A stretch of DNA of 64,000 nucleotides from Bacteriovoracaceae bacterium (GTDB lineage: Bacteria; Bdellovibrionota; UBA1018): the NCBI GenBank assembly GCA_947447665.1, contig CANFJX010000001.1, positions 211,911-275,910 on the forward strand, given 5' to 3'. Shown piece after piece: positions 1 to 64,000 of this stretch; positions within the stretch are counted from its first letter, which is position 1, and each line of letters starts with the position of its first letter. The translations under genes were made by a program, and so were the position numbers. The notes below the pieces were generated by a model. That model was not told where the DNA came from. It did no database searches and worked only from the letters and a program-made list of their open reading frames with translations.

Positions 1-1156
1 CACCGGATGCGCAATCCACACCGAACATGGCGACGATATCGCCTGCCTGAGCTTCGTCGATATCGTTCATCTCATCCGCATGCATTTGTGCCAAACGAGG
101 GATCTTTACTTTTTTGTCGTTGGTCGAGTTAAAAATCACATCGCCCTTACGAACGCGGCCTTGGTAAATTCTCATATACGTCAGCTGACCGTACCGACCT
201 TCGTCCAACTTAAAAGCAAGACCGACAAACGGGAGATTTGCATCTGACTTGAGTATCACTTTTGCTTCGGCATTGTTTTGGTCGAGAGCAATGTTTTCTT
301 TTTCTGCTGGGCTAGGAAGGTAATAAGTCACTGCGTCTAATAAAAGCTGAACGCCCTTATTCTTATAAGCAGAACCCGTCATCACTGGAGTAAAGTTCAA
401 TGACAGAGTAGCCTTACGGATCGCAGTCCGAAGCTCATCAACTGTCGGGGCCTGGCCCTCGAGATACTTATTTCCAACTACTTCGTCAAATTCACCGACC
501 GCAGCAATCAGATTCTCGCGGTACTTAGTGCACTCGTCTAAGATATCGGCTGGAATTTCTTCTTCGCGAATCTTTTCGCCATTATCGCCGTCAAAGTAGA
601 AGGCCTTCATGGTCACCAAATCGACCATGCCTTTGAACTGGTCTTCAGCGCCGATTGGGTAGGTAATCAGATGTGCATTGTGGGCAAGCTTTTCACGAAG
701 CATCGTGACGCCTCGGAATGGGTTCGCCCCAGCTCGGTCCATCTTATTAATGAAACAAATTCTTGGCACTTTATAGCGCTTCATTTGTCGATCGACGGTG
801 ATCGACTGCGATTGGACGCCTGCTACGGAGCAGAGAACCAAAATAGCACCATCGAGAACGCGCAGAGAGCGCTCCACTTCAATCGTGAAATCGACGTGGC
901 CAGGAGTATCAATTAAGTTGACGTTATAGTCTTTCCACTCACAGTAGGTCGCGGCAGACTGGATGGTAATCCCCTTCTCGCGCTCCAAATCCATGAAATC
1001 CATGGTTGCGCCCACACCCGACTTCCCTTTAACTTCCTCAATCTTGTGAATTCTCTTCGTATAAAAAAGAATACGCTCCGAGAGGGTGGTCTTTCCAGAG
1101 TCAATGTGCGCCGAAACTCCAATGTTACGAACTTTATCTAACGAAATGCGAGCCAT
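1..1156 (-). CDS. Elongation factor G family GTPase, 5' part; C-terminus lies beyond the window start
   Basis: The minus-strand translation starts at ATG complement(1154..1156): [33 protein letters not shown]...[25 protein letters not shown]...[10 protein letters not shown]. This matches the EF-G G-domain motifs (G1 [18 protein letters not shown]). It is divergent from canonical FusA, so likely an EF-G paralog. The ORF track shows no intact ORF because the gene runs off the window edge. Confidence 0.8.
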
Positions 1157-1274
1157 GAAACATCTCTCCTTGCTAAAACGTGTGCCATACTCTAGCCAAA
1201 AATGATCGATTTAATCAAGTGATTTCTTTGAAAACTTTCGAAACTCGCCTATACTCCCAGGATAGGAGATCAGC

Positions 1275-1832
1275 ATGGCAAAACGTTTTTTTTGGGTCGA
1301 CCTCGAAATGACCGGGCTAGATGACGCAGTCGACTCAATTCTCGAGGTGGCTGTCGTCATAACTGACCTCAATTTCAATACTTTAGAAGAATACCATAGC
1401 GTGGTCTTCCAGCCCCAGGACGTTCTGGACAAGATGAACGACTGGTGCAAAAAGACTCATGGGCAAAGCGGCCTAACTGCGGCCGTTCCTCACGGCAAAC
1501 CCCTGGCCCAGGTCGAAACCGAACTCCTCGAGCTGGCTCGTCGCCACTTTGACATGAAGGACCGGATTGTCCTCGCCGGCAACTCAGTCGGAAATGATAA
1601 GCGCTTCATCGACCGGCAAATGCCTCAGTTTGCAAAGGTGCTTCATTATCGTCTCGTCGATGTGAGCTCCTTTAAAGAGGTGTTCCGAGAAAAGTATCAT
1701 TTGGGCTTTGAGAAGAAAAACGCTCATCGTGCAGTCGACGATATTTACGAATCGATCCGGGAGTTAAGCTTCTACCTTTCGCACGTTCAAGTTCCTGTCC
1801 AAACGGAAGCGCAGACCCAACCTAAAAAGTAA
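1275..1832 (+). CDS. orn: Oligoribonuclease (DEDDh 3'-5' exonuclease)
   Basis: The N-terminus FFWVDLEMTGLD and the C-terminal H-x4-D motif (HRAVDDI) are typical of Orn; the size is about 185 aa. Confidence 0.85.
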   Translation: MAKRFFWVDLEMTGLDDAVDSILEVAVVITDLNFNTLEEYHSVVFQPQDVLDKMNDWCKKTHGQSGLTAAVPHGKPLAQVETELLELARRHFDMKDRIVLAGNSVGNDKRFIDRQMPQFAKVLHYRLVDVSSFKEVFREKYHLGFEKKNAHRAVDDIYESIRELSFYLSHVQVPVQTEAQTQPKK

Positions 1833-1852
1833 GAACCCCAGGAGATTAGGTC

Positions 1853-2275
1853 ATGAATTCCCAGCAACGGCCGAGTTTTGAGAAAATCTATCTCGACCTC
1901 GCCTCATCCCTCGCTCAGCGATCGACCTGTCAAAGGCTTCAAGTCGGCACGGTGATCACCAGCACCGATTTTAGAAAAGTTCTAGCCGTCGGCTACAATG
2001 GAAATGCAACAGGCCTTCACAATGGTTGCGACCGCGAGGAACCTGGCAATTGTGGGTGTCTTCACTCTGAAGAAAATGCAGTCATTAATTGTGACGCACC
2101 TCGATTCATAGAAAAAATCGTTTTCGTCACCCATCTCCCCTGCGTTCAGTGCGCCAAACGGTTGATCAATCTAGGAAATGTAAAAAAACTTTTCTATGGT
2201 CATGAATATCGAGTCAAGGACTCAATTGAATTACTAAAAAGAGTGGGCATTCCGGTTGAAATCCTGAAGAATTAG
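1853..2275 (+). CDS. dCMP/cytidine deaminase family protein
   Basis: The zinc-binding motifs HSEENA and PCxxC (HLPCVQCAKRL) are present; the protein is 140 aa. Confidence 0.75.
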   Translation: MNSQQRPSFEKIYLDLASSLAQRSTCQRLQVGTVITSTDFRKVLAVGYNGNATGLHNGCDREEPGNCGCLHSEENAVINCDAPRFIEKIVFVTHLPCVQCAKRLINLGNVKKLFYGHEYRVKDSIELLKRVGIPVEILKN

Positions 2276-2306
2276 TCGCAAGATCGAGAAACTGGAGAAC
2301 TACTCA

Positions 2307-5069
2307 ATGACTCGACCTTTTATCACTCTGGGCTACTCAATTCTGTCGCTTTCTCTACTCACCCACGTCAGCTGCTCCAGCAGCTTCAAGCAACAAAAAC
2401 TAGGAACAAATCTGGAATCCAAGAGGGGACGTGGAGCTACCGAACCAGGCCCCCGATTGAGTCGAGAGCAGGCGGTCATCCGCTCAAAAATAGTCACCCA
2501 AGTGAACTATGCCCTAGACGTTGATTTGACAAAAAGTGCCGACGAATTTGAAGCGCGGGCTATCCTCCTTTTTGACCTCAAACCCAAGGCAAAAGACACT
2601 CAACAACCCCTACTCATAGATCTCGAGGGTGGAAAAATTTCCTCGATCCAACTCAACGGCCAATCCCTGAGCGACTTAGACCGCCCCGAGCGATTGGACG
2701 GCCATCACGTTTACTTTAACTTATCTGAGCTCAAGCCCTCAGCAAACCGGATTGAAATTACTTACACACACCCATTTAGCCATGATGGTCGAGGTCTCCA
2801 CCGATTCCAGGATCCTGTCGACGGTAATCCCTATCTTTTCACCCACTTCGAACCCTACGACGCCCACCGGATGTTCCCTTGTTTTGATCAGCCCGACCTC
2901 AAGGCCTCCTACGAATTAATGGTCACGGCTCCATCCAGCTGGGAGGTCATCTCCAACACCTTACCCAAGACGGTGGTTGAGAAGGGCAAAAGCAAGTTCT
3001 GGTCTTTCCCCAAATCTCAGATCTTTAGTACCTATCTCTTTGCCCTTCACGCGGGTCCTTATTCGGTATGGAAGGGCGAGGCAGATACGATCCCGATTCG
3101 CCTTTTTGCTCGAAAGTCTTTAGCAAAGTACGTAGATCATCAGGAGTGGCTAAAGATCACTGAGCAAGGACTTGATTACTACGGCACCCAATTTGATTAT
3201 CCATATCCATTCGGGAAATATGATCAGGTCCTCGTCCCAGATTTCAACTCCGGGGCCATGGAAAACGTCGGCGCCGTCACCTTTTCAGAATCTTTTGTTT
3301 TCCGATCTCGGGTTACTCAAGACCAAAAACGCAGGCGAGCAGACACTATTCTCCATGAAATGGCTCATATGTGGTTTGGGGATTTAGTGACTATGAAATG
3401 GTGGAATGGCCTTTGGCTCAACGAGAGCTTTGCCACATTTATGGCCGCTCGAGCCGTAGACCAGGCTACGGAATTTAAAGGCTCTTGGCAGGACTTTTTC
3501 TCTGGCAATAAACAATGGGCCTACTGGGAAGATCAAATGATCACCACCCACCCAATTGAAAATCCTGTAGCAGATACAGATCGAGCCGAATCGATTTTCG
3601 ATGGAATTACCTATGGAAAAGGTGCTTCGGTTCTAAAACAATTGCAATCTTTTCTAGGCGAAGATGAATTTAGGGAGGGGCTCCAACGCTACTTCCAAAA
3701 ATATGCTTACAAAAATACAACTCTAAACGATTTCTTCAAAAAACTATCAGAGGCTTCAGGAGAGGATCTAGTTGCATGGGAGAAGGCATGGCTCCAAACA
3801 CCCGGCGTCAACACGCTCAAGGCTGACTGGGAATGCCAACTCAATCCAGACACCGAGCAATCTACCCTCACAAAGTTCGACCTCATTCAGACGTCTACCA
3901 ATCAAGAACTCCGCTCTCACCATACTCAGATCGGTCTTTTTGATTTAGCTAAAGCGCCGAAAAGACACAAACACAACTTAACCGCAGATTCGACTCCGTT
4001 GGAGGTCAATTATACTGGCCCAAAAACTTCAATAGCAGGACTCATTGGAAAACCTTGTCCAACCCTCGTATTTCCCAATTATAACGATTACGATTACGTG
4101 AAGATCGAGCTAGATCCGACGAGTTTACATGAAACTCTTGCCTCCATGACGTCAGTCCAAGATCCACTCACCCGTCAAATGCTCTGGCATACCCTTTGGG
4201 AGATGGTCACTGATGGAAAGCTCCGAGCCCAGGACTACGCTGAAGCCGTCCTGAAACATGCAGGTCAGGAAAAAGACACTCTCATTCTATCAAAAATTCT
4301 TCAACACCTGGCTCAGCGCTCTCTGCAATCCCCTTCAGTCATTAAATTCCTCGAGGGCGAAATGCGAAAAGAGTATCAGAAAAAATTTGAAAAGTTTGCT
4401 GAAAATCAACTTTTCAAAGCTCCTGCTGGAAGCGATCTTCAGCTGATCTGGTACCGAGCCTTTTTAAACTCAGCGGTTTCGGAGCAGGCCCTCTCTACGT
4501 TGAAAAAAATAATCGAGGGCAAGACCAAAATTCCTTCATTTAAAGTAGATCAAGAAAGACGTTGGGAGATCATTGCGACACTGGCGAGCAAAAAGGCGCC
4601 AGAAATCGAAAAACTCATTCAATCAGAACTCAACGATGATCCGACAGATCTTGGACAGAAGTCGGCAATTACTGCTGAAACATCTCTACCTGACCCGATA
4701 GTAAAGCGAAAATGGGCAAATCTGTTTACTGAGGAAAATCCATCACTCCCGATCTCAAAACTCAGAGTTGCGATGCGCAACTTTTATCTGATCGACCAGG
4801 AGACACTCTCTGAGGATACTGCGGACTTTTTCTTCGAAACACTTCCTAAGCTAGCGCAAAGAAATAAAATCGAGGGTGATGAGCTCATTAAAAACTTTGC
4901 GCACTCAATGTTTCCCTCTCTCTGTGATCCAAAGATTGTCAAAAAGGCAACCCTGCTTTTGGAGGCTCACCCAGAATTCCCCGCCGGGGTCATAAAGAGT
5001 TTAAAAGTCCACCGACAGGAGGAAGAACGCTGCATTCAGGCTAGAGCTCAGTCCAGGAAATCGGGCTAA
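2307..5069 (+). CDS. pepN: Aminopeptidase N (M1 zinc metallopeptidase), secreted
   Basis: The GAMEN motif and HEMAHMWFGDLVTMKWWNGLWLNESFA (HExxH-18-E) are present. The N-terminus has a signal peptide/lipobox-like sequence (LSLSLLTHVSCSS). Confidence 0.85.
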   Translation: MTRPFITLGYSILSLSLLTHVSCSSSFKQQKLGTNLESKRGRGATEPGPRLSREQAVIRSKIVTQVNYALDVDLTKSADEFEARAILLFDLKPKAKDTQQPLLIDLEGGKISSIQLNGQSLSDLDRPERLDGHHVYFNLSELKPSANRIEITYTHPFSHDGRGLHRFQDPVDGNPYLFTHFEPYDAHRMFPCFDQPDLKASYELMVTAPSSWEVISNTLPKTVVEKGKSKFWSFPKSQIFSTYLFALHAGPYSVWKGEADTIPIRLFARKSLAKYVDHQEWLKITEQGLDYYGTQFDYPYPFGKYDQVLVPDFNSGAMENVGAVTFSESFVFRSRVTQDQKRRRADTILHEMAHMWFGDLVTMKWWNGLWLNESFATFMAARAVDQATEFKGSWQDFFSGNKQWAYWEDQMITTHPIENPVADTDRAESIFDGITYGKGASVLKQLQSFLGEDEFREGLQRYFQKYAYKNTTLNDFFKKLSEASGEDLVAWEKAWLQTPGVNTLKADWECQLNPDTEQSTLTKFDLIQTSTNQELRSHHTQIGLFDLAKAPKRHKHNLTADSTPLEVNYTGPKTSIAGLIGKPCPTLVFPNYNDYDYVKIELDPTSLHETLASMTSVQDPLTRQMLWHTLWEMVTDGKLRAQDYAEAVLKHAGQEKDTLILSKILQHLAQRSLQSPSVIKFLEGEMRKEYQKKFEKFAENQLFKAPAGSDLQLIWYRAFLNSAVSEQALSTLKKIIEGKTKIPSFKVDQERRWEIIATLASKKAPEIEKLIQSELNDDPTDLGQKSAITAETSLPDPIVKRKWANLFTEENPSLPISKLRVAMRNFYLIDQETLSEDTADFFFETLPKLAQRNKIEGDELIKNFAHSMFPSLCDPKIVKKATLLLEAHPEFPAGVIKSLKVHRQEEERCIQARAQSRKSG

Positions 5070-5079
5070 ATTAATCAGT

Positions 5080-6330
5080 CTAAAGCAGAGAGAGGTCTAT
5101 TTTTTTTACCTCATCGGAGGCCTCAATCAACCAATTCTGATAGAGCTCAAAAGTCTGGATAAAATTTGAACGATTTTTTTTCGAAACCCAACGGAGCCGT
5201 TCCTCCTGAGTTTTACTTGCCAGCCGTTGTCTTGCTCGTTCTAATTTTTTTGAGTATTCTAAAAGACTTTTATTGAAGTCCACTAACGATGGCTCAAAAT
5301 CCATGGCTCTGACACGCTCAAACTCTCCAGGCCAACCCCAGGGTCGGTGGTGCTCAACAAACGCCAAGTTACCATAGGAACGAAAAGGGAATATCTCCCA
5401 AAGATTCCCATAATGAAGCGGAAGACGACCAAACTCGAGCAATGAATCGCGGAACCGCTTTTTATTAAAAACCTTCTCAATCGTTGGAATCTCTCCATTC
5501 ACCTGCTTCCCGATTCGAACGAGGGTATCAATGGGGAAAATTTTCGGCAGATGAAGCAGATTCCACGCCCCCTGATAAACAGGGCTCAAAATCTTTGCTG
5601 CAGATAAAATTCCGACGACTAAATGGTTGCAGTTGGCGGTCAAGAAATTCCAACGATACGGCTTCAAGTTGAGGTCATTTGCATAATTCACCATGGCTTC
5701 CATCTGCTTTTTGTTCACAGGAATTTTCCAACAACTGGCGCTTCTTGCCAAGGTAAGCGCAAAGTCCGTCCCAAAACCTTCAGCCAAGAGGTATTCTTCC
5801 TCCGACCTACCCAAGTTTTGCTCGAATTGGATTTGGGCTGAAGGAACCAACTTTAAGCCATCATAAGCCTTTGTCGCCAGAACTCTTCCCCAAACGGCCT
5901 TCATTTCGGCTGTGTCGTATCTTTTATCAGCGGGAACTCCCCCGCTCATCGCCAAGTTCTTTCCAGGAATAGCAATCCAATGAGAATTAGACACCTTGGC
6001 ATTAGCACTTAAAAGGACCCCCCTCTCCAATTTTTCAGTCACTGCAGAGGTCGATACATCTTCGATCGGATCCGCATCATCGCAAATTTTAAGCCTCCAA
6101 GGAGCACTGGGCTCCGAATGGGACTCAAGAACCTCGCTTGGCGCTCGAGTTCGACAGACTCCCTTCAGGTAAATCACGGCATGGCCCCAGGAATTCCCGA
6201 CAGTCTCCTTAGAAACTCCACAAACCTCAGCAGAATAATTAAAAATATCCTGAAAAATTGCAGCTTTTGAGTTTTCGGATGGACTAAGCGCAAAAAAAGA
6301 TAAACCGAACAAAAACGTCTCTTTCTTCAT
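5080..6330 (-). CDS. Hypothetical secreted protein (416 aa)
   Basis: The long ORF has an N-terminal signal peptide (MKKETFLFGLSFFALS). I recognised no family motif. Confidence 0.4.
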   Translation of the reverse strand: MKKETFLFGLSFFALSPSENSKAAIFQDIFNYSAEVCGVSKETVGNSWGHAVIYLKGVCRTRAPSEVLESHSEPSAPWRLKICDDADPIEDVSTSAVTEKLERGVLLSANAKVSNSHWIAIPGKNLAMSGGVPADKRYDTAEMKAVWGRVLATKAYDGLKLVPSAQIQFEQNLGRSEEEYLLAEGFGTDFALTLARSASCWKIPVNKKQMEAMVNYANDLNLKPYRWNFLTANCNHLVVGILSAAKILSPVYQGAWNLLHLPKIFPIDTLVRIGKQVNGEIPTIEKVFNKKRFRDSLLEFGRLPLHYGNLWEIFPFRSYGNLAFVEHHRPWGWPGEFERVRAMDFEPSLVDFNKSLLEYSKKLERARQRLASKTQEERLRWVSKKNRSNFIQTFELYQNWLIEASDEVKKIDLSLL

Positions 6331-6406
6331 TTATTTCCTCCCACACTTATTCAATTAGCACGAACTGCAATCAACAGAGCATCGAGAGTGCCTACAGAAA
6401 CTAAGC

Positions 6407-7981
6407 TTAGTCTCTTAGACCAACTAAGATCTCTGATAGTACTCGTCCCTCCGAGGAGCTCGGCGGAATGACCCCTGCCAAAAAAGCAAGTGTCGGAGCA
6501 ATATCGATCACCTCAGCAGAATTAGCATAAATTCCTTGATTAATATGCATTCCGGAAAATAAAATAGGCACAGTCTGATCGTATGAGTATCCTGTTATAT
6601 GATTAGTTGCCTTTGAAGTCGACATAGCAGGAATGACAAAGGGTTGAGGGATCAGTACCAAATTGCCGCTTCTTTTCCAAAAGTGGCTATGCAGAATTTG
6701 TCTCTCAAATTTACCAGGTGGAAGTCGCCCTGCCAAGTAATCCGTTGAAGTGAAAACGTGAGCAACGCCAGGGATCGAACTCAAAAACTCCTTAGCGAGC
6801 CCTTCTATTTTTGCTAACTCAATCCCTTGAGCTTTGATCTCAGGTTGATTGAGATAAAATTGAAAATCCATCTCGGCAATGACCCATGACCCTGAACTTG
6901 GCTTACCAAATTGTGAAACAAGATAAGAATTGAGCCGATCCTTAGCATCACTCGTATTTATTTTTCCGTAAGGAAGATGAATCAACTTAGACCAGTCTTC
7001 GTTTGGAGCCACACCGTGATCTCCAGACAGAACGATCACTACGTCCTTCAATCCACCTGGAGTCGCCTTCTGAATCGCGTTCAAAATCCTTGAAATCGAG
7101 CGATCATCAGACAGCGTCATGGCTTCCATTTCAGGACTATTCGGACCATAGAGATGTCCTGCAACATCATGGCTTGATAAACTCACTGCGAACAGATCAG
7201 TCGCTTTGCCTCGGCCAAGCCCCAAAGACCTAAAGGCGATCTCGACTGCATCCGCGGTCATGGCATTGCCTACCGGCGAGGCGATCGTGCCGCCGGGATC
7301 CTGCCCATTTAAGGGCTTCAATAGGGCTTGAGTCTTTTGATTCAAATCATTGACCCAAGATGGGAGCTTTTTGGACGGGAGATAATACTCGCTGCTCGTC
7401 CACTTTCGTGACTTTTTATTAAACCACAGAGCAAGGTCTGCCGTATGTCCGGCCAGCAAGATCGCGGCTCGATCCTTAAGCGCCAAGCTCACCGTTCGAG
7501 ATCCTACGAAAGAAAGCTTCAGTTGATCACCAATAGTCGAGCCAATCAGCCTTTTTGGCGACCTACCCTCTTCTGGGTCATGGGATTCATCCTGGATGAG
7601 AGGGGCTTTTGAATCCTCAGCGCAATAGACTACTTTTTTTTCTTCCCGATCATACCATTCATTATTTACGATTCCAGACTGATAGGGGTAGGAGCCCGTA
7701 GAAACCGTCATGTGCCCCACCGATGTAACCGACTGAAGGACATCATATTTTCCCTGGGGATAATAGGCACCCTTCGACATCAAATAGCGAAAACCTCCCA
7801 GCTTTCCATTTTTTTGAATCGGTGGCAAAAACTGGGATTTAAACCGGCTCAGGTAATCTGCACGAAACTGATCCACTACGATCAGAACAAGAAGCTTGGG
7901 TCGTTCAAACCCAAATGCCTCTGAAGTCGAAATTAAAACCCAGAGAATAAACGCGAATTTGCCGATTTTCTTTTCAAACAT
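6407..7981 (-). CDS. Alkaline phosphatase / nucleotide pyrophosphatase-phosphodiesterase family protein, secreted
   Basis: It has a signal peptide, VVDQFRADYL (metal-binding Asp), TGxxPxxSGIV and LSGDHG motifs typical of the type I phosphodiesterase/AP superfamily. Confidence 0.6.
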   Translation of the reverse strand: MFEKKIGKFAFILWVLISTSEAFGFERPKLLVLIVVDQFRADYLSRFKSQFLPPIQKNGKLGGFRYLMSKGAYYPQGKYDVLQSVTSVGHMTVSTGSYPYQSGIVNNEWYDREEKKVVYCAEDSKAPLIQDESHDPEEGRSPKRLIGSTIGDQLKLSFVGSRTVSLALKDRAAILLAGHTADLALWFNKKSRKWTSSEYYLPSKKLPSWVNDLNQKTQALLKPLNGQDPGGTIASPVGNAMTADAVEIAFRSLGLGRGKATDLFAVSLSSHDVAGHLYGPNSPEMEAMTLSDDRSISRILNAIQKATPGGLKDVVIVLSGDHGVAPNEDWSKLIHLPYGKINTSDAKDRLNSYLVSQFGKPSSGSWVIAEMDFQFYLNQPEIKAQGIELAKIEGLAKEFLSSIPGVAHVFTSTDYLAGRLPPGKFERQILHSHFWKRSGNLVLIPQPFVIPAMSTSKATNHITGYSYDQTVPILFSGMHINQGIYANSAEVIDIAPTLAFLAGVIPPSSSEGRVLSEILVGLRD

Positions 7982-8046
7982 GACCTAAGTTATCTGCCGT
8001 TCAATTCAAATAATCAAGGTGGTTCGATCTTCTCGGATTCACTCCC

Positions 8047-8811
8047 TCAATCGCGAAGCTCCATGACAACAGGACAATGATCCGAGCCCATCACTTTGGG
8101 CTGATGCTCAACTGATTTTAATCGGTCTTTAAAGTCTTGATTCACAACAAAATAGTCCAAACGCCAACCTATATTTTTTTCTCTCACACCTGGGCGATAG
8201 CTCCACCATGTGTAATGGCCCGGATCAGGGTTAAAATGTCTAAACCCATCCACATAGCCGCGACTGATGAAGCTTTCCATCCAGGCCCTTTCCTCTGGGA
8301 GAAATCCGGCATTATTTTCATTCGATTTTGGATTTTTAAGATCAATTGCTCGATGGGCAATATTGAAATCTCCACAAACAATGATGTGCTTTTGCTTAGA
8401 CCGCAGGCTCTCCAAGTAATCATATATTTGGGCACAGAATTTCAATTTATATCCGAGTCGGGCCCCCTCCCGTTGACTATTGGGAAAGTAAGCATTAACG
8501 AGAAAAAAGTCCGAGAACTCAGCAGTAATGACTCGACCCTCGAGGTCAAATTCGGGGACATTCAATCCCATCGAAACTGTGAGTGGCTCTTTCTTCGAGT
8601 AAATTGAAACTCCACTATAACCGGCTTTTTCGGCTGAATGCCAATAAGAATGGTACCCAAATGGATTCCGCAACTCGTCCGTCAATTGATCTGGAGTGGC
8701 TTTTGATTCTTGAACACAAACGATGTCAGGTCCAAAATTCTGCATCCAAACTAGAAAATCTTTTCGAGCAGCCGCTCGAATTCCATTCACATTCCAACTA
8801 GTGATCTTCAT
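8047..8811 (-). CDS. xth: Exodeoxyribonuclease III
   Basis: MKITSWNVNGIRA...VCVQESK...GDFNIAH...SDHCPV matches the ExoIII/AP endonuclease motifs. Confidence 0.85.
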   Translation of the reverse strand: MKITSWNVNGIRAAARKDFLVWMQNFGPDIVCVQESKATPDQLTDELRNPFGYHSYWHSAEKAGYSGVSIYSKKEPLTVSMGLNVPEFDLEGRVITAEFSDFFLVNAYFPNSQREGARLGYKLKFCAQIYDYLESLRSKQKHIIVCGDFNIAHRAIDLKNPKSNENNAGFLPEERAWMESFISRGYVDGFRHFNPDPGHYTWWSYRPGVREKNIGWRLDYFVVNQDFKDRLKSVEHQPKVMGSDHCPVVMELRD

Positions 8812-8835
8812 AATTAACCCCTCATTAAGACGCCT

Positions 8836-10098
8836 TTAATCAGCTCGATTAAGATCAAAACCTCGATGAAGACACTCCACGGCTTGCTTCGTTTTTTCTG
8901 CCGCAATTAGGCAAGAAATTTTGATCTCGGAGGTCGTGATCAGTTTAATATTAATATCGGCATCCGCCAGAAGCTGAAACATTTTAGAAGCCACGCCCGG
9001 GTGGTGTTGCATCCCGACTCCAACGACACTCACCTTAGCAAGATCGCTCTCTTCTGCGATCCGGAGGGAGGAAAAGGTCTTGGCTTTTAACTCGTCTAAA
9101 ACTTGGCGAGCCTTGAGATGATCTGAACGCCCTACCGTAAAACTAATCGTAAGCATACCATTTGAGGGGATATCCTGAACAATCACATCAACTACGATCG
9201 ATGCCCGAGAAAGTGCACCGAAAATTTGAGCCACTACTCCTGGACCATCAGTAATATTTTGCAAAGTCAATTTCACTTGGGCGCCATCAGCAGCCACCCC
9301 TGCCACCACGACCTGCTCCATCTGCCCACCTAATAACTCTTGAGAAACCACTCGCGTACCCTCCACAGGATTAAAACTCGAACGAACATGCAAAGGTAGT
9401 CGATATTTGGCGGCCAACTCGACTGAGCGAATTTGCAGTACCTTGGCACCTAGACTCGCGAGTTCCATCATTTCTTCATATGAAATTCGACTCATTTTCC
9501 TGGCTTCCCGACACAGCCTCGGATCAGTCGTATAAACACCATCCACATCGGTATAGATCTCACAATCGTCAGCCTTCAGGGCTGCGGCAATAGCTACGGC
9601 ACTTGTATCCGAACCGCCTCGCCCCAAAGTAGTGATGTTACTCTCTGAGTCAACCCCCTGAAAGCCTGCGATGACTGGAATGATTTGATTGGAAATCAAA
9701 CTTTTCAAACGAGTCGTATCAATTCCCTGAATTCGCGCTTTTGAGAAAATATTATCCGTAAAAATGCCCACCTGATACCCTAACAAGCCCTTGGCTGCGA
9801 GCTGACCTTTCTTAAGACTCCCCCGTTTCTCGGCTTCCGTATTGATTGCGAGCGTGACTAGCCCGACGGCCACCTGCTCTCCACTTGCAATCAGAAGGTC
9901 ATATTCGTGAGAATCCGGCATGGGATGAATTTGCTTGGCCAATTCAACCAAACGGTTCGTTTCCCCGGACATCGCTGAAACGACTAGAACAATATCATTT
10001 CCGCGAGCCTGAGAATCTAGAGCCCACCGAGCCACATGCTGAATTCTTTCAATGGTTCCTACGGAGGTACCACCAAATTTTTGAACGACGAGAGCCAT
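8836..10098 (-). CDS. lysC: Aspartate kinase
   Basis: MALVVQKFGGTSVG...VVSAM is present, with two C-terminal ACT-like regions; 420 aa. Confidence 0.85.
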   Translation of the reverse strand: MALVVQKFGGTSVGTIERIQHVARWALDSQARGNDIVLVVSAMSGETNRLVELAKQIHPMPDSHEYDLLIASGEQVAVGLVTLAINTEAEKRGSLKKGQLAAKGLLGYQVGIFTDNIFSKARIQGIDTTRLKSLISNQIIPVIAGFQGVDSESNITTLGRGGSDTSAVAIAAALKADDCEIYTDVDGVYTTDPRLCREARKMSRISYEEMMELASLGAKVLQIRSVELAAKYRLPLHVRSSFNPVEGTRVVSQELLGGQMEQVVVAGVAADGAQVKLTLQNITDGPGVVAQIFGALSRASIVVDVIVQDIPSNGMLTISFTVGRSDHLKARQVLDELKAKTFSSLRIAEESDLAKVSVVGVGMQHHPGVASKMFQLLADADINIKLITTSEIKISCLIAAEKTKQAVECLHRGFDLNRAD

Positions 10099-10229
10099 AG
10101 ATGTAAACCCACCTCGTGCTCAACCTAATATTTTTTATCGAAAAAGTAACTATCACATCGAAAGAAAATCACTCTTGCATTCCAATTCTTGCCAGGCTTA
10201 TAAAACCGGTAAGAAAATTAAGGAGAATT

Positions 10230-11015
10230 ATGTCCATTCTATCTGGAAAACCCTTCGAAGGTAAAAAAGCCCTCATTTTGGGCGTAGCCAACGAGAGAAG
10301 TCTTGCTTGGTCAATCGCTCAGCATCTTCATGAGGGAGGCGCCCAACTCGGCTTCAACTTCTTGGGAGAAGCACTTGAAAGGCGCGTCCGCCCGCTCGCC
10401 GAATCCGTTCAGGCCGAGATCGTCGCACCTTGTAACGTTTCGGATGACCAGCAATTAGACTCATTTTTTCAGCTGGCCAAAGACCAATGGGGACACCTAG
10501 ACATTCTTATCCATTCCGTCGCCTATGCGAATCGCGAAGATCTCGATGGCCGCTTCGTGAATACTTCTCGTGAAGGTTTTAGGACCGCTCTCGACATTAG
10601 CGCCTACAGCTTGATTGCAGCTGCCAAGAGAGCAGAACCCCTGATGGAAGGAAGAAACGGCTCGATCGTCACTCTCTCCTACTACGGTGCCGAAAAAGTA
10701 GTCCCCAACTATAACGTCATGGGCGTCGCAAAAGCAGCATTAGAGGCTTCGGTGCGATACTTGGCGTATGACCTTGGGAGCAAAAAAATTCGTGTCAATG
10801 CCATCTCTGCTGGACCTGTAAAAACCCTGGCAGCCGCAGGAATTCGGGACTTTAGAACGATGCTCGCAGCCGCCGAGCAGAAGACACCCCTGCATGAGAA
10901 TATCTCTGGCGAGGATGTGGGTGCCCTCGCTGCATTCCTTTGCTCGCCCCTGGGCAAACATATTACGGGTAGCACCCTTTATGTAGATAGCGGCGCCCAT
11001 ATTATGGGAGCCTAG
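10230..11015 (+). CDS. fabI: Enoyl-[acyl-carrier-protein] reductase (NADH) FabI
   Basis: [20 protein letters not shown]... matches the SDR fold with the Y-x6-K region. The ATG at 10230 is preceded by AGGAGA; the longer GTG-initiated ORF from 10116 is probably not used. Confidence 0.85.
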
Positions 11016-11195
11016 TTCGAGAGAGGGGAAGTTTAAATTTAATGAATTAACTACTTTCAGAAAGAGCGAAGTTTTTTTATTTTTTTCCTTGCGTCTCTTT
11101 CTTACCGGTTATACAACATTTTCACAATTTGACGTTTTCCACGGGTGCCCCACTTCCCCCCCCCCACACACACTGAATGAGGTTCCCGTGGCTGT

Positions 11196-11236
11196 AAAGG
11201 ACCCAAAGGCTCTGCCTTAGGGTCCTTTATTGTTTT
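11196..11236 (+). terminator. Rho-independent terminator-like hairpin in the fabI 3' region (aaaggaccc-N15-gggtccttt followed by a T-tract)
   Basis: A perfect 9-bp inverted repeat is followed by ATTGTTTT on the + strand. It sits about 180 nt after the fabI stop, convergent with the minus-strand regulator gene. Confidence 0.4.
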
Positions 11237-11308
11237 AATAACCATAATTAAATTACTGACGCCTAATTCATATCCCAAGATCAATATTGGAACAGAAGAC
11301 CAAGCAGT

Positions 11309-12052
11309 CTAGGCCGCCATCTTTGCGCGATAAGCCTCTGCTTTGAGTCCGTACTTTCTCAGCAACCTCAAAAAATTACTCCGATCGAGGCGTGCTTCGC
11401 GAGCAGCAGCGGAGACATTTCCACTATGGAGATTAAGCAGCTGAGCGAGATAATCTACCTCAAACGTCTCAATCCACTTCCGTTTCATATGAGTGTAGCT
11501 AGGCCCTAAAGGGGCGGCAGATACTGACTCAACTTCTAAATTCTCAGGGGAAATCTCAGGATTTGAATCCGAGCTCACGAGCCTCAAATGAGGTCCAACA
11601 GGAAGTGAGGGCCGAGGAATCTCGGGGGAATGCACGCGAGTCTCATTTCTCGGCAAAGAAATCACTTGAGCTAACCCCTGTAATTTCTCAACCACAGTGT
11701 TGACCGCAGCTTTGAGTTCATCGATCGGCAAAGGTTTTTCAAAGTAGTCGGTGACTCCCAATCGCAGAGCATTGACTAATTCAGCTTTGCCCGCGTCTTG
11801 GCTCAGTAAAATAAACTGGGTTCTTGGGTCACGCTGCCGGCACTCCTGAATCAATGCAAAAGCCCCTTTGCCAGGCAGCCAAGCATTGAGAATAATTAAT
11901 GCCCAGCGTTTTCTTTGCACGAGCGTCTCTACGGCACCTTCTGCAGACGAACTTAAATGAAGCTCAATCCTTCCATCCAACTCTAAAGCAGCTTTCAACT
12001 GATCTCGGGTGGTTTGTTCGGGGTCGATCACCAAAATTTGAATAGGTTCCAT
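11309..12052 (-). CDS. Response regulator: receiver domain plus C-terminal Fis-type HTH (NtrC-like but without an AAA+ domain)
   Basis: The N-terminal CheY-like receiver (LVIDPEQ...D...ILNAWLPG) and the C-terminal SNFLRLLRKYGL Fis/HTH_8 motif are present. At 247 aa it is too short to hold a sigma-54 ATPase domain. Confidence 0.7.
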   Translation of the reverse strand: MEPIQILVIDPEQTTRDQLKAALELDGRIELHLSSSAEGAVETLVQRKRWALIILNAWLPGKGAFALIQECRQRDPRTQFILLSQDAGKAELVNALRLGVTDYFEKPLPIDELKAAVNTVVEKLQGLAQVISLPRNETRVHSPEIPRPSLPVGPHLRLVSSDSNPEISPENLEVESVSAAPLGPSYTHMKRKWIETFEVDYLAQLLNLHSGNVSAAAREARLDRSNFLRLLRKYGLKAEAYRAKMAA

Positions 12053-12203
12053 CGTTTATTCCTCACTTTCCTGATCGGCAGACGGCGATGATTACTTGAT
12101 TAAATAGTACAACTAAAGAGTGTCTTTTTCAACCTGGCGCCCCGAAGTCCCGATTGAGCTATTACTTCGGGACCTTACACTTAATAAGCTAAATCAATTG
12201 ATA

Positions 12204-12215
12204 GTGTGTGTGTGT
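12204..12215. repeat. (GT)6 dinucleotide microsatellite in a divergent promoter region
   Basis: gtgtgtgtgtgt lies between the minus-strand regulator (11309..12052) and the plus-strand kamA-like gene. Confidence 0.6.
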
Positions 12216-12285
12216 TTAGGTCCACTTGTCTTCAATGGCAGAATCTGGCACTCTTAAAACCGAATAGATTGAGGAGGGATTCAGC

Positions 12286-13437
12286 ATGGCTTTCAACATT
12301 ATCACTAAAAATACCGTTCGAGATCGCTTCAAGAGTGCTCCGCGCCCTGAGATTTGGAAGGATGCCGATCCTAAGGATTGGAATAATTGGGTCTGGCAGC
12401 AGCAAAAGCGACTCAAATCGATGGATCAGCTTGAAAAAGTGATTCAGGTTGCTCCCGAGGAGCGAGAAGCTTTCGCCCAATCGCATGAAATGTTCAATAT
12501 GGGAATTACTCCCTATTACGCCTCTCTCATCGATCCAAATGATCCCAATTGTCCCATCCGGCTGCAATCCGTTCCAAAGCCCGGAGAACTCATCATTTTA
12601 CCGACCGATTTAGAGGACCCCCTGGCTGAAGAGCGTGACATGCCCGTCCCTGGCATCACTCATCGCTACCCGGATCGAGTCCTCTTCTACACCACCCACA
12701 ACTGCCCGGTTTACTGTCGGCATTGTACCCGTAAACGAAAAGTATCCGACCCATCTTCTTCGGCTGCTAATAAGCAGCTAGAAGAATCCCTGGCCTATAT
12801 AGAGTCCCACAAAGAAATCCGGGACGTGGTGATCTCGGGCGGCGATCCGCTCTCCAATTCCGATGACCGCTTAGAATATATTCTCTCTAGATTGAGAGGC
12901 ATGGAACATATCGAAGTATTCAGAATTGGAACTCGAAACTTAGTGACTCTTCCGCAGCGAATTACCCAGAGTTTTGCTGACATGCTCAAAAAGTATCACC
13001 CCGTTTTTGTTCACACGCATTTCAACCACCCAAAAGAATGCACGTTAGAAGCCTTTGATGCTTGCGCACGACTAGCTGATGCTGGATGCGTTCTTCATAA
13101 TCAAATGGTTTTACTTAAAGGAATCAACGATGATCCTCAGATCGTCAAGGAACTCAATCACAAGCTTTTGATGATGAGAGTTCGCCCCTACTATATTTAC
13201 CAATGCGATCTTTCCCAAGGAATTAGTCATTTCCGCACACCAGTAGAAACTGGCTTAAATATTATCGAACATCTCCGAGGATGGACGAGCGGGATGGCAG
13301 TTCCTCACTTCGTTATCGATGCACCTGGCGGTGGGGGAAAAATTCCACTTCTGCCCGAGTATGTCGTGAAACACGAAGGGAAAAAATGGATTCTGCGAAA
13401 TTTCAGGAAGCAAGAGTTTGAATACATCGAACCTTAG
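12286..13437 (+). CDS. KamA-family radical SAM lysine 2,3-aminomutase (or EF-P beta-lysylation EpmB-like)
   Basis: The CPVYCRHCTRKRK radical-SAM cysteine motif and overall KamA-family architecture are present; 383 aa. Confidence 0.8.
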   Translation: MAFNIITKNTVRDRFKSAPRPEIWKDADPKDWNNWVWQQQKRLKSMDQLEKVIQVAPEEREAFAQSHEMFNMGITPYYASLIDPNDPNCPIRLQSVPKPGELIILPTDLEDPLAEERDMPVPGITHRYPDRVLFYTTHNCPVYCRHCTRKRKVSDPSSSAANKQLEESLAYIESHKEIRDVVISGGDPLSNSDDRLEYILSRLRGMEHIEVFRIGTRNLVTLPQRITQSFADMLKKYHPVFVHTHFNHPKECTLEAFDACARLADAGCVLHNQMVLLKGINDDPQIVKELNHKLLMMRVRPYYIYQCDLSQGISHFRTPVETGLNIIEHLRGWTSGMAVPHFVIDAPGGGGKIPLLPEYVVKHEGKKWILRNFRKQEFEYIEP

Positions 13438-13888
13438 GGGTTTTGCTATTGCTTTGATTTCGCTCAACACCGCTTGCGGCTCGATTCCGCAGGCGAAATA
13501 CGAATCTTTTGAATTCCCCTCAAATCTCGCTTTCGTCAACAAAATCAATCGGCCATTTCAGTCCCTAGGATGGGTTCGTGCCAAGGTCAACTTCCAATCC
13601 CTTGACCCCAATCACGAAGAGTTAGCCCTTTGCAGAAATTATTACCATAAGGCCATCCGACAGCTCGTCGACATGGCAAAGAAAAAAGGGGCTGACGCGG
13701 TGGTGGAGGTGAAGTCGATCGTTTTTCTTGAGGATGGCCGTCGGGAAGCCTACCCAACACCCGAGTGCTCAGATGACGGATTTGAAGGTCAGATTTTAGT
13801 TCAAGGGATCGCAGTTCAGTGGCAAAAGGAAAATGACCCGCAAAAATCGCTTACTCAGACTTTACTCCCCACGAACTCTCCACGATAA
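13418..13888 (+). CDS. Hypothetical lipoprotein (156 aa)
   Basis: It has a signal peptide with a lipobox (ISLNTAC). No motif was recognised. It overlaps the kamA end by 20 nt. Confidence 0.4.
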   Translation: MNTSNLRGFAIALISLNTACGSIPQAKYESFEFPSNLAFVNKINRPFQSLGWVRAKVNFQSLDPNHEELALCRNYYHKAIRQLVDMAKKKGADAVVEVKSIVFLEDGRREAYPTPECSDDGFEGQILVQGIAVQWQKENDPQKSLTQTLLPTNSPR

Positions 13889-14583
13889 GAAAACTGGATC
13901 TCTGGATGCTCGGAAAGAAACTCAGCGACTCCTTCATTTCTGAGCTGGCAAGCAGGGCAGTGCCCGCATCCCTTTTTAGGGATTCCCTCGTAGCAGGTGA
14001 TCGTCTCCTCCAAGAGAAACTCAAGAATTCCAAGCCGGTGGGCACAACCCAGAGTTTCCCGCTTGGTCATAAAAACGAGAGGAGTTCGAATCTCAAAAGA
14101 CGAATCAGCTAAATCCATCCTAAGAATCTCTTCCATTTTATCCATATAAAGCCGCGAGCAGTCCCGATATCCTGAATTGGCGGACTCGACTTCGATCACT
14201 CCCATATAAATGACCTGAGCGCCCAGAGAATCAGCGTGAATTGCGGCCAAGCGCGCCATTAAACCATTTCGACCCAAAACCAAGCTATTAGGCGGCTCCC
14301 CTGGCTTCGCCTCGATCGGCAGCGAGTGACGAGTGAGCGAGTTCTCTGTGATCTGGGTGAGACAAGACAAATCAATCTCTACATGATCCACCTGCCAACG
14401 ATCGCAAATCAATCTCGCTTGCTTTATCTCGCTCGAATGACGTTGCTGGTAAGAAAAGGTTAGACCTAAAACGTTCTCCCGCCCGAAATCCTGGATTGCC
14501 TGGGCAAGACAAATGCTTGAATCCATCCCGCCAGAATGGACAACCACTGCACGCTTTTTCAATGAACCACTTAATTCTCGCAT
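13855..14583 (-). CDS. queC: 7-cyano-7-deazaguanine synthase QueC
   Basis: The KRAVVVHSGGMDSS PP-loop and the C-terminal CGHCPAC zinc motif are present. The likely start is the internal Met (MRELSG...), not the longer ORF to 14652. Confidence 0.8.
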   Translation of the reverse strand: MRELSGSLKKRAVVVHSGGMDSSICLAQAIQDFGRENVLGLTFSYQQRHSSEIKQARLICDRWQVDHVEIDLSCLTQITENSLTRHSLPIEAKPGEPPNSLVLGRNGLMARLAAIHADSLGAQVIYMGVIEVESANSGYRDCSRLYMDKMEEILRMDLADSSFEIRTPLVFMTKRETLGCAHRLGILEFLLEETITCYEGIPKKGCGHCPACQLRNEGVAEFLSEHPEIQFSYRGEFVGSKV

Positions 14584-14758
14584 TGACCACATCCCGAGCG
14601 GCGCCACCGAACTCGCATAGCCCACTTGACTCGTCCTTTTTTGAGCAACCACAGAGAGAGGGGCATAGAAATCTGGGTCCTATAAAATCGAGACAGAATC
14701 CAGATGAGGTTAAATCCTACAATCACAAAAACAATCAACTCTTGCACGCTCAGCGTCC

Positions 14759-16693
14759 TCAACCTAGACCCAGGTAAGAGGCCAATTGGTAGGTCAGAAA
14801 CGAGCCCAAATAAGCCAGTGAGGTCATATAAATTAACATTACCGCTGGCCAACGCCAGGAGTTGGTCTCTCGCCGGGTAACCGCTAAAGTTGATAGGCAC
14901 TGACAAGCCAGAACGTACCAAACCAACAAACTCAGCGCCGTTGCCAAACTCCAATCCCTGAACAGCCGATCTCCGAGAAGCTCCGTGCTCCCCTCTTTTT
15001 GTTCTCCCACAGCATAGACGGTAGCTAAGGAGCCAATCATCACTTCTCTTGCCGCAAAACTCGGAATCAGGGCCACAGCAATTTTCCAGTTAAACCCGAT
15101 AGGTCTCACCAGGGGCTCTAAGCCCTTCCCGATTTTTCCAGCAAAACTATAAGAAATCGCAGGTTCCATCGCTCCCTGCGGCGGCTTCGGATATGTGGAT
15201 AAGAACCACAAAAGAATAGAAACCGACAGAATCACCGTACCCGCGCGGGCAACAAAAAGTCGTGCTCTTTCGAAAAGGCCCAGAGCAACACTCTTTGCAT
15301 CAGGCCACTTATAGGTGGGTAGCTCCATTAAGAGAATCGGTTTCGGACCGCGGAAAAAAGTGGACCGAAGCAGCAGGGCCACCAAAAGTGCTGCTAAAAC
15401 ACCAAAGAGATAGAGTCCAAACATGACTAATCCCTGCAATCGCAGCGGTCCCAGTACAGCTCGATTGGGAATAAATGCAGCAATCAACATAGAATAAACT
15501 GGCAAACGAGCTGAACAAGTCATCAGAGGCGCGACTAAAATGGTAGTCAGCCGATCTCGTCGATTTTCGATAGTTCGAGTCGCCATAATACCAGGGACTG
15601 CACAAGCGAAGGAGGAAAGAAGTGGAATAAATGCTCGCCCATGTAAGCCCACTTTGCCCATCCATTTATCCATCAAAAATGCGGCTCTGGGCATATAACC
15701 ACAATCCTCTAAAAACAAGATAAACAAGAAGAGTAAACTAATCTGAGGCAAGAAAACAATTACTGAGCCCACCCCAGCAATCACTCCATCCGCCAGTAGA
15801 CTTCTCAGAGGACCAGGGGCCATAACTTCATACAATACTGACGAAAGAACTCGAATCTGGGACTCAATCCAATCCTTCGGAATCTCTGCCCAATTAAAAA
15901 TTGCCTGAAACATCAAACCAAAGACGCAGAATAAAATGAGACTACCCCAAAGAGGATGCAGTACTACACGATCCACGCGATCAGTCCAAATCGTTGGTGA
16001 CGAACTCTTACGAGTCGCAAGTCTGAGAATTCGATCGACCTCAGAAAATCGGCCTCGAATTTCTTCGGGGCTGGTTTGAATCCAAACAGAAGGAGCGACT
16101 GCAACCTCATTGTTTAATTTTTTTTCCACCTCGGAGAGCAATTCAACTACACCCTCTTGCCTAGGGGCAACCGTCGGAACCACAGGAATTCCTAGCTCCT
16201 TAGAAAGCACATCTAGATCCAGATCTAGACCTCGCTGCTTGGCGATGTCCATCATATTGAGAGCCAAAACAGTGGGCCTGCCTAGTTTTCGAAGCTCAAG
16301 CACGAGCCCCAGATTTCGCTCAAGCTGAGTCGCATCTGCTACAGCGATCAAGAGGTCAGGGGATTTTTCAACTGTCTGATCAAATCCAAAAAGAACATCC
16401 CGAGTAATCAACTCGTCGGGGGTTTTTGCGTCTAAACTATAGGTCCCGGGGAGGTCAACAATTCTTAGTTCCGTTCCAGATGAAGTGCGAACTCGACCTT
16501 CTTTTCTCTCTACCGTAACTCCGGGATAATTTCCGACCTTGGCTTTCCCGCCCGTAATGGCATTGAAAAGCGCAGTTTTTCCGCAGTTAGGATTCCCAGC
16601 AAGTGCAACCGTTTTCAAGGCGGGAGATTTCGATCGAGTTGGATTCAGCCCCTCGGGAAGGAAGACTTTCTGTAAAACTTCAGTTTCATTCAT
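14759..16693 (-). CDS. feoB: Ferrous iron transport protein B
   Basis: The N-terminal G-domain GNPNCGKTALFNAITG is followed by a polytopic membrane region; 644 aa. Confidence 0.9.
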   Translation of the reverse strand: MNETEVLQKVFLPEGLNPTRSKSPALKTVALAGNPNCGKTALFNAITGGKAKVGNYPGVTVERKEGRVRTSSGTELRIVDLPGTYSLDAKTPDELITRDVLFGFDQTVEKSPDLLIAVADATQLERNLGLVLELRKLGRPTVLALNMMDIAKQRGLDLDLDVLSKELGIPVVPTVAPRQEGVVELLSEVEKKLNNEVAVAPSVWIQTSPEEIRGRFSEVDRILRLATRKSSSPTIWTDRVDRVVLHPLWGSLILFCVFGLMFQAIFNWAEIPKDWIESQIRVLSSVLYEVMAPGPLRSLLADGVIAGVGSVIVFLPQISLLFLFILFLEDCGYMPRAAFLMDKWMGKVGLHGRAFIPLLSSFACAVPGIMATRTIENRRDRLTTILVAPLMTCSARLPVYSMLIAAFIPNRAVLGPLRLQGLVMFGLYLFGVLAALLVALLLRSTFFRGPKPILLMELPTYKWPDAKSVALGLFERARLFVARAGTVILSVSILLWFLSTYPKPPQGAMEPAISYSFAGKIGKGLEPLVRPIGFNWKIAVALIPSFAAREVMIGSLATVYAVGEQKEGSTELLGDRLFRDWSLATALSLLVWYVLACQCLSTLAVTRRETNSWRWPAVMLIYMTSLAYLGSFLTYQLASYLGLG

Positions 16694-16935
16694 ACCGGGA
16701 TAACCTCAATGGTATTGGCTTCCTGACGCCTTAGGGCCAGAAGAGTTCCTCGCACTCGAACGGCCAAAGGATCGCCACCAAACGGCGCCTCGTGGACTAC
16801 TTCTGCAATCGAACCCTCCAAAAACCCCATCGCCATGAGCCGCTGAACCCAATCAGCGGAATCAGAGCCCACCCCCACTCGCACAATTCGTCCCCTTTGA
16901 CCCACCTGAAGTTGCCCCAGTTTGAGTGTCTTCAC
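16690..16935 (-). CDS. feoA: Ferrous iron transport protein A
   Basis: This small SH3-like protein (GQRGRIVRV) is directly upstream of feoB and overlaps it. Confidence 0.7.
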   Translation of the reverse strand: MKTLKLGQLQVGQRGRIVRVGVGSDSADWVQRLMAMGFLEGSIAEVVHEAPFGGDPLAVRVRGTLLALRRQEANTIEVIPV

Positions 16936-17270
16936 ATCAACTCCTCGACGTGCTCCATTCCCTCCTGCAGAAGACGATCGATATGTCGATCATCTAAAGC
17001 ATAGAACGAAGTTCTGCCATCCCGGCGAACCTTGACTAACCGGAGCTGCCTCAGAGTTCGAAGGTGATGACTAACTGCAGGCTGACTCATTGATAGAACG
17101 TGGGCTAACTCCCCGACTTTGTATTCTTTTTGAGAAAGATACCAAACAATCCGAACCCGACTGGAATCTCCTAATGCCTGGAATGTTTGGGCAAGGAGCG
17201 CAAATTTTTTATGCTCCTGATCGGGCTCGTGAACAAGGGTGGACTGGTGGAATGGGCTGTGCAAAAGCAT
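16932..17270 (-). CDS. ArsR/SmtB-family metalloregulator (first gene of the feoAB operon)
   Basis: It carries a winged HTH (ELAHVLSMSQPAVSHHLRTLRQLRLV); 112 aa. Confidence 0.75.
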   Translation of the reverse strand: MLLHSPFHQSTLVHEPDQEHKKFALLAQTFQALGDSSRVRIVWYLSQKEYKVGELAHVLSMSQPAVSHHLRTLRQLRLVKVRRDGRTSFYALDDRHIDRLLQEGMEHVEELM

Positions 17271-17900
17271 AAACGATTGCTTATATGTTTACACGCGGAG
17301 TGTCAAGTGAAAACCCCTTCCTGGGAGCAGCTCAAACAAGGCGTCAGCTACTTCTTCCTTAACTTGGCCACCCCGGTTACCTTCTACTGGGCGTTCCACG
17401 AATGGGGGCCCAAAGCTGCCATTGGGTTCGCCGTCGGAGTATCAATCCTACAACTCCTGACTCATGTGGTTTTTCGAGTTCGTCCGTCACCAATTTTCAT
17501 CTTCGCTTCGGGGTTCACCGTCGTTTTCGGCGGCATTGATCTTTGGATTAAAACCCCGCAATTCTACCGCTTCGAGCCGTTTGCCCAAAACTTTGGGGTG
17601 GCCACTTTTTTTCTCTTCGCAACTTGGGCTGGCCTCCCCCTGGCCTATGAGGTCGCCAAAGCACTCCCCAAACCGGTCCAACCCAAGTTCCGAACGCCCG
17701 ATGACCCAGCCCTTAAACGTCTCACTTGGATCTGGATTGTCTACCTCTACCTCAAGTCTGGATTCTACCTGTTCCTTGCCTTCCGCGTGGACCTGGCAAA
17801 TCTGATTTTACTGAGAACCCTAATAGGGGGAGGAAGCATGGCTGTGATGATTTTAGCTGTTCCCTTCAACCTGCTTCGAAAAAAAAATAGAGATGAATGA
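17187..17900 (+). CDS. Polytopic inner-membrane protein (possibly YciB/IspZ septation-protein-like); start uncertain
   Basis: It has five or more hydrophobic helices. The 5' end overlaps the arsR start, so the true start may be an internal GTG near 17306. Confidence 0.45.
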   Translation: MGKERKFFMLLIGLVNKGGLVEWAVQKHKRLLICLHAECQVKTPSWEQLKQGVSYFFLNLATPVTFYWAFHEWGPKAAIGFAVGVSILQLLTHVVFRVRPSPIFIFASGFTVVFGGIDLWIKTPQFYRFEPFAQNFGVATFFLFATWAGLPLAYEVAKALPKPVQPKFRTPDDPALKRLTWIWIVYLYLKSGFYLFLAFRVDLANLILLRTLIGGGSMAVMILAVPFNLLRKKNRDE

Positions 17901-17972
17901 ATCGATTATCCCGCAAACCGAGCAGCTGGAATTGGCTCTAGCATTATTCCAAAAAGAGTCTAACCTAAAAAA

Positions 17973-18617
17973 ATGAGGCTAATCAATAAGCAGATTATGC
18001 TCATCGATGATGATGACGTACTACTCAAACTACTCACTCGCACACTAGAAACTCGAGGCTGCATCGTTCACTCCTGCAATCACATCAGAGAAGCTTTAAA
18101 GCTCATCACGGACCATGTTCCGGACTTAATCATACTAGATCTCAACATGCCTCAATTTGACGGCTTTACTTTTTTAAAGTTCAGACAAAAAAACGAACTT
18201 ATTTCGACCATCCCTGTTCTCGTTTTAAGTGGAACGAAGAGCCAAGAAGAGGCACAAAAAGCTCTAGAACTCGGCGCAGCCCACTTTATTTCTAAGCCTT
18301 TTGAAAGTCGAATTATTCTACAAAAAGTAAGATCTATTTTTCAATCAAAGGAACGCCTATCGTATCAATTTCCGGCCAGCGCCCAACCATTAGCCACAGC
18401 AGAAATCCAAGCATCTATTATTGAACAGGGCCATAGTCAAATCAAGATCGAGAGTCAGGTTAAATTCTGCGCCGGAAAATCAGTCGTCCTTATGTCAGAT
18501 GAATATCCTGGAAATAGTGAAGGTCCATCTCAATTTAAAATTGATGACAGCCCGGCCGAACTCAACCAAGGTCTTTTTAAAACATTACTAACGAGTCTAG
18601 GTATTGACACCCGATGA
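17973..18617 (+). CDS. Response regulator receiver protein with a C-terminal extension
   Basis: MLIDDDDVLLKLL...DLIILDLNMPQFDG...K matches the CheY-like phospho-acceptor pattern. Confidence 0.7.
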   Translation: MRLINKQIMLIDDDDVLLKLLTRTLETRGCIVHSCNHIREALKLITDHVPDLIILDLNMPQFDGFTFLKFRQKNELISTIPVLVLSGTKSQEEAQKALELGAAHFISKPFESRIILQKVRSIFQSKERLSYQFPASAQPLATAEIQASIIEQGHSQIKIESQVKFCAGKSVVLMSDEYPGNSEGPSQFKIDDSPAELNQGLFKTLLTSLGIDTR

Positions 18618-18919
18618 ACGCTTGTAAACAGAAAGTAAAAATTAATTTTCAAGTTACAATCGAATCCGTCCACCCGAACGAAATTCATGTTATTTCAGAC
18701 CACTTAATCAAAAAAGGTGCATCCTTTTACCTGAGCGGCCCAGAGTTAAAGAAAATCACTCCTCATAGCGAAAAAATATTCGTAAGAGTCACTCGATCCA
18801 ATGCGACGCTAATTTCTGAACAAAAGAAATACCAAATCGAACTAGAAATCGATGGAGGACAGGCAATAGCACTAGGAGAAATTCGACTTTTTTTAAGCAA
18901 TTCAAAAAACGGATTTTGA
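18614..18919 (+). CDS. Hypothetical small protein, possibly PilZ-like
   Basis: The 101-aa ORF is translationally coupled to the upstream receiver gene. It has a weak DxSxxG-like segment (SDHLIKKGAS) but no clear RxxxR motif. Confidence 0.3.
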   Translation: MNACKQKVKINFQVTIESVHPNEIHVISDHLIKKGASFYLSGPELKKITPHSEKIFVRVTRSNATLISEQKKYQIELEIDGGQAIALGEIRLFLSNSKNGF

Positions 18920-18927
18920 TGCGATCT

Positions 18928-21900
18928 TTAAGCTTTTTCTCGCCTCTCTCTAAACTTGATCAACCCCTCACAGGTGTATTTATAACTATTTCGCATTGAT
19001 TCAAGCATCGGTTCAAGTTCTACTCTATTTTTTTCTCGAATAAGATCTTCAACTTTAATTAAAAGATCCCCTAGCTCAAAGGCACCTAGTGTCAGTGCTC
19101 CTGACTTCAAAGTGTGGACCTCACGTGCAGCACCCTCCAAATCATTGATCTTTAGACCTCTCTCAAGAGCATCTAATCTCTGCCTTGATTGGCTCAAAAA
19201 AGAGTTAATAATCTCAATAAGGATATCAGGTTTGCCTTCCATTTGTAGTTCATCAAACCGATTGAGCACTTCCTTACTAAGTTCAAAGCTCTTCCTTTCG
19301 TCGGTCGATTGGACCAGGTACCTCTTTAAAACTACCTCAAGCTCCTGCCTGTCAACCGGCTTCGAGAGGTAACCGTCCATTCCTGCCTCTCGACACTTCG
19401 TTTCATCACCCGAGACGGCATTCGCAGTCAAAGCAACGATTGGGATATTGCGCTCAGCTGAGGCTTTCTGTCTGATGATCCGAGTCGCCGTATAACCATC
19501 CATTTCTGGCATCTGGCAATCCATTAAAATTAAATCGTAATGGGCATAGCGCAAGGAATCGATCACCTCGTTACCGTTTGCCACTAGGTGATACTTACAA
19601 CCCCACTTATCTAAGACTCTGGAGATCACTAATTGATTAGTCGAGTTATCCTCGGCTACTAACACCCGACCCTCAAAAGATGGAGTTGGAGTTGGACTTG
19701 GCCTGAACTTTTGACTCTCACTGTGGCGCTCCAGCCTTCCACCCGTCTGCAGGCTTAAGGTGACTTTAAATGCTGCACCCTTTCCAAACTCACTGTCAAA
19801 GGTGATTTCTCCACCCATCATTTCCACGAGCCGCTTAGAAATAAAAAGCCCCAGCCCAGTGCCTCCGAATTTTCGACTGGTCGTTTTTTCTGCCTGAGAA
19901 AAGGCTTGGAACATTCTTGCCTTCGCCTCATCAGGAATACCAGTGCCGGTATCGCAAACAGTGATACAAATCTGAGTTCGACCTCTGTCTCCCTTTAATA
20001 CGGCAGACACTGCGACGCTTCCCTTTTCTGTGAACTTGATCGCATTGGAAACTAGGTTGTTGACTACTTGACCAATTTTCCCATCATCCCCAAGCACAGC
20101 GTAGTGATATGGAGTACAGTCGACGGATAGGCTAATCTTCTTTTTTTGAACGGAGTACTGAAATGGCTTTAAAAGCTCATGAAGATAGGTTGAAAAGTCA
20201 AACTCTGTCCCCTCAATTTCCATTTTTCCTGCTTCAATTTTAGAGAAATCTAAAATATCGTTAATGATCGTGAGCAAAGCCTTACCCGAGGCACAAATAG
20301 TATCGACACAATCTCTTTGCTCAGCATCCAGTTGGGTTTCTTCAAGTAATCCCGTCATACCGATAATGCCATTCAAAGGCGTCCGAATCTCGTGGCTCAT
20401 TGTGTACAAGAAATCAGACTTTGTGCTCGTTGCTTTTTCGGCTCGATCATAGGCCGCAGCAAGCTCTAACTGTTGAACTTTTTCTGCAGTAATGTCGCGT
20501 CTAACGGCAATATATTTCTCAATTTTTCCAGAGGAACCAACAAACGGGATAATCGTCGTGTCCACCCAGTAGTAAGTTCCTTTTTTGCTAAGATTGCAGA
20601 TCTCCCCATGCCAGGTAGTTCCAGACGAGATTGCTTTCCACATGGACCTAAAGAAGTTTTTGCCCATCCTACCAGAGTTTAAGAGGCGATGATCTTGTCC
20701 AATGAGCTCTGCTTCCGAGTAACCTGAAATTTCACAAAACTTCTCGTTAACGTATGTGATTTTCCCCGATTTATCCGTAAGCGCTAAAATGGCCGCTTTA
20801 TCCATGGCTAGCTTATAAAATGTATTCAGCTCTTCGGCCGACTTCAATGATGTTTTCAGTCTTTGCTCTAGTTCGATCTGATTTTTCTGAACATTGGTTA
20901 TATCGGAAAACGTACACATGACCCCCGAAGGTCTATCTGTGCCGGGAATTAAAATCGGCACAGCATTGATCAAAATTAGGCTTGGGCCTCCGTTTGGTTT
21001 TTGTACGATCATAGGAACATTGAGTTGAGGCTTGCCTGTCTTCAGACATAAAACAGATGGGTGCTCTGCCCCAGGAAATGCGCTCCCATCGGGCCTCTTT
21101 GTGACCCACTTTGGATCTAAAGTAGTTCGACCTGAGAGCTCGTCGGCGGAGAGACCAAGAATCTGAATTGCAGCGCGATTGAATTTGGAAATCTTGGTTT
21201 TCCCGTCTTGAAGCACAACTCCTTCTCTCATGCTTTCAAAGAGTTGCTCTAACTCAGCTGATCTTGATTCGGCGAGCGCCTTGGCCTCCTCAGTTTCAAT
21301 CTCTAACAACTTGAGTTCGGAGATGTCCTCAACCGCGGAGAGAAGAGAGAAGTCCTCAGTGCCTGGAATCGGAATCGGTCTGCTGGATACCTGCACCCAA
21401 ATCTCTCGGCCCTCTTTGGTGATATACCTCTTTTGAAATAGAGAAAGCTTAAAGTCTAAGTTCTTAAAATCGAGAGCAGTATCCTTCGTTTTTTTTAAAT
21501 CGTCTGGATGGGTGATTTCATAGACTGACATACTCTTGAGTTCTTCTTGTGTATACCCAAGCATTTTAGCAAAAGTAGGGTTCACTTCTAAGAATCGCAA
21601 TTTCGAATCCAGGTGAATCAGACCTATAGGCATGTAATCGAAAACTGTGCGGAATTTTAAGTCGTTTTGCGCTCGCCGACGAAGCTCCAGTTGACTCACC
21701 ACCTGCTTCGCCAAGATCTGTAAGGCGGCCGTCTGATCTGTGCTTAAATTGCGAGGATGCCTATCGATTACACAAAGGGTCCCGATCGTTTGACCTGTGA
21801 GCGTCTGCAATGGAGCCCCTGCATAAAAGCGAACCTGAGGTGCACCAATCACGAGTGGATTGTCATGAAACCGATCATCCTTGAGCGAGTCAGGAACAAT

Positions 21901-22164
21901 GAAAACATCTTTTTGTAAAATCGCATGAGCGCAGAAGGCGAAATCCCGCGGGGTTTCACTCACATCAAGTCCTACCTTAGACTTGAACCACTGCCGATTT
22001 TCATCGATGAGACTAATCAGCGCAATCGGAGCCCCACAAATTTTAGCGGCGAGATCCGTGAGATCATCGAAAACCTGCTCGGCCCGGGTATCGAGCACAT
22101 CATAGGACCGAAGGGCTTGCAATCGCTCAATTTCGTGAGTTGGGATATTCGCAGTTTTCATCAA
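18928..22164 (-). CDS. Hybrid sensor histidine kinase (GAF - multiple PAS - HisKA - HATPase - REC - HPt), cytoplasmic
   Basis: It has an N-terminal GAF domain, three PAS-like segments, the H-box [20 protein letters not shown] and a G-box GTGLGL. The receiver is [13 protein letters not shown]...[12 protein letters not shown] and the C-terminus has an HPt domain ([11 protein letters not shown]). Confidence 0.85.
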
Positions 22165-22229
22165 TCTGCTTCGTCATTTCGCGCCAAAGCCTTGAGTTTT
22201 CGAGGAAAATCTCATAGAAAGACTCATCT

Positions 22230-24059
22230 ATGAGCGCAAATTCAAATCCAACTGTTTCAGACTCTCTTTATCGTATTCGACATAGCCTGGCCCACATCAT
22301 GGCTGAGGCCGTAATGGAACTCAGGCCAGGAACCAAGCTTGGATTTGGTCCCCCCATTGACGATGGATTTTACTACGACTTTATTCTCCCCTCGCCAATT
22401 ACAGAAGAAGATTTCCCTGAGATTGAGAAGAAAATGCGCCGATTGATCCAGGATGGTCACCGTTTTGATCGGGAAGAACTCCCCAAAGAGCAAGCCCTAG
22501 CAAGACTCGATGAAATGGGCGAGCCCTACAAGCGGCAATACGCCGAGGAGTTAATTGAAAAGCGAGGGCTCCAGAACCTCACCTTCTACAAGACGGGTCC
22601 TTTCATGGACATGTGCGACGGCCCCCACGTAGAAACCAGTCGTAACCTCCCGGTTCAAGGCTTCAAACTCAGAAGCCTTGCGGGAGCCTACTGGCGAGGC
22701 GATTCAAGAAACGCCATGATGACGAGGATCTACGCCTGGGCGTTTGAAAGCAAAGCCGAGCTCGACGCCTACGCCAAGGCATTCAAAGAAGCTCAAGAGC
22801 GGGATCACAAGAAACTCGGCAAGGAGCTAGACATTTTTGTCATCGATGACTCAATCGGCAAAGGCCTTCCTCTCTGGCTACCGAACGGCACGATTATCCG
22901 AGACGAGCTCGAGAAGCTGATGAAGGAGCTCGAATTTAAAGGAGGCTACCAACGCGTCGTCACTCCTCACCTAGCCAAGACTGACCTGTACCATCAGACA
23001 GGGCACCTTCCCTACTATGCCGCCCATATGTTTCCCTTCATGGAAATCAAAGAACACCAACCGGCTGGTACACCGGACGACGGATCCGAAGTAAAAGAGA
23101 CCTACTGCTTGAAGCCAATGAACTGCCCACACCACCACAAGATTTTCTCATCTCGAATGAGGAGCTACCGAGACCTGCCGCTTCGGCTTGCTGAATACGG
23201 GCAGGTTTACCGATTCGAGGACTCCGGCGCTCTTTCAGGCCTGCTTCGAGTCCGCGGGATGTGCATGAATGATGGTCACATCTATTGCACTGAGGACCAG
23301 ATTAAGAAAGAATTCCTATCGGTGATGAATATGCACAAAGAGGTCTATGAGATCTTGAACATCACCTCCTACTCCATGCGCTTTTCCACCTGGGACCCAG
23401 AAGATCCGAAAGGGAAAGAAAAATATATCGATAATCCCAGAGCTTGGGAGTGGACCCAGAAGCTCGTTTACGAGGCCATGATTGAAAGTGGTCTACCTTT
23501 CAAAGAAGGAAAGGGAGAGGCAGCATTTTATGGGCCAAAGATCGACTTTCAATTTAAGACGGTGACCGGACGAGAAGAAACTGCCAGTACGAATCAACTA
23601 GATTTTGGTATCGCCGAGAGATTGGACCTCAAGTACGTCGGTGTCGACAATCAGGAGCATCGCCCTTACATTATCCACCGAGCTCCGTTGGGAACTCATG
23701 AGCGATTCGTTGCATTTTTGATCGAACACTACGGCGGGGCGTTCCCAACTTGGCTTGCACCCGTGCAAGTTCGAGCCATTACGGTCAGTGATAAGTTCAA
23801 TGAGTACGCGGAGAAAATTGTTTCAGCCCTCCGCTCCAATCTAGTGCGAGCAGAGCTAGAACAATCCCCTGACACGATGGGGAAAAAAATCCGAAACGCC
23901 TCCAAGCAGAAAATCCCCAATCTCCTCATCATCGGAGAGCGGGAACAAGCGGACGGAACCGTGACGCTTAGAAAATTCGGACAGGAAGCCCAAGTCTCGA
24001 TGACCGTGGCTGAATTTGAGAAATGGATTCTCGAGCAAATCAAAAACCGAGCACGTTGA
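22230..24059 (+). CDS. thrS: Threonyl-tRNA synthetase lacking the N-terminal TGS (N1) domain
   Basis: The editing-domain HxxxH (RHSLAHIMAEAV) sits near residue 20 rather than about 70. Class II motifs and the anticodon-binding domain are present; 609 aa. Confidence 0.9.
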   Translation: MSANSNPTVSDSLYRIRHSLAHIMAEAVMELRPGTKLGFGPPIDDGFYYDFILPSPITEEDFPEIEKKMRRLIQDGHRFDREELPKEQALARLDEMGEPYKRQYAEELIEKRGLQNLTFYKTGPFMDMCDGPHVETSRNLPVQGFKLRSLAGAYWRGDSRNAMMTRIYAWAFESKAELDAYAKAFKEAQERDHKKLGKELDIFVIDDSIGKGLPLWLPNGTIIRDELEKLMKELEFKGGYQRVVTPHLAKTDLYHQTGHLPYYAAHMFPFMEIKEHQPAGTPDDGSEVKETYCLKPMNCPHHHKIFSSRMRSYRDLPLRLAEYGQVYRFEDSGALSGLLRVRGMCMNDGHIYCTEDQIKKEFLSVMNMHKEVYEILNITSYSMRFSTWDPEDPKGKEKYIDNPRAWEWTQKLVYEAMIESGLPFKEGKGEAAFYGPKIDFQFKTVTGREETASTNQLDFGIAERLDLKYVGVDNQEHRPYIIHRAPLGTHERFVAFLIEHYGGAFPTWLAPVQVRAITVSDKFNEYAEKIVSALRSNLVRAELEQSPDTMGKKIRNASKQKIPNLLIIGEREQADGTVTLRKFGQEAQVSMTVAEFEKWILEQIKNRAR

Positions 24060-24796
24060 ATAGTCGTTCGGATTGGAAATCGTTTGAAGGTTGGATTCAA
24101 GCCTTAGAACATCGTCTCGACGCGGAGCTACCTGAAGCCCAGGCGAGGATTTTCTTTACTGCACTCAAAGCAGAGACTCAGCGTGCTCCAAGCTTGCTTA
24201 CTCGTCTTCGCTCTGAGATTGAAGTACACCCTGAGTTTTTCGAAATGGGTGGACATGTTGCACCTGAGATTCAGTTTTTTCTGAGCCAGCCTGAGGTTTG
24301 GACCGAAAAACACCTCCCCGCTCTGCAGCGACGCACAGAGTGGATTACAGGACGTTTGGCAATTTTAAATTGTCTGGCCCGAAGCTCCAGCACTGGTTCG
24401 AGCGCAGATGCTCAGCTCTCTTTTCGATCCTCAGTGACGCATTCGGATGGTCATGTCATTGCCTGCGGGTCGCGATCTAAAAATGGCCTAGGCATCGATC
24501 TTGAACGAACCTCGAGAAATATCTCAACCGCCGCAGTTCACCGGATTGCTTCAGAAGCAGAACGAGGCCTCGGTCTCACTCCCATTGAACTCTGGACCAT
24601 TAAGGAGGCTTCATTTAAAGCTCTGCAACTTCAACCTCCTGCGACTATAAGCCAGATCGTAGTGAATTCGATCCGCGGCGCTAAAACCGGAGAGAGCAGC
24701 CACCTCACGAAAACTTGCCGCTACTGGATTCAATCGAGCCGCAATTGGACGGTTTGCGTTGCTTTTGAGGTCAAACCAGACACAGTGTCAGTTTGA
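24023..24796 (+). CDS. 4'-phosphopantetheinyl transferase superfamily protein (Sfp-like); start uncertain
   Basis: GIDLERTSR...(W)TIKEASFKALQ matches the PPTase GxD(I/V)E and WxxKEAxxKA motifs. The ORF overlaps the thrS stop in another frame. Confidence 0.5.
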   Translation: MDSRANQKPSTLNSRSDWKSFEGWIQALEHRLDAELPEAQARIFFTALKAETQRAPSLLTRLRSEIEVHPEFFEMGGHVAPEIQFFLSQPEVWTEKHLPALQRRTEWITGRLAILNCLARSSSTGSSADAQLSFRSSVTHSDGHVIACGSRSKNGLGIDLERTSRNISTAAVHRIASEAERGLGLTPIELWTIKEASFKALQLQPPATISQIVVNSIRGAKTGESSHLTKTCRYWIQSSRNWTVCVAFEVKPDTVSV

Positions 24797-24893
24797 AAAA
24801 AATCGCAGAAATAAGCCTAAAAATTAATTTTTTAAACAATCGGTCGCTTTATCACCGTTGTTTTTGTACTATTTTAGATAGGACGTTTTACAA

Positions 24894-26060
24894 ATGAAAG
24901 TTGTTCGGAAGAAAAATTTAGGTTCGAAACGCAGTCGAATCCCGTGGTTTTTCATCGTCAGCGCAATCTCTCTCCAGTGCTCTTGCAGCGCCTCCAAACA
25001 GACGGGGAGTACTCTTGATGCTTTTAAAATTGAGCAATCGAAATCCAAAACGATCACTCGAGCAGCCGACCTTGGATCAGGTGATCATACCTCCTTCTCC
25101 CGCCCCACGGGAGTCGCGGCCGAAAGCGGGCGACTTGCTGTGGCTGACACTGACCACAACCGTGTCCTAATCTGGAAAGCCATTCCAACCATTTCAACTC
25201 ATGAAAATACTAAAACCCCACCTCCTGAACTTATTTTGGGCCAAACTCAAACCGATCAGCTTGGCCCAACTGCAACGTCGCTTAATGGGCCCTCGGATGT
25301 AAAATTCAATAACGAACAGATACTCGTATCGGACTCCCTAAATAACCGCGTTCTAATTTGGAATCACTTGCCCTCGACAGATGGACAGGCCCCCGACCTC
25401 GTCATTGGCCAAAAAGACTTAAACTCGAGCACGCCTGGGTCGACTGCAAAATCTCTGCTCTCTCCCTCTGGCATTGCAGTTGATCCTGATGGAGATCTCT
25501 TTATTGCCGATCAGCTGAACAATCGCGTTCTTTACTACCAAGGAATTCCCACTTCCGACTACGCGGCCGCCACTTTCGTCATTGGGCAAAACTCTTTTGG
25601 GGCGACTGAGGCATCCATTGGCCCGAATGGACTTAATAACCCCAGAGGAGTTGCAGCGGCAAATGGAAGGCTTGCCGTTGCTGACACTGACAACCAGAGG
25701 GTTTTGATCTACCATTTTCCGCCCACAACCAATGGATCGGCGGCCATTCGCGTCTTAGGGCAGCCTGACTTTTTCAGCAAAGGGTATGATTGCTCAGCCA
25801 CAGGACTCAATTCACCTTGGTCTGTAGCCTTTAAGGGTAACTCTCTGTACGTGGCCGATACAAATAATCATCGGGTTCTCGTCTGGAACGACGTCAGCTC
25901 AATCCAAGACAACCAGCCTGCCGATCGGGTTTTTGGGCAATCCGACCTCTCAAGTTGCGGTCAAACTTCTATCGGTAGAATTTTTGGCCTGTCTGTAGAC
26001 TCGCAAAACTACCTATGGCTCTCTGATTCGGATAACAACCTAGTGTATCCAACTCACTGA
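24894..26060 (+). CDS. Secreted NHL-repeat (beta-propeller) protein
   Basis: It has a signal peptide and six repeats of the ...AD..NNRVLIW.. type (NHL repeats). Confidence 0.65.
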   Translation: MKVVRKKNLGSKRSRIPWFFIVSAISLQCSCSASKQTGSTLDAFKIEQSKSKTITRAADLGSGDHTSFSRPTGVAAESGRLAVADTDHNRVLIWKAIPTISTHENTKTPPPELILGQTQTDQLGPTATSLNGPSDVKFNNEQILVSDSLNNRVLIWNHLPSTDGQAPDLVIGQKDLNSSTPGSTAKSLLSPSGIAVDPDGDLFIADQLNNRVLYYQGIPTSDYAAATFVIGQNSFGATEASIGPNGLNNPRGVAAANGRLAVADTDNQRVLIYHFPPTTNGSAAIRVLGQPDFFSKGYDCSATGLNSPWSVAFKGNSLYVADTNNHRVLVWNDVSSIQDNQPADRVFGQSDLSSCGQTSIGRIFGLSVDSQNYLWLSDSDNNLVYPTH

Positions 26061-26100
26061 AAACTAGGGACTGGCAGCTAAGATGATGGGAAATGTAAAA

Positions 26101-26190
26101 TGGCGGAGAGAGTGGGATTCGAACCCACGTTAGACTTTCATCTAAACACGCTTTCCAAGCGTGCGCCTTCAGCCACTCGGCCATCTCTCC
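26101..26190 (-). tRNA. tRNA-Ser (anticodon GGA)
   Basis: The reverse complement folds as a class II tRNA: acceptor GGAGAGA/TCTCTCC, anticodon stem CACGC/GCGTG with loop TTGGAAA (GGA), a long variable arm, T-arm GTGGGTTCGAATCCCAC and a 3' CCA. Confidence 0.85.
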
Positions 26191-26244
26191 GTTGAATTGT
26201 AGGCGAAATAGTACGATCTCACCCGCCTGCTGTCAACAGCTTAT

Positions 26245-26994
26245 CTAGGCCGCACGTCCGTTTCTCGCAGAGCAATCTTCCATCAGCTTGGCGGCCTCAG
26301 CCTCGATGGCAGCTTTAAGAATTTCACCTACCCAGGCGCTCGCCTGTTTTTTAACTTCATCCCGAATGAGCTGACTTAAGAAGGTATCCTTCAGTTCAGA
26401 GAAAACCTGGGTGGCAATCCCTTCGGCCTGCCGCTTCATTGAGGTCTGCAAGATATCAAACGCGAGCTGATCAACCCGACCACTCAAGCTTACGTCCTTA
26501 AATTCGGAGGTAACGACCCTAGAGGCCACTGCATCATCTACCTGAACTTGTTCAAATTCTTCCATCATCCCGTCCATCATTCCTTCTTTCATCAAATTTG
26601 AGACTAACTGATAAGTGGCCATCCAAGTGTCCTGAAGCTCTTGTGTCCAATTGTCCGAGTAAAAGTAGGCGAGAGTACCAATGAGCGCCTTACCGACCCA
26701 TTCTAAATGCTCAGTTTTAGCTCCGTATTCAATATGACGCATGCCCATATTTTTTAAATAAATTTCTAATTTTTTTGTATTTTCAATGTTCTCAACTATA
26801 AATGCTAGTGATTCGGCCAGAGCCATTTTTTGAATCGAGAATGACTCGACAGAAAAAAGTTTCCTGAGCTCAGAGTGCTCACTCAAAAGAACTTCATAGA
26901 AATGATCGACAAAGTCGTCTGCTATACTAAGAATTGGCTGAAAGGATCGCTTAAGCAAAGAGGGATTAATCGACATACTCATCATCCTTGTCAA
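26245..26994 (-). CDS. Single-domain bacterial haemoglobin (3/3 globin, Vitreoscilla-Hb-like) with a roughly 100-aa C-terminal extension
   Basis: It aligns by eye to VHb: FYEVLLSEHSELRKLF, the IENTKKL region, proximal-His region MRHIEYGAKTEHLEWVGKAL. No FNR-type reductase domain is present. Confidence 0.65.
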   Translation of the reverse strand: MTRMMSMSINPSLLKRSFQPILSIADDFVDHFYEVLLSEHSELRKLFSVESFSIQKMALAESLAFIVENIENTKKLEIYLKNMGMRHIEYGAKTEHLEWVGKALIGTLAYFYSDNWTQELQDTWMATYQLVSNLMKEGMMDGMMEEFEQVQVDDAVASRVVTSEFKDVSLSGRVDQLAFDILQTSMKRQAEGIATQVFSELKDTFLSQLIRDEVKKQASAWVGEILKAAIEAEAAKLMEDCSARNGRAA

Positions 26995-27145
26995 GTTTTG
27001 AAGGCCAAATCATTCTGATTTGTCCAACAAATTGATCGGACTTCCAAGCACTACCCTTTAATTACTTTGAGTGAAAATTATCGAATATTCCAAGATGGCA
27101 CTTTCCATTTAGAATTTATTTACCTAGTATATAAAGAAATACAAA

Positions 27146-29887
27146 ATGAGCGAATTATTAACCCCAGAATCCTATCAAGAATTTTATGCCGAGTGCGAAG
27201 AAATCATCGCTCGGGTCTCCCAATACCTGACCGAGATGGACAAAAACAAGCAAAACGCTACCCTAATCGATTCAGTTTACCGAGACATTCACACCATTAA
27301 AGGTTCAGCTCAGCTTTTTGGCTTTTCAGAAATTGGCAAAATCGCACACGCAATGGAAGCGTCTCTTGAGCCAGCGCGCCGAAGAAATATCCCACTCAGC
27401 CCTGACTGGATGGATTGCCTCCTCTCGTGCCTGGATCTAATCGAGCGGCTAATTAAAGCCAAAAAGGACCCCATCCTCGGGTATAAAATCGACCAGGATA
27501 CCATCTATCTCACCGTTAGCCATCTCATCGAAGCAGCTACGAGAAACTTTAAAACTGACCTTTTCGTCACTAAGGATTTTTTTGTGCCGATTGAAACACC
27601 CGACAGAAGGCAAATTTCACAATCAAGCGAATCTCTGCTCTCCGACCATTCGCTCCTATCTCCAGAAACCCAGACTCACTCTCAGAACTCCGCTCAGTCT
27701 CGAGAAAAAGAAGAGACCTCCAGCACCAATAAGGAGTCTGCATCGACCATTCGGGTGCAAGTCACTCTTCTAGACCGACTCATGAACTTGGTAGGAGAAA
27801 TGGTTCTAGTTCGAAACCAAGTTCTTCAATACTCTCATGATCATGAAGATTTCACTCTCCTGAACCTGAGTCAAAAGCTTGATCTCGTCACCAGTGAACT
27901 TCAAGAGGAGGTGATGAAGACTAGAATGCAACCGATCGGCACCATTCTCTCGAAATTCACACGTTTCGTCCGAGATCTAGCCCGAGATCTCAACAAGACC
28001 ATCGAAATTTCAATCGAGGGTGCTGAAACAGAACTAGACAAAACCCTGATCGAAGCCATTAAAGATCCGCTCACCCACATCATTCGGAATGCCTGCGACC
28101 ACGGGATTGAGGATGCCGAGGAGCGGAGAAAGTTTAGCAAAGCTCCGACTGGAAAAATATTGGTCAGTTCGCTCCAAGAAAGCGGCCAAGTCGTCGTAGA
28201 AATCCTTGATGATGGAAGGGGTCTCGATCCAAAAAAGCTACTCAGCAAAGCGATTGAGAAAAAATTTATCTCACAGGAGCAGGCCCAGCTCCTCTCAGAT
28301 CGTGAAATTTTTCAGCTTATTTTCATACCTGGATTTTCAACTGCCGATAAAGTAAATCCTGTATCGGGACGCGGCGTCGGGATGGACGTCGTAAAAACAA
28401 ACATTGAGAAGATCGGTGGCACGGTTGAAATAAAGAGCGAACTCAATCGCGGAACTTGTATTCGTCTTAGAATTCCCCTCACCCTGGCCATCGTCCCGGC
28501 GCTCATCGTCCGCTTCAAAAACAATCGATTTGCCATCCCTCAAGTCAAGCTCCTAGAACTGGTACGAGTCGACGCATCAGAGACCCAAAACAAGCTTGAG
28601 TTTCTCCAAGGAAAGCCCGTTTTTAGGTTAAGGGGAAATTTACTTCCTCTCGTATCGCTAGATGAAATCATCGAAGAAAAATCCGCAGACGCATCACAAG
28701 AAAGCTTAAAACGACAAACAGAAAACGGCGTCAATATCATTGTGCTTGCGACTGACTCTGGCCCTTTTGGCTTGATCGTTGACGAAATTTTGGACACAGC
28801 TGACATCGTTGTTAAGCCGTTAGCTAAGTTTTTTAGAAAGCTGATGATTTATTCTGGTGCAACTATCATGGGCGATGGAAGTGTGTCTTTGATTTTTGAC
28901 GTACTTGGCATTGCCGCAAAAGCGAATCTCAATCAAAATCGGAGTCGCAACCAGGAGCTGGGTACTCGAATCCAAACTAGAGGCTCTCAAAACCAGCCAG
29001 AAACGCAGGAGATGCTTTTATTCTCACTAAAATCAGATGGAAACTTTACCATCCCTCTTTGCCTCGTGCAGCGACTCGAGGAATTCTCAAGGCAAGAAAT
29101 TGAGGTTTCTGGGCGGCACCGAATTGTGCAGTATCGAGACGCCGTGCTTCCCCTCATCTCGCTCAATCAAGTTTTGGGCTTCAGTGCACCCGAAGGCGAA
29201 TCACCACCCACAGCCCAAGCAGAATCCGAGAAGGTGCCTATCATTGTTATCCAAAAGCGAAATCGACTCTACGGGATCGAGGTAGACCGAATCATTGACA
29301 TTTTCCTTGCCGATCGCGAAATCGAAGACCCGATTAGGGAAACTCCAGGAATCTTGGGCAACATCATTCTTGGAAATGAAGTTTCTACCGTAATTGACGT
29401 ACTGAGCGTCATTGACTTAATGACCGGACAGGTAGATTCTAAAAAAGAAAGTCACGCAAGAGAAGCGCCTCAGGCTTTAAAAGAACTGATGACGTCAAAA
29501 CCTCTTCGCATTCTCTTTGCTGAAGATACGATATTTTTTGTCAAGCAGGTCAGTAAAATCCTCACCTCGCAAGGGCATCATGTAACTCACGCAGGAGATG
29601 GAGCCCAAGCGCTCGAAATTCTTGAGAAGTCTCGGCCAGGTGAATTCGACTTAGTTCTGTCGGATATTGAAATGCCTAAGCTCAATGGATTTCAGCTCGC
29701 TCAAAAGATTAGATCCCTCAAGGAATTTTCGGGTATTCCCATGATTGCACTAACAACGCGAATGAGAGAATCCGATATCGAGCGCGGGAAAAACGTTGGA
29801 TTTAACCGGTACATTGAAAAACTAAAAAGCGATCAACTCATCGAAGCCATTCAGGAGATCTCTCATGAGCGAACCCTCTCTCACTAG
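27146..29887 (+). CDS. cheA: Hybrid chemotaxis histidine kinase CheA (HPt - dimerisation - HATPase - CheW-like x2-3 - REC)
   Basis: It has the HPt motif HTIKGSAQLFG, a Ser/Thr-rich linker, HATPase (IRNACDHGIE..., GRGVGMDVV), CheW-like segments and a C-terminal receiver (ILFAEDTIFF...LSDIEMPKLNGF). Confidence 0.85.
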   Translation: MSELLTPESYQEFYAECEEIIARVSQYLTEMDKNKQNATLIDSVYRDIHTIKGSAQLFGFSEIGKIAHAMEASLEPARRRNIPLSPDWMDCLLSCLDLIERLIKAKKDPILGYKIDQDTIYLTVSHLIEAATRNFKTDLFVTKDFFVPIETPDRRQISQSSESLLSDHSLLSPETQTHSQNSAQSREKEETSSTNKESASTIRVQVTLLDRLMNLVGEMVLVRNQVLQYSHDHEDFTLLNLSQKLDLVTSELQEEVMKTRMQPIGTILSKFTRFVRDLARDLNKTIEISIEGAETELDKTLIEAIKDPLTHIIRNACDHGIEDAEERRKFSKAPTGKILVSSLQESGQVVVEILDDGRGLDPKKLLSKAIEKKFISQEQAQLLSDREIFQLIFIPGFSTADKVNPVSGRGVGMDVVKTNIEKIGGTVEIKSELNRGTCIRLRIPLTLAIVPALIVRFKNNRFAIPQVKLLELVRVDASETQNKLEFLQGKPVFRLRGNLLPLVSLDEIIEEKSADASQESLKRQTENGVNIIVLATDSGPFGLIVDEILDTADIVVKPLAKFFRKLMIYSGATIMGDGSVSLIFDVLGIAAKANLNQNRSRNQELGTRIQTRGSQNQPETQEMLLFSLKSDGNFTIPLCLVQRLEEFSRQEIEVSGRHRIVQYRDAVLPLISLNQVLGFSAPEGESPPTAQAESEKVPIIVIQKRNRLYGIEVDRIIDIFLADREIEDPIRETPGILGNIILGNEVSTVIDVLSVIDLMTGQVDSKKESHAREAPQALKELMTSKPLRILFAEDTIFFVKQVSKILTSQGHHVTHAGDGAQALEILEKSRPGEFDLVLSDIEMPKLNGFQLAQKIRSLKEFSGIPMIALTTRMRESDIERGKNVGFNRYIEKLKSDQLIEAIQEISHERTLSH

Positions 29888-30347
29888 TAATCAAGAAGCA
29901 CCGAAATCAGCAGAAAATCGAGACACTGTCCAGTTTTCTACTTTTTTTGTCTCAGGTCGGCTCTATGGAATTGACGTGAGTTCAGTCCAAGAGGTGACTA
30001 AGTCACTTCCAATCACTGAGGTCCCGCTAGCGCCGAATTATATTCACGGATTAATCAATCTCAGAGGCCAAATTGCCACGGCTGTAAGCCTGAGAGACCT
30101 TTTCGAATTGAAAGACCCAGCACCGAACGAATTTATGAACGTAGTCTGTCGTCTCGACGGAGTGCTTATTTCCCTTCTGGTGGATGAAATCGGGGATGTC
30201 ATCGAACTCAGCCAAAACTCCTTTGAGCCTACACCCGACACGATATCTCCTAAGGTAGCTAAATTTATGGACGGAATTTATAAAATACCAGGTCATTTAC
30301 TCAGTATAATTGAAGTAAAAAGAGTACTTGGCGTTTTGAACGAATAG
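29865..30347 (+). CDS. cheW: Chemotaxis coupling protein CheW
   Basis: It has the single CheW domain pattern (FFVSGRLYGIDVSSVQEV); 160 aa. Confidence 0.8.
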   Translation: MSEPSLTSNQEAPKSAENRDTVQFSTFFVSGRLYGIDVSSVQEVTKSLPITEVPLAPNYIHGLINLRGQIATAVSLRDLFELKDPAPNEFMNVVCRLDGVLISLLVDEIGDVIELSQNSFEPTPDTISPKVAKFMDGIYKIPGHLLSIIEVKRVLGVLNE

Positions 30348-30381
30348 TTTATTAATTTAATAAAATAGAAGGAATATTAAA

Positions 30382-31968
30382 ATGCAAGAGACAGAAATAG
30401 GTACTAAAAGAGCTAGCGTTTCAATGGTGGTGGATTCTGATTTTTCTTCGGCAGAAGAAATTAAGAGCCTTTTGGAAAATTCTCCTACTAATGTTATTTA
30501 TTGCGATATCCACAATAATTTTACTATTCGCTATATGAATAGAAAAAGTATCCAAACGCTTCAAAGTTTAAGTAAACACCTTCCTATCTCTCCTGACAAA
30601 ATGATAGGGGCCAGTATTGATGTCTTCCACAAGGCGCCAGAACACCAGAGGAGGATGCTTGCCAATGACAAGAACCTACCGCATCACGCCGTCATTGAGC
30701 TAGGTCCTGAAAAACTTGATCTCTTAGTCTCTCCGATCTATGACGGCAAAGGAAAATATGTGGGGGCCATGCTCACTTGGGACATCATCACAAAAAGGCT
30801 TGAGGTCGAGAGCAATCTCGCCCGAATTGAGTCGATGATGGAGAATGCTCCCGTCAATACGCTACTTGCAGACCGGGATTTAAAACTCGTCTACATGAAT
30901 AAGAAAAGTCGGGAGACCCTCCAAAGACTCGAGAAGTTCCTGCCCAAACCGGTCAATCAGCTCATTGGTCAATCGATTGACATCTTTCACAAAAATCCAG
31001 CTCATCAGCGAAAAATGCTCGCAGATGACCGGCTCTTGCCCCACAAGGCGAGGATTCAGGTAGGTGATCAAATCCTTGAGCTTTTAGTCTCAGGAATTTA
31101 TGATCAGAATCGAACTTATCTAGGCCCTATGGTCACTTGGGACATTATCACGGAGAAAGTAGCCCTTGCTAAAACTCTAGAGAGCACGGCCAATGAACTG
31201 GGAGCTGCAGCCAATGCGCTGTTTTCTACAGCCACCCGACTTTCGGAAAACTCTGAGCTTACCGCTAGTCAATCGATTCTGGCAGCCGCCAATACGGAGG
31301 AAGTGTCCAAGGGCGTCCAAACAGTTGCAACGAACACCGAAGAGATGGTGGCATCGATCAAGGAGATCGCGCGAAACTCTTCTGAAGGAGCCAACCTTTC
31401 TCGGGACACTCTAGCAAAAGCCCAAGAAACGAACAAGACGATCACCCAGCTCGGTCTCAGCAGCCAGGAGATTGGGAATGTAATTAAGGTAATTAGTTCG
31501 ATTGCTCAACAGACCAACCTATTAGCGCTCAATGCGACGATCGAGGCAGCTCGCGCCGGAGATGCAGGAAAGGGGTTCGCGGTTGTCGCCAATGAGGTCA
31601 AGGAACTCGCTAAGCAGACCGCCAAAGCAACCGAGGATATCACTAATCGAATTGGTGCAATTCAAAAGGACTCCCAAGGTGCTGTCGCTGCCATTGGCGG
31701 AATCTCAAACGTCATCGAGAAACTAAATAGCATCTCTATGGCTATTGCAGCTTCGATTGAGGAACAGACTGCGACGACTAATGAGGTCGCTCGGGTGGTC
31801 AAGGTCTCCAATCAAGGCGTCGATGGGATCGCAGAAGTCGTGAAATCAGTATCTTCAGCGGCGAAGCAAAGCTCTGCCGGAGCCTCCCAAACGATGGAAG
31901 CCGCCAAAAGTTTGGCCAGCCTTGCAGATCGTCTGAAAAAGCTCGTAAATAGTGTGCAAGCTGAATGA
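30382..31968 (+). CDS. Cytoplasmic methyl-accepting chemotaxis protein with two tandem PAS-like sensing modules
   Basis: There is no TM segment. Two roughly 120-aa repeats ([25 protein letters not shown]... and [25 protein letters not shown]...) are followed by the MCP signalling domain ([31 protein letters not shown]). Confidence 0.85.
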
Positions 31969-33056
31969 AGGTACTTATTGTTGACGACTCGGTCGTATTT
32001 AGATCCCAAATCGCTGCTGCACTGACAGGCACCCCCCAAATCGAGGTCGTCGGATCAGCTCCGAATGGGAGCATTGCGCTTCAGAAGCTTGATCAGCTCT
32101 CGGTGGATCTAGTGACCCTGGATATGGAGATGCCAGACATGGACGGCATCGCTGTACTAAAGGCGATTCGAGAACGCAAACATAAGGTACGAGTCATCAT
32201 ATTTTCTGCCCAAACGATCCGAGGCGCAGAAAAGGCGCTTCAGGCGTTGAAGGCGGGAGCAGACGACGTGATCTCAAAGCCGTCCAGCAGCGAAGAGGCG
32301 ACGGATTACAAATCCCCTCAAGAGCGAATTCGGGAAATTCTAGTGCCAAAAATTCACCAATTCCTAGAAAAACGGGAGAAAACTTCGCTTACTCCAGAAC
32401 GCCGCGAAGAAAAACTCGAACTATTTCCCAAAACTCCCCCTCTAGGAGCATTCGAAAAACTCCCTCTGACGGGATTTCAGCCCTCAGCTGTGGTCATTGC
32501 TTCTTCGACCGGAGGCCCGACTGCCCTTGAAACCATTTTTACGCAAATCCCACAATCATTAGAGATCCCTATAATCATAGCCCAACACATGCCACCCGTT
32601 TTTACACAAATACTAGCCAAGAGACTAGGGGACCTCTCGAAGAAGCCATGCAACGAGGCTAAACATGGCGATATTTTAAAGCCTGGTCACATTTATGTCG
32701 CACCTGGAGACTACCACCTCCAAGTAGCCCACTCCTCAGGTGAAGTCGTACTGGAACTCAATCAAGGCCCGCAAAGGAACTCTGTTAGACCAGCTGCCGA
32801 TTATCTTTTTGAATCTGCGGCGGCGGTTTTTAGAAATCGGCTTTTAGGAATCGTACTTACCGGAATGGGGCAAGATGGTCTACAGGGCTCTATTGCCATT
32901 AAGCAAGCCGGGGGCCGCATCCTGATCCAGGACGAACCATCGTGTGTCGTCTTTGGCATGCCGGGAGCGGTATTCAAAGCCAATTGCTATGATGGAATGG
33001 GAGATCTCCAGATGATTTCCGGCGTACTACAAAAGTTATCGGAAAACCTACATTAA
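31965..33056 (+). CDS. cheB: Chemotaxis response regulator protein-glutamate methylesterase CheB
   Basis: The receiver ([11 protein letters not shown]...[10 protein letters not shown]) is followed by a methylesterase domain ([16 protein letters not shown]). Confidence 0.85.
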
Positions 33057-33072
33057 ACTAAGGGGGGAACTG

Positions 33073-33459
33073 ATGAAAAACTTTGGACAATTCCTAGTTG
33101 AAAAAAAAATTCTCTCCAAGGAGCATCTACTCGACTGTTTTTTAGAGCAGCTCTCCTCAATGCCAGCGATTTGTCAACTAGCAAGAGATAAAAACATTTT
33201 AAGCACAGACCAAATTCTCCAGGCTCTCGAGCTTCAGTCAAAAAATGAAATCGGATTTAAAGAGGCATGCCTGAATTTAGGACTTTGGAGCAATGAGACT
33301 GATACAGCCGTCAAAAAAGAGCTATCATTGATCCGTACGCCCCTTGGAAATATCCTACTCAAACGCGGTTTGATCAGCCTCCATGATCTCACCAGGGCTC
33401 TGGACGAATTTTTCTCTGATGATAGTCATTTATCATCTATTCCTAATTCCTCTTCTTGA
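33073..33459 (+). CDS. Standalone T2SSE_N/MshEN-like domain protein (putative c-di-GMP-binding)
   Basis: The 128-aa protein has repeated segments fitting the MshEN consensus RLGxxLLxxGLIxxxxLxxALxxQ. These are FGQFLVEKKILSKEHLLDCFLEQ, KNILSTDQILQALELQ and LGNILLKRGLISLHDLTRALDEFF. Confidence 0.45.
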   Translation: MKNFGQFLVEKKILSKEHLLDCFLEQLSSMPAICQLARDKNILSTDQILQALELQSKNEIGFKEACLNLGLWSNETDTAVKKELSLIRTPLGNILLKRGLISLHDLTRALDEFFSDDSHLSSIPNSSS

Positions 33460-33513
33460 ATTCCACCCGAAAAATGCCATAATTAGAGCATAGAAGGCTG
33501 GAAATTAAATACG

Positions 33514-34353
33514 ATGGAATTCTCTCAAGAAAAAATCCGATTTTTTGCAAAATATATCGAAAAAGAACTGGGAATTGTCTATTCAGACTCCAACTACTTC
33601 CAACTCGAACACAGACTGAGCGATATCACTTCTCAGCTAGGACTTAAAAGTCTCGAGGACCTCTGGATGAGGGCGACCTCAGGAATCGATACTCAACTCA
33701 AGGAACTCCTTCTAGACATTGCAACTAATAACGAAACCAGTTTTTTCAGAGACCCTTCCCTATTTGTCGGTCTCGTAAAATCGATTGTCCCCGAGCTTTT
33801 GTCGGCTAACCCCCAACTGAAGGAACTTCGAATCTGGAGCGCTGCCTGCAGTAATGGCCAAGAGCCCTACTCGATTGCAATGGCCTTAGATGAGGCTCGA
33901 TCTGAAAATCCAAATTTTCCCAATTATAAAATCCTTGCCACCGATTTTTCTGAGCGGGTTCTTTCTCGAACCAAAGCAAGAACGTATTCCCAATTGGAGT
34001 TGCAGCGAGGACTTTCGGCTTCTCGTCTACAAAGATATTTTGATCCCGGATCAGCGCCTAACACTTGGGTACTCAATAGCCGAATTCCGCCCTCAAACTT
34101 TCAGTTTCAACAACTCAACCTTCTCGATCCCTGGAATTTTGACCATAATTTTCATATCGTGTTTTGTCGTAACGTTCTCATTTACCAAAACGTCGACAAT
34201 AAAATTCGAGTGATCGACAAGATTTTAAAAGTTTTTGAGAAGGATGCTTATCTTGCCCTGGGAGCTGCCGAGAGTCTACTAGGTATCTCAGACTTGTTTG
34301 AACAGGTGCATTTCGAAAATTCCGTTTTTTATCGAAAAAAGCGGTCGAATTAA
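33514..34353 (+). CDS. cheR: Chemotaxis protein methyltransferase CheR
   Basis: The SAM-binding region IWSAACSNGQEPYSIAM and the CheR N-terminal helical domain are present. Confidence 0.85.
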   Translation: MEFSQEKIRFFAKYIEKELGIVYSDSNYFQLEHRLSDITSQLGLKSLEDLWMRATSGIDTQLKELLLDIATNNETSFFRDPSLFVGLVKSIVPELLSANPQLKELRIWSAACSNGQEPYSIAMALDEARSENPNFPNYKILATDFSERVLSRTKARTYSQLELQRGLSASRLQRYFDPGSAPNTWVLNSRIPPSNFQFQQLNLLDPWNFDHNFHIVFCRNVLIYQNVDNKIRVIDKILKVFEKDAYLALGAAESLLGISDLFEQVHFENSVFYRKKRSN

Positions 34354-37067
34354 GCTGCAACAAGCTCCTCTGGATCAATGACGGTAATTGTTCTACCCCC
34401 CAGGACAAGATTGCCTTGAATACCTCGCTGGTCCGCTATAGGAGGTTCTAAGTTACCGTTTGAACTCGCGATATCTATGATTTGCTTCACTTTGAAAGCA
34501 AGATACCTCTGATGACTCGCCATGACGATGACTTGAATTCGACTTCCGGTCGAGGCATTCACTTCCATCGCCGAACCTAAAAGCTCACTCATATTTAAGA
34601 TGGGTAAGATTTGTTTGCGATAAGGAATCACATTAAAATTACCGGACTTCTGAATTGAGTCAGCATCAAACTCCTCAAGCCTAAACACTGAATTTCTAGG
34701 AATGGCAAAAACCCCTGGAATGCTGAGCTCAAAAAGTAACCAGTCCGCGCTCTGAGTTGACCCATTTTGTAATTGAGTTTGTAACTTCTTCTCTTTACTT
34801 TTGAACAGTTCGGTCCGTATGTGAGCGATCTTCGCGATGCCATCAACACTCAAAAGAAGGCCAATGGTTCCATCCGATAAGAAGGTTGCTCCAGAATATG
34901 CGTCTAGTTTTTTTAGACTCGGCGCAAGCTCCCGCACGACTGCATCTTCAAAGTCACGAATCTCGTCCACAATGAGTCCAAAATTTTTACCGCCCTCAGC
35001 TTTCACAACCACTACCGTGAACTGACTCGGAAGAACCGACAGCTGAGAAGAAAACAGAACAGCTCCAAGCGAGACAAGCGGAACTGACTCCGCTTCGCTT
35101 TCTCGGAGTAAAATCCCCCCCTCAAGTTCACAAATGAGTTGTTTTCGGACCTGCTCGTCGATCTGAATAAGCCGGACAATTTGATCTTGAGCCACTCCAA
35201 ATTCCTGTCCCCCTGCCATTACGAAAAGACAGTTCTTAATATGAACTGACTTCGGGATCGGCAACTCCAAAACAAAACAGGTCCCCTTTGATTTTTCAGT
35301 TTCAATTCGGATTCGCCCGCCAATACCCTCGACACTCGTTTTTACAGCACTGGTACCCACGCCACGACCAGAAATCTCCGTAGTCTGTGCTGCAGTACTG
35401 AATCCCGACTCAAAAATAAATCCATAGACTTCAGCATCCGGCATTAGAGCAGCTGCGGCCTCAGTCCTCATCCCCTTGCTCACAATTTTTTTTCGGATCG
35501 CCTCTACATCGATGCCCTTACCATCGTCGCGGACTTCGACCATGACGTGGTCATTCTTGAGAAAGGCCCGGACCAAGAGCATCCCTTTTTCACTTTTACC
35601 TAATCTCACTCGCTCCTCTGGAGTCTCGATCCCGTGATCAATACTGTTACGAAGCAAATGACTCATCGATGCGTTGAGAACTTCAGAAATGGAACTATCC
35701 ACTAGTAAATCTTCGCCTTCTATACGAAGCGAGCAGGATTTTTTGGTTTTTTCGGTTACGTCTCGCACCAGCCGTGGCAAAGTTTTAAAGACATTTTTTA
35801 ATGAGACTTTTCTGACCTCGGTAATTTTTCCCTGCACCATGGCGTTTACTTTGTGAAGCTCGTCGAGCAAGTCTCCGAGTTGGGTTACATCTTTGTCGGA
35901 CGAGTATCGCTTCTCGAGCGTTAAGACTGACTTATTGACCATATTCCTCACGACGGTCATCTCGCCAGAGGCGCGCAGTAACTGATCTAAAAGCTGAATA
36001 TCGATTTTAATACTGTTTTCTTTCACAGGGTGCGCGGTGCTCGCATTGGCGCTCGAGTCAGCTTCTTGTGCAGCTTCTTGTGTATCCGAGGGTGGTTCAA
36101 TATTGCCACCTCCTAAGATCACAGCGTCTGAAAAAACCTGGCAAAGATCCTCTAAATTATGTTCTTGCTGGATCTGCGTATCAAACTCTTTCAACAGTCC
36201 TCTAGAAATATCGACTACCTTGAGAGTGGCGGAGATAAAGGGTTGAGAAATTTTCAGGGTATTACCTTGGACCCGCTTCAAGACATCTTCGAAGCGATGG
36301 TAAAATCGATGGAGAGTTTGAGGCTGAAAAAAACTACTGGCCCCCTTGATTGTATGAACTATTCCAAAAAGGCTATTGAGCAATTCCTTCTTGGTAGGGT
36401 TCTGCTCCAACTCAAGAGCGAGGCTTTCAATCTGCTCAAAGCATCCCTTGGTTTCCTCAATAAAAGCGCAGAGTAGCTCCAAATCTTCGTAAATCGAGGC
36501 AATCCTTTTAATCAACTCGCCTGATAGCACCGAGGCGAGAGCCCCTCGATCGAAAGGCTTCTCTAAAAGCCCTACTTGGCTGAGGGGTTCGATTTTAGAT
36601 AGCAGTTCGGCTCGTTGACTATCCGCTAAAATGAGAAGTGGAACGACCTCTAAGGCTTTTGTGAATTCTGATCGAAATGCCAAAGCACTCATGTCTCCAA
36701 GCTCGGCGGGACAGATGACCAATAATATTCGAGAATGGTCTTGCCGTAAGCGTTGAAGAGCCTCTGCTCCAGAATGAGCCCTGACAATTTCAATACCCCA
36801 GTCGGCGCTGAGAAGCTCGGCCTGGTTAGTCGACTCCGGATCTAATGCGCAAATTAAAACGGTCGGTTTTATTTTCGGGTTAGCAGTCTTGAGCGGTAAA
36901 GTTCTGGACTCAATTTCTTTACAAAGATTGGCCCAGCTCATCCCTGCGTCAGGTGATTGATTCATCTGAGCAGACCTCGTACCATCAGAATTTGTAGGTT
37001 CATGACTCAATTTACTTCCTATGTTCCCTTTCGGAACAGAAGGATAGAAACTTGAGTCGAGAGGCAC
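34350..37067 (-). CDS. Second hybrid CheA-like histidine kinase (degenerate N-terminal REC-like - HPt - HATPase - CheW-like x2)
   Basis: It has the HPt motif HTIKGASSFF and HATPase motifs (LRNSIDHGIE, GRGVGTSAV), followed by two CheW-like segments. It is convergent with cheR. Confidence 0.8.
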   Translation of the reverse strand: MPLDSSFYPSVPKGNIGSKLSHEPTNSDGTRSAQMNQSPDAGMSWANLCKEIESRTLPLKTANPKIKPTVLICALDPESTNQAELLSADWGIEIVRAHSGAEALQRLRQDHSRILLVICPAELGDMSALAFRSEFTKALEVVPLLILADSQRAELLSKIEPLSQVGLLEKPFDRGALASVLSGELIKRIASIYEDLELLCAFIEETKGCFEQIESLALELEQNPTKKELLNSLFGIVHTIKGASSFFQPQTLHRFYHRFEDVLKRVQGNTLKISQPFISATLKVVDISRGLLKEFDTQIQQEHNLEDLCQVFSDAVILGGGNIEPPSDTQEAAQEADSSANASTAHPVKENSIKIDIQLLDQLLRASGEMTVVRNMVNKSVLTLEKRYSSDKDVTQLGDLLDELHKVNAMVQGKITEVRKVSLKNVFKTLPRLVRDVTEKTKKSCSLRIEGEDLLVDSSISEVLNASMSHLLRNSIDHGIETPEERVRLGKSEKGMLLVRAFLKNDHVMVEVRDDGKGIDVEAIRKKIVSKGMRTEAAAALMPDAEVYGFIFESGFSTAAQTTEISGRGVGTSAVKTSVEGIGGRIRIETEKSKGTCFVLELPIPKSVHIKNCLFVMAGGQEFGVAQDQIVRLIQIDEQVRKQLICELEGGILLRESEAESVPLVSLGAVLFSSQLSVLPSQFTVVVVKAEGGKNFGLIVDEIRDFEDAVVRELAPSLKKLDAYSGATFLSDGTIGLLLSVDGIAKIAHIRTELFKSKEKKLQTQLQNGSTQSADWLLFELSIPGVFAIPRNSVFRLEEFDADSIQKSGNFNVIPYRKQILPILNMSELLGSAMEVNASTGSRIQVIVMASHQRYLAFKVKQIIDIASSNGNLEPPIADQRGIQGNLVLGGRTITVIDPEELVAA

Positions 37068-37088
37068 TAGGGGCTAGAGGGCAGGTGA

Positions 37089-37373
37089 CTAACGCTTGCC
37101 GCCTTTTTGCATCTGCTGAAGCATGTCCATGGCAGCCCGAAGCTGAGCATCCATCTGCTGTCCGCCTCCTCGAGCTGCGCCCTTCATGGGGCCTCGGTTC
37201 ATACCGCCCATCATCTGCTGCATTCGACCCATGGCCTCATTCATGTTCTTGGCACCAGGAAAGGCCATCTTCATCATCTGCTCACTGGCCTGCTTAAGCT
37301 TGAAGAAGACAAAGACATTAATTGCAGTTAAAACGATGACCAAAATCCAACTCAAAATAATCCAAAATGACAT
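37089..37373 (-). CDS. Small membrane protein with a Met/Gln/Gly-rich low-complexity tail (94 aa)
   Basis: It has an N-terminal TM helix (FWIILSWILVIVLTAINVFVFF) and a GAGG-like RBS about 13 nt upstream. It lies 22 nt upstream of, and co-oriented with, cheA2. Confidence 0.4.
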   Translation of the reverse strand: MSFWIILSWILVIVLTAINVFVFFKLKQASEQMMKMAFPGAKNMNEAMGRMQQMMGGMNRGPMKGAARGGGQQMDAQLRAAMDMLQQMQKGGKR

Positions 37374-37498
37374 GGCGGCAACTTACCTCAGGACCCATTG
37401 AATTTCCACCGGTTTTGGCCAAAGTCCGACTTCAAGGCGGACCATCTTGAATTCTCAAGCAAAAGACAGAGTTCTGACGTTCAGCTCAGACGTGTTTT

Positions 37499-38290
37499 TT
37501 GCACTGCACCGGTGGCCTTATGACTATCCATCCTTTGAATGCCCCCTCTCTAGCTACTCTCCTATCCCAAGAAAAACCTCGAGAGCGATGTTTAGAAACG
37601 GGCCCCGCCTGTCTCAGCCTACGAGAATGTTTGGCTCTCATTTTGGGCTCAGGTCCCCCTGGATCGGGATGTCTCGGATTAGCACATCGAATCCTATCTC
37701 GCCCAGGCGAAGGCTTAGACCCTACAGAAGAGGAGCGTGCGTTTTTTATGGGGATGGAGTCCTGCGGTCGATCCCATCTGATCGAAATCAGGGGTTTAGG
37801 ACCCGCCGGCCAGGCCAGAATCCTCGCGGCCATGGAAATTGGTCGACGCTATGCCCTATTTCGGACCTCTCATGAGCGAGTCAAGCGGGGTAGATCCAGT
37901 TCTGACGTAGGCAACTCGCCCGCTCGACTCGCTCTTCAGGCTCTTCAGAGAGTTTCCGATCGCCTGAGATTTGAATCCCAAGAGTGGTTCGGATTTGTGC
38001 CCGTACACAGAACTGGGGAGGTCGGGCAGCTTTGCCTGGTTGAGAAAGGAAGCAGAACGCACGTAAACCTTGATCCGGTTGAGATTTTTGCACGCCTTCT
38101 TTCCCTGCGTCCTCAGGGATTCTTTTTGTTTCATAACCACCCATCTGGCTCACCCCATCCTTCGCAGGAGGACCGTCAACTCAGCCAACAGATCGATCGA
38201 GTCTCTCGTACCTTCGATATCCGCCTTCTCGGCCACTGGATTGTCAGCCCCCAAGAGGAATCCTGGATTTCCCCGGCGGCGATGTGTTAG
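37499..38290 (+). CDS. radC: RadC-family JAB/MPN domain protein
   Basis: It has the N-terminal RadC helix-hairpin-helix (LSLRECLALILGSG...IRGLGPAGQARILAAMEIGRR) and the C-terminal JAMM-like motif HNHPSGSPHPSQED. An alternative start lies at 37520. Confidence 0.7.
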   Translation: MHCTGGLMTIHPLNAPSLATLLSQEKPRERCLETGPACLSLRECLALILGSGPPGSGCLGLAHRILSRPGEGLDPTEEERAFFMGMESCGRSHLIEIRGLGPAGQARILAAMEIGRRYALFRTSHERVKRGRSSSDVGNSPARLALQALQRVSDRLRFESQEWFGFVPVHRTGEVGQLCLVEKGSRTHVNLDPVEIFARLLSLRPQGFFLFHNHPSGSPHPSQEDRQLSQQIDRVSRTFDIRLLGHWIVSPQEESWISPAAMC

Positions 38291-38302
38291 TACTCATCAC
38301 CT

Positions 38303-38935
38303 ATGATCACCCTCTGCGAAAAATGTTTATTGCCCGAAGGCCGGTGCATTTGCCCACACCTCAAGTCCGTTGAGACCCGACTTCAAGTTCTCATCCTGCA
38401 GCACCCCCAAGAGCCGGGGCACGACTTAGGAAGTGCGCAACTCGTCAAGCTCACCCTACCCAAGGCACAAATACGTACGGGTCTTTCATGGGCTAACTTA
38501 AAATCTGCTCTGGGAGGTCAGGAGGTTCAGCCCTCTCGCTGGGTGGTGCTCTATCTCGGGAGTGGCGTAAAAGGCACTGATCCCAAGGCGCAACCGAGCG
38601 TTTCCCCGCTCCGATTTGTATCAAACAAGGGAATACCAGTGAAAGCTCCTGCGTTCGAGGAGTTAGATGGGGTAGTCATCCTCGATGGAACCTGGAGTCA
38701 GGCTAAAACTTTGTGGTGGCGAAACGCGTGGCTACTCAAACTTAAGAGAGCCATCCTTAACCCGAAGGAAAAATCTCTCTACGGGAAACTCCGAAAAGAA
38801 CCCCGACGCGAATGTCTCTCCACACTCGAGTCCGCAGCAGAGGCGCTCGTGGCTCTGGGAGAACCGCCGGAAGCGAGTCAGCAGCTCAAAGATATTTTTA
38901 AAACCTTCCTCAACGCGAGCACTCAGAATAATTAG
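38303..38935 (+). CDS. DTW-domain protein (tRNA-uridine aminocarboxypropyltransferase TapT/TuaA family)
   Basis: The N-terminal CxxC...CxC cluster and the ILDGTW motif are present; 210 aa. It is probably in an operon with radC. Confidence 0.7.
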   Translation: MITLCEKCLLPEGRCICPHLKSVETRLQVLILQHPQEPGHDLGSAQLVKLTLPKAQIRTGLSWANLKSALGGQEVQPSRWVVLYLGSGVKGTDPKAQPSVSPLRFVSNKGIPVKAPAFEELDGVVILDGTWSQAKTLWWRNAWLLKLKRAILNPKEKSLYGKLRKEPRRECLSTLESAAEALVALGEPPEASQQLKDIFKTFLNASTQNN

Positions 38936-39069
38936 GAACTCGGACCGACCTACGCTCAAGCCAACCTCATCGCAGGCATAGAGATTGCACAAGCCGACGC
39001 CCATCAGCGTGGCTATTTTTTGCCCCGTTTAATGTGATCTCAATTTTTCTGTCTGAAGGAGGATTCTCA

Positions 39070-40038
39070 ATGCGTAGCGCGCTTATTGCAATCTCTGCAT
39101 TTTGTATCGGCACGACCATCGTGGGCTGTACCAAAAACAATTCCAATCAAGATTTATTAGGAGGCTCGGGTGCGGACCGCACCTCAACGAGCGGTAATGG
39201 AGGAAGCACCGAAGCAGTGGGCTGGACTCTGAAATTGGCATCAAAATGTGCTGATACAGTAAGTGCAACTGACTGCATCGGATACTATGGATTTTCTATT
39301 GATGAGCTAGGGCACTACCAAGTAGGCCCTGGTCCAACCGGTGAAGTAAGAACGGGAACACTCAAAGCGGAAGACATGACTGCCTTGAACACACTTCTCC
39401 ACGGCACGGTCTCGGGCGGCTCTGATCAGAGTGGAGGTCTCTCTCTACTAGGAACAGAAGACCACATTAGCCTCGAGTCTGCAACGCCATCGGAAGACTT
39501 GATTACGCTCTCCAACACGGCTACACAAGGGCAGAAACTTCTTCGCACTTCGGGCCTCAACTTGTACTTCACGTTGAAATCTGCCGACGAGGCAAAAGCC
39601 CTTTATGCGAGCGTTCGTAAACTTGCAGAGGTTTATTACGCCCCGATGCCTTTTCCTGATTCTTGTGAAGATGGCATCAACTCACTTCAAAACCTAGTTG
39701 CCAGTGTGACAAGCTGTAAAGCAGACAGTGAGTGTGGATATTTTGATTCCAAACTGACTTTAGTTGCGCCAGATACTCAGGGTTTCATTCTGGCCGATAA
39801 CTGTGCGCGGGTACTCCCCTTATCGGTAGGAAACATTGAGGCCATCAAGACCAACAAAGCTAAGATTGAGGAAACCTGGTCACAGGTAACCCAGGCCTGC
39901 GGCGAAAAGTTCAAAAGAACTGATTGCACTCAAACCCAGGGCTTCAACCTCAACCGCGTCGCAGCAGTTTGTCAACAAGGTGTTTGCACGAGACCCAACT
40001 CCTTGGTCCTCACTACCGGAACTGCGTCTTTCCTTTAA
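39070..40038 (+). CDS. Cys-rich hypothetical lipoprotein
   Basis: The ATG at 39070 is preceded by GAAGGAGGA and followed by a lipobox (TTIVGC). The mature part contains about 12 Cys; no motif was recognised. Confidence 0.45.
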   Translation: MRSALIAISAFCIGTTIVGCTKNNSNQDLLGGSGADRTSTSGNGGSTEAVGWTLKLASKCADTVSATDCIGYYGFSIDELGHYQVGPGPTGEVRTGTLKAEDMTALNTLLHGTVSGGSDQSGGLSLLGTEDHISLESATPSEDLITLSNTATQGQKLLRTSGLNLYFTLKSADEAKALYASVRKLAEVYYAPMPFPDSCEDGINSLQNLVASVTSCKADSECGYFDSKLTLVAPDTQGFILADNCARVLPLSVGNIEAIKTNKAKIEETWSQVTQACGEKFKRTDCTQTQGFNLNRVAAVCQQGVCTRPNSLVLTTGTASFL

Positions 40039-40140
40039 GCTAGCCTCATCGATTACGGATTGAACCAGGATTGGGGAACTCCAATCCTGGTTTTTTTTTC
40101 TGGCATTTGGGTTGCAGCTTAGTTCGGCACGGGGGTTAAG

Positions 40141-40785
40141 ATGCATCCAATTTCTAAAAAAAGCTTTTCATACCTACTCAGTTCTTTATCACTCATCCTT
40201 GGCACTTGCCTCGCGGGTGCCTCTCTCTCGGCCTGCATCGAGGCAGATCACGAGCTGAACTCAGGCGAGAATCAAAACTACCCGTCATCAGGATTTGACC
40301 CTGATGAAAATGCGACTCCCGATAGTTTAGCAGAAGGGTGGAGTCAGCTGATCATGATTGCGAATTATGCAAAAACGACTTTAGACTCAATGGCCCACTT
40401 CAATACTTCAAGAAATGCTTGCGGAAAAGATGCCTACGGAGCCATCCAATCCAGTGAACTTTGGAATCAGATGGTCGAATACATCAACGCGGCCATTCAA
40501 GCGCAGCCGCGTTCTGAAGCCTACTGCACCCCTAACAGCCAGGAGCTAGACGCCAATGGTTACTACAAAAAATCGATGGACGGCAATGTCGAGATCAAAC
40601 TAGCTGATGGCAGTAAACGCCAACTATTTGAAACAAGAGGGTCAGATATTTGTACCCTCATTCAAGATCCAGCCTTAGCTAAAGGTCTCTTAAGTGTTTT
40701 GAATCAGCTCGTCCTCATTGCCGATAAGGAAGATTGTCCCCACGGTTGGGGCTCAGCTCTCGGATCAAATCACGGAAGATCATGA
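40141..40785 (+). CDS. Hypothetical secreted/lipoprotein (214 aa)
   Basis: It has a signal peptide with a lipobox-like LSAC sequence; no motif was recognised. Confidence 0.4.
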   Translation: MHPISKKSFSYLLSSLSLILGTCLAGASLSACIEADHELNSGENQNYPSSGFDPDENATPDSLAEGWSQLIMIANYAKTTLDSMAHFNTSRNACGKDAYGAIQSSELWNQMVEYINAAIQAQPRSEAYCTPNSQELDANGYYKKSMDGNVEIKLADGSKRQLFETRGSDICTLIQDPALAKGLLSVLNQLVLIADKEDCPHGWGSALGSNHGRS

Positions 40786-40836
40786 GTGACCTCGATTGGG
40801 AGAACTCACTCATTCACCGACGGCCAAGGACGGCCA

Positions 40837-42198
40837 TTATTCTAATCCGTATCGCCTTCTCTTCCGCCAGAGTGTACTCAGATTAATTCCCAAAATTCCG
40901 GCAGCCTCCTCGAGTGTGGTCGCTGTCGACAAAACATGGCGGATATGTTGCTTCTCGATATCCTCGAGGCTGATGTCACTTTGAGTGAGAGCAGCCAGGG
41001 GAAGTTGACTCGGAAATCCAGACTGAGTGTGCTCTAAAACTCGATCAGGGAGATCCTCGATCGTAACTTGATCTCCAGTGCAGAGAATTGCGGCTCTTTC
41101 GAGGGCATTTTTGAGCTCGCGAATATTACCCGGCCAGCCGTAACCTTGGATCGCCTGCTTAGCTGCATCATTTAACGGTCGGGCTTTTCGCCCTGTCGAA
41201 ACAAAGGAGCGCGCAAGCAATTGGTCTGCGAGGGTTAAGATATCCTCTGGGCGCTGCCTCAGAGAAGGCATATGTAAATCAATCACGTTCAAGCGAAAAT
41301 AGAGATCCTCACGAAATCTTCCTGCTTTCACTTCTTTTTCTAGATCTTTATTAGTGGCAGCAATAATTCTGACGTCCACTCGTATTGTTTTCGTATCTCC
41401 GACGCGTTCGAATTCACGGTCCTGCAAGAAACGAAGAAGTTTAGTTTGGAGATTAGGCGAAACCTCTCCGATTTCATCCAGAAAGACAGTGCCCGTATCA
41501 GCAACTTGCAACCGCCCCATCTTATCCTTGACCGCACCCGTGAAGGCACCCCTCACATGACCGAAGAGCTCGCTTTCGAGGAGGTTCTCAGAAAGCGTTG
41601 CACAATTCACTACAGCGAATGGTCCTTTAGTTCTTGGACTGGCATCGTGCATGAGTTTCGCCAAGAGGGTTTTCCCTGTCCCGCTTTCGCCCGTAATTAA
41701 AATCGTTGAGTCCGTCACTGCAACTTTTTTTGCTGTATCCAGGACCTTGTGCATTCGTGCATTTTGCGTAGCGATCGACGAGGGCTCCGACAGCGCATCG
41801 ACCTGATCTCTGAGCTTTGTATTCTCTTCTCTGAGCTTGCGATAATCCTCGATCCTCTCAACGAGGTGCTCCAGCTGATCCGGGGTGAAAGGCTTGACCA
41901 AGTAGTCGTAAGCTCCGCTTTTGATCGCCGCAACTGCAGTATCAATCGTCCCATAAGCCGTCATCATAACTACGGTGGCAGCCGGGAAATATTCCCTGGC
42001 TTTTCCGAGGAGGTCGAGTCCACTCATCCCGTCCATTCGCAAGTCAGTAAGAATAATATCAGGGACTGATTTTCTCATCAAAGTGATGGCCATCTCCCCA
42101 CTTTCCGCTAACTCAACCTGATGCCCGATGTGCTTCAAAGCAGCTTCAATAGTAGTGAGAATACTTTTTTCGTCATCAACAACCAGAATACGTGCCAC
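40837..42198 (-). CDS. Sigma-54-dependent response regulator (NtrC family)
   Basis: It has REC, AAA+ (GESGTGKTLLAKLMH, GAFTGA, ESELFGH) and a C-terminal Fis HTH. Confidence 0.85.
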   Translation of the reverse strand: MARILVVDDEKSILTTIEAALKHIGHQVELAESGEMAITLMRKSVPDIILTDLRMDGMSGLDLLGKAREYFPAATVVMMTAYGTIDTAVAAIKSGAYDYLVKPFTPDQLEHLVERIEDYRKLREENTKLRDQVDALSEPSSIATQNARMHKVLDTAKKVAVTDSTILITGESGTGKTLLAKLMHDASPRTKGPFAVVNCATLSENLLESELFGHVRGAFTGAVKDKMGRLQVADTGTVFLDEIGEVSPNLQTKLLRFLQDREFERVGDTKTIRVDVRIIAATNKDLEKEVKAGRFREDLYFRLNVIDLHMPSLRQRPEDILTLADQLLARSFVSTGRKARPLNDAAKQAIQGYGWPGNIRELKNALERAAILCTGDQVTIEDLPDRVLEHTQSGFPSQLPLAALTQSDISLEDIEKQHIRHVLSTATTLEEAAGILGINLSTLWRKRRRYGLE

Positions 42199-42233
42199 AA
42201 GATCTCCCTTCCAAAATAGAATTCCCTACTCCA

Positions 42234-43610
42234 CTAAAGACAGTTTTTAACCCCAGTCGCGGACCGTGCCAGGCTGCCATCACGATAGCCAGGGTTAAAC
42301 TCTGCTCTGCCTGCTTTTTGAGTGATCGGTAACCTAAACCCGAACTCAGCTCCCGATCCCGGCTGACTGGAAACCCAAATTTCCCCTCCATGGGACGTAA
42401 CAATCTCTTTGGCAATGGCAAGACCTGCACCCACCACTCCAGATCGAGCCACACGGAGATCATAATAAGGATTAAATTTTTCAAAAACTCTCTCTTGTCG
42501 ATGAAGCTCGATTCCAGGCCCCGTATCTTTCACTCGAATTTGTGCCCAATCATTTGCAGTATCGAGATAGACCCCAACCCTGCCCCCCCTTGGCGTGTGC
42601 CGCAAGGCATTGGTTAGTAAATTAGACAGTGCCCATGCAATCTTCGTAGCATCGATTGTAATCATTAAATTTTTACGGGTCCCTACACTATCGGTAGGAA
42701 GCGCGATCGACTGAGTCAGCTGAATCTCTTTTTCCTCTGCTTGCATTCGGAAGGACTGTACAGCATGACTCAGAAGCTTTCCAAGATCAATTTTTTGAAG
42801 TTCGAGTCGCTGAGCTAAGATATCAAATCGAGAAACCGTCATTAAATCATCAAGAAGTCCACGAAGGCGATCGACATCTTGAGCGCAGGTCGAGATCAAA
42901 TTCTGGTGCGTTAAATCGGGAAATTGATCTTTCGATTTATCAAGAAGGTGAATCGCCATCGTTAAACTGGTGACAGGGGTCTTAACTTCGTGAGACAGGG
43001 TTCCAAGAAAATGTGCTTTGGCCTCCTGGCTCTCTTTCAAAAGTGTCACATCCTGGGCTAAAATGAGAAGATTAGGCTCCACGTTTTCCAGCTGGAGTTT
43101 GTCCACTCCTTTCAGATCGAAAGCCACAGGACAAGACTGAACCAAAAAGTATTGTTTCCGATCCTTCCTCTGAAAAACAAACTCCACAGGCAAGCTGCTC
43201 GTCAGCGCCTTCACCACGGCCCCAGCACCAGCCGTCAAGGCACTCTGACCCTGGCGGTCAAACCTAAATCCCACAACCGGGGTTTTTGAAGGCAGATCAA
43301 GAATCCGCTCAGCAATGGGATTTGCATAGAGAACTTCCTGGCCCCTCAGCAGCAGAATACCGTCCGAAATCGATGCTGCAATTAAATCGGCCCTTTGTTT
43401 TTCGACTAAGAGCTTCCCATAGTTGACTAAATAATTTAACTTACTTTGGGCTGCCGCTTTTTTGTGAGAAATGAACCAAACGATGATTACTACACAGCTT
43501 ATCAAGCCGAACTGAATCAGTAAGGCATGCCCGCGAAAAATGATCAGCAACAATCCAATGATCAAGATTTCTGCTAGTGCAAGTAAAAATCGGAACCTGC
43601 TCAACGCCAA
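42234..43610 (-). CDS. Membrane sensor histidine kinase (partner of the NtrC-like regulator)
   Basis: It has two N-terminal TM helices, the H-box LSHEVKTPVTSL, and HATPase N/G boxes. Confidence 0.8.
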   Translation of the reverse strand: MALSRFRFLLALAEILIIGLLLIIFRGHALLIQFGLISCVVIIVWFISHKKAAAQSKLNYLVNYGKLLVEKQRADLIAASISDGILLLRGQEVLYANPIAERILDLPSKTPVVGFRFDRQGQSALTAGAGAVVKALTSSLPVEFVFQRKDRKQYFLVQSCPVAFDLKGVDKLQLENVEPNLLILAQDVTLLKESQEAKAHFLGTLSHEVKTPVTSLTMAIHLLDKSKDQFPDLTHQNLISTCAQDVDRLRGLLDDLMTVSRFDILAQRLELQKIDLGKLLSHAVQSFRMQAEEKEIQLTQSIALPTDSVGTRKNLMITIDATKIAWALSNLLTNALRHTPRGGRVGVYLDTANDWAQIRVKDTGPGIELHRQERVFEKFNPYYDLRVARSGVVGAGLAIAKEIVTSHGGEIWVSSQPGSGAEFGFRLPITQKAGRAEFNPGYRDGSLARSATGVKNCL

Positions 43611-43726
43611 CTCGCATACCCCCTAAAGTTGCGCGAATAATAGACTATAAATGATATGAATTGCAAAGCTTAATCACTTGAAGTGTGAAGTTCCGGATTA
43701 TTTTTTTCGCCTGCAATTTGCACTGG

Positions 43727-44107
43727 CTAGCGAGCGGAGGCTCCAGATAATCGACTTCGTGTGGTCTGCTTTTCTTCAAATGCCTGACAACTGGCGCACA
43801 GCCTAGCCTCTGGCAGTACGAGCAGACGCCTTGCTGGAATTTCCTCGACGCACTCTTCGCAAACACCAAAATTTCCCGAGGACATCTTAGCCAAGGCTCT
43901 CTCGATCGCAAGTAACTCGCGACGTTCGACCTCCCTTAAGGAGGCGTCTCGTCCTAGCTGCTCCAGGCTCTGAGCGATATCGATGATTTCAGCATGGGCA
44001 GACTGAAGGTCCTCTTGTTGCTCAAAATCACGAACAACGTGTTTTTCAATTTTTCGCCACTTCTCAAGAAGAGAGTCACGAATCTGTTCCAGTGTTTTTC
44101 CGTCCAT
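43727..44107 (-). CDS. DksA/TraR-family C4 zinc-finger protein
   Basis: It has the C-terminal CEEC...CASC motif and a coiled-coil N-terminus. The start at complement(44105..44107) is preceded by AGGAGG; the longer ORF to 44212 is probably not used. Confidence 0.6.
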   Translation of the reverse strand: MDGKTLEQIRDSLLEKWRKIEKHVVRDFEQQEDLQSAHAEIIDIAQSLEQLGRDASLREVERRELLAIERALAKMSSGNFGVCEECVEEIPARRLLVLPEARLCASCQAFEEKQTTRSRLSGASAR

Positions 44108-44245
44108 AGGACCTCCTAAAGACAGCCAAACTCTGCGAATTTCGTTCCATATTTGTCTACAATCAGAATTTACACACTCCAGTGCGTCGAGACAACATGA
44201 GCAGCTCGTCAAATAAATTTGACTCTTCCGGGGGTTTATTCCTCT

Positions 44246-44953
44246 CTAGATCGACTCGAGCGCATTCAGCATTTTACTTCGTGTCGCTTCGGCCAGTTGA
44301 TCCACCTGGTCTTCCTCGAGATTGAGCGTAGAAATAGGAGGAAGCACTCGGACCTTAAGCACCCCACCCGATAACCGACGCTCTCTCCAGCTCACCAAAC
44401 GAAGCAGAGGCGAAGACACTATCGGAATAATTGGCACACGAGCCTGAACTGCAACATAAAACGCTCCCTTTTTGAAGGGTAACAGCGCTTTTCCGCTCCA
44501 ATTCCGAGTGCCTTCGGGAAAAATCCAGATCGAAACTCGCTTCTGCTGGATCGTTTGAACCACCTGACCCAGTCCAGCTACAGCTTGAACTGTTTTCTTC
44601 CGATCAATAAGGACGTTTCGACCCAAAAGGTAGATCCAACCAAAAACAGGAATCCAGGCTACTTCTTTTTTCCCGATCACAATGGTATTTTTTGGAAATA
44701 AACCTCCAAAAGTTACTAAATCAAAGCCGCTCTGGTGATTCACTACGTACACGACAGGATCTTGAGCCTCCAGGTGATGGAGGCCCTCGACCTCTACCCG
44801 AATCCTCAGTATCCTTAGGATCCCCCAAGACAAGAGCCGGCCAAAGTCTCGATTAATATCCCGAGCCCGCCAGATCGCAAAAGGGAGAAGCAATGAGCCC
44901 AGAGAAGCGATGAGAAACCATAAAAAAATAAGTAAAAACTTTAAATAAAACAC
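44246..44953 (-). CDS. plsC: 1-acyl-sn-glycerol-3-phosphate acyltransferase
   Basis: It has the HxxxxD motif (NHQSGFD) and FPEGTR, plus an N-terminal TM. Confidence 0.75.
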   Translation of the reverse strand: MFYLKFLLIFLWFLIASLGSLLLPFAIWRARDINRDFGRLLSWGILRILRIRVEVEGLHHLEAQDPVVYVVNHQSGFDLVTFGGLFPKNTIVIGKKEVAWIPVFGWIYLLGRNVLIDRKKTVQAVAGLGQVVQTIQQKRVSIWIFPEGTRNWSGKALLPFKKGAFYVAVQARVPIIPIVSSPLLRLVSWRERRLSGGVLKVRVLPPISTLNLEEDQVDQLAEATRSKMLNALESI

Positions 44954-44956
44954 GCC

Positions 44957-45904
44957 TTACTCACAGTTTGACTTCAAAAAAGCTTGGACGTAACGACTGG
45001 TAATCGGTCGCTTCAGCTTTCTGGCCATTTTCACACTGATACGACATAAAGATTCCAGATCAATCCCCGTTTTAACATTCATACCATGAAGCATGTAGAC
45101 CAAATCCTCAGTGGACAGATTACCCGCGGCGCCTGGAGCAAATGGGCATCCACCCAAACCGCCGAAAGAACTATCAATGGTTCGAACGCCCAAATCTAGA
45201 GCCCTCAGACTATTTGCAAGCGCAGTACCCCGAGTATCATGAAAATGAACAGCAATTTTCGTAGCACCGAACTCTTGAACCGCTGGCCCAACTAATTCCT
45301 GAACGGATCTAGGATGAGCCACTCCAATGGTGTCTCCGATCGAGATTTGATCGACTGACAGATCAGCCAACGCACGAATCACTTTCAAAGACTTTTTAGC
45401 CGAAACAGTTCCCTCAAAAGGACAACCAAAGGCAGTCGAAACGTATCCCCTTACTTTGAATTGAGAGCCCAATTCACTCCGCGCTAAATCAAGAGTTGCC
45501 TTGAACTCAAGGAGAGACTCCCGAATCGACATGCCAAGATTATTCTGAGCAAATTCATTGGTAGCCGCAGTAAAAATAGCAAAATTTCTGGCGCCGACGG
45601 CCAATGCTCGCTCCAAGCCTGTCCGATTTGGAATCAAACACCAAGCCCGCGCTAAGTGTAAATCGAGTCTTTTCTTCTGAATCGCTGCAAAGAGGCGATC
45701 GGAGTCCGCCATCTGAGGCACTCGATCGGGTCTGACAAAAGCTCCTAGCTCCAAATCTCTCACACCTGAGCTAATCAGCTGATTTGCAAATGCAATTTTG
45801 TCCGATAGATGGAGAACTTGAGATTCATTTTGAAGTCCATCCCGCAAGCCGACCTCAAAAATTTTAACCTGATCTCTCATCCTTTCTTCCCCCCGGAAAT
45901 CCAT
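44957..45904 (-). CDS. Hydroxymethylglutaryl-CoA lyase
   Basis: VGLRDGLQNE and the TIM-barrel HMGL-like family pattern are present; 315 aa. Confidence 0.8.
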   Translation of the reverse strand: MDFRGEERMRDQVKIFEVGLRDGLQNESQVLHLSDKIAFANQLISSGVRDLELGAFVRPDRVPQMADSDRLFAAIQKKRLDLHLARAWCLIPNRTGLERALAVGARNFAIFTAATNEFAQNNLGMSIRESLLEFKATLDLARSELGSQFKVRGYVSTAFGCPFEGTVSAKKSLKVIRALADLSVDQISIGDTIGVAHPRSVQELVGPAVQEFGATKIAVHFHDTRGTALANSLRALDLGVRTIDSSFGGLGGCPFAPGAAGNLSTEDLVYMLHGMNVKTGIDLESLCRISVKMARKLKRPITSRYVQAFLKSNCE

Positions 45905-46692
45905 CCTGGCTTTCGTTTCTCCAAAAATGCACGAAGACCCTCCTGTCCCTCTTCAGACACCCTCAGATCCGAGAGAGTTCTAGAAATGTAAGACAAATAG
46001 TCTTTGAGCTCATTTCTCCTTTCAGGCCAAGAAAGGTCTAAAATGAGCTGTTTTGCAACTGCAACCGCATTCGGGCTTGCCTGAAGCATGTGAGTCAAAT
46101 GTGAGTCTAAACTTGCTTGAAGGTCAGCCTCACTTGGAACCACCTCATGAACCAGTCCAATTTCTTGAGCCCGAGAAGCGGAAAACCTCTCTGCACTCAA
46201 AAAATAACGTCGGGCCTGGGAGGGGCCAATTTTAGCAAGCACGAAGGGTCCGATACAGGCAGGTACAATCCCTAAGCGAACCTCACTCAAACTAAAAAGA
46301 GTTTCTGACGAGGCTATGACAAAATCACAAACACTCACCAATCCTACACCGCCTCCAATCGCGGCTCCATGGATGACTCCAATCACAGGCTTGGGGCATT
46401 CATTCATTAATGCAAAGAGCGAAGACAGTCTCAGAGTATCATCCAGGTTTTCCTCATAAGAGTAGTTGACCGCCTTTTTCATCCAATTCAGATCACCCCC
46501 AGCACAGAAGACAGGCCCCTCACCACGGAGAACAATGATTCTCACATCTTTTTTGACCGTTTCTTGAGCGAAAACTTGAGTCAGCTCGGAAATCACCTCC
46601 TCATTAAACGCGTTTCTAAGATCTGGGCGATTGAGATGAATCGATAAAACACCTCGGGAATCCTGCTGAACTTTGAGCGTACGATAGGTCAT
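45877..46692 (-). CDS. Enoyl-CoA hydratase/isomerase (likely methylglutaconyl-CoA hydratase)
   Basis: It has the crotonase fold motif VFCAGGDLNWM. It overlaps the HMG-CoA lyase start. Confidence 0.75.
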   Translation of the reverse strand: MTYRTLKVQQDSRGVLSIHLNRPDLRNAFNEEVISELTQVFAQETVKKDVRIIVLRGEGPVFCAGGDLNWMKKAVNYSYEENLDDTLRLSSLFALMNECPKPVIGVIHGAAIGGGVGLVSVCDFVIASSETLFSLSEVRLGIVPACIGPFVLAKIGPSQARRYFLSAERFSASRAQEIGLVHEVVPSEADLQASLDSHLTHMLQASPNAVAVAKQLILDLSWPERRNELKDYLSYISRTLSDLRVSEEGQEGLRAFLEKRKPGWISGGKKG

Positions 46693-46885
46693 GATCTCTC
46701 CCCTTCCTGGTCTATGCCATAAAGTATATCATTTTATTTGACAACCGACTTAATTTGCAGCAAAAGATTTAATCTCAATTCTCATATCGACTATTAATCA
46801 ATCTCGAAACCCGCAGTCTAGAGTAGTCTACTGCATTGGTGAGAATTTGCGGGTTTTAACTCTTGAGTGAGGAGCTGTACTCAAA

Positions 46886-47197
46886 ATGAAATCTTTTAAC
46901 ACACGGGAAATCTCACATAGAACTTGCCATATTATTCGGGATGAACGACGTTCTCGCGATCTAACTCAGATTGAAATGGCCCAGGAGCTCGGAATTTCTC
47001 AATCCGCCCTCTCAAAAATTGAAAATTTGGCCATGATGCCTACACTACTGCCTTGGCTCAAATTTTGCTCGACCTTTGGCCTCCCTGCCAATCTCCCATT
47101 GGACGAAAAACTGTATAAAGGATGGATGAAGGAATTAGAGAAAAAAAGCTCTAAACCCATCCGTAACAAAGGTACCAAGACCTACCTTAATAGTTAA
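46886..47197 (+). CDS. XRE-family HTH transcriptional regulator
   Basis: The HTH is LTQIEMAQELGISQSALSKIE. It is transcribed divergently from the hydratase/lyase genes and upstream of the MCC beta gene. Confidence 0.6.
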   Translation: MKSFNTREISHRTCHIIRDERRSRDLTQIEMAQELGISQSALSKIENLAMMPTLLPWLKFCSTFGLPANLPLDEKLYKGWMKELEKKSSKPIRNKGTKTYLNS

Positions 47198-47210
47198 TTC
47201 TTTGTCGGAG

Positions 47211-47272
47211 TTCTAGAAAATGCTTTAGGGTTTTAAGGATCAGATCCCCACGCACTAAAACATTTTCTAGAA
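47211..47272 (+). promoter_or_regulatory. Long inverted repeat (about 17/18 bp arms, 26-nt loop) followed by a T-rich tract, between the XRE gene and the carboxyltransferase gene
   Basis: The arms are ttctagaaaatgctttag and ctaaaacattttctagaa. The repeat sits immediately after the XRE stop and could be a terminator, attenuator or operator. Confidence 0.4.
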
Positions 47273-47349
47273 TTCTCTCTTGCTCCTCAGAACAGCAACC
47301 AGCCTGACATAAATTCCCCTCATCGTCTTGATTCTCTTGATTCTTTGCT

Positions 47350-48981
47350 TTGATAATGATCCAGATAATGATCATGCAAACTCTCAAGTCGCAGGTCAAA
47401 GTCCACTCGGAAGAATTCAAATCTAACTCAGAAAGAAACCGCCAGCTCACCCAAGAGCTAGAATCCAAAATTCTTCGAGCTCAAGAAGGAGGCGGACGAG
47501 AGGCAAGACTTCGCCATGAAAAGCGGGGTAAATTATTCGTCAGAGATCGAGTCCAGAAACTGATCGATCCCGGTACTACTTTTTTAGAACTCTCTCCCCT
47601 TGCAGCCCATGGGATATATGACGATACAGCACCCTCAGCAGGGCTGGTCACCGGAATCGGCGTAGTCCATGGTAGGGAAATCATGATTGTCGCTAACGAC
47701 GCCACAGTCAAAGGGGGCACCTATTTTCCACTCACTGTGAAGAAACACTTGAGGGCTCAAGAGATTGCCAAAGAAAATCACCTTCCCTGCGTCTACCTCG
47801 TCGACTCAGGTGGGGCTTTTTTACCGCTCCAAGCCGAGGTTTTTCCGGATCGGGACCATTTTGGAAGAATTTTCTATAACCAAGCTCAAATGTCGAGTTT
47901 AGGTATTCCACAAGTCGCGGTAGTAATGGGATCATGCACGGCAGGGGGCGCCTACGTCCCAGCGATGGCAGACGAGACCATCATTGTCAGGAATCAAGGT
48001 ACGATCTTCTTAGGGGGCCCCCCCCTCGTAAAAGCAGCAACGGGTGAAATCGTCACGGCTGAGGATCTCGGCGGGGCCGAAGTCCACACTCAAATCTCGG
48101 GCGTTGCCGATCACCTCGCGGAGAATGACGAACATGCACTAGAAATTGCCCGGGATGTTCTGTTCAATATGAATCGAGCCAAGCCCACTCAAATTGAAAG
48201 AAACCCCATCGAAGCGCCCCTTTATGACCCTATGGAATTAGCTGGAATCATTCCATCAGACCTCAGAAAGGGTTACGACATCCGTGAAGTCATTGCCCGG
48301 ATCGTAGATGGATCCCGATTCCATGAGTTCAAGCCCCTATATGGAAACACTCTCGTCTGCGGTTTTGCTCATCTTTGGGGTTATCCCGTAGGAATTTTGG
48401 GGAATCACGGAGTCCTCCTCAGCGAAAGCGCGCTCAAGGCTACTCACTTTATCGAGCTTTGCGCGCAAAGAAAAATTCCACTCATCTTTCTTCAAAATAT
48501 CACCGGATTTATGGTGGGCAGAAAGTACGAATCGGGTGGAATCGCCAAAGACGGAGCCAAGATGGTCACTGCGGTGTCCAATGCAAGCGTACCTAAATTT
48601 ACGGTGATTGTAGGTGGGAGCTTTGGAGCAGGAAACTACGGAATGTGCGGACGAGCCTATCAACCTCGTTTCTTATGGACCTGGCCCAACTCCCGAATCT
48701 CAGTCATGGGCGGCGAACAAGCTGCAGGCGTTCTCTCCCAAGTAAAAATGGAGCAACTTGAAGCTCAAGGTAAGAAGCTTTCCGCTGAAGAAATTGAGAA
48801 AATTAAAGCACCCATCCGAGACCAGTACGATCGAGAAGGAAGCCCCTACACGAGTACAGCTCGACTCTGGGATGATGGAATCATTGCACCTTGGAAAACC
48901 CGTGAGGTTCTCGCACTCGGACTGTCCTCGGCCTATAACGCCCCGATCATTCAAACTCGTTTTGGCGTTTTTAGAATGTAG
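47350..48981 (+). CDS. Methylcrotonyl-CoA / acyl-CoA carboxylase beta subunit (carboxyltransferase)
   Basis: It has two carboxyltransferase domains (AccD/PccB family) and biotin-carboxyl-carrier interaction regions. It may start at an internal Met near 47374. Confidence 0.85.
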
Positions 48982-49012
48982 AATTGCTCAAAGCAAAGAA
49001 GTGAATTGAGGC

Positions 49013-49849
49013 TCAGGTCAACGTTGAGCCGCGCCTCCTCATAGGGCCAAAAAAGAGGGAAACTGCTACCCAGGTCACCGCGACCATCAAAGTCGATAAA
49101 GCGTTGATTTCTGGCGTCACGCCAAATTTAATCATCGAGTAAATTTTGAGCGGAAGGGTATCTGATCCAGAACCGGCAGTGAAGTAGGTAATCAAAAAAT
49201 CATCAAACGAAAGCGTAAAAGCCATCAAGGCTCCTGAAGTTATCCCAGGTAAAATCAGCGGAAAGGTCACTCTCCAAAAAGACTGCCAAGGAGAAGCTCC
49301 AAGATCACGAGCAGCCTCTAATAGGGCTCCATCAAATCCATCTAATCGGGTCTTCACCGTCATCAAAACATAAGAGGTACTGAACGTGATGTGAGCCAGA
49401 ATCACGGAGACCAAGCCTAATGTCAGATTCAGCAAAACAAACCAGGTGAGAAGCGCCAAACCGAGGACGATTTCTGGCAGCACCAACGGCACATAGGTCA
49501 AAATAGAAAATGCCTTTTTCCCCGGAAAATGCCCCCAACTCAGCGCTAAGGCGGCGCTCGTTCCGAGGAATGTCGCACCTAGGGTACTCCAAAAGCCGAC
49601 TACCCAACTCACCTCGAACGCTTCGAGAATCGCAGGATCAGCGAAAAGCCTGCGGTACCACTCGAGAGTTAAACCGCCTGATGCCCCACTGCCCGAAATC
49701 AACACTCCTGGAACAAAGGAACCCCAGACGAGAGCAGCGATGGGAGCATAAAGTAGAAAAAACCCGAATCCAGCTATTATAGCGCTCGAACGTGAAAAAG
49801 GAAAACTAAGTCGATCCTTAGTCTGCATAAGAAATCGGATCTCCTTCAT
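49013..49849 (-). CDS. ABC transporter permease (PotC/CysW-like)
   Basis: It has six TM helices and the EAA-like loop (LEAARDLGAS). Confidence 0.75.
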   Translation of the reverse strand: MKEIRFLMQTKDRLSFPFSRSSAIIAGFGFFLLYAPIAALVWGSFVPGVLISGSGASGGLTLEWYRRLFADPAILEAFEVSWVVGFWSTLGATFLGTSAALALSWGHFPGKKAFSILTYVPLVLPEIVLGLALLTWFVLLNLTLGLVSVILAHITFSTSYVLMTVKTRLDGFDGALLEAARDLGASPWQSFWRVTFPLILPGITSGALMAFTLSFDDFLITYFTAGSGSDTLPLKIYSMIKFGVTPEINALSTLMVAVTWVAVSLFFGPMRRRGSTLT

Positions 49850-50639
49850 CGCTCCCCTGGAAATGAAAATAAAGAATCAAACTCAGTATTACCATCAGGA
49901 TTAAAACCAGAGAAAGAGAAGAACCAAAGGGCCAATCACGAGTCTTAAGGAACTGCTCCGTAATCAAATTACCAATCAACATCGTTCGTGCCCCGCCGAG
50001 TAAATCCGGGATCACGAACTCACCTAGGGCTGGAGTGAAAACTAAAATTACCCCAGTAACAATCCCCCTTTTTGTTAATGGTAAAAGTACCGACCTAAGC
50101 AACTGCACTCTGGATGCGCCCAAATCCTTGGCTGCCTCCAAGAGTGTAAAATCAAATTTCTCAATCGATACATAAAGCGGCAGGATCATGAAAGGAAGGT
50201 AGTTGGTGACCATCCCCACGAGTACGATCCACGGGCCTGAACTCAGCCCCCCAAACAGCAATTTGGTCGCATACGCTCTCACAACAAAATTAGTCCAGAA
50301 CGGAATCACTACTAAAATTAGGAGCATCGATCTCGTCCGAGGAAGTGAGGTTGCCATCAAGTAAGCCATCGGATACCCCAAGAGGAGACAAAACACTGCA
50401 GTCATAGCTGCCAGCAGGACGCTATTCCCCAAAACTCGCAGGTAGATCCACTCCACGGTCCGTGCATAATTACTAAAACTCCAAGAATAAACTACCCCGC
50501 CGTATAATCCCTTGGTGGCAAAACTGTACGCAATGACGATTCCTAGAGGGATGATTAAAAACCAAAACAACCACCCTACCGTAGGTATGGCAAACCCAGC
50601 GGAGGTCTTCCAATTACCCAAGAGGCGAGTTTGACTCAC
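49818..50639 (-). CDS. ABC transporter permease (PotB/CysT-like)
   Basis: It has six TM helices and the EAA loop (LEAAKDLGAS). Confidence 0.75.
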   Translation of the reverse strand: MSQTRLLGNWKTSAGFAIPTVGWLFWFLIIPLGIVIAYSFATKGLYGGVVYSWSFSNYARTVEWIYLRVLGNSVLLAAMTAVFCLLLGYPMAYLMATSLPRTRSMLLILVVIPFWTNFVVRAYATKLLFGGLSSGPWIVLVGMVTNYLPFMILPLYVSIEKFDFTLLEAAKDLGASRVQLLRSVLLPLTKRGIVTGVILVFTPALGEFVIPDLLGGARTMLIGNLITEQFLKTRDWPFGSSLSLVLILMVILSLILYFHFQGSDEGDPISYAD

Positions 50640-51756
50640 TCTGGCCTCCGATTCCCTGAGATCTCAAAAGAATTCCGTCCTCGGGCAGCCAAGAGATGAA
50701 AACACGCTCACCGAGCTGAAATATTTTCTTTGCGGTCGCTGCCGTATTCGGCTGCTCCACCATCCAAGTAAGTCCACCTTCTCTTGACGAAACAAGAAAT
50801 CGAGTCATCGCCCCTTGGTAGAGAATTTCCTTGAGTACGCCCTCCAGACAATTCACTTCTGGGCCAGGTTGAGTCTTTAAAACCTTTAATTTTTCAGGCC
50901 GAACCATCAGTTTAGCTGAGTCAAGAGGAGTAAGCCGAGGCAAAGGCCTCAAGCCGTCACTGGGTGGTCTAACTGCCAACGGTTTTTTAGAGCATCCCGC
51001 CAAAGAGATCTCGCCTTCTCGAACCTCATGGACACTACCCGCGAAAGTATTCATCGAGCCAATAAACTCAGCCACAAACTCAGTTTTGGGCGATTCGTAT
51101 ATTTCCTGAGGTGTTCCAATTTGCTCGATGACTCCGGAATTCATCACAGCAATGCGATCCGAAAGGGTCAATGCCTCCTCCTGGTCGTGGGTGACAAAGA
51201 TAAAGGTGAGATTAAGACGACGCTGTAATGCCAACAGCTCAACTTGCATTTGTCGTCTCAATTTTAGATCGAGAGCCGAGAGCGGCTCATCTAAAAGCAG
51301 GATCTTGGGTCGATTCACAATGGCCCGCGCCAGCGCGACGCGTTGCTGTTGGCCTCCGGAAAGAGTCGAGACCTCTCGCTCAAAGAAAGTGTCCATTTGA
51401 ACCAAGACTAGTGCCTCAGAAACGCGCTCGGTTAGCTCCCGGGTCTCAACCTTCTTCATTCTTAAGCCGAAGGCCACATTTTCCCAAACATTAAGATGCG
51501 GAAAAAGCGCGTAACGTTGAAACACCGTATTGAACTGGCGCCGATGCGGAGGGAGGCGATCGATTCGCGATCCATCTTGCCAAACCTCTCCTGTGGTAGG
51601 ATCTTCAAATCCGGCCAGGAGACGCAGGAGGGTCGTCTTTCCACAGCCGCTGGGACCCAGCAGAGAGAAAAACTCCCCCGATGACACAGACATTTGGATC
51701 TCTTTTAAAACCCAGTGTTGATCGTATTTCTTGCCGAGACTCTTAACTTCTAACAT
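50614..51756 (-). CDS. ABC transporter ATP-binding protein (PotA/FbpC-like)
   Basis: It has Walker A (GPSGCGKTT), the signature LSGGQQQRVALARA, Walker B and a C-terminal TOBE-like domain. Confidence 0.8.
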   Translation of the reverse strand: MLEVKSLGKKYDQHWVLKEIQMSVSSGEFFSLLGPSGCGKTTLLRLLAGFEDPTTGEVWQDGSRIDRLPPHRRQFNTVFQRYALFPHLNVWENVAFGLRMKKVETRELTERVSEALVLVQMDTFFEREVSTLSGGQQQRVALARAIVNRPKILLLDEPLSALDLKLRRQMQVELLALQRRLNLTFIFVTHDQEEALTLSDRIAVMNSGVIEQIGTPQEIYESPKTEFVAEFIGSMNTFAGSVHEVREGEISLAGCSKKPLAVRPPSDGLRPLPRLTPLDSAKLMVRPEKLKVLKTQPGPEVNCLEGVLKEILYQGAMTRFLVSSREGGLTWMVEQPNTAATAKKIFQLGERVFISWLPEDGILLRSQGIGGQSESNSPLG

Positions 51757-51809
51757 TCCAACAAGAAAGCCTATGGGGGTCCTAGAAAAAAATCAATTCA
51801 ATTCAGGTC

Positions 51810-52055
51810 TTACTTACCCTTATTGGATTTAGACGGAGAAGCTACCTTGCTAGCGGAAACTGTGTCACTCACGACACTCTTGCCTGTAACATCAGAACCA
51901 GCCGCGCAATCGGGCTCGCCGCTCTGCCCTGTCCCAACTTGCCCTGCCGCTTCAGAATCACCGGATAGCCTTGAATTCTCTGCTGCGAAACCTGGGGCAC
52001 TCAGGGCTGAAATTAAAACCAAGCTCAAACCAGAAATTTTAATAAAGTTTTTCAT
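51810..52055 (-). CDS. Small secreted Gly/Ser-rich, likely disordered protein (Bdellovibrio hit-locus Bd0108-like by position)
   Basis: It has a signal peptide (LVLISALSAPGFAAE) and a low-complexity mature region. It lies immediately upstream of the YD-repeat gene and the Tad cluster. Confidence 0.45.
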   Translation of the reverse strand: MKNFIKISGLSLVLISALSAPGFAAENSRLSGDSEAAGQVGTGQSGEPDCAAGSDVTGKSVVSDTVSASKVASPSKSNKGK

Positions 52056-52090
52056 AAAATCCTCTCATACATATTTTATGTTTATATATA

Positions 52091-53800
52091 TCAAAAAGCA
52101 AGACTTACTCCAGCCGGCCTAATGATATCTAGAAGACCCTGAAACGAGGTCGTCACCTGGGCAGCCACCTTTTTTCCGGCCTGACTGCTCACTTCCTTGA
52201 TCCCACCACTATTGTTGTAAGTAACTGTAATTGAGCCCAAAGCTGGGTCAGAAATTTCGATTGGCTTTGAGATCTCATTATACTTAAAATTGATCTGCTC
52301 TTTATTTTGATCAATCAGCGTTCGAATTCGACCTAGACCATCGTAAATCAACTTAACACCTTTACCTTCTGAGTTTTTAGCGAATGATAAATTCCCCTTA
52401 GAATCGTATTGAAACTCAGACCAAATTGATTTCTTCTTATCTTTGACAGGATACTTGACCACGCGATCTACCTTATTAGCTTTCTGATCGTAGTGCAGCT
52501 CCGTCACTTCATAGGGCGTTGTCTTCTTGGTGACATGCCCCTTAGCATCATAGACGAACTGAGTCTCATCGCTCCCCTGCTTAATCACCAGAGGCAACCC
52601 GCAACACTCGCTATAGGTGGTCTCCACCTTATCCCCATCAAAATCAGCAATCAACTTATAGGTCCACTCCTCACCCGTTGGCTTGACCTTGGTCAGATAC
52701 TGATACTTACTCTGCGACAGGACTTCCGATCCCTTCTTACTTACAACAGAAACTGAACTATTACCCTTATTTGCTGAGTTACTCCCGTAATCATACTCAG
52801 TCACAGTTCCATCACGATCTTTAACTCTCAGAACGTTCTCCTGCCGATCCATTCCATAATAACTAATGTTCATTGCAGTTTTGTCGACGTACCCAATCTC
52901 AATCATATTATGACGCCGTTGATCATCATAACGATAGCTATAGCTGTTACCGTCGACGTCCTTGCTCTGAGTGAGCTCGCCACCAGCGTTATAAGTGTAA
53001 ACAGCTGACTTCCCGCCCTCGCCGTCCATCTGAGAGACTAAACCCTGACTATTGTATGAAAAAAACATTTTCCGATTTAAGTTATCGACCAATTTTTTTA
53101 GATGTCCGTCGGCGCCGTATTCAAAGGCAATGTAATTTCCGTTTTTATCTGAAATTTTTGATAAATGTCCTTGATTATTAAATTTCTCAACCCGACCCGA
53201 ATCGGCCAAATTCCGCACATAACCGTCGCTCGTTTTAGTTATGTACTGATAGTTAAAACGATTGGACTGCAACTGAGTCCCCGTAGCAAGTTCCCGCGCC
53301 TTGATCTTTCCCTGAGCTTTAAATGCTTCCCACTGCTGATTTCTAAAGGAGGCATCGGCTCGCAGCCGACTCTTGTAATCGACTAATTGTGCTGCAGTGC
53401 CCAAGGTTCCCTCCTGCTGAGCCACCTTGGCAAGGCTATCGACTGCTTTCTCTAGCTCAGAGGCACTGAAGGCGAGGGGATTAAACCGATTCTCAGCCCC
53501 TCCGCCATATTCATGAACCACCACGCTGCCATCGGCAGATACGGTTAGATAAACCTCGAACTCATTACCCCAACCCCACCCAAACATTCCACGATAGGGA
53601 CTTTTTGAGTTATAAACACGCTCCAGTTTGGTTTCAAATCCACCGCTATAGATGGCGTCGGTATAGGCGATGAAAAAATTTCCATTCTTCAAGCTAACAT
53701 TTGCCTGCAAATCTTGCCCACCAAAAAAAACACCCAGAGTCACCAACATGGTGATGCCAAAATTTAATTTCATTGCGTGAATACCCCCAAAAAAGAACAA
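52091..53800 (-). CDS. Secreted YD-repeat (RHS-family repeat) protein without a recognisable C-terminal toxin domain
   Basis: It has a signal peptide and multiple YD repeats (YDAKGHVTKKT, YRYDDQRR, YTYNAGGELTQSKDVDGN); 569 aa. Confidence 0.7.
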   Translation of the reverse strand: MFFFGGIHAMKLNFGITMLVTLGVFFGGQDLQANVSLKNGNFFIAYTDAIYSGGFETKLERVYNSKSPYRGMFGWGWGNEFEVYLTVSADGSVVVHEYGGGAENRFNPLAFSASELEKAVDSLAKVAQQEGTLGTAAQLVDYKSRLRADASFRNQQWEAFKAQGKIKARELATGTQLQSNRFNYQYITKTSDGYVRNLADSGRVEKFNNQGHLSKISDKNGNYIAFEYGADGHLKKLVDNLNRKMFFSYNSQGLVSQMDGEGGKSAVYTYNAGGELTQSKDVDGNSYSYRYDDQRRHNMIEIGYVDKTAMNISYYGMDRQENVLRVKDRDGTVTEYDYGSNSANKGNSSVSVVSKKGSEVLSQSKYQYLTKVKPTGEEWTYKLIADFDGDKVETTYSECCGLPLVIKQGSDETQFVYDAKGHVTKKTTPYEVTELHYDQKANKVDRVVKYPVKDKKKSIWSEFQYDSKGNLSFAKNSEGKGVKLIYDGLGRIRTLIDQNKEQINFKYNEISKPIEISDPALGSITVTYNNSGGIKEVSSQAGKKVAAQVTTSFQGLLDIIRPAGVSLAF

Positions 53801-53809
53801 AAATTAAAA

Positions 53810-54670
53810 TCAAACGTCAATCTTAACCACTCTCATGATGACAAAGAAACCCGCAATTTCCAATACTATAATTACCAAAATACATAACCACCCTAGAGGA
53901 GTGGTAAAGAGGGGCCTCATCAGATCTGGGTCAGATTGATTCAGTATAAAGCCCAGAATCGGTGGAAGTGACATGACCAGAACCCCTTGATAAAATCCCT
54001 GGGCGGTCAGTGCCGCAATCTTATTCTCGACCTTAATTCGCTCTCGAATCGTAGTCACAATCGTATCAAAGGTCTCCGCCAAGTTTCCGCCGGTCTCCCT
54101 CAAGATATTTACCGAAGTCACAAACATTTCCACATCATCTGCGGGTATTCGTTTGGCAAGGCTCAAAAATGCATCCTCGATGGAAACACCCAACTTATTT
54201 TCACTCAGCACCAAGTTAAACTCCTGCTGAATCGGATTCGGCATTTCTTGACTCACGAGAGCCAAAGATTGGACCACTGATAGCCCCGACTTAAGCCCAT
54301 TAGACATCAAACTCAGACCGTCAACCATTTGAAGTACAAATCGATTCACTCTCCTTAAGTAATACCAATCGACTACCGGTTTAGGCGCCTTCCACCCAAT
54401 TACAGTCGTAACAATCGCGATTGGCAACCCTGGAATAATATTAGGTAAGAATGAAATAAATACAATTGATCCGAGACCGAAACTAAGTAAGAAGAGCCCG
54501 ATCAGAATCCTTTCAGAGGGCACTTCTATGAACATCATTGCCAGCTTCTCTACAATATAGTCACGAGTCCCAAGAGACTGAAATCGGAGCCAATCGAAAA
54601 ATCGGTTGCTATAGTGGTAAGCAAATAAAAAGCATGAAATTCCAAAAAGTAAGATTCCTATTAACTTCAT
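53810..54670 (-). CDS. tadC: Tad/Flp pilus assembly inner-membrane platform protein (TadB/TadC, T2SS-F family)
   Basis: It has the polytopic GspF-like domain and lies in the Tad cluster. Confidence 0.7.
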   Translation of the reverse strand: MKLIGILLFGISCFLFAYHYSNRFFDWLRFQSLGTRDYIVEKLAMMFIEVPSERILIGLFLLSFGLGSIVFISFLPNIIPGLPIAIVTTVIGWKAPKPVVDWYYLRRVNRFVLQMVDGLSLMSNGLKSGLSVVQSLALVSQEMPNPIQQEFNLVLSENKLGVSIEDAFLSLAKRIPADDVEMFVTSVNILRETGGNLAETFDTIVTTIRERIKVENKIAALTAQGFYQGVLVMSLPPILGFILNQSDPDLMRPLFTTPLGWLCILVIIVLEIAGFFVIMRVVKIDV

Positions 54671-54691
54671 TTTTAGCTCATTTCTAAAAAA

Positions 54692-56851
54692 TTATTTGGA
54701 GGCAAAGAGTCCTCTTGAAATTTTCATTCCCTTGGCTTCCATTTCTTCTACAAACTTTGGAATAAACCCTGTTGGAACAAATCTTCCGATAATCTTACGC
54801 TTCTTATCGAGCCCTTCTTGTTTGAAAACAAAAATATCCTGAAGGCTCACAACCTCGCCTTGCATCCCTACCACTTCAGTTATATAGGTTACCTTTCTGG
54901 CGCCGTCTCCCAGCCGAGACTGCTGAATAATCAAGCCGACAGCCGAAGCAATGTTTTCACGAATCGCCTTAGGAGACAAACCCAACCCTGCCATCATCAC
55001 TAGGGTCTCTAGCCTTGCTAGGCATTCCCTAGGATTATTAGAGTGAAGGGTTGTCAATGATCCGGAATGACCGGTGTTCATAGCCGATAGCATATCCAAT
55101 GCCTCACCACCTCGGCACTCTCCAACCACAATTCGATCTGGTCGCATTCGGAGGCAGCACTTAATCAGATCACGAATGCTCACCTCGCCCTCACCCTCAA
55201 TATTTTTAGGACGAGTCTCCAATCGAACCACATGCTCCTGACCCAGCTGGAGCTCAGCTGAGTCCTCGACGGTGATAATTCTCTCGGTGGAGGGAATAAA
55301 GTTAGACAACACGTTCAACAACGTGGTCTTACCAGAGCCAGTGCCTCCCGACACCACAATATTGAGCTTGGCCTCAACGCAACACCGAAGAAAATCCGCA
55401 ATTTCTTCGGTAATCGAACCAAACTGAATTAAATCCTTATACTCGATCCGCTTCTTTGGAAATTTTCGAATCGTGATGGTAGGGCCCCGGAGCGCTAAGG
55501 GCGGGATAATCACATGAACTCGCGAGCCGTCTTGAAGGCGAGCATCCACGTAGGGAACCTTCTCATCTACCCTCCGTCCGAGCGGAGTCACGATTCGCTC
55601 GATGACATTCATCATTTGACTCTCGCTCGAGAAATTGACCTTAGACATCTGAGGCTTTCCGCCTTTTTCAATATAGATTTGGTCCCGGGCGTTCACCATG
55701 ATTTCAGTGACACTATCATCGGCTAGCAAGTCCTCAAGCGGCCCAAGTCCGAGAGCCTCATCGAGGACTTCCTTCAACATTTGAGCCTTGAGCTCCCGAC
55801 TACTAAGTAAAGCATTCGTATCTTCTTTACCTAAAATATCTAAGACTGCCTTCTGAGTCCTCTCACGAAGTACCGCACGCTGCTTAGAGTCGCTCGTATC
55901 GGTATTCATCTTTTTAAGATCCATTTGATCCACTAATGCCTTATGGATCCTCAGCTTCATTGCCGTCCACGGGTCGAGCTGAGCTGCTGAACTCCGACCA
56001 AAAGGACTCCCGCCTCCATCCTTATTAGAGAGAGCAACAGATTCTTGTCCCACGCCCTGTGCCTTGGCAACAACACCGGTCGGCTTTTTGAGCCGACCTA
56101 GTGTCTCAAGGAGGTTACTCTGTTGCATCTTTCGAACAATGTCATGGTAAGCTCTTGCGATCGGCGTCCCAGCGGCTGAGATACAAAGGGGAGTACTCTT
56201 GGCGAGCGAGCCCTCGCACGTCCCAACGTCATCAGGGAGAGCCGCGTAGATAGGCCTACCAAGATTTTTTTGAATCATCTGAGGATTAACGAAATTATTT
56301 TGGGAATACCTATTAATGATGACTTGCACCATCTCGGGAGGGAAGAGTAGCTCCTGAATTTTTGTAAGTATTCTCCTGGTTTGATTGATTACGATTAAGT
56401 CGGGAGAAGTAACGACAAAAATGAGAGTCGCAAACTCAAAGGTCTTAAACGCCGCCGCCTCGGTCCCATTCCCGCAATCAATCACAACGTAATTGAAAAC
56501 CTGGGTAATCGCCTTGAGAAACCTCCCTAACCCGTCCAGATCAATATCTCGAGCTACAATGGCATCTCTAGGCGCCCCAATGTAGCTATAACCCGCTGCT
56601 GTATTCACCATAAAAGGGGCAAGCGTCTTTGGATCGACAGGGCCTGGTGGCATTTTAGAAACGTCAACAATGTTCTTCTGAGGGTTTTGACCAAGAATAA
56701 TATTCTGATCCCCCAGACTCGCCAAATCGAGATCCACAATCAGAGGCCTCTGCTTAAACTCGAGCAAGTGAGATATCGCGAGGTTCGCTGCAAAGACGCT
56801 CTTTCCAACTCCCCCCTTACCTCCTACAACAGCTATAATGTGTCCAGCCAT
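54692..56851 (-). CDS. Fused TadZ/CpaE-like ParA/MinD ATPase plus TadA/CpaF secretion ATPase
   Basis: The N-terminal 270 aa carry the deviant Walker [12 protein letters not shown] (MinD/ParA/CpaE type). The C-terminal 400 aa carry the CpaF Walker [18 protein letters not shown], Walker B and His box. Confidence 0.8.
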
Positions 56852-56869
56852 GAAATTCCGACCCCCAAT

Positions 56870-58573
56870 TCAGTTAACTTTTACTCTGAAATTTTTCTTT
56901 AGATCCTCGGTCCCATCAGATGCGTTCTCTATAATCTGTGGGGTAACAAAAATAACAAAGTTACTCTTATTTTTTCGATACGCCTTAGAATGCAGCAAAT
57001 TAAATAAGGGAACCGTGGTATTGCTTGATGTTCCGGAAGCGCCCCCAGTTGGGTCGTCCTTGTTAAATTCCGTCGCGACGTTCTGACCGTTTACCCCAGC
57101 AATGGCTGCACTTTCATTCGACTTAACGTAAACCTTGGTATTCACTTTATGGGTGGCAGTCACAGGCGCACCACCACTTGTAGAAGCCTGACCCACTAAG
57201 TCTGTCTGATCAAGTTCCATATCCATTTGAATATCTTCACTTTGTCCTAGGATCTGCGGAGTCACTGCCACGGAGAGCCCGACTGCCTTGCTTTGGCTAG
57301 TCATTTGGCCATTTTGGCCAGCAACCAGAAATGGATACTCCGTCTGCTCTTTTAGGGTGGCGGGCTGCCCGCTACGAACCACCAAGGTCCCCGTTTTAAG
57401 AACTCTTGCATATCCAGCAGTCTGAAGACTACTTAACTTCGGAAGCAGACTTGAGACAGTCCCCCCGAAAGATGCCGCATTAGCACTACTACCGGCTGCG
57501 CCCGCGGCATTCTGGCCAATAGTAATATAGGGGTCAGAGGTAAATCCAGGCTGCCACTTAAATCCAAAAACTTTATTATAATCCTTGGCTAACTCTACGA
57601 AGTGGACTGTTACACGAACGAGTTTTTCATTTTTCCTAGGCGGCGCTGGTAGCACCATAATAAAATTTTGTACTAAATTTCGTTGAGCAACCCGCTGAGC
57701 AGTCAAGTCCTTCTCTAAAAGAGTACTCGGCTTGATCTCAGGAAGATAAAGGGAGGCAATCTGGGCAGCTCGTTTCGCCTCATCTAATGAATTGGTCGTG
57801 CCCTCTAAAAAAATCATCCCGTTCACCACTCGAGTTCTCACGTTGGGGGCGAATGCAGAAATATCACCTTGAATTCGATTGGCTAAGAACTGCATCGCCA
57901 AGGGCGATAGCACCGTTAGATTCATAACAAAATCGAGATAGGTTTTATCTGAGATCACTGCATAAAGGCGGCCGTAATCGGCAGGAACCAAAACCTCACC
58001 TTCGATCACAATTTTAGGACCTACGATTCTGATAGTAATACCTTCAATATCTCGGAGTAGGTCCGTGACTTCGGCCTTAATCCTGAGCAAGTTGCTCCCA
58101 GTAACCCGAACCACAAATATAATGCCAATATTGCCTTCTTCATCTCTGATCGTCACAGTCGTTTCGCCAGCCTTCAGAGGCTTCAATACCACCTGCTTCC
58201 GATCCCCAATCTTAGCTAGAGTTGCTGTCACAACGAGAGGATTTCCATAGCTAATACCAGCGGGTGTCATGTTCGCGTCGAAATTTAGATCGACCGCTTT
58301 ATCCTCCCCTGTCGTTAACAAGAGCCGACGCCTATCGGCAACCTCCTCAGACTGATCGTAGGTAACTCGAGACTTCCTATATTTTTTCTGCAGTGGTCCG
58401 GACGCACTAGGGTCAGCGGATTGAGCAGGAGCACTCCGTGGTCTGTCCGAAGCGGCTGGCTGGCCTGCTACCACTCCAGACTGAGCGTCTTCAGCCCGAG
58501 CAAAACCCATGAACGAAGTAAAAATAACTAAAGTCGCTGAAATCAAAATAGTGATTGTATATTTAGTCTTCAA
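56870..58573 (-). CDS. cpaC: Tad pilus secretin CpaC/RcpA
   Basis: It has a signal peptide and a C-terminal secretin domain (...TVPLFNLLHSKAYRKNKSNFVIFVTPQII). Confidence 0.8.
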   Translation of the reverse strand: MKTKYTITILISATLVIFTSFMGFARAEDAQSGVVAGQPAASDRPRSAPAQSADPSASGPLQKKYRKSRVTYDQSEEVADRRRLLLTTGEDKAVDLNFDANMTPAGISYGNPLVVTATLAKIGDRKQVVLKPLKAGETTVTIRDEEGNIGIIFVVRVTGSNLLRIKAEVTDLLRDIEGITIRIVGPKIVIEGEVLVPADYGRLYAVISDKTYLDFVMNLTVLSPLAMQFLANRIQGDISAFAPNVRTRVVNGMIFLEGTTNSLDEAKRAAQIASLYLPEIKPSTLLEKDLTAQRVAQRNLVQNFIMVLPAPPRKNEKLVRVTVHFVELAKDYNKVFGFKWQPGFTSDPYITIGQNAAGAAGSSANAASFGGTVSSLLPKLSSLQTAGYARVLKTGTLVVRSGQPATLKEQTEYPFLVAGQNGQMTSQSKAVGLSVAVTPQILGQSEDIQMDMELDQTDLVGQASTSGGAPVTATHKVNTKVYVKSNESAAIAGVNGQNVATEFNKDDPTGGASGTSSNTTVPLFNLLHSKAYRKNKSNFVIFVTPQIIENASDGTEDLKKNFRVKVN

Positions 58574-59406
58574 CGCTTTACTCCCTGACTCTTAGCCTTC
58601 GCGATCGCTTCTGCGCCAACCACATCAACCAAGCCTGCCATTGGAAGCGGAACACGCTCTAAATCATCGTTATTCCTCAGTGCCACCGAAAGTGCGTTAT
58701 CACCATTATTAATCAAAATCGCGAGAGTCTGAACCTGAGCCGGCTCAACCTCGACTGTTACGGTGGAAAAAGTAAAGTCATCAGCCAGCGACTTAACTCG
58801 CTCTTTCCCGCCCATGGGATCGATCTCGACACTTCGGGCCACATTATTCGTGATATAGTGTCCAGTTGCCAATACAACCAGATCTTGCAACACGGTCTTG
58901 GCAACCTTGTTTTCCTTTCCTGCACCCACATCGACCACCGCAACTAGATCGATTCGATCCCCGGGCTTAATCAACTTAGACACCCCAGTCAGGTCATTAA
59001 TAGGGATTGAGTAGGCTCGTTTACCTGGAGTTACCTGCGTCGAAAGGCCTGTTCGAGTTCCAGGCTCAGTCATTTTATTGTAGGTAATCTGCTCACCCTT
59101 CTTAATAGGAACCACTGCAATGCTCCCGGCGATTCCCCTCAGGGTCTTGGAAGTCTCCTTCTCGTCTTCCTTCTTTTCTAGGGAAATAGAGGATGGCTCT
59201 AAGTACCTTTTTGGAATGGGCTTAAACTCGAGCATCGGCTCGTTTATCGTCTCCATCTCAAGAATATCTTTTTTAGCAACTAGCACTAAAACCTCTGAGC
59301 CATTTCGCTTCTTAGCTTCATCCTCAATACTCGACACGTAGCTGTTCATAAAAATGACTGCTATGATGGCAAATAGGGCAGCAAATCTAACTGTTTTGTT
59401 ATTCAT
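58570..59406 (-). CDS. cpaB: Flp pilus assembly protein CpaB/RcpC
   Basis: It has an N-terminal TM followed by SAF-like domains. It is translationally coupled to cpaC. Confidence 0.7.
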   Translation of the reverse strand: MNNKTVRFAALFAIIAVIFMNSYVSSIEDEAKKRNGSEVLVLVAKKDILEMETINEPMLEFKPIPKRYLEPSSISLEKKEDEKETSKTLRGIAGSIAVVPIKKGEQITYNKMTEPGTRTGLSTQVTPGKRAYSIPINDLTGVSKLIKPGDRIDLVAVVDVGAGKENKVAKTVLQDLVVLATGHYITNNVARSVEIDPMGGKERVKSLADDFTFSTVTVEVEPAQVQTLAILINNGDNALSVALRNNDDLERVPLPMAGLVDVVGAEAIAKAKSQGVKR

Positions 59407-59420
59407 TCTTCACCTTCTCC

Positions 59421-60053
59421 CTAGGGACCATCGACCAAATATTTCAGTTTACTTCCACAATAACTTGCCAACGAACTTCCACTCGCAATCGAAGACATCG
59501 CCGAATATCCCATGAGCGGCGTCACCGGAAATGGTCCGCGTGGATTGTTAAATCCAACCTGATAATTCTGAGTGCAAAGAGTCACAGTGTTTCGAATCCG
59601 AACGTTTGCTCGAGATGCCTTGGGTTCCGATTGAGCCTCATTCGAAGCCTGCAATGCTCGGGGGTTGCTCGGACTTCGGGCGACGTTTTGCACGGTTGCC
59701 TCTGGAGAATAGGAACTATCCCCTGATGAATCTAAGTTCCCTGACACACCCACTAATATCTGGTTCATTTGAAAGGTCATCAGAGTCTGCTGCTTCGATT
59801 TTTCTGGATAAAATGGGCTATTATAGGTGAGAAAAAGGGCCTGTGCCCTAGAATAATTTTGATCCACAATGGATATTTGAATCGCAGTGTTCACATGAAT
59901 CATCAAAATCGCAAGTCCCAACAAAAGGGGCATCAGCAGAACAAATTCAACCATGCTCTGACCGCTCGAATCACAATTCAAGTGAAGAAAATAATGTCTA
60001 GCAACCATTATCAAATATCCCCTTGAGAGTTCCCATTGCTGCGGTACATTCAA
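59421..60053 (-). CDS. TadE/TadG-like pseudopilin
   Basis: It has the TadE-like N-terminal motif SGQSMVEFVLLMPLLLGL. Confidence 0.5.
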   Translation of the reverse strand: MNVPQQWELSRGYLIMVARHYFLHLNCDSSGQSMVEFVLLMPLLLGLAILMIHVNTAIQISIVDQNYSRAQALFLTYNSPFYPEKSKQQTLMTFQMNQILVGVSGNLDSSGDSSYSPEATVQNVARSPSNPRALQASNEAQSEPKASRANVRIRNTVTLCTQNYQVGFNNPRGPFPVTPLMGYSAMSSIASGSSLASYCGSKLKYLVDGP

Positions 60054-60582
60054 CCTCAGATGGCTCTCTTCCTAACCAGCTCTCCGATGTCAAAGTAATC
60101 GAGCTAGGTGGGGACGCCGACGCTGAGCCACGCTTGCGCCCAATTGGAAGGGGAAATAATCTGCTCGTAAATGTGTAGCGAGCCCCGACCATCCACAAAC
60201 TATTATCATCACTCGCTTGATAGAGCCGGCCTGGGCCAAGGTCCAATCCTGGAAAGTCAGCACTCGCCCCGCCGGAACCCTTAGCAATTGAAGGAAACTT
60301 ATCTGACCTTGGTTGATAGGCCGATCTTTTCAACATATAGCCGATAACAAATTGTGCCCTTTGCTGCTGATCGGATGAGTCCGGCCCCGAGGAGAGATAG
60401 GATCGTGCTGCCATGAACGTCGCATAGTGAGCGTAGTTTCCAAATGAAAAAGCCAGAGAAGTCTGAAGCAGAAAAAAGGTAAACCCCAGAAAGAGGGTCA
60501 TTGTCAGAGCAAACTCGACTGTTGACTGCCCGTCACAATCTCTACTGAGAATATGCGCCGAAAAATATTCGGAAGTTTCCAT
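59998..60582 (-). CDS. TadE-like pseudopilin
   Basis: It has the motif DGQSTVEFALTMTLFLGF. Confidence 0.5.
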   Translation of the reverse strand: METSEYFSAHILSRDCDGQSTVEFALTMTLFLGFTFFLLQTSLAFSFGNYAHYATFMAARSYLSSGPDSSDQQQRAQFVIGYMLKRSAYQPRSDKFPSIAKGSGGASADFPGLDLGPGRLYQASDDNSLWMVGARYTFTSRLFPLPIGRKRGSASASPPSSITLTSESWLGREPSEVECTAAMGTLKGIFDNGC

Positions 60583-60823
60583 TAGAATTTATCCTCGGAT
60601 GCATCACTGCAGCACCCTCATCTGGACCAGTAGCTTTCGGATGACCATACTTATAAGCCGAAAAAAATGGACCTGATACAATGGTTAGAACCTTTTTTGA
60701 GATATTCATTTGACCAATGATTGCGGAAATCGCTACGAAGAAAGTAACAATAGCTGAAATCAGCAAAATGTACTCCGTCGTTGCCTGACCAGACGAATCA
60801 TGAACCCAACGTTTATCTATCAT
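60542..60823 (-). CDS. TadE/Flp-like minor pilin
   Basis: It has the motif SGQATTEYILLISAIVTFF. Confidence 0.45.
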   Translation of the reverse strand: MIDKRWVHDSSGQATTEYILLISAIVTFFVAISAIIGQMNISKKVLTIVSGPFFSAYKYGHPKATGPDEGAAVMHPRINSNGNFRIFFGAYSQ

Positions 60824-61359
60824 TGAAGGAGCCCTCCGTCCCTCGCTACTGTGATCATCACTGCAAGCGAAATCATCACCCCATATGGGATTTTGTCTTC
60901 AAGATCGATTGGAGAATAATGAGCCTCCAATCCAGGCACGCAAACTGATAAAATAAAATCAGTTAGTTTTCTAAAAAAATTAAATAGCCGTCCACGCAGG
61001 GCGAGAGAAACCATCGCAAAGCCTCCACCTAATAAAATGGCTAGGATACCTACATGAATGATAAACTCCGGACCACCCCAGGTACCTAGTGCCATCAAGT
61101 ACTTAACGTCTCCTCCACCCAAAAACCTGAGCCAAAACATCCAGCTCACAAGAAGAAAAGCAACCAACAGTCCACCCAACGATTGATACAAACCGCCCCA
61201 AAGTGTTAGACCGGAAAAAAAGCACGAATTGACGATACCCACCAGAGCAAGCGAAACTGTAAACCAATTAAATATTTTCCTTAAAATTAGATCTGAGAGT
61301 ATTGCTGCTACAGAGGCAAGCACTAGAAAAATAGGAGCGTGATTAATTGCTCCAAACAC
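60820..61359 (-). CDS. Prepilin peptidase (A24 family, TadV/CpaA)
   Basis: It is polytopic and carries the GGGDVKYL catalytic Asp motif. Confidence 0.7.
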   Translation of the reverse strand: MFGAINHAPIFLVLASVAAILSDLILRKIFNWFTVSLALVGIVNSCFFSGLTLWGGLYQSLGGLLVAFLLVSWMFWLRFLGGGDVKYLMALGTWGGPEFIIHVGILAILLGGGFAMVSLALRGRLFNFFRKLTDFILSVCVPGLEAHYSPIDLEDKIPYGVMISLAVMITVARDGGLLQ

Positions 61360-61567
61360 TGAGTGGAGCCCTTCCTGATTTTAGATCCTGCTCTAAGACA
61401 GCGCCAACGCGTAGAACAACAAGATCGAGGGATCCAATGATTTGACGTCCAACTTGGGAGGCTCCAACAACAACGAGAGCCACCACGAGCAGGTACTCCA
61501 CTGTGCCCTGGCCTTCTTGGCTCTTTGTGCGATTACTGAGATGTGACCGCGGAGTCAATCTGACCAC
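61343..61567 (-). CDS. flp: Flp/Fap pilin
   Basis: It has the Flp motif GQGTVEYLLVVALVVV (G/EY cleavage motif plus hydrophobic helix). Confidence 0.6.
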   Translation of the reverse strand: MVRLTPRSHLSNRTKSQEGQGTVEYLLVVALVVVGASQVGRQIIGSLDLVVLRVGAVLEQDLKSGRAPLSVWSN

Positions 61568-61733
61568 CTACAGTGCTCACGGCGTTTAATAGGCTAGATT
61601 GAAATTGCGCTTTGAACTTCAAGACGATCATCACTACGATGGCCAACATCAGAAGGTACTCGGTCATCGACTGGCCTTCTTCATCTTTCCAAAGCTTGGT
61701 TAAAAACTTTTTCATAAGCACTCTCTCTTCCAT
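61533..61733 (-). CDS. flp: Flp/Fap pilin
   Basis: It has the Flp motif EEGQSMTEYLLMLAIVVMIV. The likely start is the internal MKKFL. Confidence 0.6.
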   Translation of the reverse strand: MEERVLMKKFLTKLWKDEEGQSMTEYLLMLAIVVMIVLKFKAQFQSSLLNAVSTVGGQIDSAVTSQ

Positions 61734-61808
61734 CTCCCTCCTATTCGGAAACAGGATGGAAAACTTAAATCTAATACTATTATAATTTTATCATACACAA
61801 ACTGTCAA

Positions 61809-62570
61809 CTAAAAAATACCCAATACTATCGATAGGTTATCGTTCGAATTAGGCTCACACTTAACTAAATTAAACACTTCATTGGCCGCTTGTTCCGGCT
61901 TTAGATTTTTTTGCTTAATTTGACAAATTTGGCTCACCCATTGAGCCTCGTTGTCCACCCGAACACCGTCAGTCTGAAGAATCAACCAGTCCTGAGGCAT
62001 CAGCCTGCACTCGACAATTTCAGGTTCCAGATCCTCGTACATTCCAAGCGCCGTCAAGGGCACCTGATACTGGCTGCCATGAGATGAACCCAACAATGCC
62101 GCTGCTGGATCGACGAGGCGTCCGTAAGTCCTAGGACTCACCAAGGGCACGCCGGTACTGCCCCGAAAAAGCCAAGCCCTGCAGGATCCTATATTCGCCA
62201 GGGCGAGGAAATCTCCATCCAAGAATCCAGTCAGTACGGATGCGCCACCTCGCTCATTAATATTCCTCTTCTTATTGTCTTCAAGAATCTTTTGATTTGC
62301 ATAGATGAGTGCATTAAAAAGAACATTTCCAGCCAGAGAAATATAACTGCGTAAAACAAAGGGTAGAGTAGCGTCCATATCCCGAGAGCCTCGAAGTAGA
62401 AATGCCTCAATCAGATCGCACGCAAGTCGGGAAGTACGGGAACCGGGAGCAGGTCCTCCAAAGCCATCTGCGACAGAGAGAATTCCTCGTTCGGAGTGAA
62501 TCCTAAGTTCGTCCTCTTGCGCAGGCCTGGGCCCCTGTAGTTTAAGACTAGCAAAATAGGGTCGAGTCAT
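61809..62570 (-). CDS. PP2C-family Ser/Thr protein phosphatase
   Basis: It has ILSVADGFGG and further PPM motifs (TDGV); 253 aa. Confidence 0.65.
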   Translation of the reverse strand: MTRPYFASLKLQGPRPAQEDELRIHSERGILSVADGFGGPAPGSRTSRLACDLIEAFLLRGSRDMDATLPFVLRSYISLAGNVLFNALIYANQKILEDNKKRNINERGGASVLTGFLDGDFLALANIGSCRAWLFRGSTGVPLVSPRTYGRLVDPAAALLGSSHGSQYQVPLTALGMYEDLEPEIVECRLMPQDWLILQTDGVRVDNEAQWVSQICQIKQKNLKPEQAANEVFNLVKCEPNSNDNLSIVLGIF

Positions 62571-64000
62571 TTTGGCTGTTCTCCTCCCCCTGGTGGGGGG
62601 TTTTGAACTTGGGGTTGAACGACTGAAGCAGTAGGGTCGGCGACGACTTGGGCTGGCTCAGGAGCTGCCTCGGGTGCTGGCTGAAGCGAAACAAATTTCG
62701 TCAACTTCCTCACGGACCGGTCGTGATAAATATCATCGGGTGGAGCAATCTCGAGGCACTTTTTGAATAGTTTTTCTGCTGCATCGAAGTCACTATAATT
62801 TTCTGCGATGACGGCCTCCGTATAGACTACCTTAGCTTGATCATGAAGGGCTCCTCGAATTCGACTCATCCCATCGTACCCAGCTGGATGGTGGGAATCG
62901 ACTCGAGTTGCTTTTTGATACAACTTAAAGGCACCCATGAAGTCGCCATTTATCTCCGCATTTTTTGCTCCGGCGAGAATAGGGTCTCGCAGCTTTCGGA
63001 TCTTAATCCTGTCTTCTCCAATTCTTAAATGAGATTGCTGAAGTAATTTTTGATCGGTCACGCCGATATCCACTATTTTTTTCAAAGTAGAAATGGAACT
63101 TTGATATTTACCAGATTTTTCTTGAGCGAGACCTTGGCGATACATTCTCCAGCCTTCAGCATTAATTTCTCTTTTCACTTGATCTAATTGGATTTGAACT
63201 TTTTTCTTCTCCTCAATAGCATCGATATCTTTTCTCCAATCAGCAACAGGTCCGTTGTCGGGATCTATCGCTAGAATTTGGGTAAAAAGTTCGCGTGCCT
63301 CTTCGTACTGCTTTTCTTTCATCTTACTTCTTGCGTCTTCAACTAGTGATGCCACCCTCGACTTTAACTGTTCTTCCTCTTCTTTCTTCCTTTTCTCTTC
63401 GTCGATAGATTCCTGTTTTCTTTTACCCTCTTTTGCATAGCGCTGGATCTCCCTGGAATCCTTATAATCTGGGATAATATTGAATATTTTTTCAATTTCA
63501 AAAATTGACTTATCGAAATCTTTATTCTTATAGTAATCAAAAGCTAAAGCATGTTGATCCTCTACAAATTTTCGTTTATCAGCTGGAAGCTTCTCAAAAC
63601 TGAGATCATTGGGAACTCCGGAAGCCTGTACAGTCACCTTCTTAATGGGAGCGATCGGTTTGGCCTTCGACCCAGAGTCGTCATCTAAGAACCACCAAAT
63701 AAACATAATCGCTGCAATGACCACCACAACCTGGGTTCTACGAGGGAGGGCCTTAAATCTTTCCTCAAGCCCTTTACCTTGGGGTTTTACTGACTCCAAG
63801 CCAATGACACCACTCATGCCGGCAGAGGAGCTACCTAATGACTCAGCCGAGTCTTGTGCAAACTCCAGCGGACTATCACTCTCTAGTTGAGGCGAGTGGA
63901 AATCATCTCCAATCTCATCGGGTATGACCTCGAGCTGGGATTTCTGGGCTTCGTACTCATGGTTGATGACCTTGAATTGAAACTCAGTATCTCCAATTTG
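62567..64000 (-). CDS. FHA-domain - TM - TPR-repeat protein (5' end beyond the window)
   Basis: The ORF continues upstream of the annotated Met to the window end. That translation (…QIGDTEFQFKVINHEYEAQ…) resembles an FHA C-terminus. A single TM helix (VVVIAAIMFIWWF) and multiple TPR-like repeats follow. Confidence 0.55.
   Translation of the reverse strand, partial: QIGDTEFQFKVINHEYEAQKSQLEVIPDEIGDDFHSPQLESDSPLEFAQDSAESLGSSSAGMSGVIGLESVKPQGKGLEERFKALPRRTQVVVVIAAIMFIWWFLDDDSGSKAKPIAPIKKVTVQASGVPNDLSFEKLPADKRKFVEDQHALAFDYYKNKDFDKSIFEIEKIFNIIPDYKDSREIQRYAKEGKRKQESIDEEKRKKEEEEQLKSRVASLVEDARSKMKEKQYEEARELFTQILAIDPDNGPVADWRKDIDAIEEKKKVQIQLDQVKREINAEGWRMYRQGLAQEKSGKYQSSISTLKKIVDIGVTDQKLLQQSHLRIGEDRIKIRKLRDPILAGAKNAEINGDFMGAFKLYQKATRVDSHHPAGYDGMSRIRGALHDQAKVVYTEAVIAENYSDFDAAEKLFKKCLEIAPPDDIYHDRSVRKLTKFVSLQPAPEAAPEPAQVVADPTASVVQPQVQNPPPGGGEQPK

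Follow-up and report, generated by a model that had tools for sequence, protein, structure and literature searches.

The predominant CheA architecture of class F5 chemosensory systems is Hpt-P3-P4-CheW-CheW-REC (PMC10782961). [quoted passage not shown] F5 systems pair with 38H receptors (PMC6759762), and the members studied in Azospirillum, R. centenum, Caulobacter and A. caulinodans govern flagellar behaviour. In the ACF class (Wsp, Frz), the typical CheA has a single CheW and a C-terminal REC and serves a dedicated non-flagellar output, e.g., a REC-GGDEF protein; in the Tfp class (Chp/Pil-Chp), CheA has multiple Hpt domains and REC and is found in a pilG/H/I/J-type context. Soluble receptors with one to three haem-PAS domains occur in the Aer2/Che2-type F7 systems of P. 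aeruginosa, V. cholerae and V. vulnificus. The PAS domain of Aer2 has a haem-ligating E-eta His and an O2-stabilising I-beta Trp, and known Aer2 systems do not drive flagella directly (PMC10107281). Two kinases in one Che-like cluster are found in R. centenum Che3 (CheA3 to CheS3 to CheY3), where CheA phosphorylates the N-terminal receiver of the second kinase (PMC3868531), and the cytoplasmic cluster of R. sphaeroides has two CheA-family proteins (CheA3/CheA4) with soluble receptors (summarised in PMC10782961).

The locus described here is a chemosensory cluster of about nine genes at 26245-37373 of the window, i.e. the entire 64-kb stretch of DNA that was analysed. Gene and domain identities are Pfam and NCBIfam matches, with P5 boundaries from a local CheW profile, and the relatives used for comparison are metagenome contigs of uncertain taxonomy. 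For ThrRS, the best named matches have 71-74% identity and come from MAGs of Bdellovibrionia, 'Deltaproteobacteria' and Myxococcota. A divergent globin gene is followed by CheA1-CheW-MCP-CheB-X-CheR, which converge with a 94-aa ORF and CheA2. The first 23 nt of cheW (29865-30347, plus strand; Pfam CheW, 3e-27) lie within the end of cheA1, and the 3' ends of cheR (33514-34353, plus strand; Pfam CheR, 5e-48) and cheA2 overlap by 4 nt. CheB (31965-33056, plus strand) matches Pfam CheB_methylest (3e-59) and Response_reg (4e-27), scores above the curated NCBIfam cutoff and has an intact receiver (D/D/D/S/K). The globin-domain protein (26245-26976, minus strand; Pfam Globin, 5e-9; NCBIfam flavohaemoprotein N-terminal region, 3e-18) consists, in about 243 aa, of the globin domain and a charged C-terminal extension, and its divergent arrangement with cheA1 recurs in the related loci L086 (globin 48% identity) and L089 (36% identity). 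A truncated globin is also seen between Hpt and P3 of P0060, a related double-CheW/REC CheA. At the other end, the 94-aa ORF (37089-37373, minus strand) lies upstream of cheA2 on the same strand and encodes a hydrophobic N-terminal helix followed by a Met/Gly/Gln-rich tail. It has no significant Pfam or NCBIfam family match, is found at the same position with 89% identity in L086 and L088, and is of uncertain membership in the chemosensory system. The preliminary description had given 37373 as the end of the region and spoken of a supercluster; that end belongs to the 94-aa ORF, which is separated from CheA2 (34350-36965) by in-frame stops, and there is a single cluster. Its placement of cheW, a soluble MCP, cheB and cheR between two kinases was right, with the omission of a small gene, X128, between cheB and cheR.

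CheA1 (27146-29887, plus strand; 913 aa) was identified by Pfam, NCBIfam and the local CheW profile and has the order Hpt-P3-P4-CheW-like-CheW-like-REC. Pfam places Hpt at residues 10-100 (phospho-site H49), H-kinase_dim at 200-259, HATPase_c at 307-446 and Response_reg at 789-902, and finds two CheW-like stretches, which the local profile delimits as P5 domains at 448-594 and 621-757. Its receiver has intact active-site residues (E/D/D/T/Y/K), and its N, G1, F and G2 boxes are likewise intact. Neither CheA1 nor CheA2 has a P2/CheY-binding family match at E<=0.01 (Pfam), the P1-P3 linkers are short and of low complexity in both, and each kinase has one Hpt (Pfam). The duplicated CheW of F5 is thus present in both kinases, and CheA1 also has the C-terminal receiver and no P2; CheA2 alone departs from F5 in the former, because its REC-like domain is N-terminal. 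An Azospirillum F5-type CheA, from a locus with the Che1-like order cheA-cheW-(gap)-cheB-cheR, is 41% identical to CheA1 over residues 198-904 and collinear through the second CheW and REC. In a rough NJ tree, CheA1 falls among the double-CheW CheAs, apart from E. coli F7, Campylobacter F3 and P2-bearing CheAs, with a support of only 25% for its grouping with the alphaproteobacterial F5 kinases. Judged by its sequence, CheA1 is probably an F5-type hybrid kinase. The domain content given in the preliminary description stands: both kinases are hybrid CheAs in which the CheW-like domain is duplicated, one with REC at its C-terminus and the other with a REC-like domain at its N-terminus, and P2 is absent. 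The likeness it drew to Frz, Wsp and Chp is not supported, since double CheW with REC is the F5 pattern and there is a single Hpt per kinase; the double CheW likewise argues against ACF.

The locus shares with the F5 systems of A. brasilense (Che1), R. centenum (Che1), C. crescentus and A. caulinodans the domain order of CheA1 without P2, the gene order cheA-cheW-...-cheB-cheR and probably, by a count of about 38 heptads in the arms, receptor class 38H. It differs from them in having no cluster CheY, a second CheA with an N-terminal REC, an MshEN-like gene and a linked globin, and a receptor that is soluble and of the Aer2 haem-PAS type, where theirs are transmembrane and 38H. In the receptor (30382-31968, plus strand; PAS and MCPsignal domains), two Aer2-type haem-PAS domains lead straight into a signalling domain of about 38 heptads, and neither a hydrophobic or transmembrane segment nor a HAMP match (Pfam) was found. 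The NCBIfam Aer2 model covers residues 19-263 (3.6e-70), both PAS copies carry FHK(A/N)P(E/A)HQR and TW, the hallmarks of the E-eta His and the I-beta Trp, and PAS2 aligns with the P. aeruginosa Aer2 PAS at an E-value of about 1e-18. The solubility, the His motif FHKNPAHQR with the conserved Trp, and the presence of the receptor gene in a full che cluster that also encodes CheB and CheR are all as in the Aer2/Che2-type F7 systems. Known Aer2 systems, however, have 36H receptors with HAMP, paired with an F7 CheA, CheD and CheY, whereas the present receptor lacks HAMP and has about 38H, the kinases are F5-type, and the cluster contains neither CheD nor CheY. Each arm measures about 134 residues (about 19 heptads) from the hairpin tip at D394, a count that leaves some room for 36H with short linkers; in an alignment with Tsr, a 36H receptor, indels of 7 residues are required. 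Since known Aer2 receptors are 36H/F7 with HAMP domains, this receptor mixes features of different types. It probably senses gas through haem, O2 being the most likely ligand.

CheA2 (minus strand; 871 aa; Pfam, NCBIfam and local CheW profile, with the same boundaries in public contigs) comprises a pseudo-receiver at about 40-146, Hpt at 163-245 (H204), P3, P4 and CheW-like domains at 576-715 and 752-862. The Pfam Response_reg match of the N-terminal domain is weak (E 0.0016), but its model has the (beta-alpha)5 receiver fold with topology b1a1-b5a5 (pLDDT 89) and gives 257 PDB receiver/CheY matches at E<=1e-3, the top matches all being receiver domains or CheY. Its active-site positions read A/L/P/A/L/K against D/D/D/T/Y/K in CheY, such that the acidic pocket (D12, D13), the acceptor D57 and T87 are lost and K109 is kept (CheY numbering); from these residues, the receiver of the window CheA2 cannot be phosphorylated. 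Loss of the acceptor Asp and the acidic pocket, with retention of the fold, is confined to the subclade of the window, P0002, P0003 and P0004, and the residues are intact in P0006, P0008, P0009 and the CheA2 of L026. CheA2 retains the P1 His and intact N, G1, F and G2 boxes, in a full-length frame with 48-59% identity across three related lineages. In the NJ tree, which is rough and has a deep support of 25%, the CheA2 family forms its own clade with 100% bootstrap, on a long branch, which falls outside all other CheAs under midpoint rooting. Phylogenetically, CheA2 belongs to a rare, unstudied and separate lineage. It adjoins a CheA1-type cluster in eight of nine loci (the window, L086, L088, L026, L089, L141, L142 and L143), the exception being P0011, which has no such cluster within 10 kb. 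An orthologous Hpt-REC protein is encoded nearby at each of the loci where the CheA2 receiver is intact and is absent from the three pseudo-receiver loci. The orientation of cheA2 is inverted relative to L026 and L141, and a REC-HD_5 (HD-GYP-type) gene lies beside CheA2 in L089.

On balance, we favour by a little the interpretation that the locus encodes a cytoplasmic haem-based gas-sensing complex, probably for O2, of F5 lineage with two CheA kinases, in which an ancestral relay has been dismantled. The soluble haem-PAS receptor would assemble with CheW and the duplicated CheW-like domains of both kinases and be adapted through methylation by CheB and CheR. CheA1 would act as a standard F5-type hybrid, with its own receiver as a phosphate sink or modulator. 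The ancestral CheA2 would have had a phosphorylatable N-terminal receiver and been accompanied by an Hpt-REC protein and a CheY. We infer from gene content alone that phosphate would have flowed from CheA1 via Hpt-REC to the CheA2 receiver, a kinase-to-kinase cascade like that from CheA3 to CheS3 in R. centenum, which is the nearest precedent for such a relay in the relatives with an intact receiver. In R. centenum, CheS3 is a HisKA-type kinase, whereas each kinase of this cluster is a full CheA with double CheW, and the CheA2 receiver of the window is non-phosphorylatable; the two kinases are also complete, unlike CheA3 and CheA4 of R. sphaeroides, which are complementary partial kinases. In the window lineage, the relay appears to have been dismantled, CheA2 having a pseudo-receiver, Hpt-REC and CheY being gone, and the MshEN-like protein being without its Hpt half. 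Since both kinases are catalytically intact, CheA2 would now answer to the receptor complex instead of to phosphorylation, with the pseudo-receiver or X128 as possible further points of control.

X128 (33073-33459, plus strand; 128 aa) is conserved and all-helical, with four helical hairpins making a tandem MshEN_N-like module; the four-helix hairpin fold is that of the N-domains of MshE, PilF-GSPII and XpsE. It is encoded alone (122-128 aa) at the pseudo-receiver loci and as X-Hpt-like or X-Hpt-REC in L092, L137, L139 and L143, i.e. X128 lacks the Hpt domain of its longer relatives. One possibility, compatible with the gas-sensing interpretation, is that X128 is a c-di-GMP receptor that couples the second messenger to the kinase complex or relays to a c-di-GMP-dependent target, replacing the lost phosphorelay. 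X128 scores 39.9 with the NCBIfam model of the MshE-related c-di-GMP motif (cutoff 38). The MshEN_N motif consists of two 24-residue stretches, [RKPN]hGxxhhxx[GAS]hhxxxxhxxxhxx[QNKRYWST], with a 5-residue spacer, and the 24+5+24 spacing is kept twice in X128. The position-24 Gln of motifs I and II, equivalent to MshE Q32 and Q61, is invariant in 71/71 family members. Motif pairs with this spacer, and a stand-alone tandem (MshEN_N)2 architecture, are shared with the modules of V. cholerae MshE, T. thermophilus PilF GSPII, B. bacteriovorus Bd2402 and Cyanothece cce_1044, and a link to chemotaxis proteins is already in the literature: Wang et al. report fusions of MshEN_N to CheA and CheX, the (MshEN_N)2 architecture, c-di-GMP binding by imperfect motifs, and tight binding by the Bdellovibrio REC-MshEN_N protein Bd2402. 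The REC-HD_5 gene of L089 is a further point in favour. Against this, position 1 is L/Y/F or Pro in the family, the Arg being missing, and motifs II and III are degenerate (relaxed positions matched: I 10/11, II 6/11, III 5/11, IV 10/11), none of the 71 members matching the relaxed motif in full across motifs I-III. Foldseek gave no significant match to the PDB, and there is no Pfam T2SSE_N match. The usual partner of the family, an Hpt-like domain, is not among the supplementary architectures in the excerpted portion of Wang et al. X128 is a putative c-di-GMP- or partner-binding adaptor, and a role specifically as c-di-GMP receptor is a tentative proposal to which we give a minority chance.

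The output of the system may be non-canonical, given the lack of a cluster CheY, the Aer2-like receptor and the MshEN-like protein. When every stop-to-stop ORF of 50 aa or more in the 64-kb window was searched with a local REC profile, no single-domain CheY was detected, in agreement with the preliminary description, and hence no cognate CheY for a flagellar motor as in F5. Besides a weak match in CheA2, the profile picked up REC in CheA1 and CheB, in an NtrC-like regulator and a hybrid kinase, and in ORFs of 214 and 247 aa, but nowhere else; the cluster itself has no output-domain response regulator (Pfam). A cluster CheY is present in the relatives L026, L092 and L141-L143. Flagellar output is uncertain because no CheY is found in the window, and candidate outputs are a CheY encoded elsewhere, the receiver of CheA1 or a c-di-GMP-linked target. 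The lack of CheY in cluster and window, the hybrid kinases, an Aer2-like receptor of a kind not directly controlling flagella, the MshEN fold, with which pilus and secretion ATPases typically begin at the N-terminus, and a Tad/Flp pilus cluster about 17 kb away could all be taken to favour a pathway of alternative function (ACF/Tfp-like), with the hybrid kinases governing gliding or pilus-based behaviour rather than flagella. We find this unlikely. Double CheW with REC is almost exclusive to F5 and not a mark of ACF or Tfp, there is one Hpt per kinase, unrelated metabolic and transport genes separate the Tad genes from the che cluster, and no pilus or gliding gene adjoins the cluster here or in any syntenic relative, so that the control of gliding or pili proposed in the preliminary description has no direct support. 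Assignment to the Tfp class was rejected on the Hpt count, the distance of the Tad genes and the lack of pil genes within or next to the cluster.

An output by transcription is very improbable. In M. xanthus Che3, a CheY-less Che system feeds an NtrC-like regulator (PMC3147164), and a sigma-54 activator (40837-42198) with a kinase (42234-43610) lies 3.5 kb beyond CheA2 of this cluster, which also lacks CheY. The pair is syntenic in L088, which is not independent evidence because L088 is a close relative. However, four unrelated genes (RadC, DTW and two unknowns) intervene, the NtrC-like regulator has its own adjacent kinase, and the more distant two-kinase loci L026 and L141-L143 have no sigma-54 regulator nearby. 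A reading of CheA2 as a paralogue in decay, or as one that serves only a structural purpose and takes no part in signalling, to which its degenerate receiver, inverted gene and long branch might point, is just as hard to credit in view of its intact P1 His and kinase boxes, its conserved full-length frame and a pseudo-receiver that models as a well-folded domain.

In conclusion, the gas-sensing interpretation with a dismantled relay is the one we favour for this locus. A bolder reading, which we consider doubtful, is that CheA1 and CheA2 together represent an unrecognised dual-kinase design, in which an F5-type array kinase would signal via Hpt-REC to a receiver-gated CheA, the relay being replaced here by the MshEN-like protein, possibly c-di-GMP-bound, acting on the pseudo-receiver of CheA2. 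If true, this dual-kinase reading with its MshEN link would tie haem-based O2/NO sensing to second-messenger signalling.

The chemosensory genes lie in a compact cluster that includes, on the plus strand, a six-gene run defined by the ORF listing and profile searches: cheA1 (27146-29887), cheW (29865-30347), an MCP gene (30382-31968), cheB (31965-33056), a gene X encoding a 128-aa product, X128 (33073-33459), and cheR (33514-34353). Neighbouring genes of the run overlap or are spaced by at most 54 nt, and the domain E-values are all far below chance. The second kinase gene, cheA2 (34350-36965, minus strand), is convergent with the run and its 3´ end shares 4 nt with cheR. A 94-aa ORF (37089-37373, minus strand) precedes cheA2 on the same strand, and a globin gene (26245-26976, minus strand) is divergent from cheA1. 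A preliminary description of this DNA had two CheA kinases bracketing cheW, a soluble MCP, cheB and cheR, and this arrangement holds with small corrections of coordinates and content: gene X had been overlooked, and position 37373, given as the end coordinate, is the end of the 94-aa ORF, which is parted from CheA2 by stop codons. Identical sequence is present in public metagenome assemblies, the longest being a 1.02-Mb contig. The 94-aa ORF has a hydrophobic N-terminal helix followed by a Met/Gly/Gln-rich tail and no family match in Pfam or NCBIfam; it is 89% identical in the metagenome loci L086 and L088, where the adjoining CheA2 is far less conserved (48-59%). In a promoter and terminator scan, counts equalled shuffle expectation, and Rfam and tRNA scans of the window gave no riboswitch and, as the sole RNA gene, a tRNA-Ser (GGA; 26101-26190, minus strand) between an NHL-repeat gene and the globin.

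Domain annotation of both kinases bears out the hybrid architectures first proposed, CheA-CheW-CheW-REC and REC-like-HPt-CheA-CheW-CheW. CheA1 comprises Hpt (H49), P3, P4, P5a (448-594), P5b (621-757) and REC (789-902), and CheA2 a REC-like domain (about 40-146), Hpt (H204), P3, P4, P5a (576-715) and P5b (752-862), with P5 domains counted using a local CheW profile. Both retain the P1 HTIKG histidine and the N, G1, F and G2 boxes. The expected lack of P2 was likewise found: profile searches gave no P2 match in either kinase, and the P1-P3 linkers are short, of low diversity and rich in Ser, Gln, Glu and Thr. Nor did the REC profile, run on every ORF of 50 aa or longer, pick out a single-domain CheY in the 64 kb, as the preliminary description had stated. 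The REC domain of CheA1 has a complete active site. In the N-terminal domain of CheA2, the CheY positions D12/D13/D57/T87/Y106/K109 are occupied by A/L/P/A/L/K; its structural model is a confident (beta-alpha)5 receiver (pLDDT 89) with 257 receiver matches in the PDB at E<=1e-3. Because the active-site residues are replaced yet a receiver fold is modelled, this domain is a pseudo-receiver.

Fused CheW and receiver domains had been taken as a sign of a Frz/Wsp/Chp-type pathway of alternative function, controlling gliding or pili. The hybrid architecture behind this proposal stands; the likeness to Frz, Wsp and Chp is not supported, since double CheW with REC is instead a signature of the flagellar class F5. 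[quoted passage not shown] Because its double CheW and REC and its lack of P2 match the frame of that survey, CheA1 can be assigned the predominant F5 architecture on sequence grounds. CheA1 is 41% identical to an Azospirillum CheA and collinear with it through both CheW domains and REC, and the locus of that CheA has the Che1-like order cheA-cheW-(gap)-cheB-cheR; alignment with E. coli CheA is limited to the core. A phylogeny of the kinases, also called for in the preliminary description, was built as an NJ tree on P3-P4-P5 with bootstrap. CheA1 clusters with its close relatives (95% support); this group falls among double-CheW CheAs, alphaproteobacterial ones included, and at a distance from the CheAs of E. 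coli (F7) and Campylobacter (F3) and from P2-bearing CheAs, with weak deep support (25%). The CheA2 family forms a clade of its own at 100% support.

A search of 5.8 billion proteins found about 22 clusters with the full-length architecture of CheA2. The degenerate receiver recurs in three or four of them, which are close relatives with 48-59% identity; in the others (27-40% identity) the N-terminal REC is intact. The best matches outside the family are double-CheW CheAs, CheA1 among them, which share about 30% of residues with it across 700 positions. In eight of nine contexts CheA2 adjoins a CheA1-type cluster (the window, L086, L088, L026, L089, L141, L142 and L143); the exception is a relative designated P0011. 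A contig scan with the CheA2 alignment, in which the derived peptide patterns are generic kinase motifs, gave 80 loci that are almost all CheA1-like, the sole true two-kinase relative being L026, from a Bdellovibrionaceae MAG. The strand of CheA2 relative to the CheA1 operon is the same in L026 and L141, convergent in the window, L086, L088 and L143, and divergent in L142. The CheA2 module has undergone repeated rearrangement but has remained adjacent to the CheA1 cluster. In L089, a gene for a REC-HD_5 (HD-GYP-type) protein (12469-13788, minus strand) directly adjoins CheA2.

Wherever the CheA2 receiver is intact, the locus also has CheY genes and an Hpt-REC orthologue that is 31-36% identical to that of L026 and usually adjoins CheA2; both are missing from the three loci with a pseudo-receiver. 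Because Hpt-REC and CheY track the intact receivers in this way, we infer an ancestral relay in which phosphoryl groups would have passed from CheA1 through CheY or Hpt-REC to the CheA2 receiver, and which would have been lost in the lineage of the window. Such a relay resembles the transfer from CheA3 to the receiver of CheS3 demonstrated for Che3 of R. centenum (PMC3868531).

The receptor lacks a hydrophobic segment and gave no HAMP match. Its N-terminal half consists of two repeats matching Aer2 haem-PAS domains (NCBIfam Aer2 model, 3.6e-70; P. aeruginosa Aer2 PAS structures, E about 1e-18), both carrying the conserved Trp and the His motif FHK(N/A)P(A/E)HQR, which are hallmarks of Aer2 O2 sensors (PMC10107281). 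With the tip at D394 and arms of about 134 residues each, or about 19 heptads, it counts as approximately 38H in all, probably the length class that is paired with F5, F7 being paired with 36H (PMC6759762). Known Aer2 receptors, by contrast, are 36H, have HAMP and occur in F7 clusters without direct flagellar drive (PMC10107281). The MCP is predicted to be an Aer2-type, haem-binding sensor on an F5/38H scaffold. Membership of F7/Che2, considered because of the Aer2 match, was rejected on account of the heptad length and the kinase architecture and because neither HAMP nor CheD is present. The EE pairs in NTEEMVAS and SIEEQTAT are plausible methylation sites. The globin gene holds the same divergent position beside cheA1 in L086 and L089. 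Two double-CheW/REC CheAs, P0060 and P0064, have a truncated globin (Bac_globin, residues 157-265) between Hpt and P3, the usual site of P2, and this gene fusion hints that globins work with this type of kinase. A truncated globin (4748-5182, minus strand) also occurs among CheX and REC genes in L143.

With the NCBIfam MshE-related c-di-GMP motif model, whose cutoff is 38 bits, X128 reaches 39.9. A word-indexed homologue search returned only X128 itself and one relative, and an exhaustive HMMER search was used instead, which gave 519 family representatives at 50% identity (284 below 1e-10). The family is MshEN_N-like, mostly with an Hpt-like C-terminal part, and has no Pfam match as such. Among the best 150 of the 519, 139 are 200-430 aa long, with X at the N-terminus and a helical C-terminal part, and 11 are X-only; 73 of the 139 carry an Hpt-type H-x-h-[KR]-G motif in the C-terminal part, where Pfam Hpt is matched in some and REC in a few. 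Close homologues are flanked by cheB and by cheR (or cheY) in clusters of the same type (L086, L088, L090, L091, L092, L136/137, L139 and L143), and those examined are located in haem-PAS receptor clusters. The AlphaFold model of X128 (pLDDT 92) has eight helices in four hairpins. By the relaxed MshEN motif that Wang et al. give (PMC5013675), X128 has the 24+5+24 spacing twice, with 10/11 positions in each of motifs I and IV, 6/11 in II and 5/11 in III; every family member keeps the Gln equivalents of MshE Q32 and Q61, and the position-1 Arg is replaced. Wang et al. already list stand-alone (MshEN_N)2 proteins and fusions with CheA and CheX, and cite a Bdellovibrio REC-MshEN_N regulator, Bd2402, that binds c-di-GMP tightly despite imperfect motifs (PMC5013675). 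Bd2402 is a few locus tags away from the CheA homologue Bd2406, presumably its neighbour. Because of the motif spacing and scores, the Gln conservation, the hairpin model and these parallels, we assign X128 as a tandem MshEN_N-like module, for which ligand binding is plausible. X128 has also lost its Hpt half in the lineage of the window, in step with the rest of the relay. In a metagenome scan with an X alignment, most matches were X-like genes that are distant (21-36% identity) and not part of che clusters, with a CheY-like receiver gene immediately 5´ in about 20 loci (including L095, L101, L103, L104, L108, L112-L115, L117, L119, L121-L124, L126, L128, L133 and L134), which suggests that REC and MshEN_N-like genes form a recurrent pair.

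Nothing in the window or the loci examined ties the cluster to pili or gliding, and the window contains no flagellar, T4aP or gliding genes. With CheY missing, a receptor of Aer2 type and an MshEN-like gene, the cluster may nevertheless have an output other than the flagellar one. A Tad/Flp-type pilus cluster (53810-61359, minus strand) encodes a T2SSF-family protein, a secretin, an RcpC/CpaB protein, a prepilin peptidase (A24) and a 719-aa protein in which a ParA/CpaE-like ATPase is fused to a T2SSE/CpaF ATPase; it is adjoined by an RHS-repeat protein (52091-53800), and genes for metabolism and transport lie between it and the che cluster. Upstream of the che cluster lie ThrRS (71-74% identical to named MAG proteins of Bdellovibrionia, “Deltaproteobacteria” and Myxococcota), a PPTase-like gene, the NHL-repeat protein and tRNA-Ser. 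The ThrRS matches place the organism no more finely than among Bdellovibrionota/Myxococcota-like “deltaproteobacterial” MAGs. Farther away are a large hybrid kinase (18928-22164, minus strand; GAF, three PAS, HisKA, HATPase, REC and Hpt) and an adjoining 214-aa receiver-domain protein (17973-18617, plus strand) with an unassigned C-terminal part of about 90 aa. The downstream flank holds RadC, a DTW protein, two ORFs of 334 and 214 aa without Pfam match (39034-40785, plus strand) and, 3.5 kb beyond cheA2, a HisKA kinase with a sigma-54 NtrC-like regulator (40837-43610, minus strand). ORFs comparable in length and likewise without Pfam match stand at the positions of the 334- and 214-aa ORFs in L088 and L086, and the kinase-regulator pair has a syntenic counterpart in L088, a close relative. 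The pair recalls the CheY-less Che3 system of M. xanthus, which acts on CrdA (PMC3147164), but here four unrelated genes intervene.

Our overall reading, which we hold to be somewhat probable, is of a cytoplasmic, haem-based gas-sensing array of F5 lineage with two active kinases and a dismantled ancestral inter-kinase phosphorelay. Worth pursuing are the CheA2 lineage, together with its pseudo-receiver derivative, and the X-Hpt family. The near-constant linkage of a rare N-terminal-receiver CheA lineage to an F5-type cluster and Hpt-REC suggests cascades between two true CheAs, and we know of no study of such kinase-to-kinase cascades. The relay-less natural derivative, with both kinases retained, offers a chance to ask what role a CheA pseudo-receiver plays, and the X family is a candidate link between c-di-GMP and chemosensory signalling. 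With a predicted Aer2-type haem sensor on an F5/38H scaffold and a linked globin, Aer2-like sensing would reach beyond the F7 systems in which it has been studied.

Follow-up and report, generated by a model that had tools for sequence, protein, structure and literature searches.

The window, i.e., the complete 64-kb stretch of DNA that was analyzed, harbors a cluster of chemosensory (che) genes that contains a small gene, referred to as X (Table 1). The X open reading frame is real and the gene lies between those encoding CheB and CheR; its ATG start was confirmed, as was the 128-residue product described already in the first-pass annotation. The start codon is located 16 nt past the CheB stop codon (33054-33056), and 54 nt separate the X stop codon from the start of CheR (33514). 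No terminator-like sites were found in the CheB-X and X-CheR gaps, and promoter- and terminator-like sites occur in the region at the frequency expected by chance. A regular-expression search of the 64-kb window for GGDEF, EAL, PilZ and HD-GYP motifs revealed no GGDEF or EAL gene; the only matches, three loose EALxR ones, were rejected as EAL genes, as Pfam identified no EAL domain in any of the three open reading frames. A globin gene neighbors the che operon.

Table 1. Gene X, its sequence units and the surrounding che genes (positions refer to the window).
Feature	Position	Strand	Basis and remarks
CheA-REC hybrid kinase (Hpt, H-kinase_dim, HATPase_c, 2x CheW-like, REC), first gene of the cluster	27146..29887	+	Pfam; upstream of X in related loci too
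CheW	29865..30347	+	Pfam, synteny
PAS-containing MCP	30382..31968	+	Pfam, synteny
CheB methylesterase (REC + CheB_methylest), directly 5' of X	31965..33056	+	Pfam; same placing in 16/17 related loci
Shine-Dalgarno-like AAGGGGGG	33060..33067	+	5 nt 5' of X ATG; read from sequence
Gene X (128-aa stand-alone (MshEN_N)2 protein)	33073..33459	+	ATG start; stop codon 33457-33459
X unit 1, first hairpin of bundle 1 (aa 3-26, NFGQFLVEKKILSKEHLLDCFLEQ)	33079..33150	+	10/11 relaxed-motif positions; mismatch K12 at turn
X unit 2, second hairpin of bundle 1 (aa 32-55, AICQLARDKNILSTDQILQALELQ)	33166..33237	+	7/11 relaxed-motif positions; alignment to 5HTL
X unit 3, divergent hairpin of bundle 2 (aa 59-84)	33247..33324	+	6/11 relaxed-motif positions; column conservation; helices 62-68, 74-87
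X unit 4, best-looking unit (aa 90-113, PLGNILLKRGLISLHDLTRALDEF)	33340..33411	+	10/11 relaxed-motif positions; NF053729 best stretch 90-112
X C-terminal tail (aa 119-128), non-conserved	33427..33456	+	pLDDT <50
CheR methyltransferase, directly 3' of X	33514..34353	+	Pfam, synteny
Second CheA, convergent, N-terminal extension ahead of Hpt	34350..37067	-	Pfam

The MshEN motif was defined by Wang et al. 2016 (Nat Commun 7:12481) in a strict form, RLGxx(L/V/I)(L/V/I)xxG(L/V/I)(L/V/I)xxxxLxxxLxxQ, and in a relaxed form, [RKPN]hGxxhhxx[GAS]hhxxxxhxxxhxx[QNKRYWST]. Every 24-mer of X was scored at the 11 constrained positions of the relaxed form, and none of them matches either form exactly. Upon shuffling the X protein 20,000 times, one 10/11 match was obtained in 0.3% of the shuffles and two were never obtained. 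The MshEN-like units are thus real. The earlier statement that several copies fit the consensus nevertheless goes too far, as two of the four units are degenerate and the second bundle is without both ligand-contacting Gln. Unit 3 displays a turn at G70 and the family-invariant residues F62 and W72, but lacks the terminal Gln, while unit 4 retains P90-L91-G92 and G99 and has F113, not Gln, at position 24. The spacing, previously described as non-canonical, is in fact canonical, i.e., 24 + 5 + 24 residues twice (3-26/32-55 and ~59-84/90-113, with spacers 27-31 and 85-89), and alignments to MshE and to Glov_2742 of Geobacter lovleyi are gap-free; it is several of the key residues, not the spacing, that depart from the canon in X.

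Among the domain models, the NCBIfam model NF053729 (c-di-GMP_motif, MshE-related; 53 positions) matches X at 39.9 bits (cutoff 38, E 2.6e-10), a marginal pass by 1.9 bits that is reached only by summing separate half-site stretches; the same model matches 140 of 141 X-family members (E<0.01). Together with the Pfam assignment of the flanking genes as CheB and CheR, this match bears out the proposal of the first-pass annotation that a stand-alone MshEN-type protein is encoded in a che operon. The T2SSE_N identity suggested there is not supported, as Pfam PF05157 gave no match even at E≤10. Neither an ATPase, the absence of which had been noted, nor any other attached domain, including Hpt and PilZ, was detected by Pfam or NCBIfam, and the sole Pfam signal is a sub-threshold match to DUF4388 (residues 3-36; 20 bits vs a cutoff of 25).

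An AlphaFold2 model of X, calculated with 29 homologues, has a mean pLDDT of 89.5; its eight helices form four hairpins, each made of a short and a long helix. Two such hairpins define an MshEN_N four-helix bundle, and this arrangement is seen in the model, which is all-helical and ends at residue 128, i.e., X consists of the MshEN_N subdomain twice and the alpha/beta subdomain T2SSE_N1 is absent. Foldseek searches with the model gave E-values that are not significant; the top structural matches are ligand-bound domains. A PDB search with the single sequence returned PilB matches only, all at E>1. With the X-family profile, the N-terminal part matches the c-di-GMP-binding domains of PilF as well as MshE (5HTL) at E 0.002-0.04, and a profile of 12 N-domain sequences matches PilF at E 1e-4 and MshE at E 0.03, in the latter case without gaps to residues 8-63. 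A closer match is the (MshEN_N)2 region of Glov_2742, the sequence of which was taken from the supplement of Wang et al. 2016: hhalign aligned columns 1-113 of X with 3-115 of Glov_2742 without gaps (97.1%, E 6e-11), and BLASTP gave E 2e-6. Unit 3 of X is collinear with unit 3 of Glov_2742 and with that of a distant group of 122-aa proteins. Because all four units are clean in the 122-aa group, units 2 and 3 of X are identified as degenerate MshEN_N hairpins. X is a stand-alone tandem pair of MshEN_N four-helix bundles, (MshEN_N)2.

A word-seeded homologue search retrieved only X itself and one relative that is 59% identical. An exhaustive profile search gave 596 cluster representatives at E≤1e-3 (340 at E≤1e-10), which all sources that name them call only "hypothetical protein"; all matches are MAG or metagenome proteins, and an orthologue in cultured B. 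bacteriovorus was not found. Among the top 150 representatives ~90% are 215-430 residues long, with the 116-residue module at the N-terminus in nearly all; the Hpt-bearing long forms typically comprise 260-330 residues and continue, at the position of the X tail, into a linker and the Hpt domain. This C-terminal domain matches CheA P1 (Hpt) with the family profile (2LD6, E 1.3e-9; 1TQG, E 3.7e-9), and in one family member, P0036, X, Hpt and REC are fused. Of 138 long forms, 89 carry the Hpt histidine and about one-third are without it. A simple phosphorelay model therefore fails for the family as a whole; phosphotransfer is not universal, and the conserved core function would reside in the N-terminal module. 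A tblastn search of the window with the C-terminal regions of the long forms revealed no separate Hpt gene, only the P1 domains of both CheAs. X is a shortened, Hpt-less member of a Bdellovibrionota-restricted family of ~600 cluster representatives, normally fused to Hpt, a relationship that the first-pass annotation had missed.

MshEN_N modules that bind c-di-GMP do so with a sub- to low-micromolar KD. In MshEN domains, each half-site combines the RLG of one unit with the LxxxLxxQ of its partner unit. Polar contacts with the ligand are made by the Gly backbone amides and two Gln side chains, which interact with the ribose-phosphate. In the GSPII-B domain of Thermus thermophilus PilF (PDB 8PDK), which together with the MshEN_N domain of Vibrio cholerae MshE (PDB 5HTL) is a proven c-di-GMP receptor, replacement Q190E weakens binding and Q190E combined with Q218E abolishes it. 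Arg is not required at motif position 1 (R/K/L), and GSPII-B with K/L binds more tightly. From the gap-free HMM alignment to MshE, bundle 1 of X keeps the equivalents of L10/G11 (F4/G5), L25 (L19), L29 (F23) and Q32 (Q26) in unit 1 and of L54 (I48), L58 (L52) and Q61 (Q55) in unit 2. It deviates at R9 (N3), G18 (K12), R38 (A32), G40 (C34) and G47 (N41), and the RLG of unit 2 is degenerate, A32-I33-C34 replacing R38-L39-G40. Across 151 family representatives, F4 is found in 100%, G5 in 95%, Q26 in 100% and Q55 in 99%, and S-V-A/C consistently takes the place of the second "RLG". The conserved residues of bundle 2 are F62 (92%), W72 (98%), P90 (99%), G92 (97%) and D111 (96%); unit 4 has F/Y at position 24 in 100% and unit 3 is without Gln, such that neither ligand-contacting Gln is present in bundle 2 of X. 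All family-invariant residues are kept in X. Binding of c-di-GMP by bundle 1 is, on the basis of these residues, plausible but not assured, and bundle 2 more likely serves for contacts with proteins.

The main alternative is a degenerate (MshEN_N)2 scaffold without nucleotide binding; within the Che array, X would have no function other than that of a protein-protein adaptor or an assembly factor, similar to the MshEN-like N-domains of Xanthomonas PilB and XpsE. Loss of the ligand site is common among MshEN domains (Wang et al. 2016), and the non-binding examples include the N-domain of XpsE, that of X. citri PilB, which binds PilZ, and GSPII-A of PilF. As in GSPII-A, the second RLG of X is replaced by an S/A..A/C pattern, and in XpsE the loss of binding is associated with R38G and G40L. 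Restoring the consensus in GSPII-A did not restore binding, so motif reading predicts binding poorly. The binding model is further weakened by the lack of a full relaxed motif in any unit of X, by the marginal NF053729 pass, by the silence of the T2SSE_N model, by the non-significant Foldseek E-values, by the absence of a GGDEF/EAL gene from the window, by the missing Gln residues of bundle 2 and by a G5V replacement, resembling G11V of XpsE, in P0002, the cluster representative closest to X; the latter hints at a ligand constraint that may be relaxed among the short forms most similar to X. However, Q26/Q55 (99-100%) and F4-G5 (95-100%) are conserved across a family whose members otherwise share only 30-60% identity, and the only role described for the Gln side chains in MshEN is contact with the ribose-phosphate. 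Without a ligand, it is hard to see why bundle 1 should keep both Gln and F-G. Moreover, the terminal Gln has been lost from the N-domains of XpsE (Q61V), X. citri PilB and PilF GSPII-A (H33/R62), whereas bundle 1 of X keeps both, and the best structural matches of X are ligand-bound domains. The scaffold reading is somewhat less likely than the binding model, yet a serious possibility.

Another alternative is that bundle 1 binds a different cyclic dinucleotide, e.g., 3',3'-cGAMP, at an asymmetric site composed of one canonical guanine half-site and one altered half-site. Throughout the family, half-site A is canonical ([L/Y/F]-F-G with I/L48, L52 and Q55), while half-site B consistently displays S-V-A/C with L19, L23 and Q26. 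According to a review, cGAMP is produced by B. bacteriovorus, where its functions differ from those of c-di-GMP. The argument is purely inferential, the literature searched contains no cGAMP-specific MshEN_N domain, and X itself departs from the family consensus at N3, A32 and C34, which makes this explanation unlikely.

The genomic context was surveyed in one genome per species with an alignment of 12 sequences as the query, which yielded 17 loci. Fifteen of these are labeled Bdellovibrionota MAGs (Bdellovibrio, Bacteriovoracaceae, Pseudobdellovibrionaceae, Oligoflexia), and the two remaining bins, labeled otherwise, are probably mislabeled. A tblastn search with the Che proteins of the window located CheB directly upstream of X in 16 of the 17 loci, and CheA-REC, CheW and the PAS-MCP further upstream wherever the contig extends that far; CheR is found downstream in each of the 15 loci with sufficient sequence past X, whereas the L007 sequence stops at X. 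The operon order in the family is cheA-REC/cheW/PAS-mcp/cheB/X/(cheY)/cheR, with which the window agrees except that it is without cheY. In most relatives, where the module is fused to Hpt, a gene for a CheY-like protein comes next. For example, in L003 CheB is followed by a 304-aa X-Hpt protein, a 126-aa CheY-like REC protein and CheR.

X (P0001) belongs to a clade of short forms that also includes P0002, P0152 and P0003, which are cluster representatives at 50% identity, share 46-64% identity and are all intact. On the contigs checked, P0001, P0002 and P0152 have a common layout of CheB, X, CheR and a convergent CheA; the latter is kept in this clade (L001, L002, L021, L022 and the P0002 contig). 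The second CheA is one candidate partner in trans for X. Both the Hpt domain and cheY have been lost in the clade of the window. Other short forms have long forms as their nearest neighbors. One of these independent short forms, P0155, occupies the operon position of X, and a stand-alone Hpt-REC gene is located two genes further downstream. Another short form, P0134, is an orphan that is not part of a che cluster. Because synonymous sites are saturated (pS 0.84) in the comparison with the L021 orthologue, dN/dS is not computable, and pN was compared to that of neighboring genes; the values are 0.21 for X, 0.185 for CheB and 0.18 for CheR. A pN near that of CheB and CheR at saturated pS indicates purifying selection, i.e., no decaying remnant. 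That X is a non-functional remnant after deletion of Hpt and cheY from an ancestral X-Hpt gene, as might be suggested by the Hpt domain of most relatives and by an open reading frame that ends just past the N-module, a mere 54 nt ahead of cheR, is very unlikely and was rejected in view of these pN values, the old and stable short-form lineage (four intact cluster representatives, identical synteny in the three checked), the retained family-invariant residues, the confident structural model and the independent short forms.

The explanation that we tentatively prefer, at somewhat below even confidence for the whole, is that X, composed of two tandem MshEN_N bundles, serves as a small accessory protein in the cytoplasm, in a chemosensory pathway specific to Bdellovibrionota. 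Bundle 1 (aa 1-57), which keeps the G5 backbone, Q26, Q55 and both hydrophobic clusters, would probably bind one cyclic dinucleotide, most likely c-di-GMP, with an affinity that would be reduced or altered by A-I-C in place of the second RLG. Bundle 2 (aa 59-118), with F62, W72, P90, G92 and D111, would more likely contact proteins, and the output of X would be a protein-protein interaction. In the long forms, the ligand state may gate the attached Hpt domain in a relay from CheA-REC via Hpt to CheY. The Hpt-less X would act in trans. Its likeliest target is the P1/Hpt domain of CheA1 or CheA2, because relatives fuse the module to Hpt; the flanking CheB or CheR are alternative targets. Whichever the target, X would be an adaptor similar to MapZ or HapZ, built on a different fold. 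A more specific version of this mechanism, in which the family switches Hpt/P1 phosphotransfer under the control of a cyclic dinucleotide, X acts in trans on CheA P1 and the asymmetric site is tuned to an asymmetric dinucleotide (e.g., 3',3'-cGAMP) rather than to c-di-GMP, is improbable.

Pseudomonas aeruginosa HapZ is a PilZ adaptor that blocks phosphotransfer from SagS to HptB. The single-domain PilZ adaptor MapZ of the same organism reportedly binds CheR1. The parallel to X is a functional analogy only, MapZ and HapZ being small stand-alone c-di-GMP receptors that act on a chemotaxis methyltransferase or an Hpt component; their fold is the PilZ beta-barrel, which is unrelated to the helical MshEN_N. 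When compared to MshE and PilF GSPII-B, X has no T2SSE_N1 and no ATPase, its second bundle is without both Gln and it gives no Pfam T2SSE_N match.

Closer relatives in architecture are found in the catalogue of Wang et al. 2016 (Suppl. Table 4), which lists a stand-alone (MshEN_N)2 protein, Cyanothece cce_1044, as well as (MshEN_N)2-CheX (Glov_2742) and (MshEN_N)2-REC-cyclase. X, cce_1044 and Glov_2742 share the tandem 53-residue MshEN_N four-helix bundle without T2SSE_N1. X is similar to Glov_2742 also in the KxFGQFLVE start and in Phe for Gln at the end of unit 4, and Glov_2742 is tied to chemotaxis too, via its CheX domain. The X units 2 and 3 are, however, far more degenerate, and the X family is fused to Hpt or stands alone, as does X, whereas Glov_2742 is fused to CheX. 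Unlike cce_1044 and Glov_2742, the family is confined to Bdellovibrionota, with an invariable position between cheB and cheR. The ITC table of Wang et al. 2016 includes neither cce_1044 nor Glov_2742. In the same study, the CheA of Aeromonas veronii, which harbors an MshEN_N insert, bound c-di-GMP with a KD of 2.6 uM. As in X, an MshEN_N with an imperfect motif is here part of a chemotaxis protein; in contrast to X, a separate protein with tandem modules, this is a single module inside CheA, in another phylum. For B. bacteriovorus HD100, the 2016 census (Wang et al.) contains only Bd1509, Bd1596 and Bd2402. The notion that c-di-GMP enters chemotaxis via MshEN_N is thus not new, because Wang et al. 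2016 had already catalogued such proteins, i.e., the CheA insert and (MshEN_N)2-CheX, a precedent overlooked in the first-pass annotation. In Che proteins the MshEN_N domains are listed bioinformatically, and binding was measured for one only, the CheA insert. The (MshEN_N)2-Hpt architecture, the restriction to Bdellovibrionota, the fixed operon slot and the recurrent Hpt-less derivatives are absent from this catalogue and from the literature searched.

The family described here is a compact, phylum-wide test case, in which a tandem MshEN_N module, usually fused to Hpt, is locked in one che operon of predatory bacteria. Known links between c-di-GMP and chemotaxis involve mostly PilZ proteins (YcgR, MapZ, PlzC) or CheY-like Cle proteins, and to our knowledge none of the MshEN_N modules in Che proteins has been assigned a cellular function. 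In predatory bacteria, c-di-GMP and cGAMP both control motility. If the module does not bind a dinucleotide, the family would be a further case where reading of the MshEN motif over-predicts receptors. If it does, a step of the Che phosphorelay would be under second-messenger control, and the natural short and long forms would provide a built-in dissection of sensor and output. Should the cGAMP-gated switch be true, it would represent a new ligand specificity of MshEN_N and a new entry of a second messenger into chemotaxis, at the kinase phosphotransfer step.

Relatives of X, the (MshEN_N)2 protein encoded between cheB and cheR, include long forms, in which the (MshEN_N)2 module is followed by a CheA-P1-like Hpt domain and the gene by a CheY-like gene, as in the related locus L003. 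P0036 is a single fused X-Hpt-REC protein. The genome encoding P0155 harbors a short X, i.e., one lacking Hpt, with Hpt-REC encoded by a gene of its own two genes downstream of X. The Hpt histidine is absent from about one-third of the long forms. The (MshEN_N)2-Hpt architecture is absent from the 2016 MshEN catalogue.

The hybrid layout of the CheA encoded in the operon normally implies a downstream Hpt relay, and this relay is lost from the operon of the window genome. The operon cheA and a globin gene are transcribed divergently. A second CheA, convergent with cheR, is also found in the short-form clade (the window and its nearest clusters) and in the related locus L017. Its N-terminal extension gave no REC match in Pfam; its tblastn matches to neighbours with a REC domain in other loci suggest that it is REC-like. 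Besides these two CheA proteins, just one protein in the window contains an Hpt domain, a large hybrid sensor kinase.

Features discussed in the text, with positions in the window unless a locus is named
Feature	Position	Strand	Description
Stand-alone REC protein	17973..18617	+	adjoins hybrid sensor kinase
Hybrid sensor kinase	18928..22164	-	1078 aa; GAF, 3x PAS, HisKA, HATPase_c, REC, Hpt
Globin-domain protein	26245..26994	-	249 aa; Pfam Globin, E 5e-9
Operon CheA	27146..29887	+	two CheW-like stretches, C-terminal receiver domain (Pfam)
Sigma-70-like site	33456..33483	+	TTGAAT, 16-nt spacer, CATAAT, extended -10 TG; within 54-nt X-cheR gap
Second CheA	34350..37067	-	~190-aa N-terminal extension ahead of Hpt domain
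T2SSE-family ATPase	54692..56851	-	putative Tad/Flp cluster
Long-form X relative	L003 6995..7909
CheY-like gene	L003 7931..8311
P0170	L020 6001..6369		122-aa (MshEN_N)2 protein

A distinct group of related proteins, P0157-P0175, is composed of stand-alone (MshEN_N)2 proteins of 122 aa with four clean units, which read IFGEYLVE.., PLGQLAL.., FGKLAVE.. and LLGEILV... The gene for one member, P0170, is found in locus L020 directly 3' of a CHASE2-guanylate/adenylate cyclase gene and not in a che operon. Elsewhere in the window, the minus strand at about 52000..61400, where one gene is annotated, looks like a Tad/Flp-type pilus cluster; the domain fused to the N-terminus of its T2SSE-family ATPase is a ParA/MinD-like (CbiA) domain, not an MshEN domain.

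Because sigma-70-like sites occur at chance frequency in the region, the one in the gap between X and cheR may carry no meaning. The related loci L012 and L016 harbor a typical Bdellovibrionota che cluster, yet their MAGs are labelled Phyllobacteriaceae and Nitrosovibrio; these labels are probably binning or labelling errors.

Globin homologues also accompany this che cluster, at a distance of a few kb, in four related loci (L004, L008, L011 and L012). The globin neighbour, together with the PAS-MCP of the cluster, suggests that this chemosensory system senses O2, NO or redox state.

What the first reader, a model, noticed from the sequence alone, without database searches (positions are those of the whole stretch)
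51810..64000. Bdellovibrio-type host-interaction (hit) locus: small disordered secreted protein + YD-repeat protein + complete Tad/Flp pilus cluster
The gene order matches the described B. bacteriovorus hit region (Bd0108/Bd0109 followed by the flp/tad genes). It runs: small Gly/Ser-rich secreted ORF, YD-repeat protein, tadC, ATPase, cpaC, cpaB, TadE-like x3, prepilin peptidase, flp x2. In Bdellovibrio, mutations in the small gene switch cells to host-independent growth, and the pilus is needed for prey entry. This identifies the organism as a probable predatory bacterium and marks a biologically central locus.
Basis: partly seen in the sequence, partly recalled or inferred. Interest (0 to 1): 0.65.

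Follow-up and report, generated by a model that had tools for sequence, protein, structure and literature searches.

The report
Predator-type Tad pilus operon, hit-like tail
This is the main Tad (Flp) pilus operon of an uncultured Bdellovibrionota bacterium, gene-for-gene like the pilus/"hit" region of the predator Bdellovibrio bacteriovorus, but its small last gene matches the Bdellovibrio lifestyle-switch gene Bd0108 only in position and protein type, so this is a good annotation of a known kind of locus, not a discovery.

Summary
Observation confirmed.

I fetched two real B. bacteriovorus hit loci. Gene order is the same from flp to the small gene, including the unusual TadZA fusion and the single platform gene. 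The YD protein is a full-length homologue of Bd0109 (31-32% identity, E about 1e-86).

The 81-aa protein is not a detectable member of the Bd0108 family. Its mature part scores 0.8 bits against a 16-sequence Bd0108 profile, no better than shuffles, and it lacks the CxxC core. It is nevertheless a real gene. A signal-peptide, Cys-bearing, low-complexity ORF follows the YD gene directly in all 19 loci that cover that position (in L013, 1.4 kb downstream), and dN/dS is 0.06-0.40.

The closest relatives are Bdellovibrionota MAGs, some of which a 2026 paper places in GTDB class UBA1018. Differences from Bdellovibrio: TadV is present, both Flp motifs are complete, and a consensus sigma-70 promoter precedes a sigma-28-like motif.

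The locus type is already published. Predation and lifestyle switching are inferred, not shown. Interest is modest.

The parts
62567..63817 (-). 416-aa membrane-anchored TPR protein. Conserved upstream neighbour and possible regulator; not part of the pilus operon proper.
   Evidence: TPR_1/TPR_2 hits. An N-terminal hydrophobic segment is visible in the translation. Syntenic in 8 related loci at 37-56% identity. No counterpart in the B. bacteriovorus loci.
61809..62570 (-). 253-aa PP2C-type Ser/Thr phosphatase. It overlaps the TPR gene by 4 nt. Conserved upstream neighbour and possible regulator.
   Evidence: PP2C_2 8e-6. Syntenic in 8 related loci at 46-58% identity. Absent upstream of flp in B. 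bacteriovorus.
61779..61808 (-). Sigma-70-type promoter TTGACA-18-TATAAT (12 of 12 consensus positions) just upstream of flp.
   Evidence: A TTGAC / TATAAT-like pair is aligned at the same place in 10 related loci.
61742..61768 (-). Sigma-28 (FliA)-like motif TTAAGTTT-N11-TCCGAATA, between the sigma-70 -10 element and the ribosome-binding site.
   Evidence: 12 of 16 consensus positions; 1.4% of shuffles do as well. Homologous positions in 8 of 10 related loci score 12-14 of 16, each with p <= 0.02. Not found at <= 3 mismatches. B. bacteriovorus L018 has TAAAG-N15-GCCGATAA (L019: GCCGATAC) at the equivalent place.
61533..61733 (-). Flp pilin 1. 66 aa as the maximal ORF; the likelier start is the second ATG at 61715, giving 60 aa. 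Leader ...KDEEG|QSMTEY.
   Evidence: Flp1_like 1.7e-6. G/xxxxEY motif. 32-43% identical to B. bacteriovorus Flp1.
61343..61567 (-). Flp pilin 2, 74 aa, GTG start, complete motif ...SQEG|QGTVEY.
   Evidence: conserved in 11 loci. Unlike Bdellovibrio Flp2, which begins MTIEY with no leader (PMC5430801).
60820..61359 (-). TadV/CpaA-type prepilin peptidase, 179 aa.
   Evidence: Peptidase_A24 2e-10. Motifs ..LSDLIL.. and ..GGGDVK... Absent from the B. bacteriovorus loci.
60542..60823 (-). Minor pilin, 93 aa, leader ...DSSG|QATTEY.
   Evidence: Conserved in 11 loci. Positional counterpart of the 85-aa gene in B. bacteriovorus.
59998..60582 (-). TadE-like minor pilin, 194 aa.
   Evidence: TadE 2.4e-7. 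23-25% identical to the 214-218-aa B. bacteriovorus gene, E 1e-7 to 1e-10.
59421..60053 (-). TadE/TadF-like minor pilin, 210 aa.
   Evidence: TadE 5.6e-4, below the Pfam cut-off. Conserved in 11 loci.
58570..59406 (-). CpaB/RcpC, 278 aa.
   Evidence: RcpC 4e-21 plus SAF. 38% identical to the B. bacteriovorus protein.
56870..58573 (-). CpaC/RcpA secretin, 567 aa.
   Evidence: Secretin 7e-18. 34% identical to the B. bacteriovorus protein, E 5e-77.
54692..56851 (-). TadZ-TadA (CpaE-CpaF) fusion ATPase, 719 aa.
   Evidence: CbiA/ParA at residues 4-213 plus T2SSE at 367-644. KGGVGKS at residue 12 and GGTGSGKT at residue 502. 47% identical to the 736-738-aa B. bacteriovorus TadZA. The fusion is described for HD100.
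53810..54670 (-). The single TadB/C-type inner-membrane platform protein, 286 aa.
   Evidence: T2SSF 4e-17. 45% identical to B. bacteriovorus Bd0110-type protein. No second copy in the window.
52091..53773 (-). Bd0109 orthologue: a Sec-exported 560-aa protein with DUF6531, a three-helix insert, a partial YD/RHS beta-shell and a C-terminal helix. The maximal ORF reaches 53800.
   Evidence: Pfam. Equals deposited protein P0001. 31-32% identity over the full length to B. bacteriovorus Bd0109 orthologues. AlphaFold model pLDDT 86.8. Best PDB matches are T6SS Rhs cores, covering about a third of those shells. No DPxG autoprotease motif and no toxin domain.
51810..52055 (-). 81-aa secreted, low-complexity, single-Cys protein. 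It is a positional analogue of Bd0108 but not a detectable family member.
   Evidence: RBS GAGAGG 5 nt upstream of the ATG and a 35-nt gap after the YD stop. Called as a gene in the public records. An equivalent ORF is present in all 19 loci that cover the position. dN/dS 0.40 and 0.06 in two pairs of relatives. No Bd0108 similarity. Predicted coil apart from the signal-peptide helix.

Best explanation
The region is the primary Tad (type IVc, 'Kil-like') pilus operon of an uncultured Bdellovibrionota bacterium. Its closest relatives include MAGs that a 2026 paper places in GTDB class UBA1018. It is orthologous to B. bacteriovorus tad locus 1 together with its hit-region tail.

Transcription (inferred). 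It starts at a consensus sigma-70 promoter directly upstream of flp, probably backed by a sigma-28-like promoter. It then runs through twelve tightly packed genes.

Assembly (inferred from the families). The two Flp prepilins and three minor pilins are cut after the conserved Gly by the in-locus TadV peptidase. They are polymerised on the single TadB platform by the TadZ-TadA fusion ATPase. The fibre exits through the CpaC secretin with CpaB.

The last two genes (inferred by analogy). Both products are exported by Sec signal peptides. One is a toxin-less half-shell YD/RHS protein, the Bd0109 orthologue. The other is a fast-evolving disordered protein with one cysteine. By analogy with the demonstrated Bd0108-Bd0109 interaction, I propose that the small protein binds the YD protein in the periplasm and tunes pilus extrusion or signalling.

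What is shown: gene content, order, orthology, selection on the small gene and its positional conservation.

What is inferred: operon structure, pilus function, the YD-small protein partnership, and any role in prey attack.
For: - Gene content and motifs.
- Collinearity with 14 Bdellovibrionota loci.
- Collinearity with two B. bacteriovorus loci. HD100 primers map into the expected genes.
- The TadZA fusion and the single platform gene are shared with HD100 tad locus 1 as described in 10.64898/2026.07.08.737194.
- The YD protein aligns over its full length with Bd0109 orthologues at E about 1e-86. It models confidently as a partial Rhs-type shell.
- A small ORF with a signal peptide and a Cys-containing low-complexity body directly follows the YD gene in all 13 GTDB loci that cover that junction (L013 has it 1.4 kb downstream), and also in L017, L018-L022 and the window. 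The background rate for my crude signal-peptide criterion is about 1% of ORFs.
- dN/dS of 0.06-0.40 shows the small ORF is translated.
- Promoters.
- Bd0108-Bd0109 binding and co-transcription with bd0110/0111 are published (PMC3818213 and PMC4267844).
- A Kil/Tad system syntenic with HD100 has already been reported for the UBA1018 MAG FG-1 (PMC13200544).
Against: - There is no sequence evidence that the 81-aa protein is related to Bd0108. It has one Cys instead of CxxC, and no direct-repeat mutational hotspot.
- No invariant Cys exists in the YD protein that could pair with it.
- No terminator was found after the small gene, so the operon boundary with the downstream potA-like ABC transporter is unclear.
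- The organism is uncultured, so predation is not demonstrated.
- Full-length DUF6531-YD homologues also occur in a MAG labelled Syntrophus. The literature says Bd0109 homologues accompany Tad loci in other bacteria.
- I did not classify the genome with marker genes.
Confidence: 0.8

Rival explanations
1. The 81-aa gene is a true, merely diverged Bd0108 orthologue with the same lifestyle-switch function, so its loss would give prey-independent growth in this organism.
For: - It has the same position, orientation, size class and signal peptide, with a disordered, Cys-containing body.
- The protein at this position turns over beyond recognition even within Bdellovibrio. KM01, HCB337 and MAG L022 carry 90-117-aa secreted Cys proteins that score -0.8 to 15.6 bits (7.9 for KM01) against the full-length Bd0108 profile, which includes the signal peptide. 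KM01 is reported to 'lack' Bd0108. Lack of similarity is therefore weak evidence against common descent.
Against: - There is no detectable similarity at the sequence or profile level. The hhalign hit covers only the signal peptide.
- The Bd0108 family is confined to 17 clusters among 5.8 billion proteins.
- The N-terminal Bd0109-binding region that is conserved in Bd0108 has no counterpart here.
- Host-independent variants also arise without bd0108 mutations.
- Function cannot be transferred from position alone.
Confidence: 0.25
2. It is an ordinary adhesion or biofilm Tad pilus locus of a non-predatory bacterium. The resemblance to the Bdellovibrio hit region only reflects shared ancestry of the phylum and says nothing about lifestyle.
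For: - Tad loci are widespread.
- About 20% of Bdellovibrionota MAGs lack the system, and the lifestyle of class UBA1018 is only inferred.
- A consensus sigma-70 promoter suggests constitutive rather than attack-phase expression.
- YD homologues occur in at least one non-Bdellovibrionota MAG.
Against: - Distinctive features are shared with the predator system: the TadZA fusion, the single platform gene, the Bd0109 orthologue at the operon end, and a conserved sigma-28-like motif.
- Kil-like Tad systems have so far been found only in predatory lineages (PMC8460266).
Confidence: 0.12
3. The YD protein is an Rhs-type polymorphic toxin or effector, and the small gene is its immunity or chaperone partner, unrelated to the pilus.
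For: The best structural and sequence matches in the PDB are T6SS Rhs effectors and Tc toxin BC shells.
Against: - At 560 aa it covers only about a third of those 1,000-residue-plus chains (target-normalised TM about 0.33).
- It has no C-terminal toxin domain, no DPxG autoprotease motif and no PAAR/VgrG region.
- It is conserved end to end, which is the opposite of polymorphic C-termini.
- It always sits at the end of tad operons.
- The small protein carries a signal peptide, which is unusual for an immunity protein against a cytoplasm-acting toxin.
Confidence: 0.03
4. The 81-aa ORF is a chance ORF in an intergenic spacer, not a gene.
For: It has no Pfam hit and no BLAST-detectable homologue, even in loci where the YD protein is 72% identical.
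Against: - A good RBS precedes it.
- An equivalent ORF with a signal peptide is kept at the same place in all 19 loci that cover it.
- Frame and length are preserved, with dN/dS of 0.06-0.40.
- Exactly one mature-region Cys is present in 13 of 14 relatives.
Confidence: 0.03

Closest known systems
B. bacteriovorus HD100 tad locus 1 plus hit region (bd0119-bd0108)
   Same: - The gene order matches from flp to the small secreted gene.
- It shares the TadZ-TadA fusion ATPase and the single in-locus platform gene.
- The Bd0109 orthologue aligns over its full length.
- A small Sec-exported, Cys-containing, low-complexity protein is the last gene.
- There is a sigma-28-like motif upstream of flp.

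   Different: - TadV is present here. It is absent in Bdellovibrio, which uses PilD.
- Both Flp pilins have full leader motifs, whereas Bdellovibrio Flp2 is trimmed.
- A consensus sigma-70 promoter is added.
- There is one small gene instead of an array of two or three.
- The small protein has no Bd0108 core, no CxxC and no repeat hotspot.
- The upstream neighbours are TPR plus PP2C rather than chemotaxis or other genes.
- Protein identities are only 31-47%.
Tad/Kil loci of UBA1018-class Bdellovibrionota MAGs (FG-1, FG-2, CAIRTR01; PMC13200544)
   Same: The whole cluster, including TPR, PP2C, TadV and the YD protein, is collinear. Identities to FG-2 (L003) and Kiruna3_bin-3974 (L004) are 61% for the YD protein and 81% for the ATPase.
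   Different: This is a different species or genus. The nearest GTDB representatives reach 72% (YD) and 87% (ATPase). The small protein differs in sequence in every lineage. I did not see the paper's Figure 6, so I cannot say whether it annotates the YD and small genes.
TAD loci of Bacteriovorax / Halobacteriovorax (PMC5430801; PMC4267844)
   Same: From the literature: TadV lies in the locus and there are several TAD-associated full-motif flp genes. The Bd0109 homologue BMS_0182 is followed by small signal-peptide ORFs with no Bd0108 homology.
   Different: I did not compare these sequences directly, because none were fetched. They are reported to have three TAD-associated flp genes and two small ORFs.
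Myxococcus xanthus Kil system (PMC8460266, PMC12075869)
   Same: It is a Tad-derived machine of predators. TadD, TadG and RcpB are missing from the core loci. Phospho-signalling proteins lie nearby: FHA-domain proteins there, PP2C here.
   Different: - Kil is split into two clusters.
- Its ATPase is fused to an FHA domain rather than to TadZ.
- It has two platform proteins.
- No YD/Bd0109-type gene is reported in the passages I read.
Short secreted gene arrays next to Bd0109 homologues in Bdellovibrionales MAGs (PMC10469934)
   Same: Signal-peptide ORFs of 57-133 aa lie beside Bd0109 homologues, with little or no similarity to Bd0108. This is the same phenomenon seen here.
   Different: Those are arrays of two or three genes in order Bdellovibrionales. 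Here there is a single gene, in a lineage whose nearest classified relatives are placed in class UBA1018.

Membership tests
Tad/Flp (type IVc) pilus system | Flp-type major pilin with the G/xxxxEY processing motif followed by a hydrophobic stretch | tested here: met
   EEG|QSMTEYLLMLAIVV and QEG|QGTVEYLLVVALVV. Flp1_like hit at 1.7e-6, which is below the Pfam cut-off.
Tad/Flp (type IVc) pilus system | Dedicated TadV/CpaA prepilin peptidase (Peptidase_A24 without a methyltransferase domain) | tested here: met
   179 aa, Peptidase_A24 2e-10. Two Asp motifs are present.
Tad/Flp (type IVc) pilus system | TadA/CpaF ATPase, RcpA/CpaC secretin, RcpC/CpaB, TadZ/CpaE and TadE/F minor pilins | tested here: met
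   Pfam hits for T2SSE, Secretin, RcpC, CbiA/ParA and TadE.
Tad/Flp (type IVc) pilus system | Two platform proteins (TadB and TadC), plus TadD, TadG and RcpB | tested here: not met
   There is one T2SSF gene only, and no second copy in the 64-kb window. No TadD, TadG or RcpB was recognised among the cluster's genes. They could lie elsewhere in the genome, as TadC and TadG do in HD100.
B. bacteriovorus-type tad locus 1 / hit region | Collinear order: flp, minor pilins, rcpC, rcpA, tadZA, tadB, bd0109, small secreted gene | tested here: met
   Direct comparison with L018 and L019.
B. bacteriovorus-type tad locus 1 / hit region | TadZ-TadA fusion ATPase | tested here: met
   719 aa with ParA-like and T2SSE domains; 47% identical to the 736-738-aa Bdellovibrio protein.
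B. bacteriovorus-type tad locus 1 / hit region | Bd0109 orthologue (signal peptide, DUF6531, about 13 RHS repeats, about 550 aa) | tested here: met
   31-32% identity over about 557 aa, E 1e-85 to 1e-87. Same Pfam architecture.
B. bacteriovorus-type tad locus 1 / hit region | No TadV in the locus, and a trimmed Flp2 (MxxEY at the N-terminus) | tested here: not met
   TadV is present and both Flp proteins have leaders. This arrangement resembles the Bacteriovorax/Halobacteriovorax state described in PMC5430801.
B. bacteriovorus-type tad locus 1 / hit region | FliA (sigma-28) promoter upstream of flp1 | tested here: inconclusive
   The window has TTAAGTTT-N11-TCCGAATA (12 of 16), conserved in 8 of 10 relatives. 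It is not found at <= 3 mismatches and lies downstream of a perfect sigma-70 promoter.
Bd0108 protein family | Conserved core RtvNPGeDPNE ... CxxC-ARmKH-R ... DDTTYR | tested here: not met
   The family alignment is A2. The mature 81-aa protein scores 0.8 bits, and 127 of 200 shuffles reach that. BLASTP finds no hit at E=10. It has one Cys only.
Bd0108 protein family | Small Sec-exported intrinsically disordered protein encoded immediately downstream of bd0109 | tested here: met
   Signal peptide, a 35-nt gap after the YD stop, low-complexity composition, and a coil-only AF2 model. Disorder is predicted only, and the Uversky value is borderline.
Bd0108 protein family | Binds Bd0109, and its mutation gives host-independent growth | not testable with these tools
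   Requires biochemistry and genetics.
Rhs / YD polymorphic toxins | Closed YD shell with a C-terminal aspartyl autoprotease (DPxG...) and a variable toxin domain | tested here: not met
   No DPxG motif. The model covers only about one third of the solved Rhs-core chains (target-normalised TM about 0.33). The C-terminus is conserved across 50 homologues.
Phylum Bdellovibrionota (organism) | Nearest relatives of the locus and its flanks belong to the phylum | tested here: met
   Of the 14 GTDB loci, 13 are labelled as Bdellovibrionota lineages and one is labelled only 'Proteobacteria bacterium'. The named protein hits are Bdellovibrionota or Oligoflexia, apart from one record with mixed Methylotenera/Oligoflexia labels. 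L003, L004 and their kin are class UBA1018 according to PMC13200544. No marker-gene phylogeny was run.

The most novel reading that the evidence does not exclude
The small secreted, Cys-bearing disordered protein may be the ancestral, phylum-wide partner of the tad-linked YD-shell protein. On this reading, Bd0108 is just the Bdellovibrio-specific face of a module that evolves too fast for homology searches to follow. The Bd0108/Bd0109 pilus-sensing and growth-decision switch would then exist in uncultured classes such as UBA1018. Inactivating this one small gene might be a general route to prey-independent (axenic) growth of uncultivated predators.
Probability: 0.25. Interest if true: 0.55.

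Novelty: new member of a known kind. Interest (0 to 1): 0.3.

Why it matters
The locus is correctly flagged as biologically central. [quoted passage not shown]

Finding the same architecture in a lineage outside Bdellovibrio, whose nearest classified relatives belong to class UBA1018, supports two ideas. First, the TadZA fusion, single platform gene and YD protein form an old, conserved unit in the phylum. Second, TadV loss and Flp2 trimming are derived Bdellovibrio traits.

The one point with some forward value is that 'absence of Bd0108' in comparative genomics is probably an artefact of sequence turnover. A positional analogue is present in every locus I could examine at that position. That gives a concrete candidate gene for experiments on lifestyle switching outside Bdellovibrio.

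None of this overturns current understanding. Similar synteny and similar small secreted ORFs have already been published (PMC13200544, PMC10469934, PMC4267844).

Tried and rejected
1. Reaching Bd0109 through the window protein's own homologue list failed. The top 120 hits were all 56-100% identical sequences from MAGs and metagenomes, none from Bdellovibrio isolates.

2. The 50%-identity representative search plus two cluster look-ups gave almost no useful names. The route that worked was different. I translated the published cloning primers to get the Bd0109 termini LVDMKNANYS and PATAELYL. I then picked representative P0228 by its C-terminus, searched with it, and fetched the B. bacteriovorus loci.

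3. Profile-profile comparison of the small-protein alignments gave 84% probability. The aligned columns are essentially the signal peptides, so I rejected it as evidence of homology. Repeating with mature regions gave nothing above shuffles. My first two attempts at that test were invalid, because of a stale output file and then incompatible HMMER flags.

4. Possible bridging sequences did not hold up. L012 (CNDPNDPKCPC) and the L013 downstream ORF (CKEC) were not significant, at 3.9 and 2.6 bits.

5. I looked for a Bd0108-like direct-repeat deletion hotspot in the small gene and found none.

6. A strict sigma-28 consensus search of the window (<= 3 mismatches) missed the flp upstream site. 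Only the comparative test supports it.

7. The HD100 'sRNA' primers could not be mapped onto L018/L019, so I dropped the idea that the reported sRNA is the mRNA of the second small ORF.

8. The Rhs-toxin reading was rejected.

9. Rfam found only one tRNA in the window and no rRNA for taxonomy.

Full report
**1. What is in the sequence**

All are on the minus strand and tightly packed. In transcription order they are:

| Coordinates | Product |
|---|---|
| 62567-63817 | 416-aa TPR protein with an N-terminal hydrophobic segment |
| 61809-62570 | 253-aa PP2C phosphatase |
| 61808-61779 | Promoter TTGACA-18-TATAAT, 12 of 12 consensus positions |
| 61533-61733 | Flp pilin 1 |
| 61343-61567 | Flp pilin 2 |
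| 60820-61359 | 179-aa Peptidase_A24 (TadV) |
| 60542-60823 | Pilin-like protein, 93 aa |
| 59998-60582 | Pilin-like protein, 194 aa |
| 59421-60053 | Pilin-like protein, 210 aa |
| 58570-59406 | CpaB/RcpC |
| 56870-58573 | Secretin |
| 54692-56851 | 719-aa ParA-like plus T2SSE fusion ATPase |
| 53810-54670 | The only T2SSF platform protein |
| 52091-53800 | DUF6531 plus RHS-repeat protein |
| 51810-52055 | 81-aa ORF |

Both Flp pilins have complete G/xxxxEY motifs. The ATPase has KGGVGKS at residue 12 and GGTGSGKT at residue 502.

The RHS protein most likely starts at the ATG at 53773. That gives the 560-aa protein deposited publicly (P0001, 100% identity).

The 81-aa ORF has a GAGAGG ribosome-binding site and lies 35 nt after the YD stop. 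It has a Sec-type signal peptide. Its mature part is rich in Ser, Gly and Ala, has no aromatic residues, and has a single Cys. A single-sequence AlphaFold model shows only the signal-peptide helix.

A potA-like ABC transporter follows on the same strand, with no recognisable terminator in between. No second platform gene exists in the window, and no TadD, TadG or RcpB was recognised in the cluster. 'Complete' is therefore slightly generous.

**2. Whose genome**

The YD protein occurs at 100% identity in the NCBI MAG GCA_947379915.1 and on Logan contigs of up to 1 Mb. Those gene calls include the 81-aa ORF.

A scan of GTDB species representatives returned 14 loci. Thirteen are labelled Bdellovibrionota, Oligoflexia, Bdellovibrionales or Bacteriovoracaceae MAGs, and one is labelled 'Proteobacteria bacterium'. 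YD identity is 55-72%.

Three of these relatives link to a published classification:
- L003 is the magnetotactic MAG FG-2.
- L004 is Kiruna3_bin-3974 (genus CAIRTR01).
- L012 is an R2F MAG from the same series as a UBA1018 MAG (metabat.28) named in the paper; L012 itself (metabat.55) is not mentioned in the passages I read.

PMC13200544 places FG-1, FG-2 and their relatives in GTDB class UBA1018, sister to Bacteriovoracia. The window's ATPase is 81-87% identical to these loci but only 47% identical to B. bacteriovorus.

I therefore place the organism in Bdellovibrionota, probably in or near UBA1018. This rests on the locus and its flanks, not on a marker-gene tree.

**3. Synteny with relatives**

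tblastn of all window proteins against the 14 loci shows the whole block conserved in order wherever the contig extends far enough. That block runs TPR, PP2C, flp, flp, TadV, three pilins, CpaB, secretin, fusion ATPase, T2SSF, YD. In two loci the potABC-like genes follow as well.

**4. Direct test against the real hit locus**

The tools do not hold HD100 directly, so I worked from published primers. The cloning primers in PMC3818213 translate to the following termini:
- Bd0109 mature N-terminus LVDMKNANYS and C-terminus PATAELYL.
- Bd0108 termini DENANRPVN and EKAGTGRQ.

The primers also show that bd0108 starts right after bd0109.

A representative with a matching C-terminus (P0228) led to named B. 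bacteriovorus proteins. Those led to two loci: L018 (GCA_001592735.1) and L019 (CP168971.1). HD100 RT-PCR primers for bd0109, bd0110 and bd0111 map, with 3-4 mismatches, into the YD, T2SSF and ATPase genes of these loci.

The order in those loci is:
- Flp1 (62 aa).
- Flp2 (62-64 aa, starting MTIEY).
- Minor pilins of 85, 214-218 and 164 aa.
- RcpC, secretin, the 736-738-aa ParA+T2SSE fusion, and one T2SSF gene.
- YD protein (550-551 aa).
- A 96-aa secreted protein with CKEC or CPEC; one copy is annotated 'hit locus'.
- A further secreted ORF of 57-66 aa.

This is the window's order minus TadV.

BLASTP of window proteins against these loci:

| Window protein | Result against B. bacteriovorus |
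|---|---|
| YD | 31-32% identity over about 557 residues, E 1e-85 to 1e-87 |
| T2SSF | 45% |
| ATPase | 47% |
| Secretin | 34% |
| CpaB | 38% |
| TadE-194 | 23-25% |
| Flp1 | 32-43% |
| TPR, PP2C, TadV | No counterpart |
| 81-aa protein | No hit, even at E=10 |

**5. Is the small protein a Bd0108?**

A profile search with the two Bd0108 orthologues found only 17 clusters among 5.8 billion proteins. The named ones are all Bdellovibrio. Their alignment shows a well-conserved core: RtvNPGeDPNE ... CPECiARmKH.R ... DDTTYR.

The tests of the window protein against this family gave:
- The full-length profile scores the window protein at 4.1 bits. hhalign gives 84% probability, but the aligned columns are the signal peptides.
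- With mature regions only, the window protein scores 0.8 bits, and 127 of 200 composition-matched shuffles do as well.
- It has one Cys rather than CxxC, and no internal direct repeats.

By every test available it is not a recognisable member of the Bd0108 family.

**6. It is nevertheless a real, positionally conserved gene**

All 13 GTDB loci that cover the position have, right after the YD gene, an ORF of 66-106 aa. Each has a signal peptide, a low-complexity body and, almost always, exactly one Cys. L017 has one too. In L013 an inserted gene on the opposite strand separates the YD gene from an 84-aa secreted ORF.

These proteins are not BLAST-detectable to each other except between closest pairs. 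A weak motif around the Cys is visible by eye, for example GQSGEPDCAAGSD in the window against GQSDDASCEAVSD in L001.

Codon-level comparison of two pairs gives dN/dS of 0.40 and 0.06, with frame and length kept. The adjacent YD gene gives 0.22 and 0.04.

A crude signal-peptide-plus-hydrophilic-body filter passes 27 of 651 ORFs of 50-115 aa in all the sequence I held. Sixteen of those are the post-YD ORFs and most of the rest are minor pilins. Background is therefore about 1%.

The same turnover occurs inside Bdellovibrio:
- Strain KM01 is reported to lack Bd0108. It has a 90-aa secreted CVNC protein at that position.
- HCB337 has a 117-aa four-Cys protein.
- MAG L022 has a 109-aa protein.
- Their scores against the Bd0108 profile are 7.9, 15.6 and -0.8 bits.

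The best description is a fast-evolving positional analogue. Common descent with Bd0108 is plausible but unproven.

This pattern has been noticed before. Halobacteriovorax BMS_0183/4 are mentioned in PMC4267844. Bdellovibrionales MAGs with arrays of 57-133-aa signal-peptide ORFs are described in PMC10469934.

**7. The YD protein**

An AlphaFold model built from a 50-sequence alignment has pLDDT 86.8. It shows:
- An N-terminal beta domain (DUF6531).
- A three-helix insert at residues 104-153.
- About 30 beta-hairpin strands.
- A C-terminal helix.

Foldseek matches T6SS Rhs cores, teneurins and Tc toxin BC shells at E down to 1e-25. Query-normalised TM is at most 0.59 and target-normalised TM is about 0.33, so the protein forms only part of a shell.

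Further points:
- There is no solved structure of a Bd0109-type protein.
- There is no DPxG autoprotease motif and no toxin domain.
- The sequence is conserved to its C-terminus, so it is not a polymorphic toxin.
- No Cys is invariant, so a conserved disulfide with the small protein is not supported.

**8. Promoters**

B. bacteriovorus L018 has TAAAG-N15-GCCGATAA upstream of flp1, and L019 has the near-identical TAAAG-N15-GCCGATAC. This agrees with the published FliA control of the operon.

The window and nine relatives instead share a TTGAC(A/T)...TATAAT-type promoter.

Between that promoter and the RBS, 8 of 10 loci have a sigma-28-like element, TyAAGTTT-N11/12-(G/T)CCGATa. It scores 12-14 of 16 consensus positions, each with p <= 0.02 against shuffles. 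The window's copy, TTAAGTTT-N11-TCCGAATA, scores 12 of 16. It is too degenerate to be found on its own.

Tandem sigma-70 and FliA promoters are therefore my inference, not an established fact.

**9. How it probably works**

From established knowledge of Tad systems, and from the Bdellovibrio work:
- TadV cleaves the Flp and minor pilins.
- The TadZA fusion powers assembly on TadB and, in Bdellovibrio, localises the machine to the invasive pole.
- The fibre leaves through the secretin.
- The periplasmic YD protein (whose gene, bd0109, could not be deleted in HD100, suggesting it is essential) and its small disordered partner modulate pilus extrusion and downstream signalling.

In Bdellovibrio the Tad machine is needed for lasting prey attachment and invasion. 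All functional statements for the window's organism are inferences from orthology. The TPR and PP2C genes are conserved neighbours in this clade, and they may supply phospho-dependent regulation like the FHA-rich surroundings of Kil systems. That is speculation.

**10. Verdict**

- It is not supported on Bd0108 homology.
- It is over-confident about lifestyle.

The locus is a new member of a known and already published kind (PMC5430801, PMC13200544, PMC10469934). The only mildly new point is that the 'Bd0108 slot' is filled in all 19 loci that cover the position (in L013 the equivalent ORF lies 1.4 kb downstream), including a lineage outside Bdellovibrio whose nearest classified relatives belong to class UBA1018, by a protein that evolves beyond recognition.

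Noticed in passing
window 61742-61808 (minus strand); the same region in L002, L003, L005, L008, L012, L013, L014: There appear to be tandem promoters upstream of flp. A perfect sigma-70 consensus is followed, before the RBS, by a conserved sigma-28-like element TyAAGTTT-N11/12-gCCGATa. B. bacteriovorus has only the sigma-28 type at this place.
   Followed up: partly
window 61809-63817: A membrane-anchored TPR protein and a PP2C phosphatase overlap by 4 nt and are syntenic upstream of the tad operon in all 8 related loci that reach that far. They are absent from the B. bacteriovorus loci. They may be a clade-specific regulatory module.
   Followed up: partly
L018 12167-12340; L019 12166-12366; L020 5125-5334 and 5582-5755; L021 5215-5430: Bdellovibrio loci carry, after the Bd0108-type gene, one or two further secreted ORFs of 57-71 aa. 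Each has a single Cys near the mature N-terminus (PKC, PVC, GSC, STC) and a Ser/Thr/Lys-rich tail. These probably correspond to the BD_RS00505/Bd0103 class. They lie where a 'non-coding sRNA between bd0103 and bd0108' was reported, but the HD100 sRNA primers could not be mapped onto these strains.
   Followed up: partly
L020 4666-4938 (Bdellovibrio sp. KM01, CP058348.1): KM01 is listed in a 2025 preprint as lacking Bd0108. At the Bd0108 position it has a 90-aa secreted protein with a CVNC motif. This suggests that 'absence' calls reflect sequence divergence rather than gene loss.
   Followed up: partly
L013 11707-13344: In this one relative, a 425-aa gene on the opposite strand is inserted between the YD gene and an 84-aa secreted ORF. 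That ORF contains CKEC, the same tetrapeptide as in one B. bacteriovorus Bd0108 orthologue. The match to the Bd0108 profile is not significant.
   Followed up: yes
window 49013-51756: A potA/potB/potC-like ABC transporter starts 53 nt after the small gene, on the same strand, with no terminator-like site between them. It is also adjacent in L002 and L008. Transcription may read through from the tad operon.
   Followed up: no
window 27146-37067: This stretch is dense in chemotaxis genes. It holds two CheA-CheW hybrid kinases (913 and 905 aa), of which only the 913-aa one shows a receiver-domain hit, on opposite strands, together with an MCP and a CheB.
   Followed up: no
window 18928-22164: A 1078-aa hybrid histidine kinase with GAF, several PAS domains, HisKA, HATPase, a receiver and an Hpt domain. 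A sigma-54 activator and kinase pair lies at 40837-43610.
   Followed up: no
protein P0273: A full-length 557-aa DUF6531-YD homologue is annotated in a MAG labelled Syntrophus sp. Either the family extends beyond Bdellovibrionota or the contig is mis-binned. Its genomic context could not be fetched.
   Followed up: no
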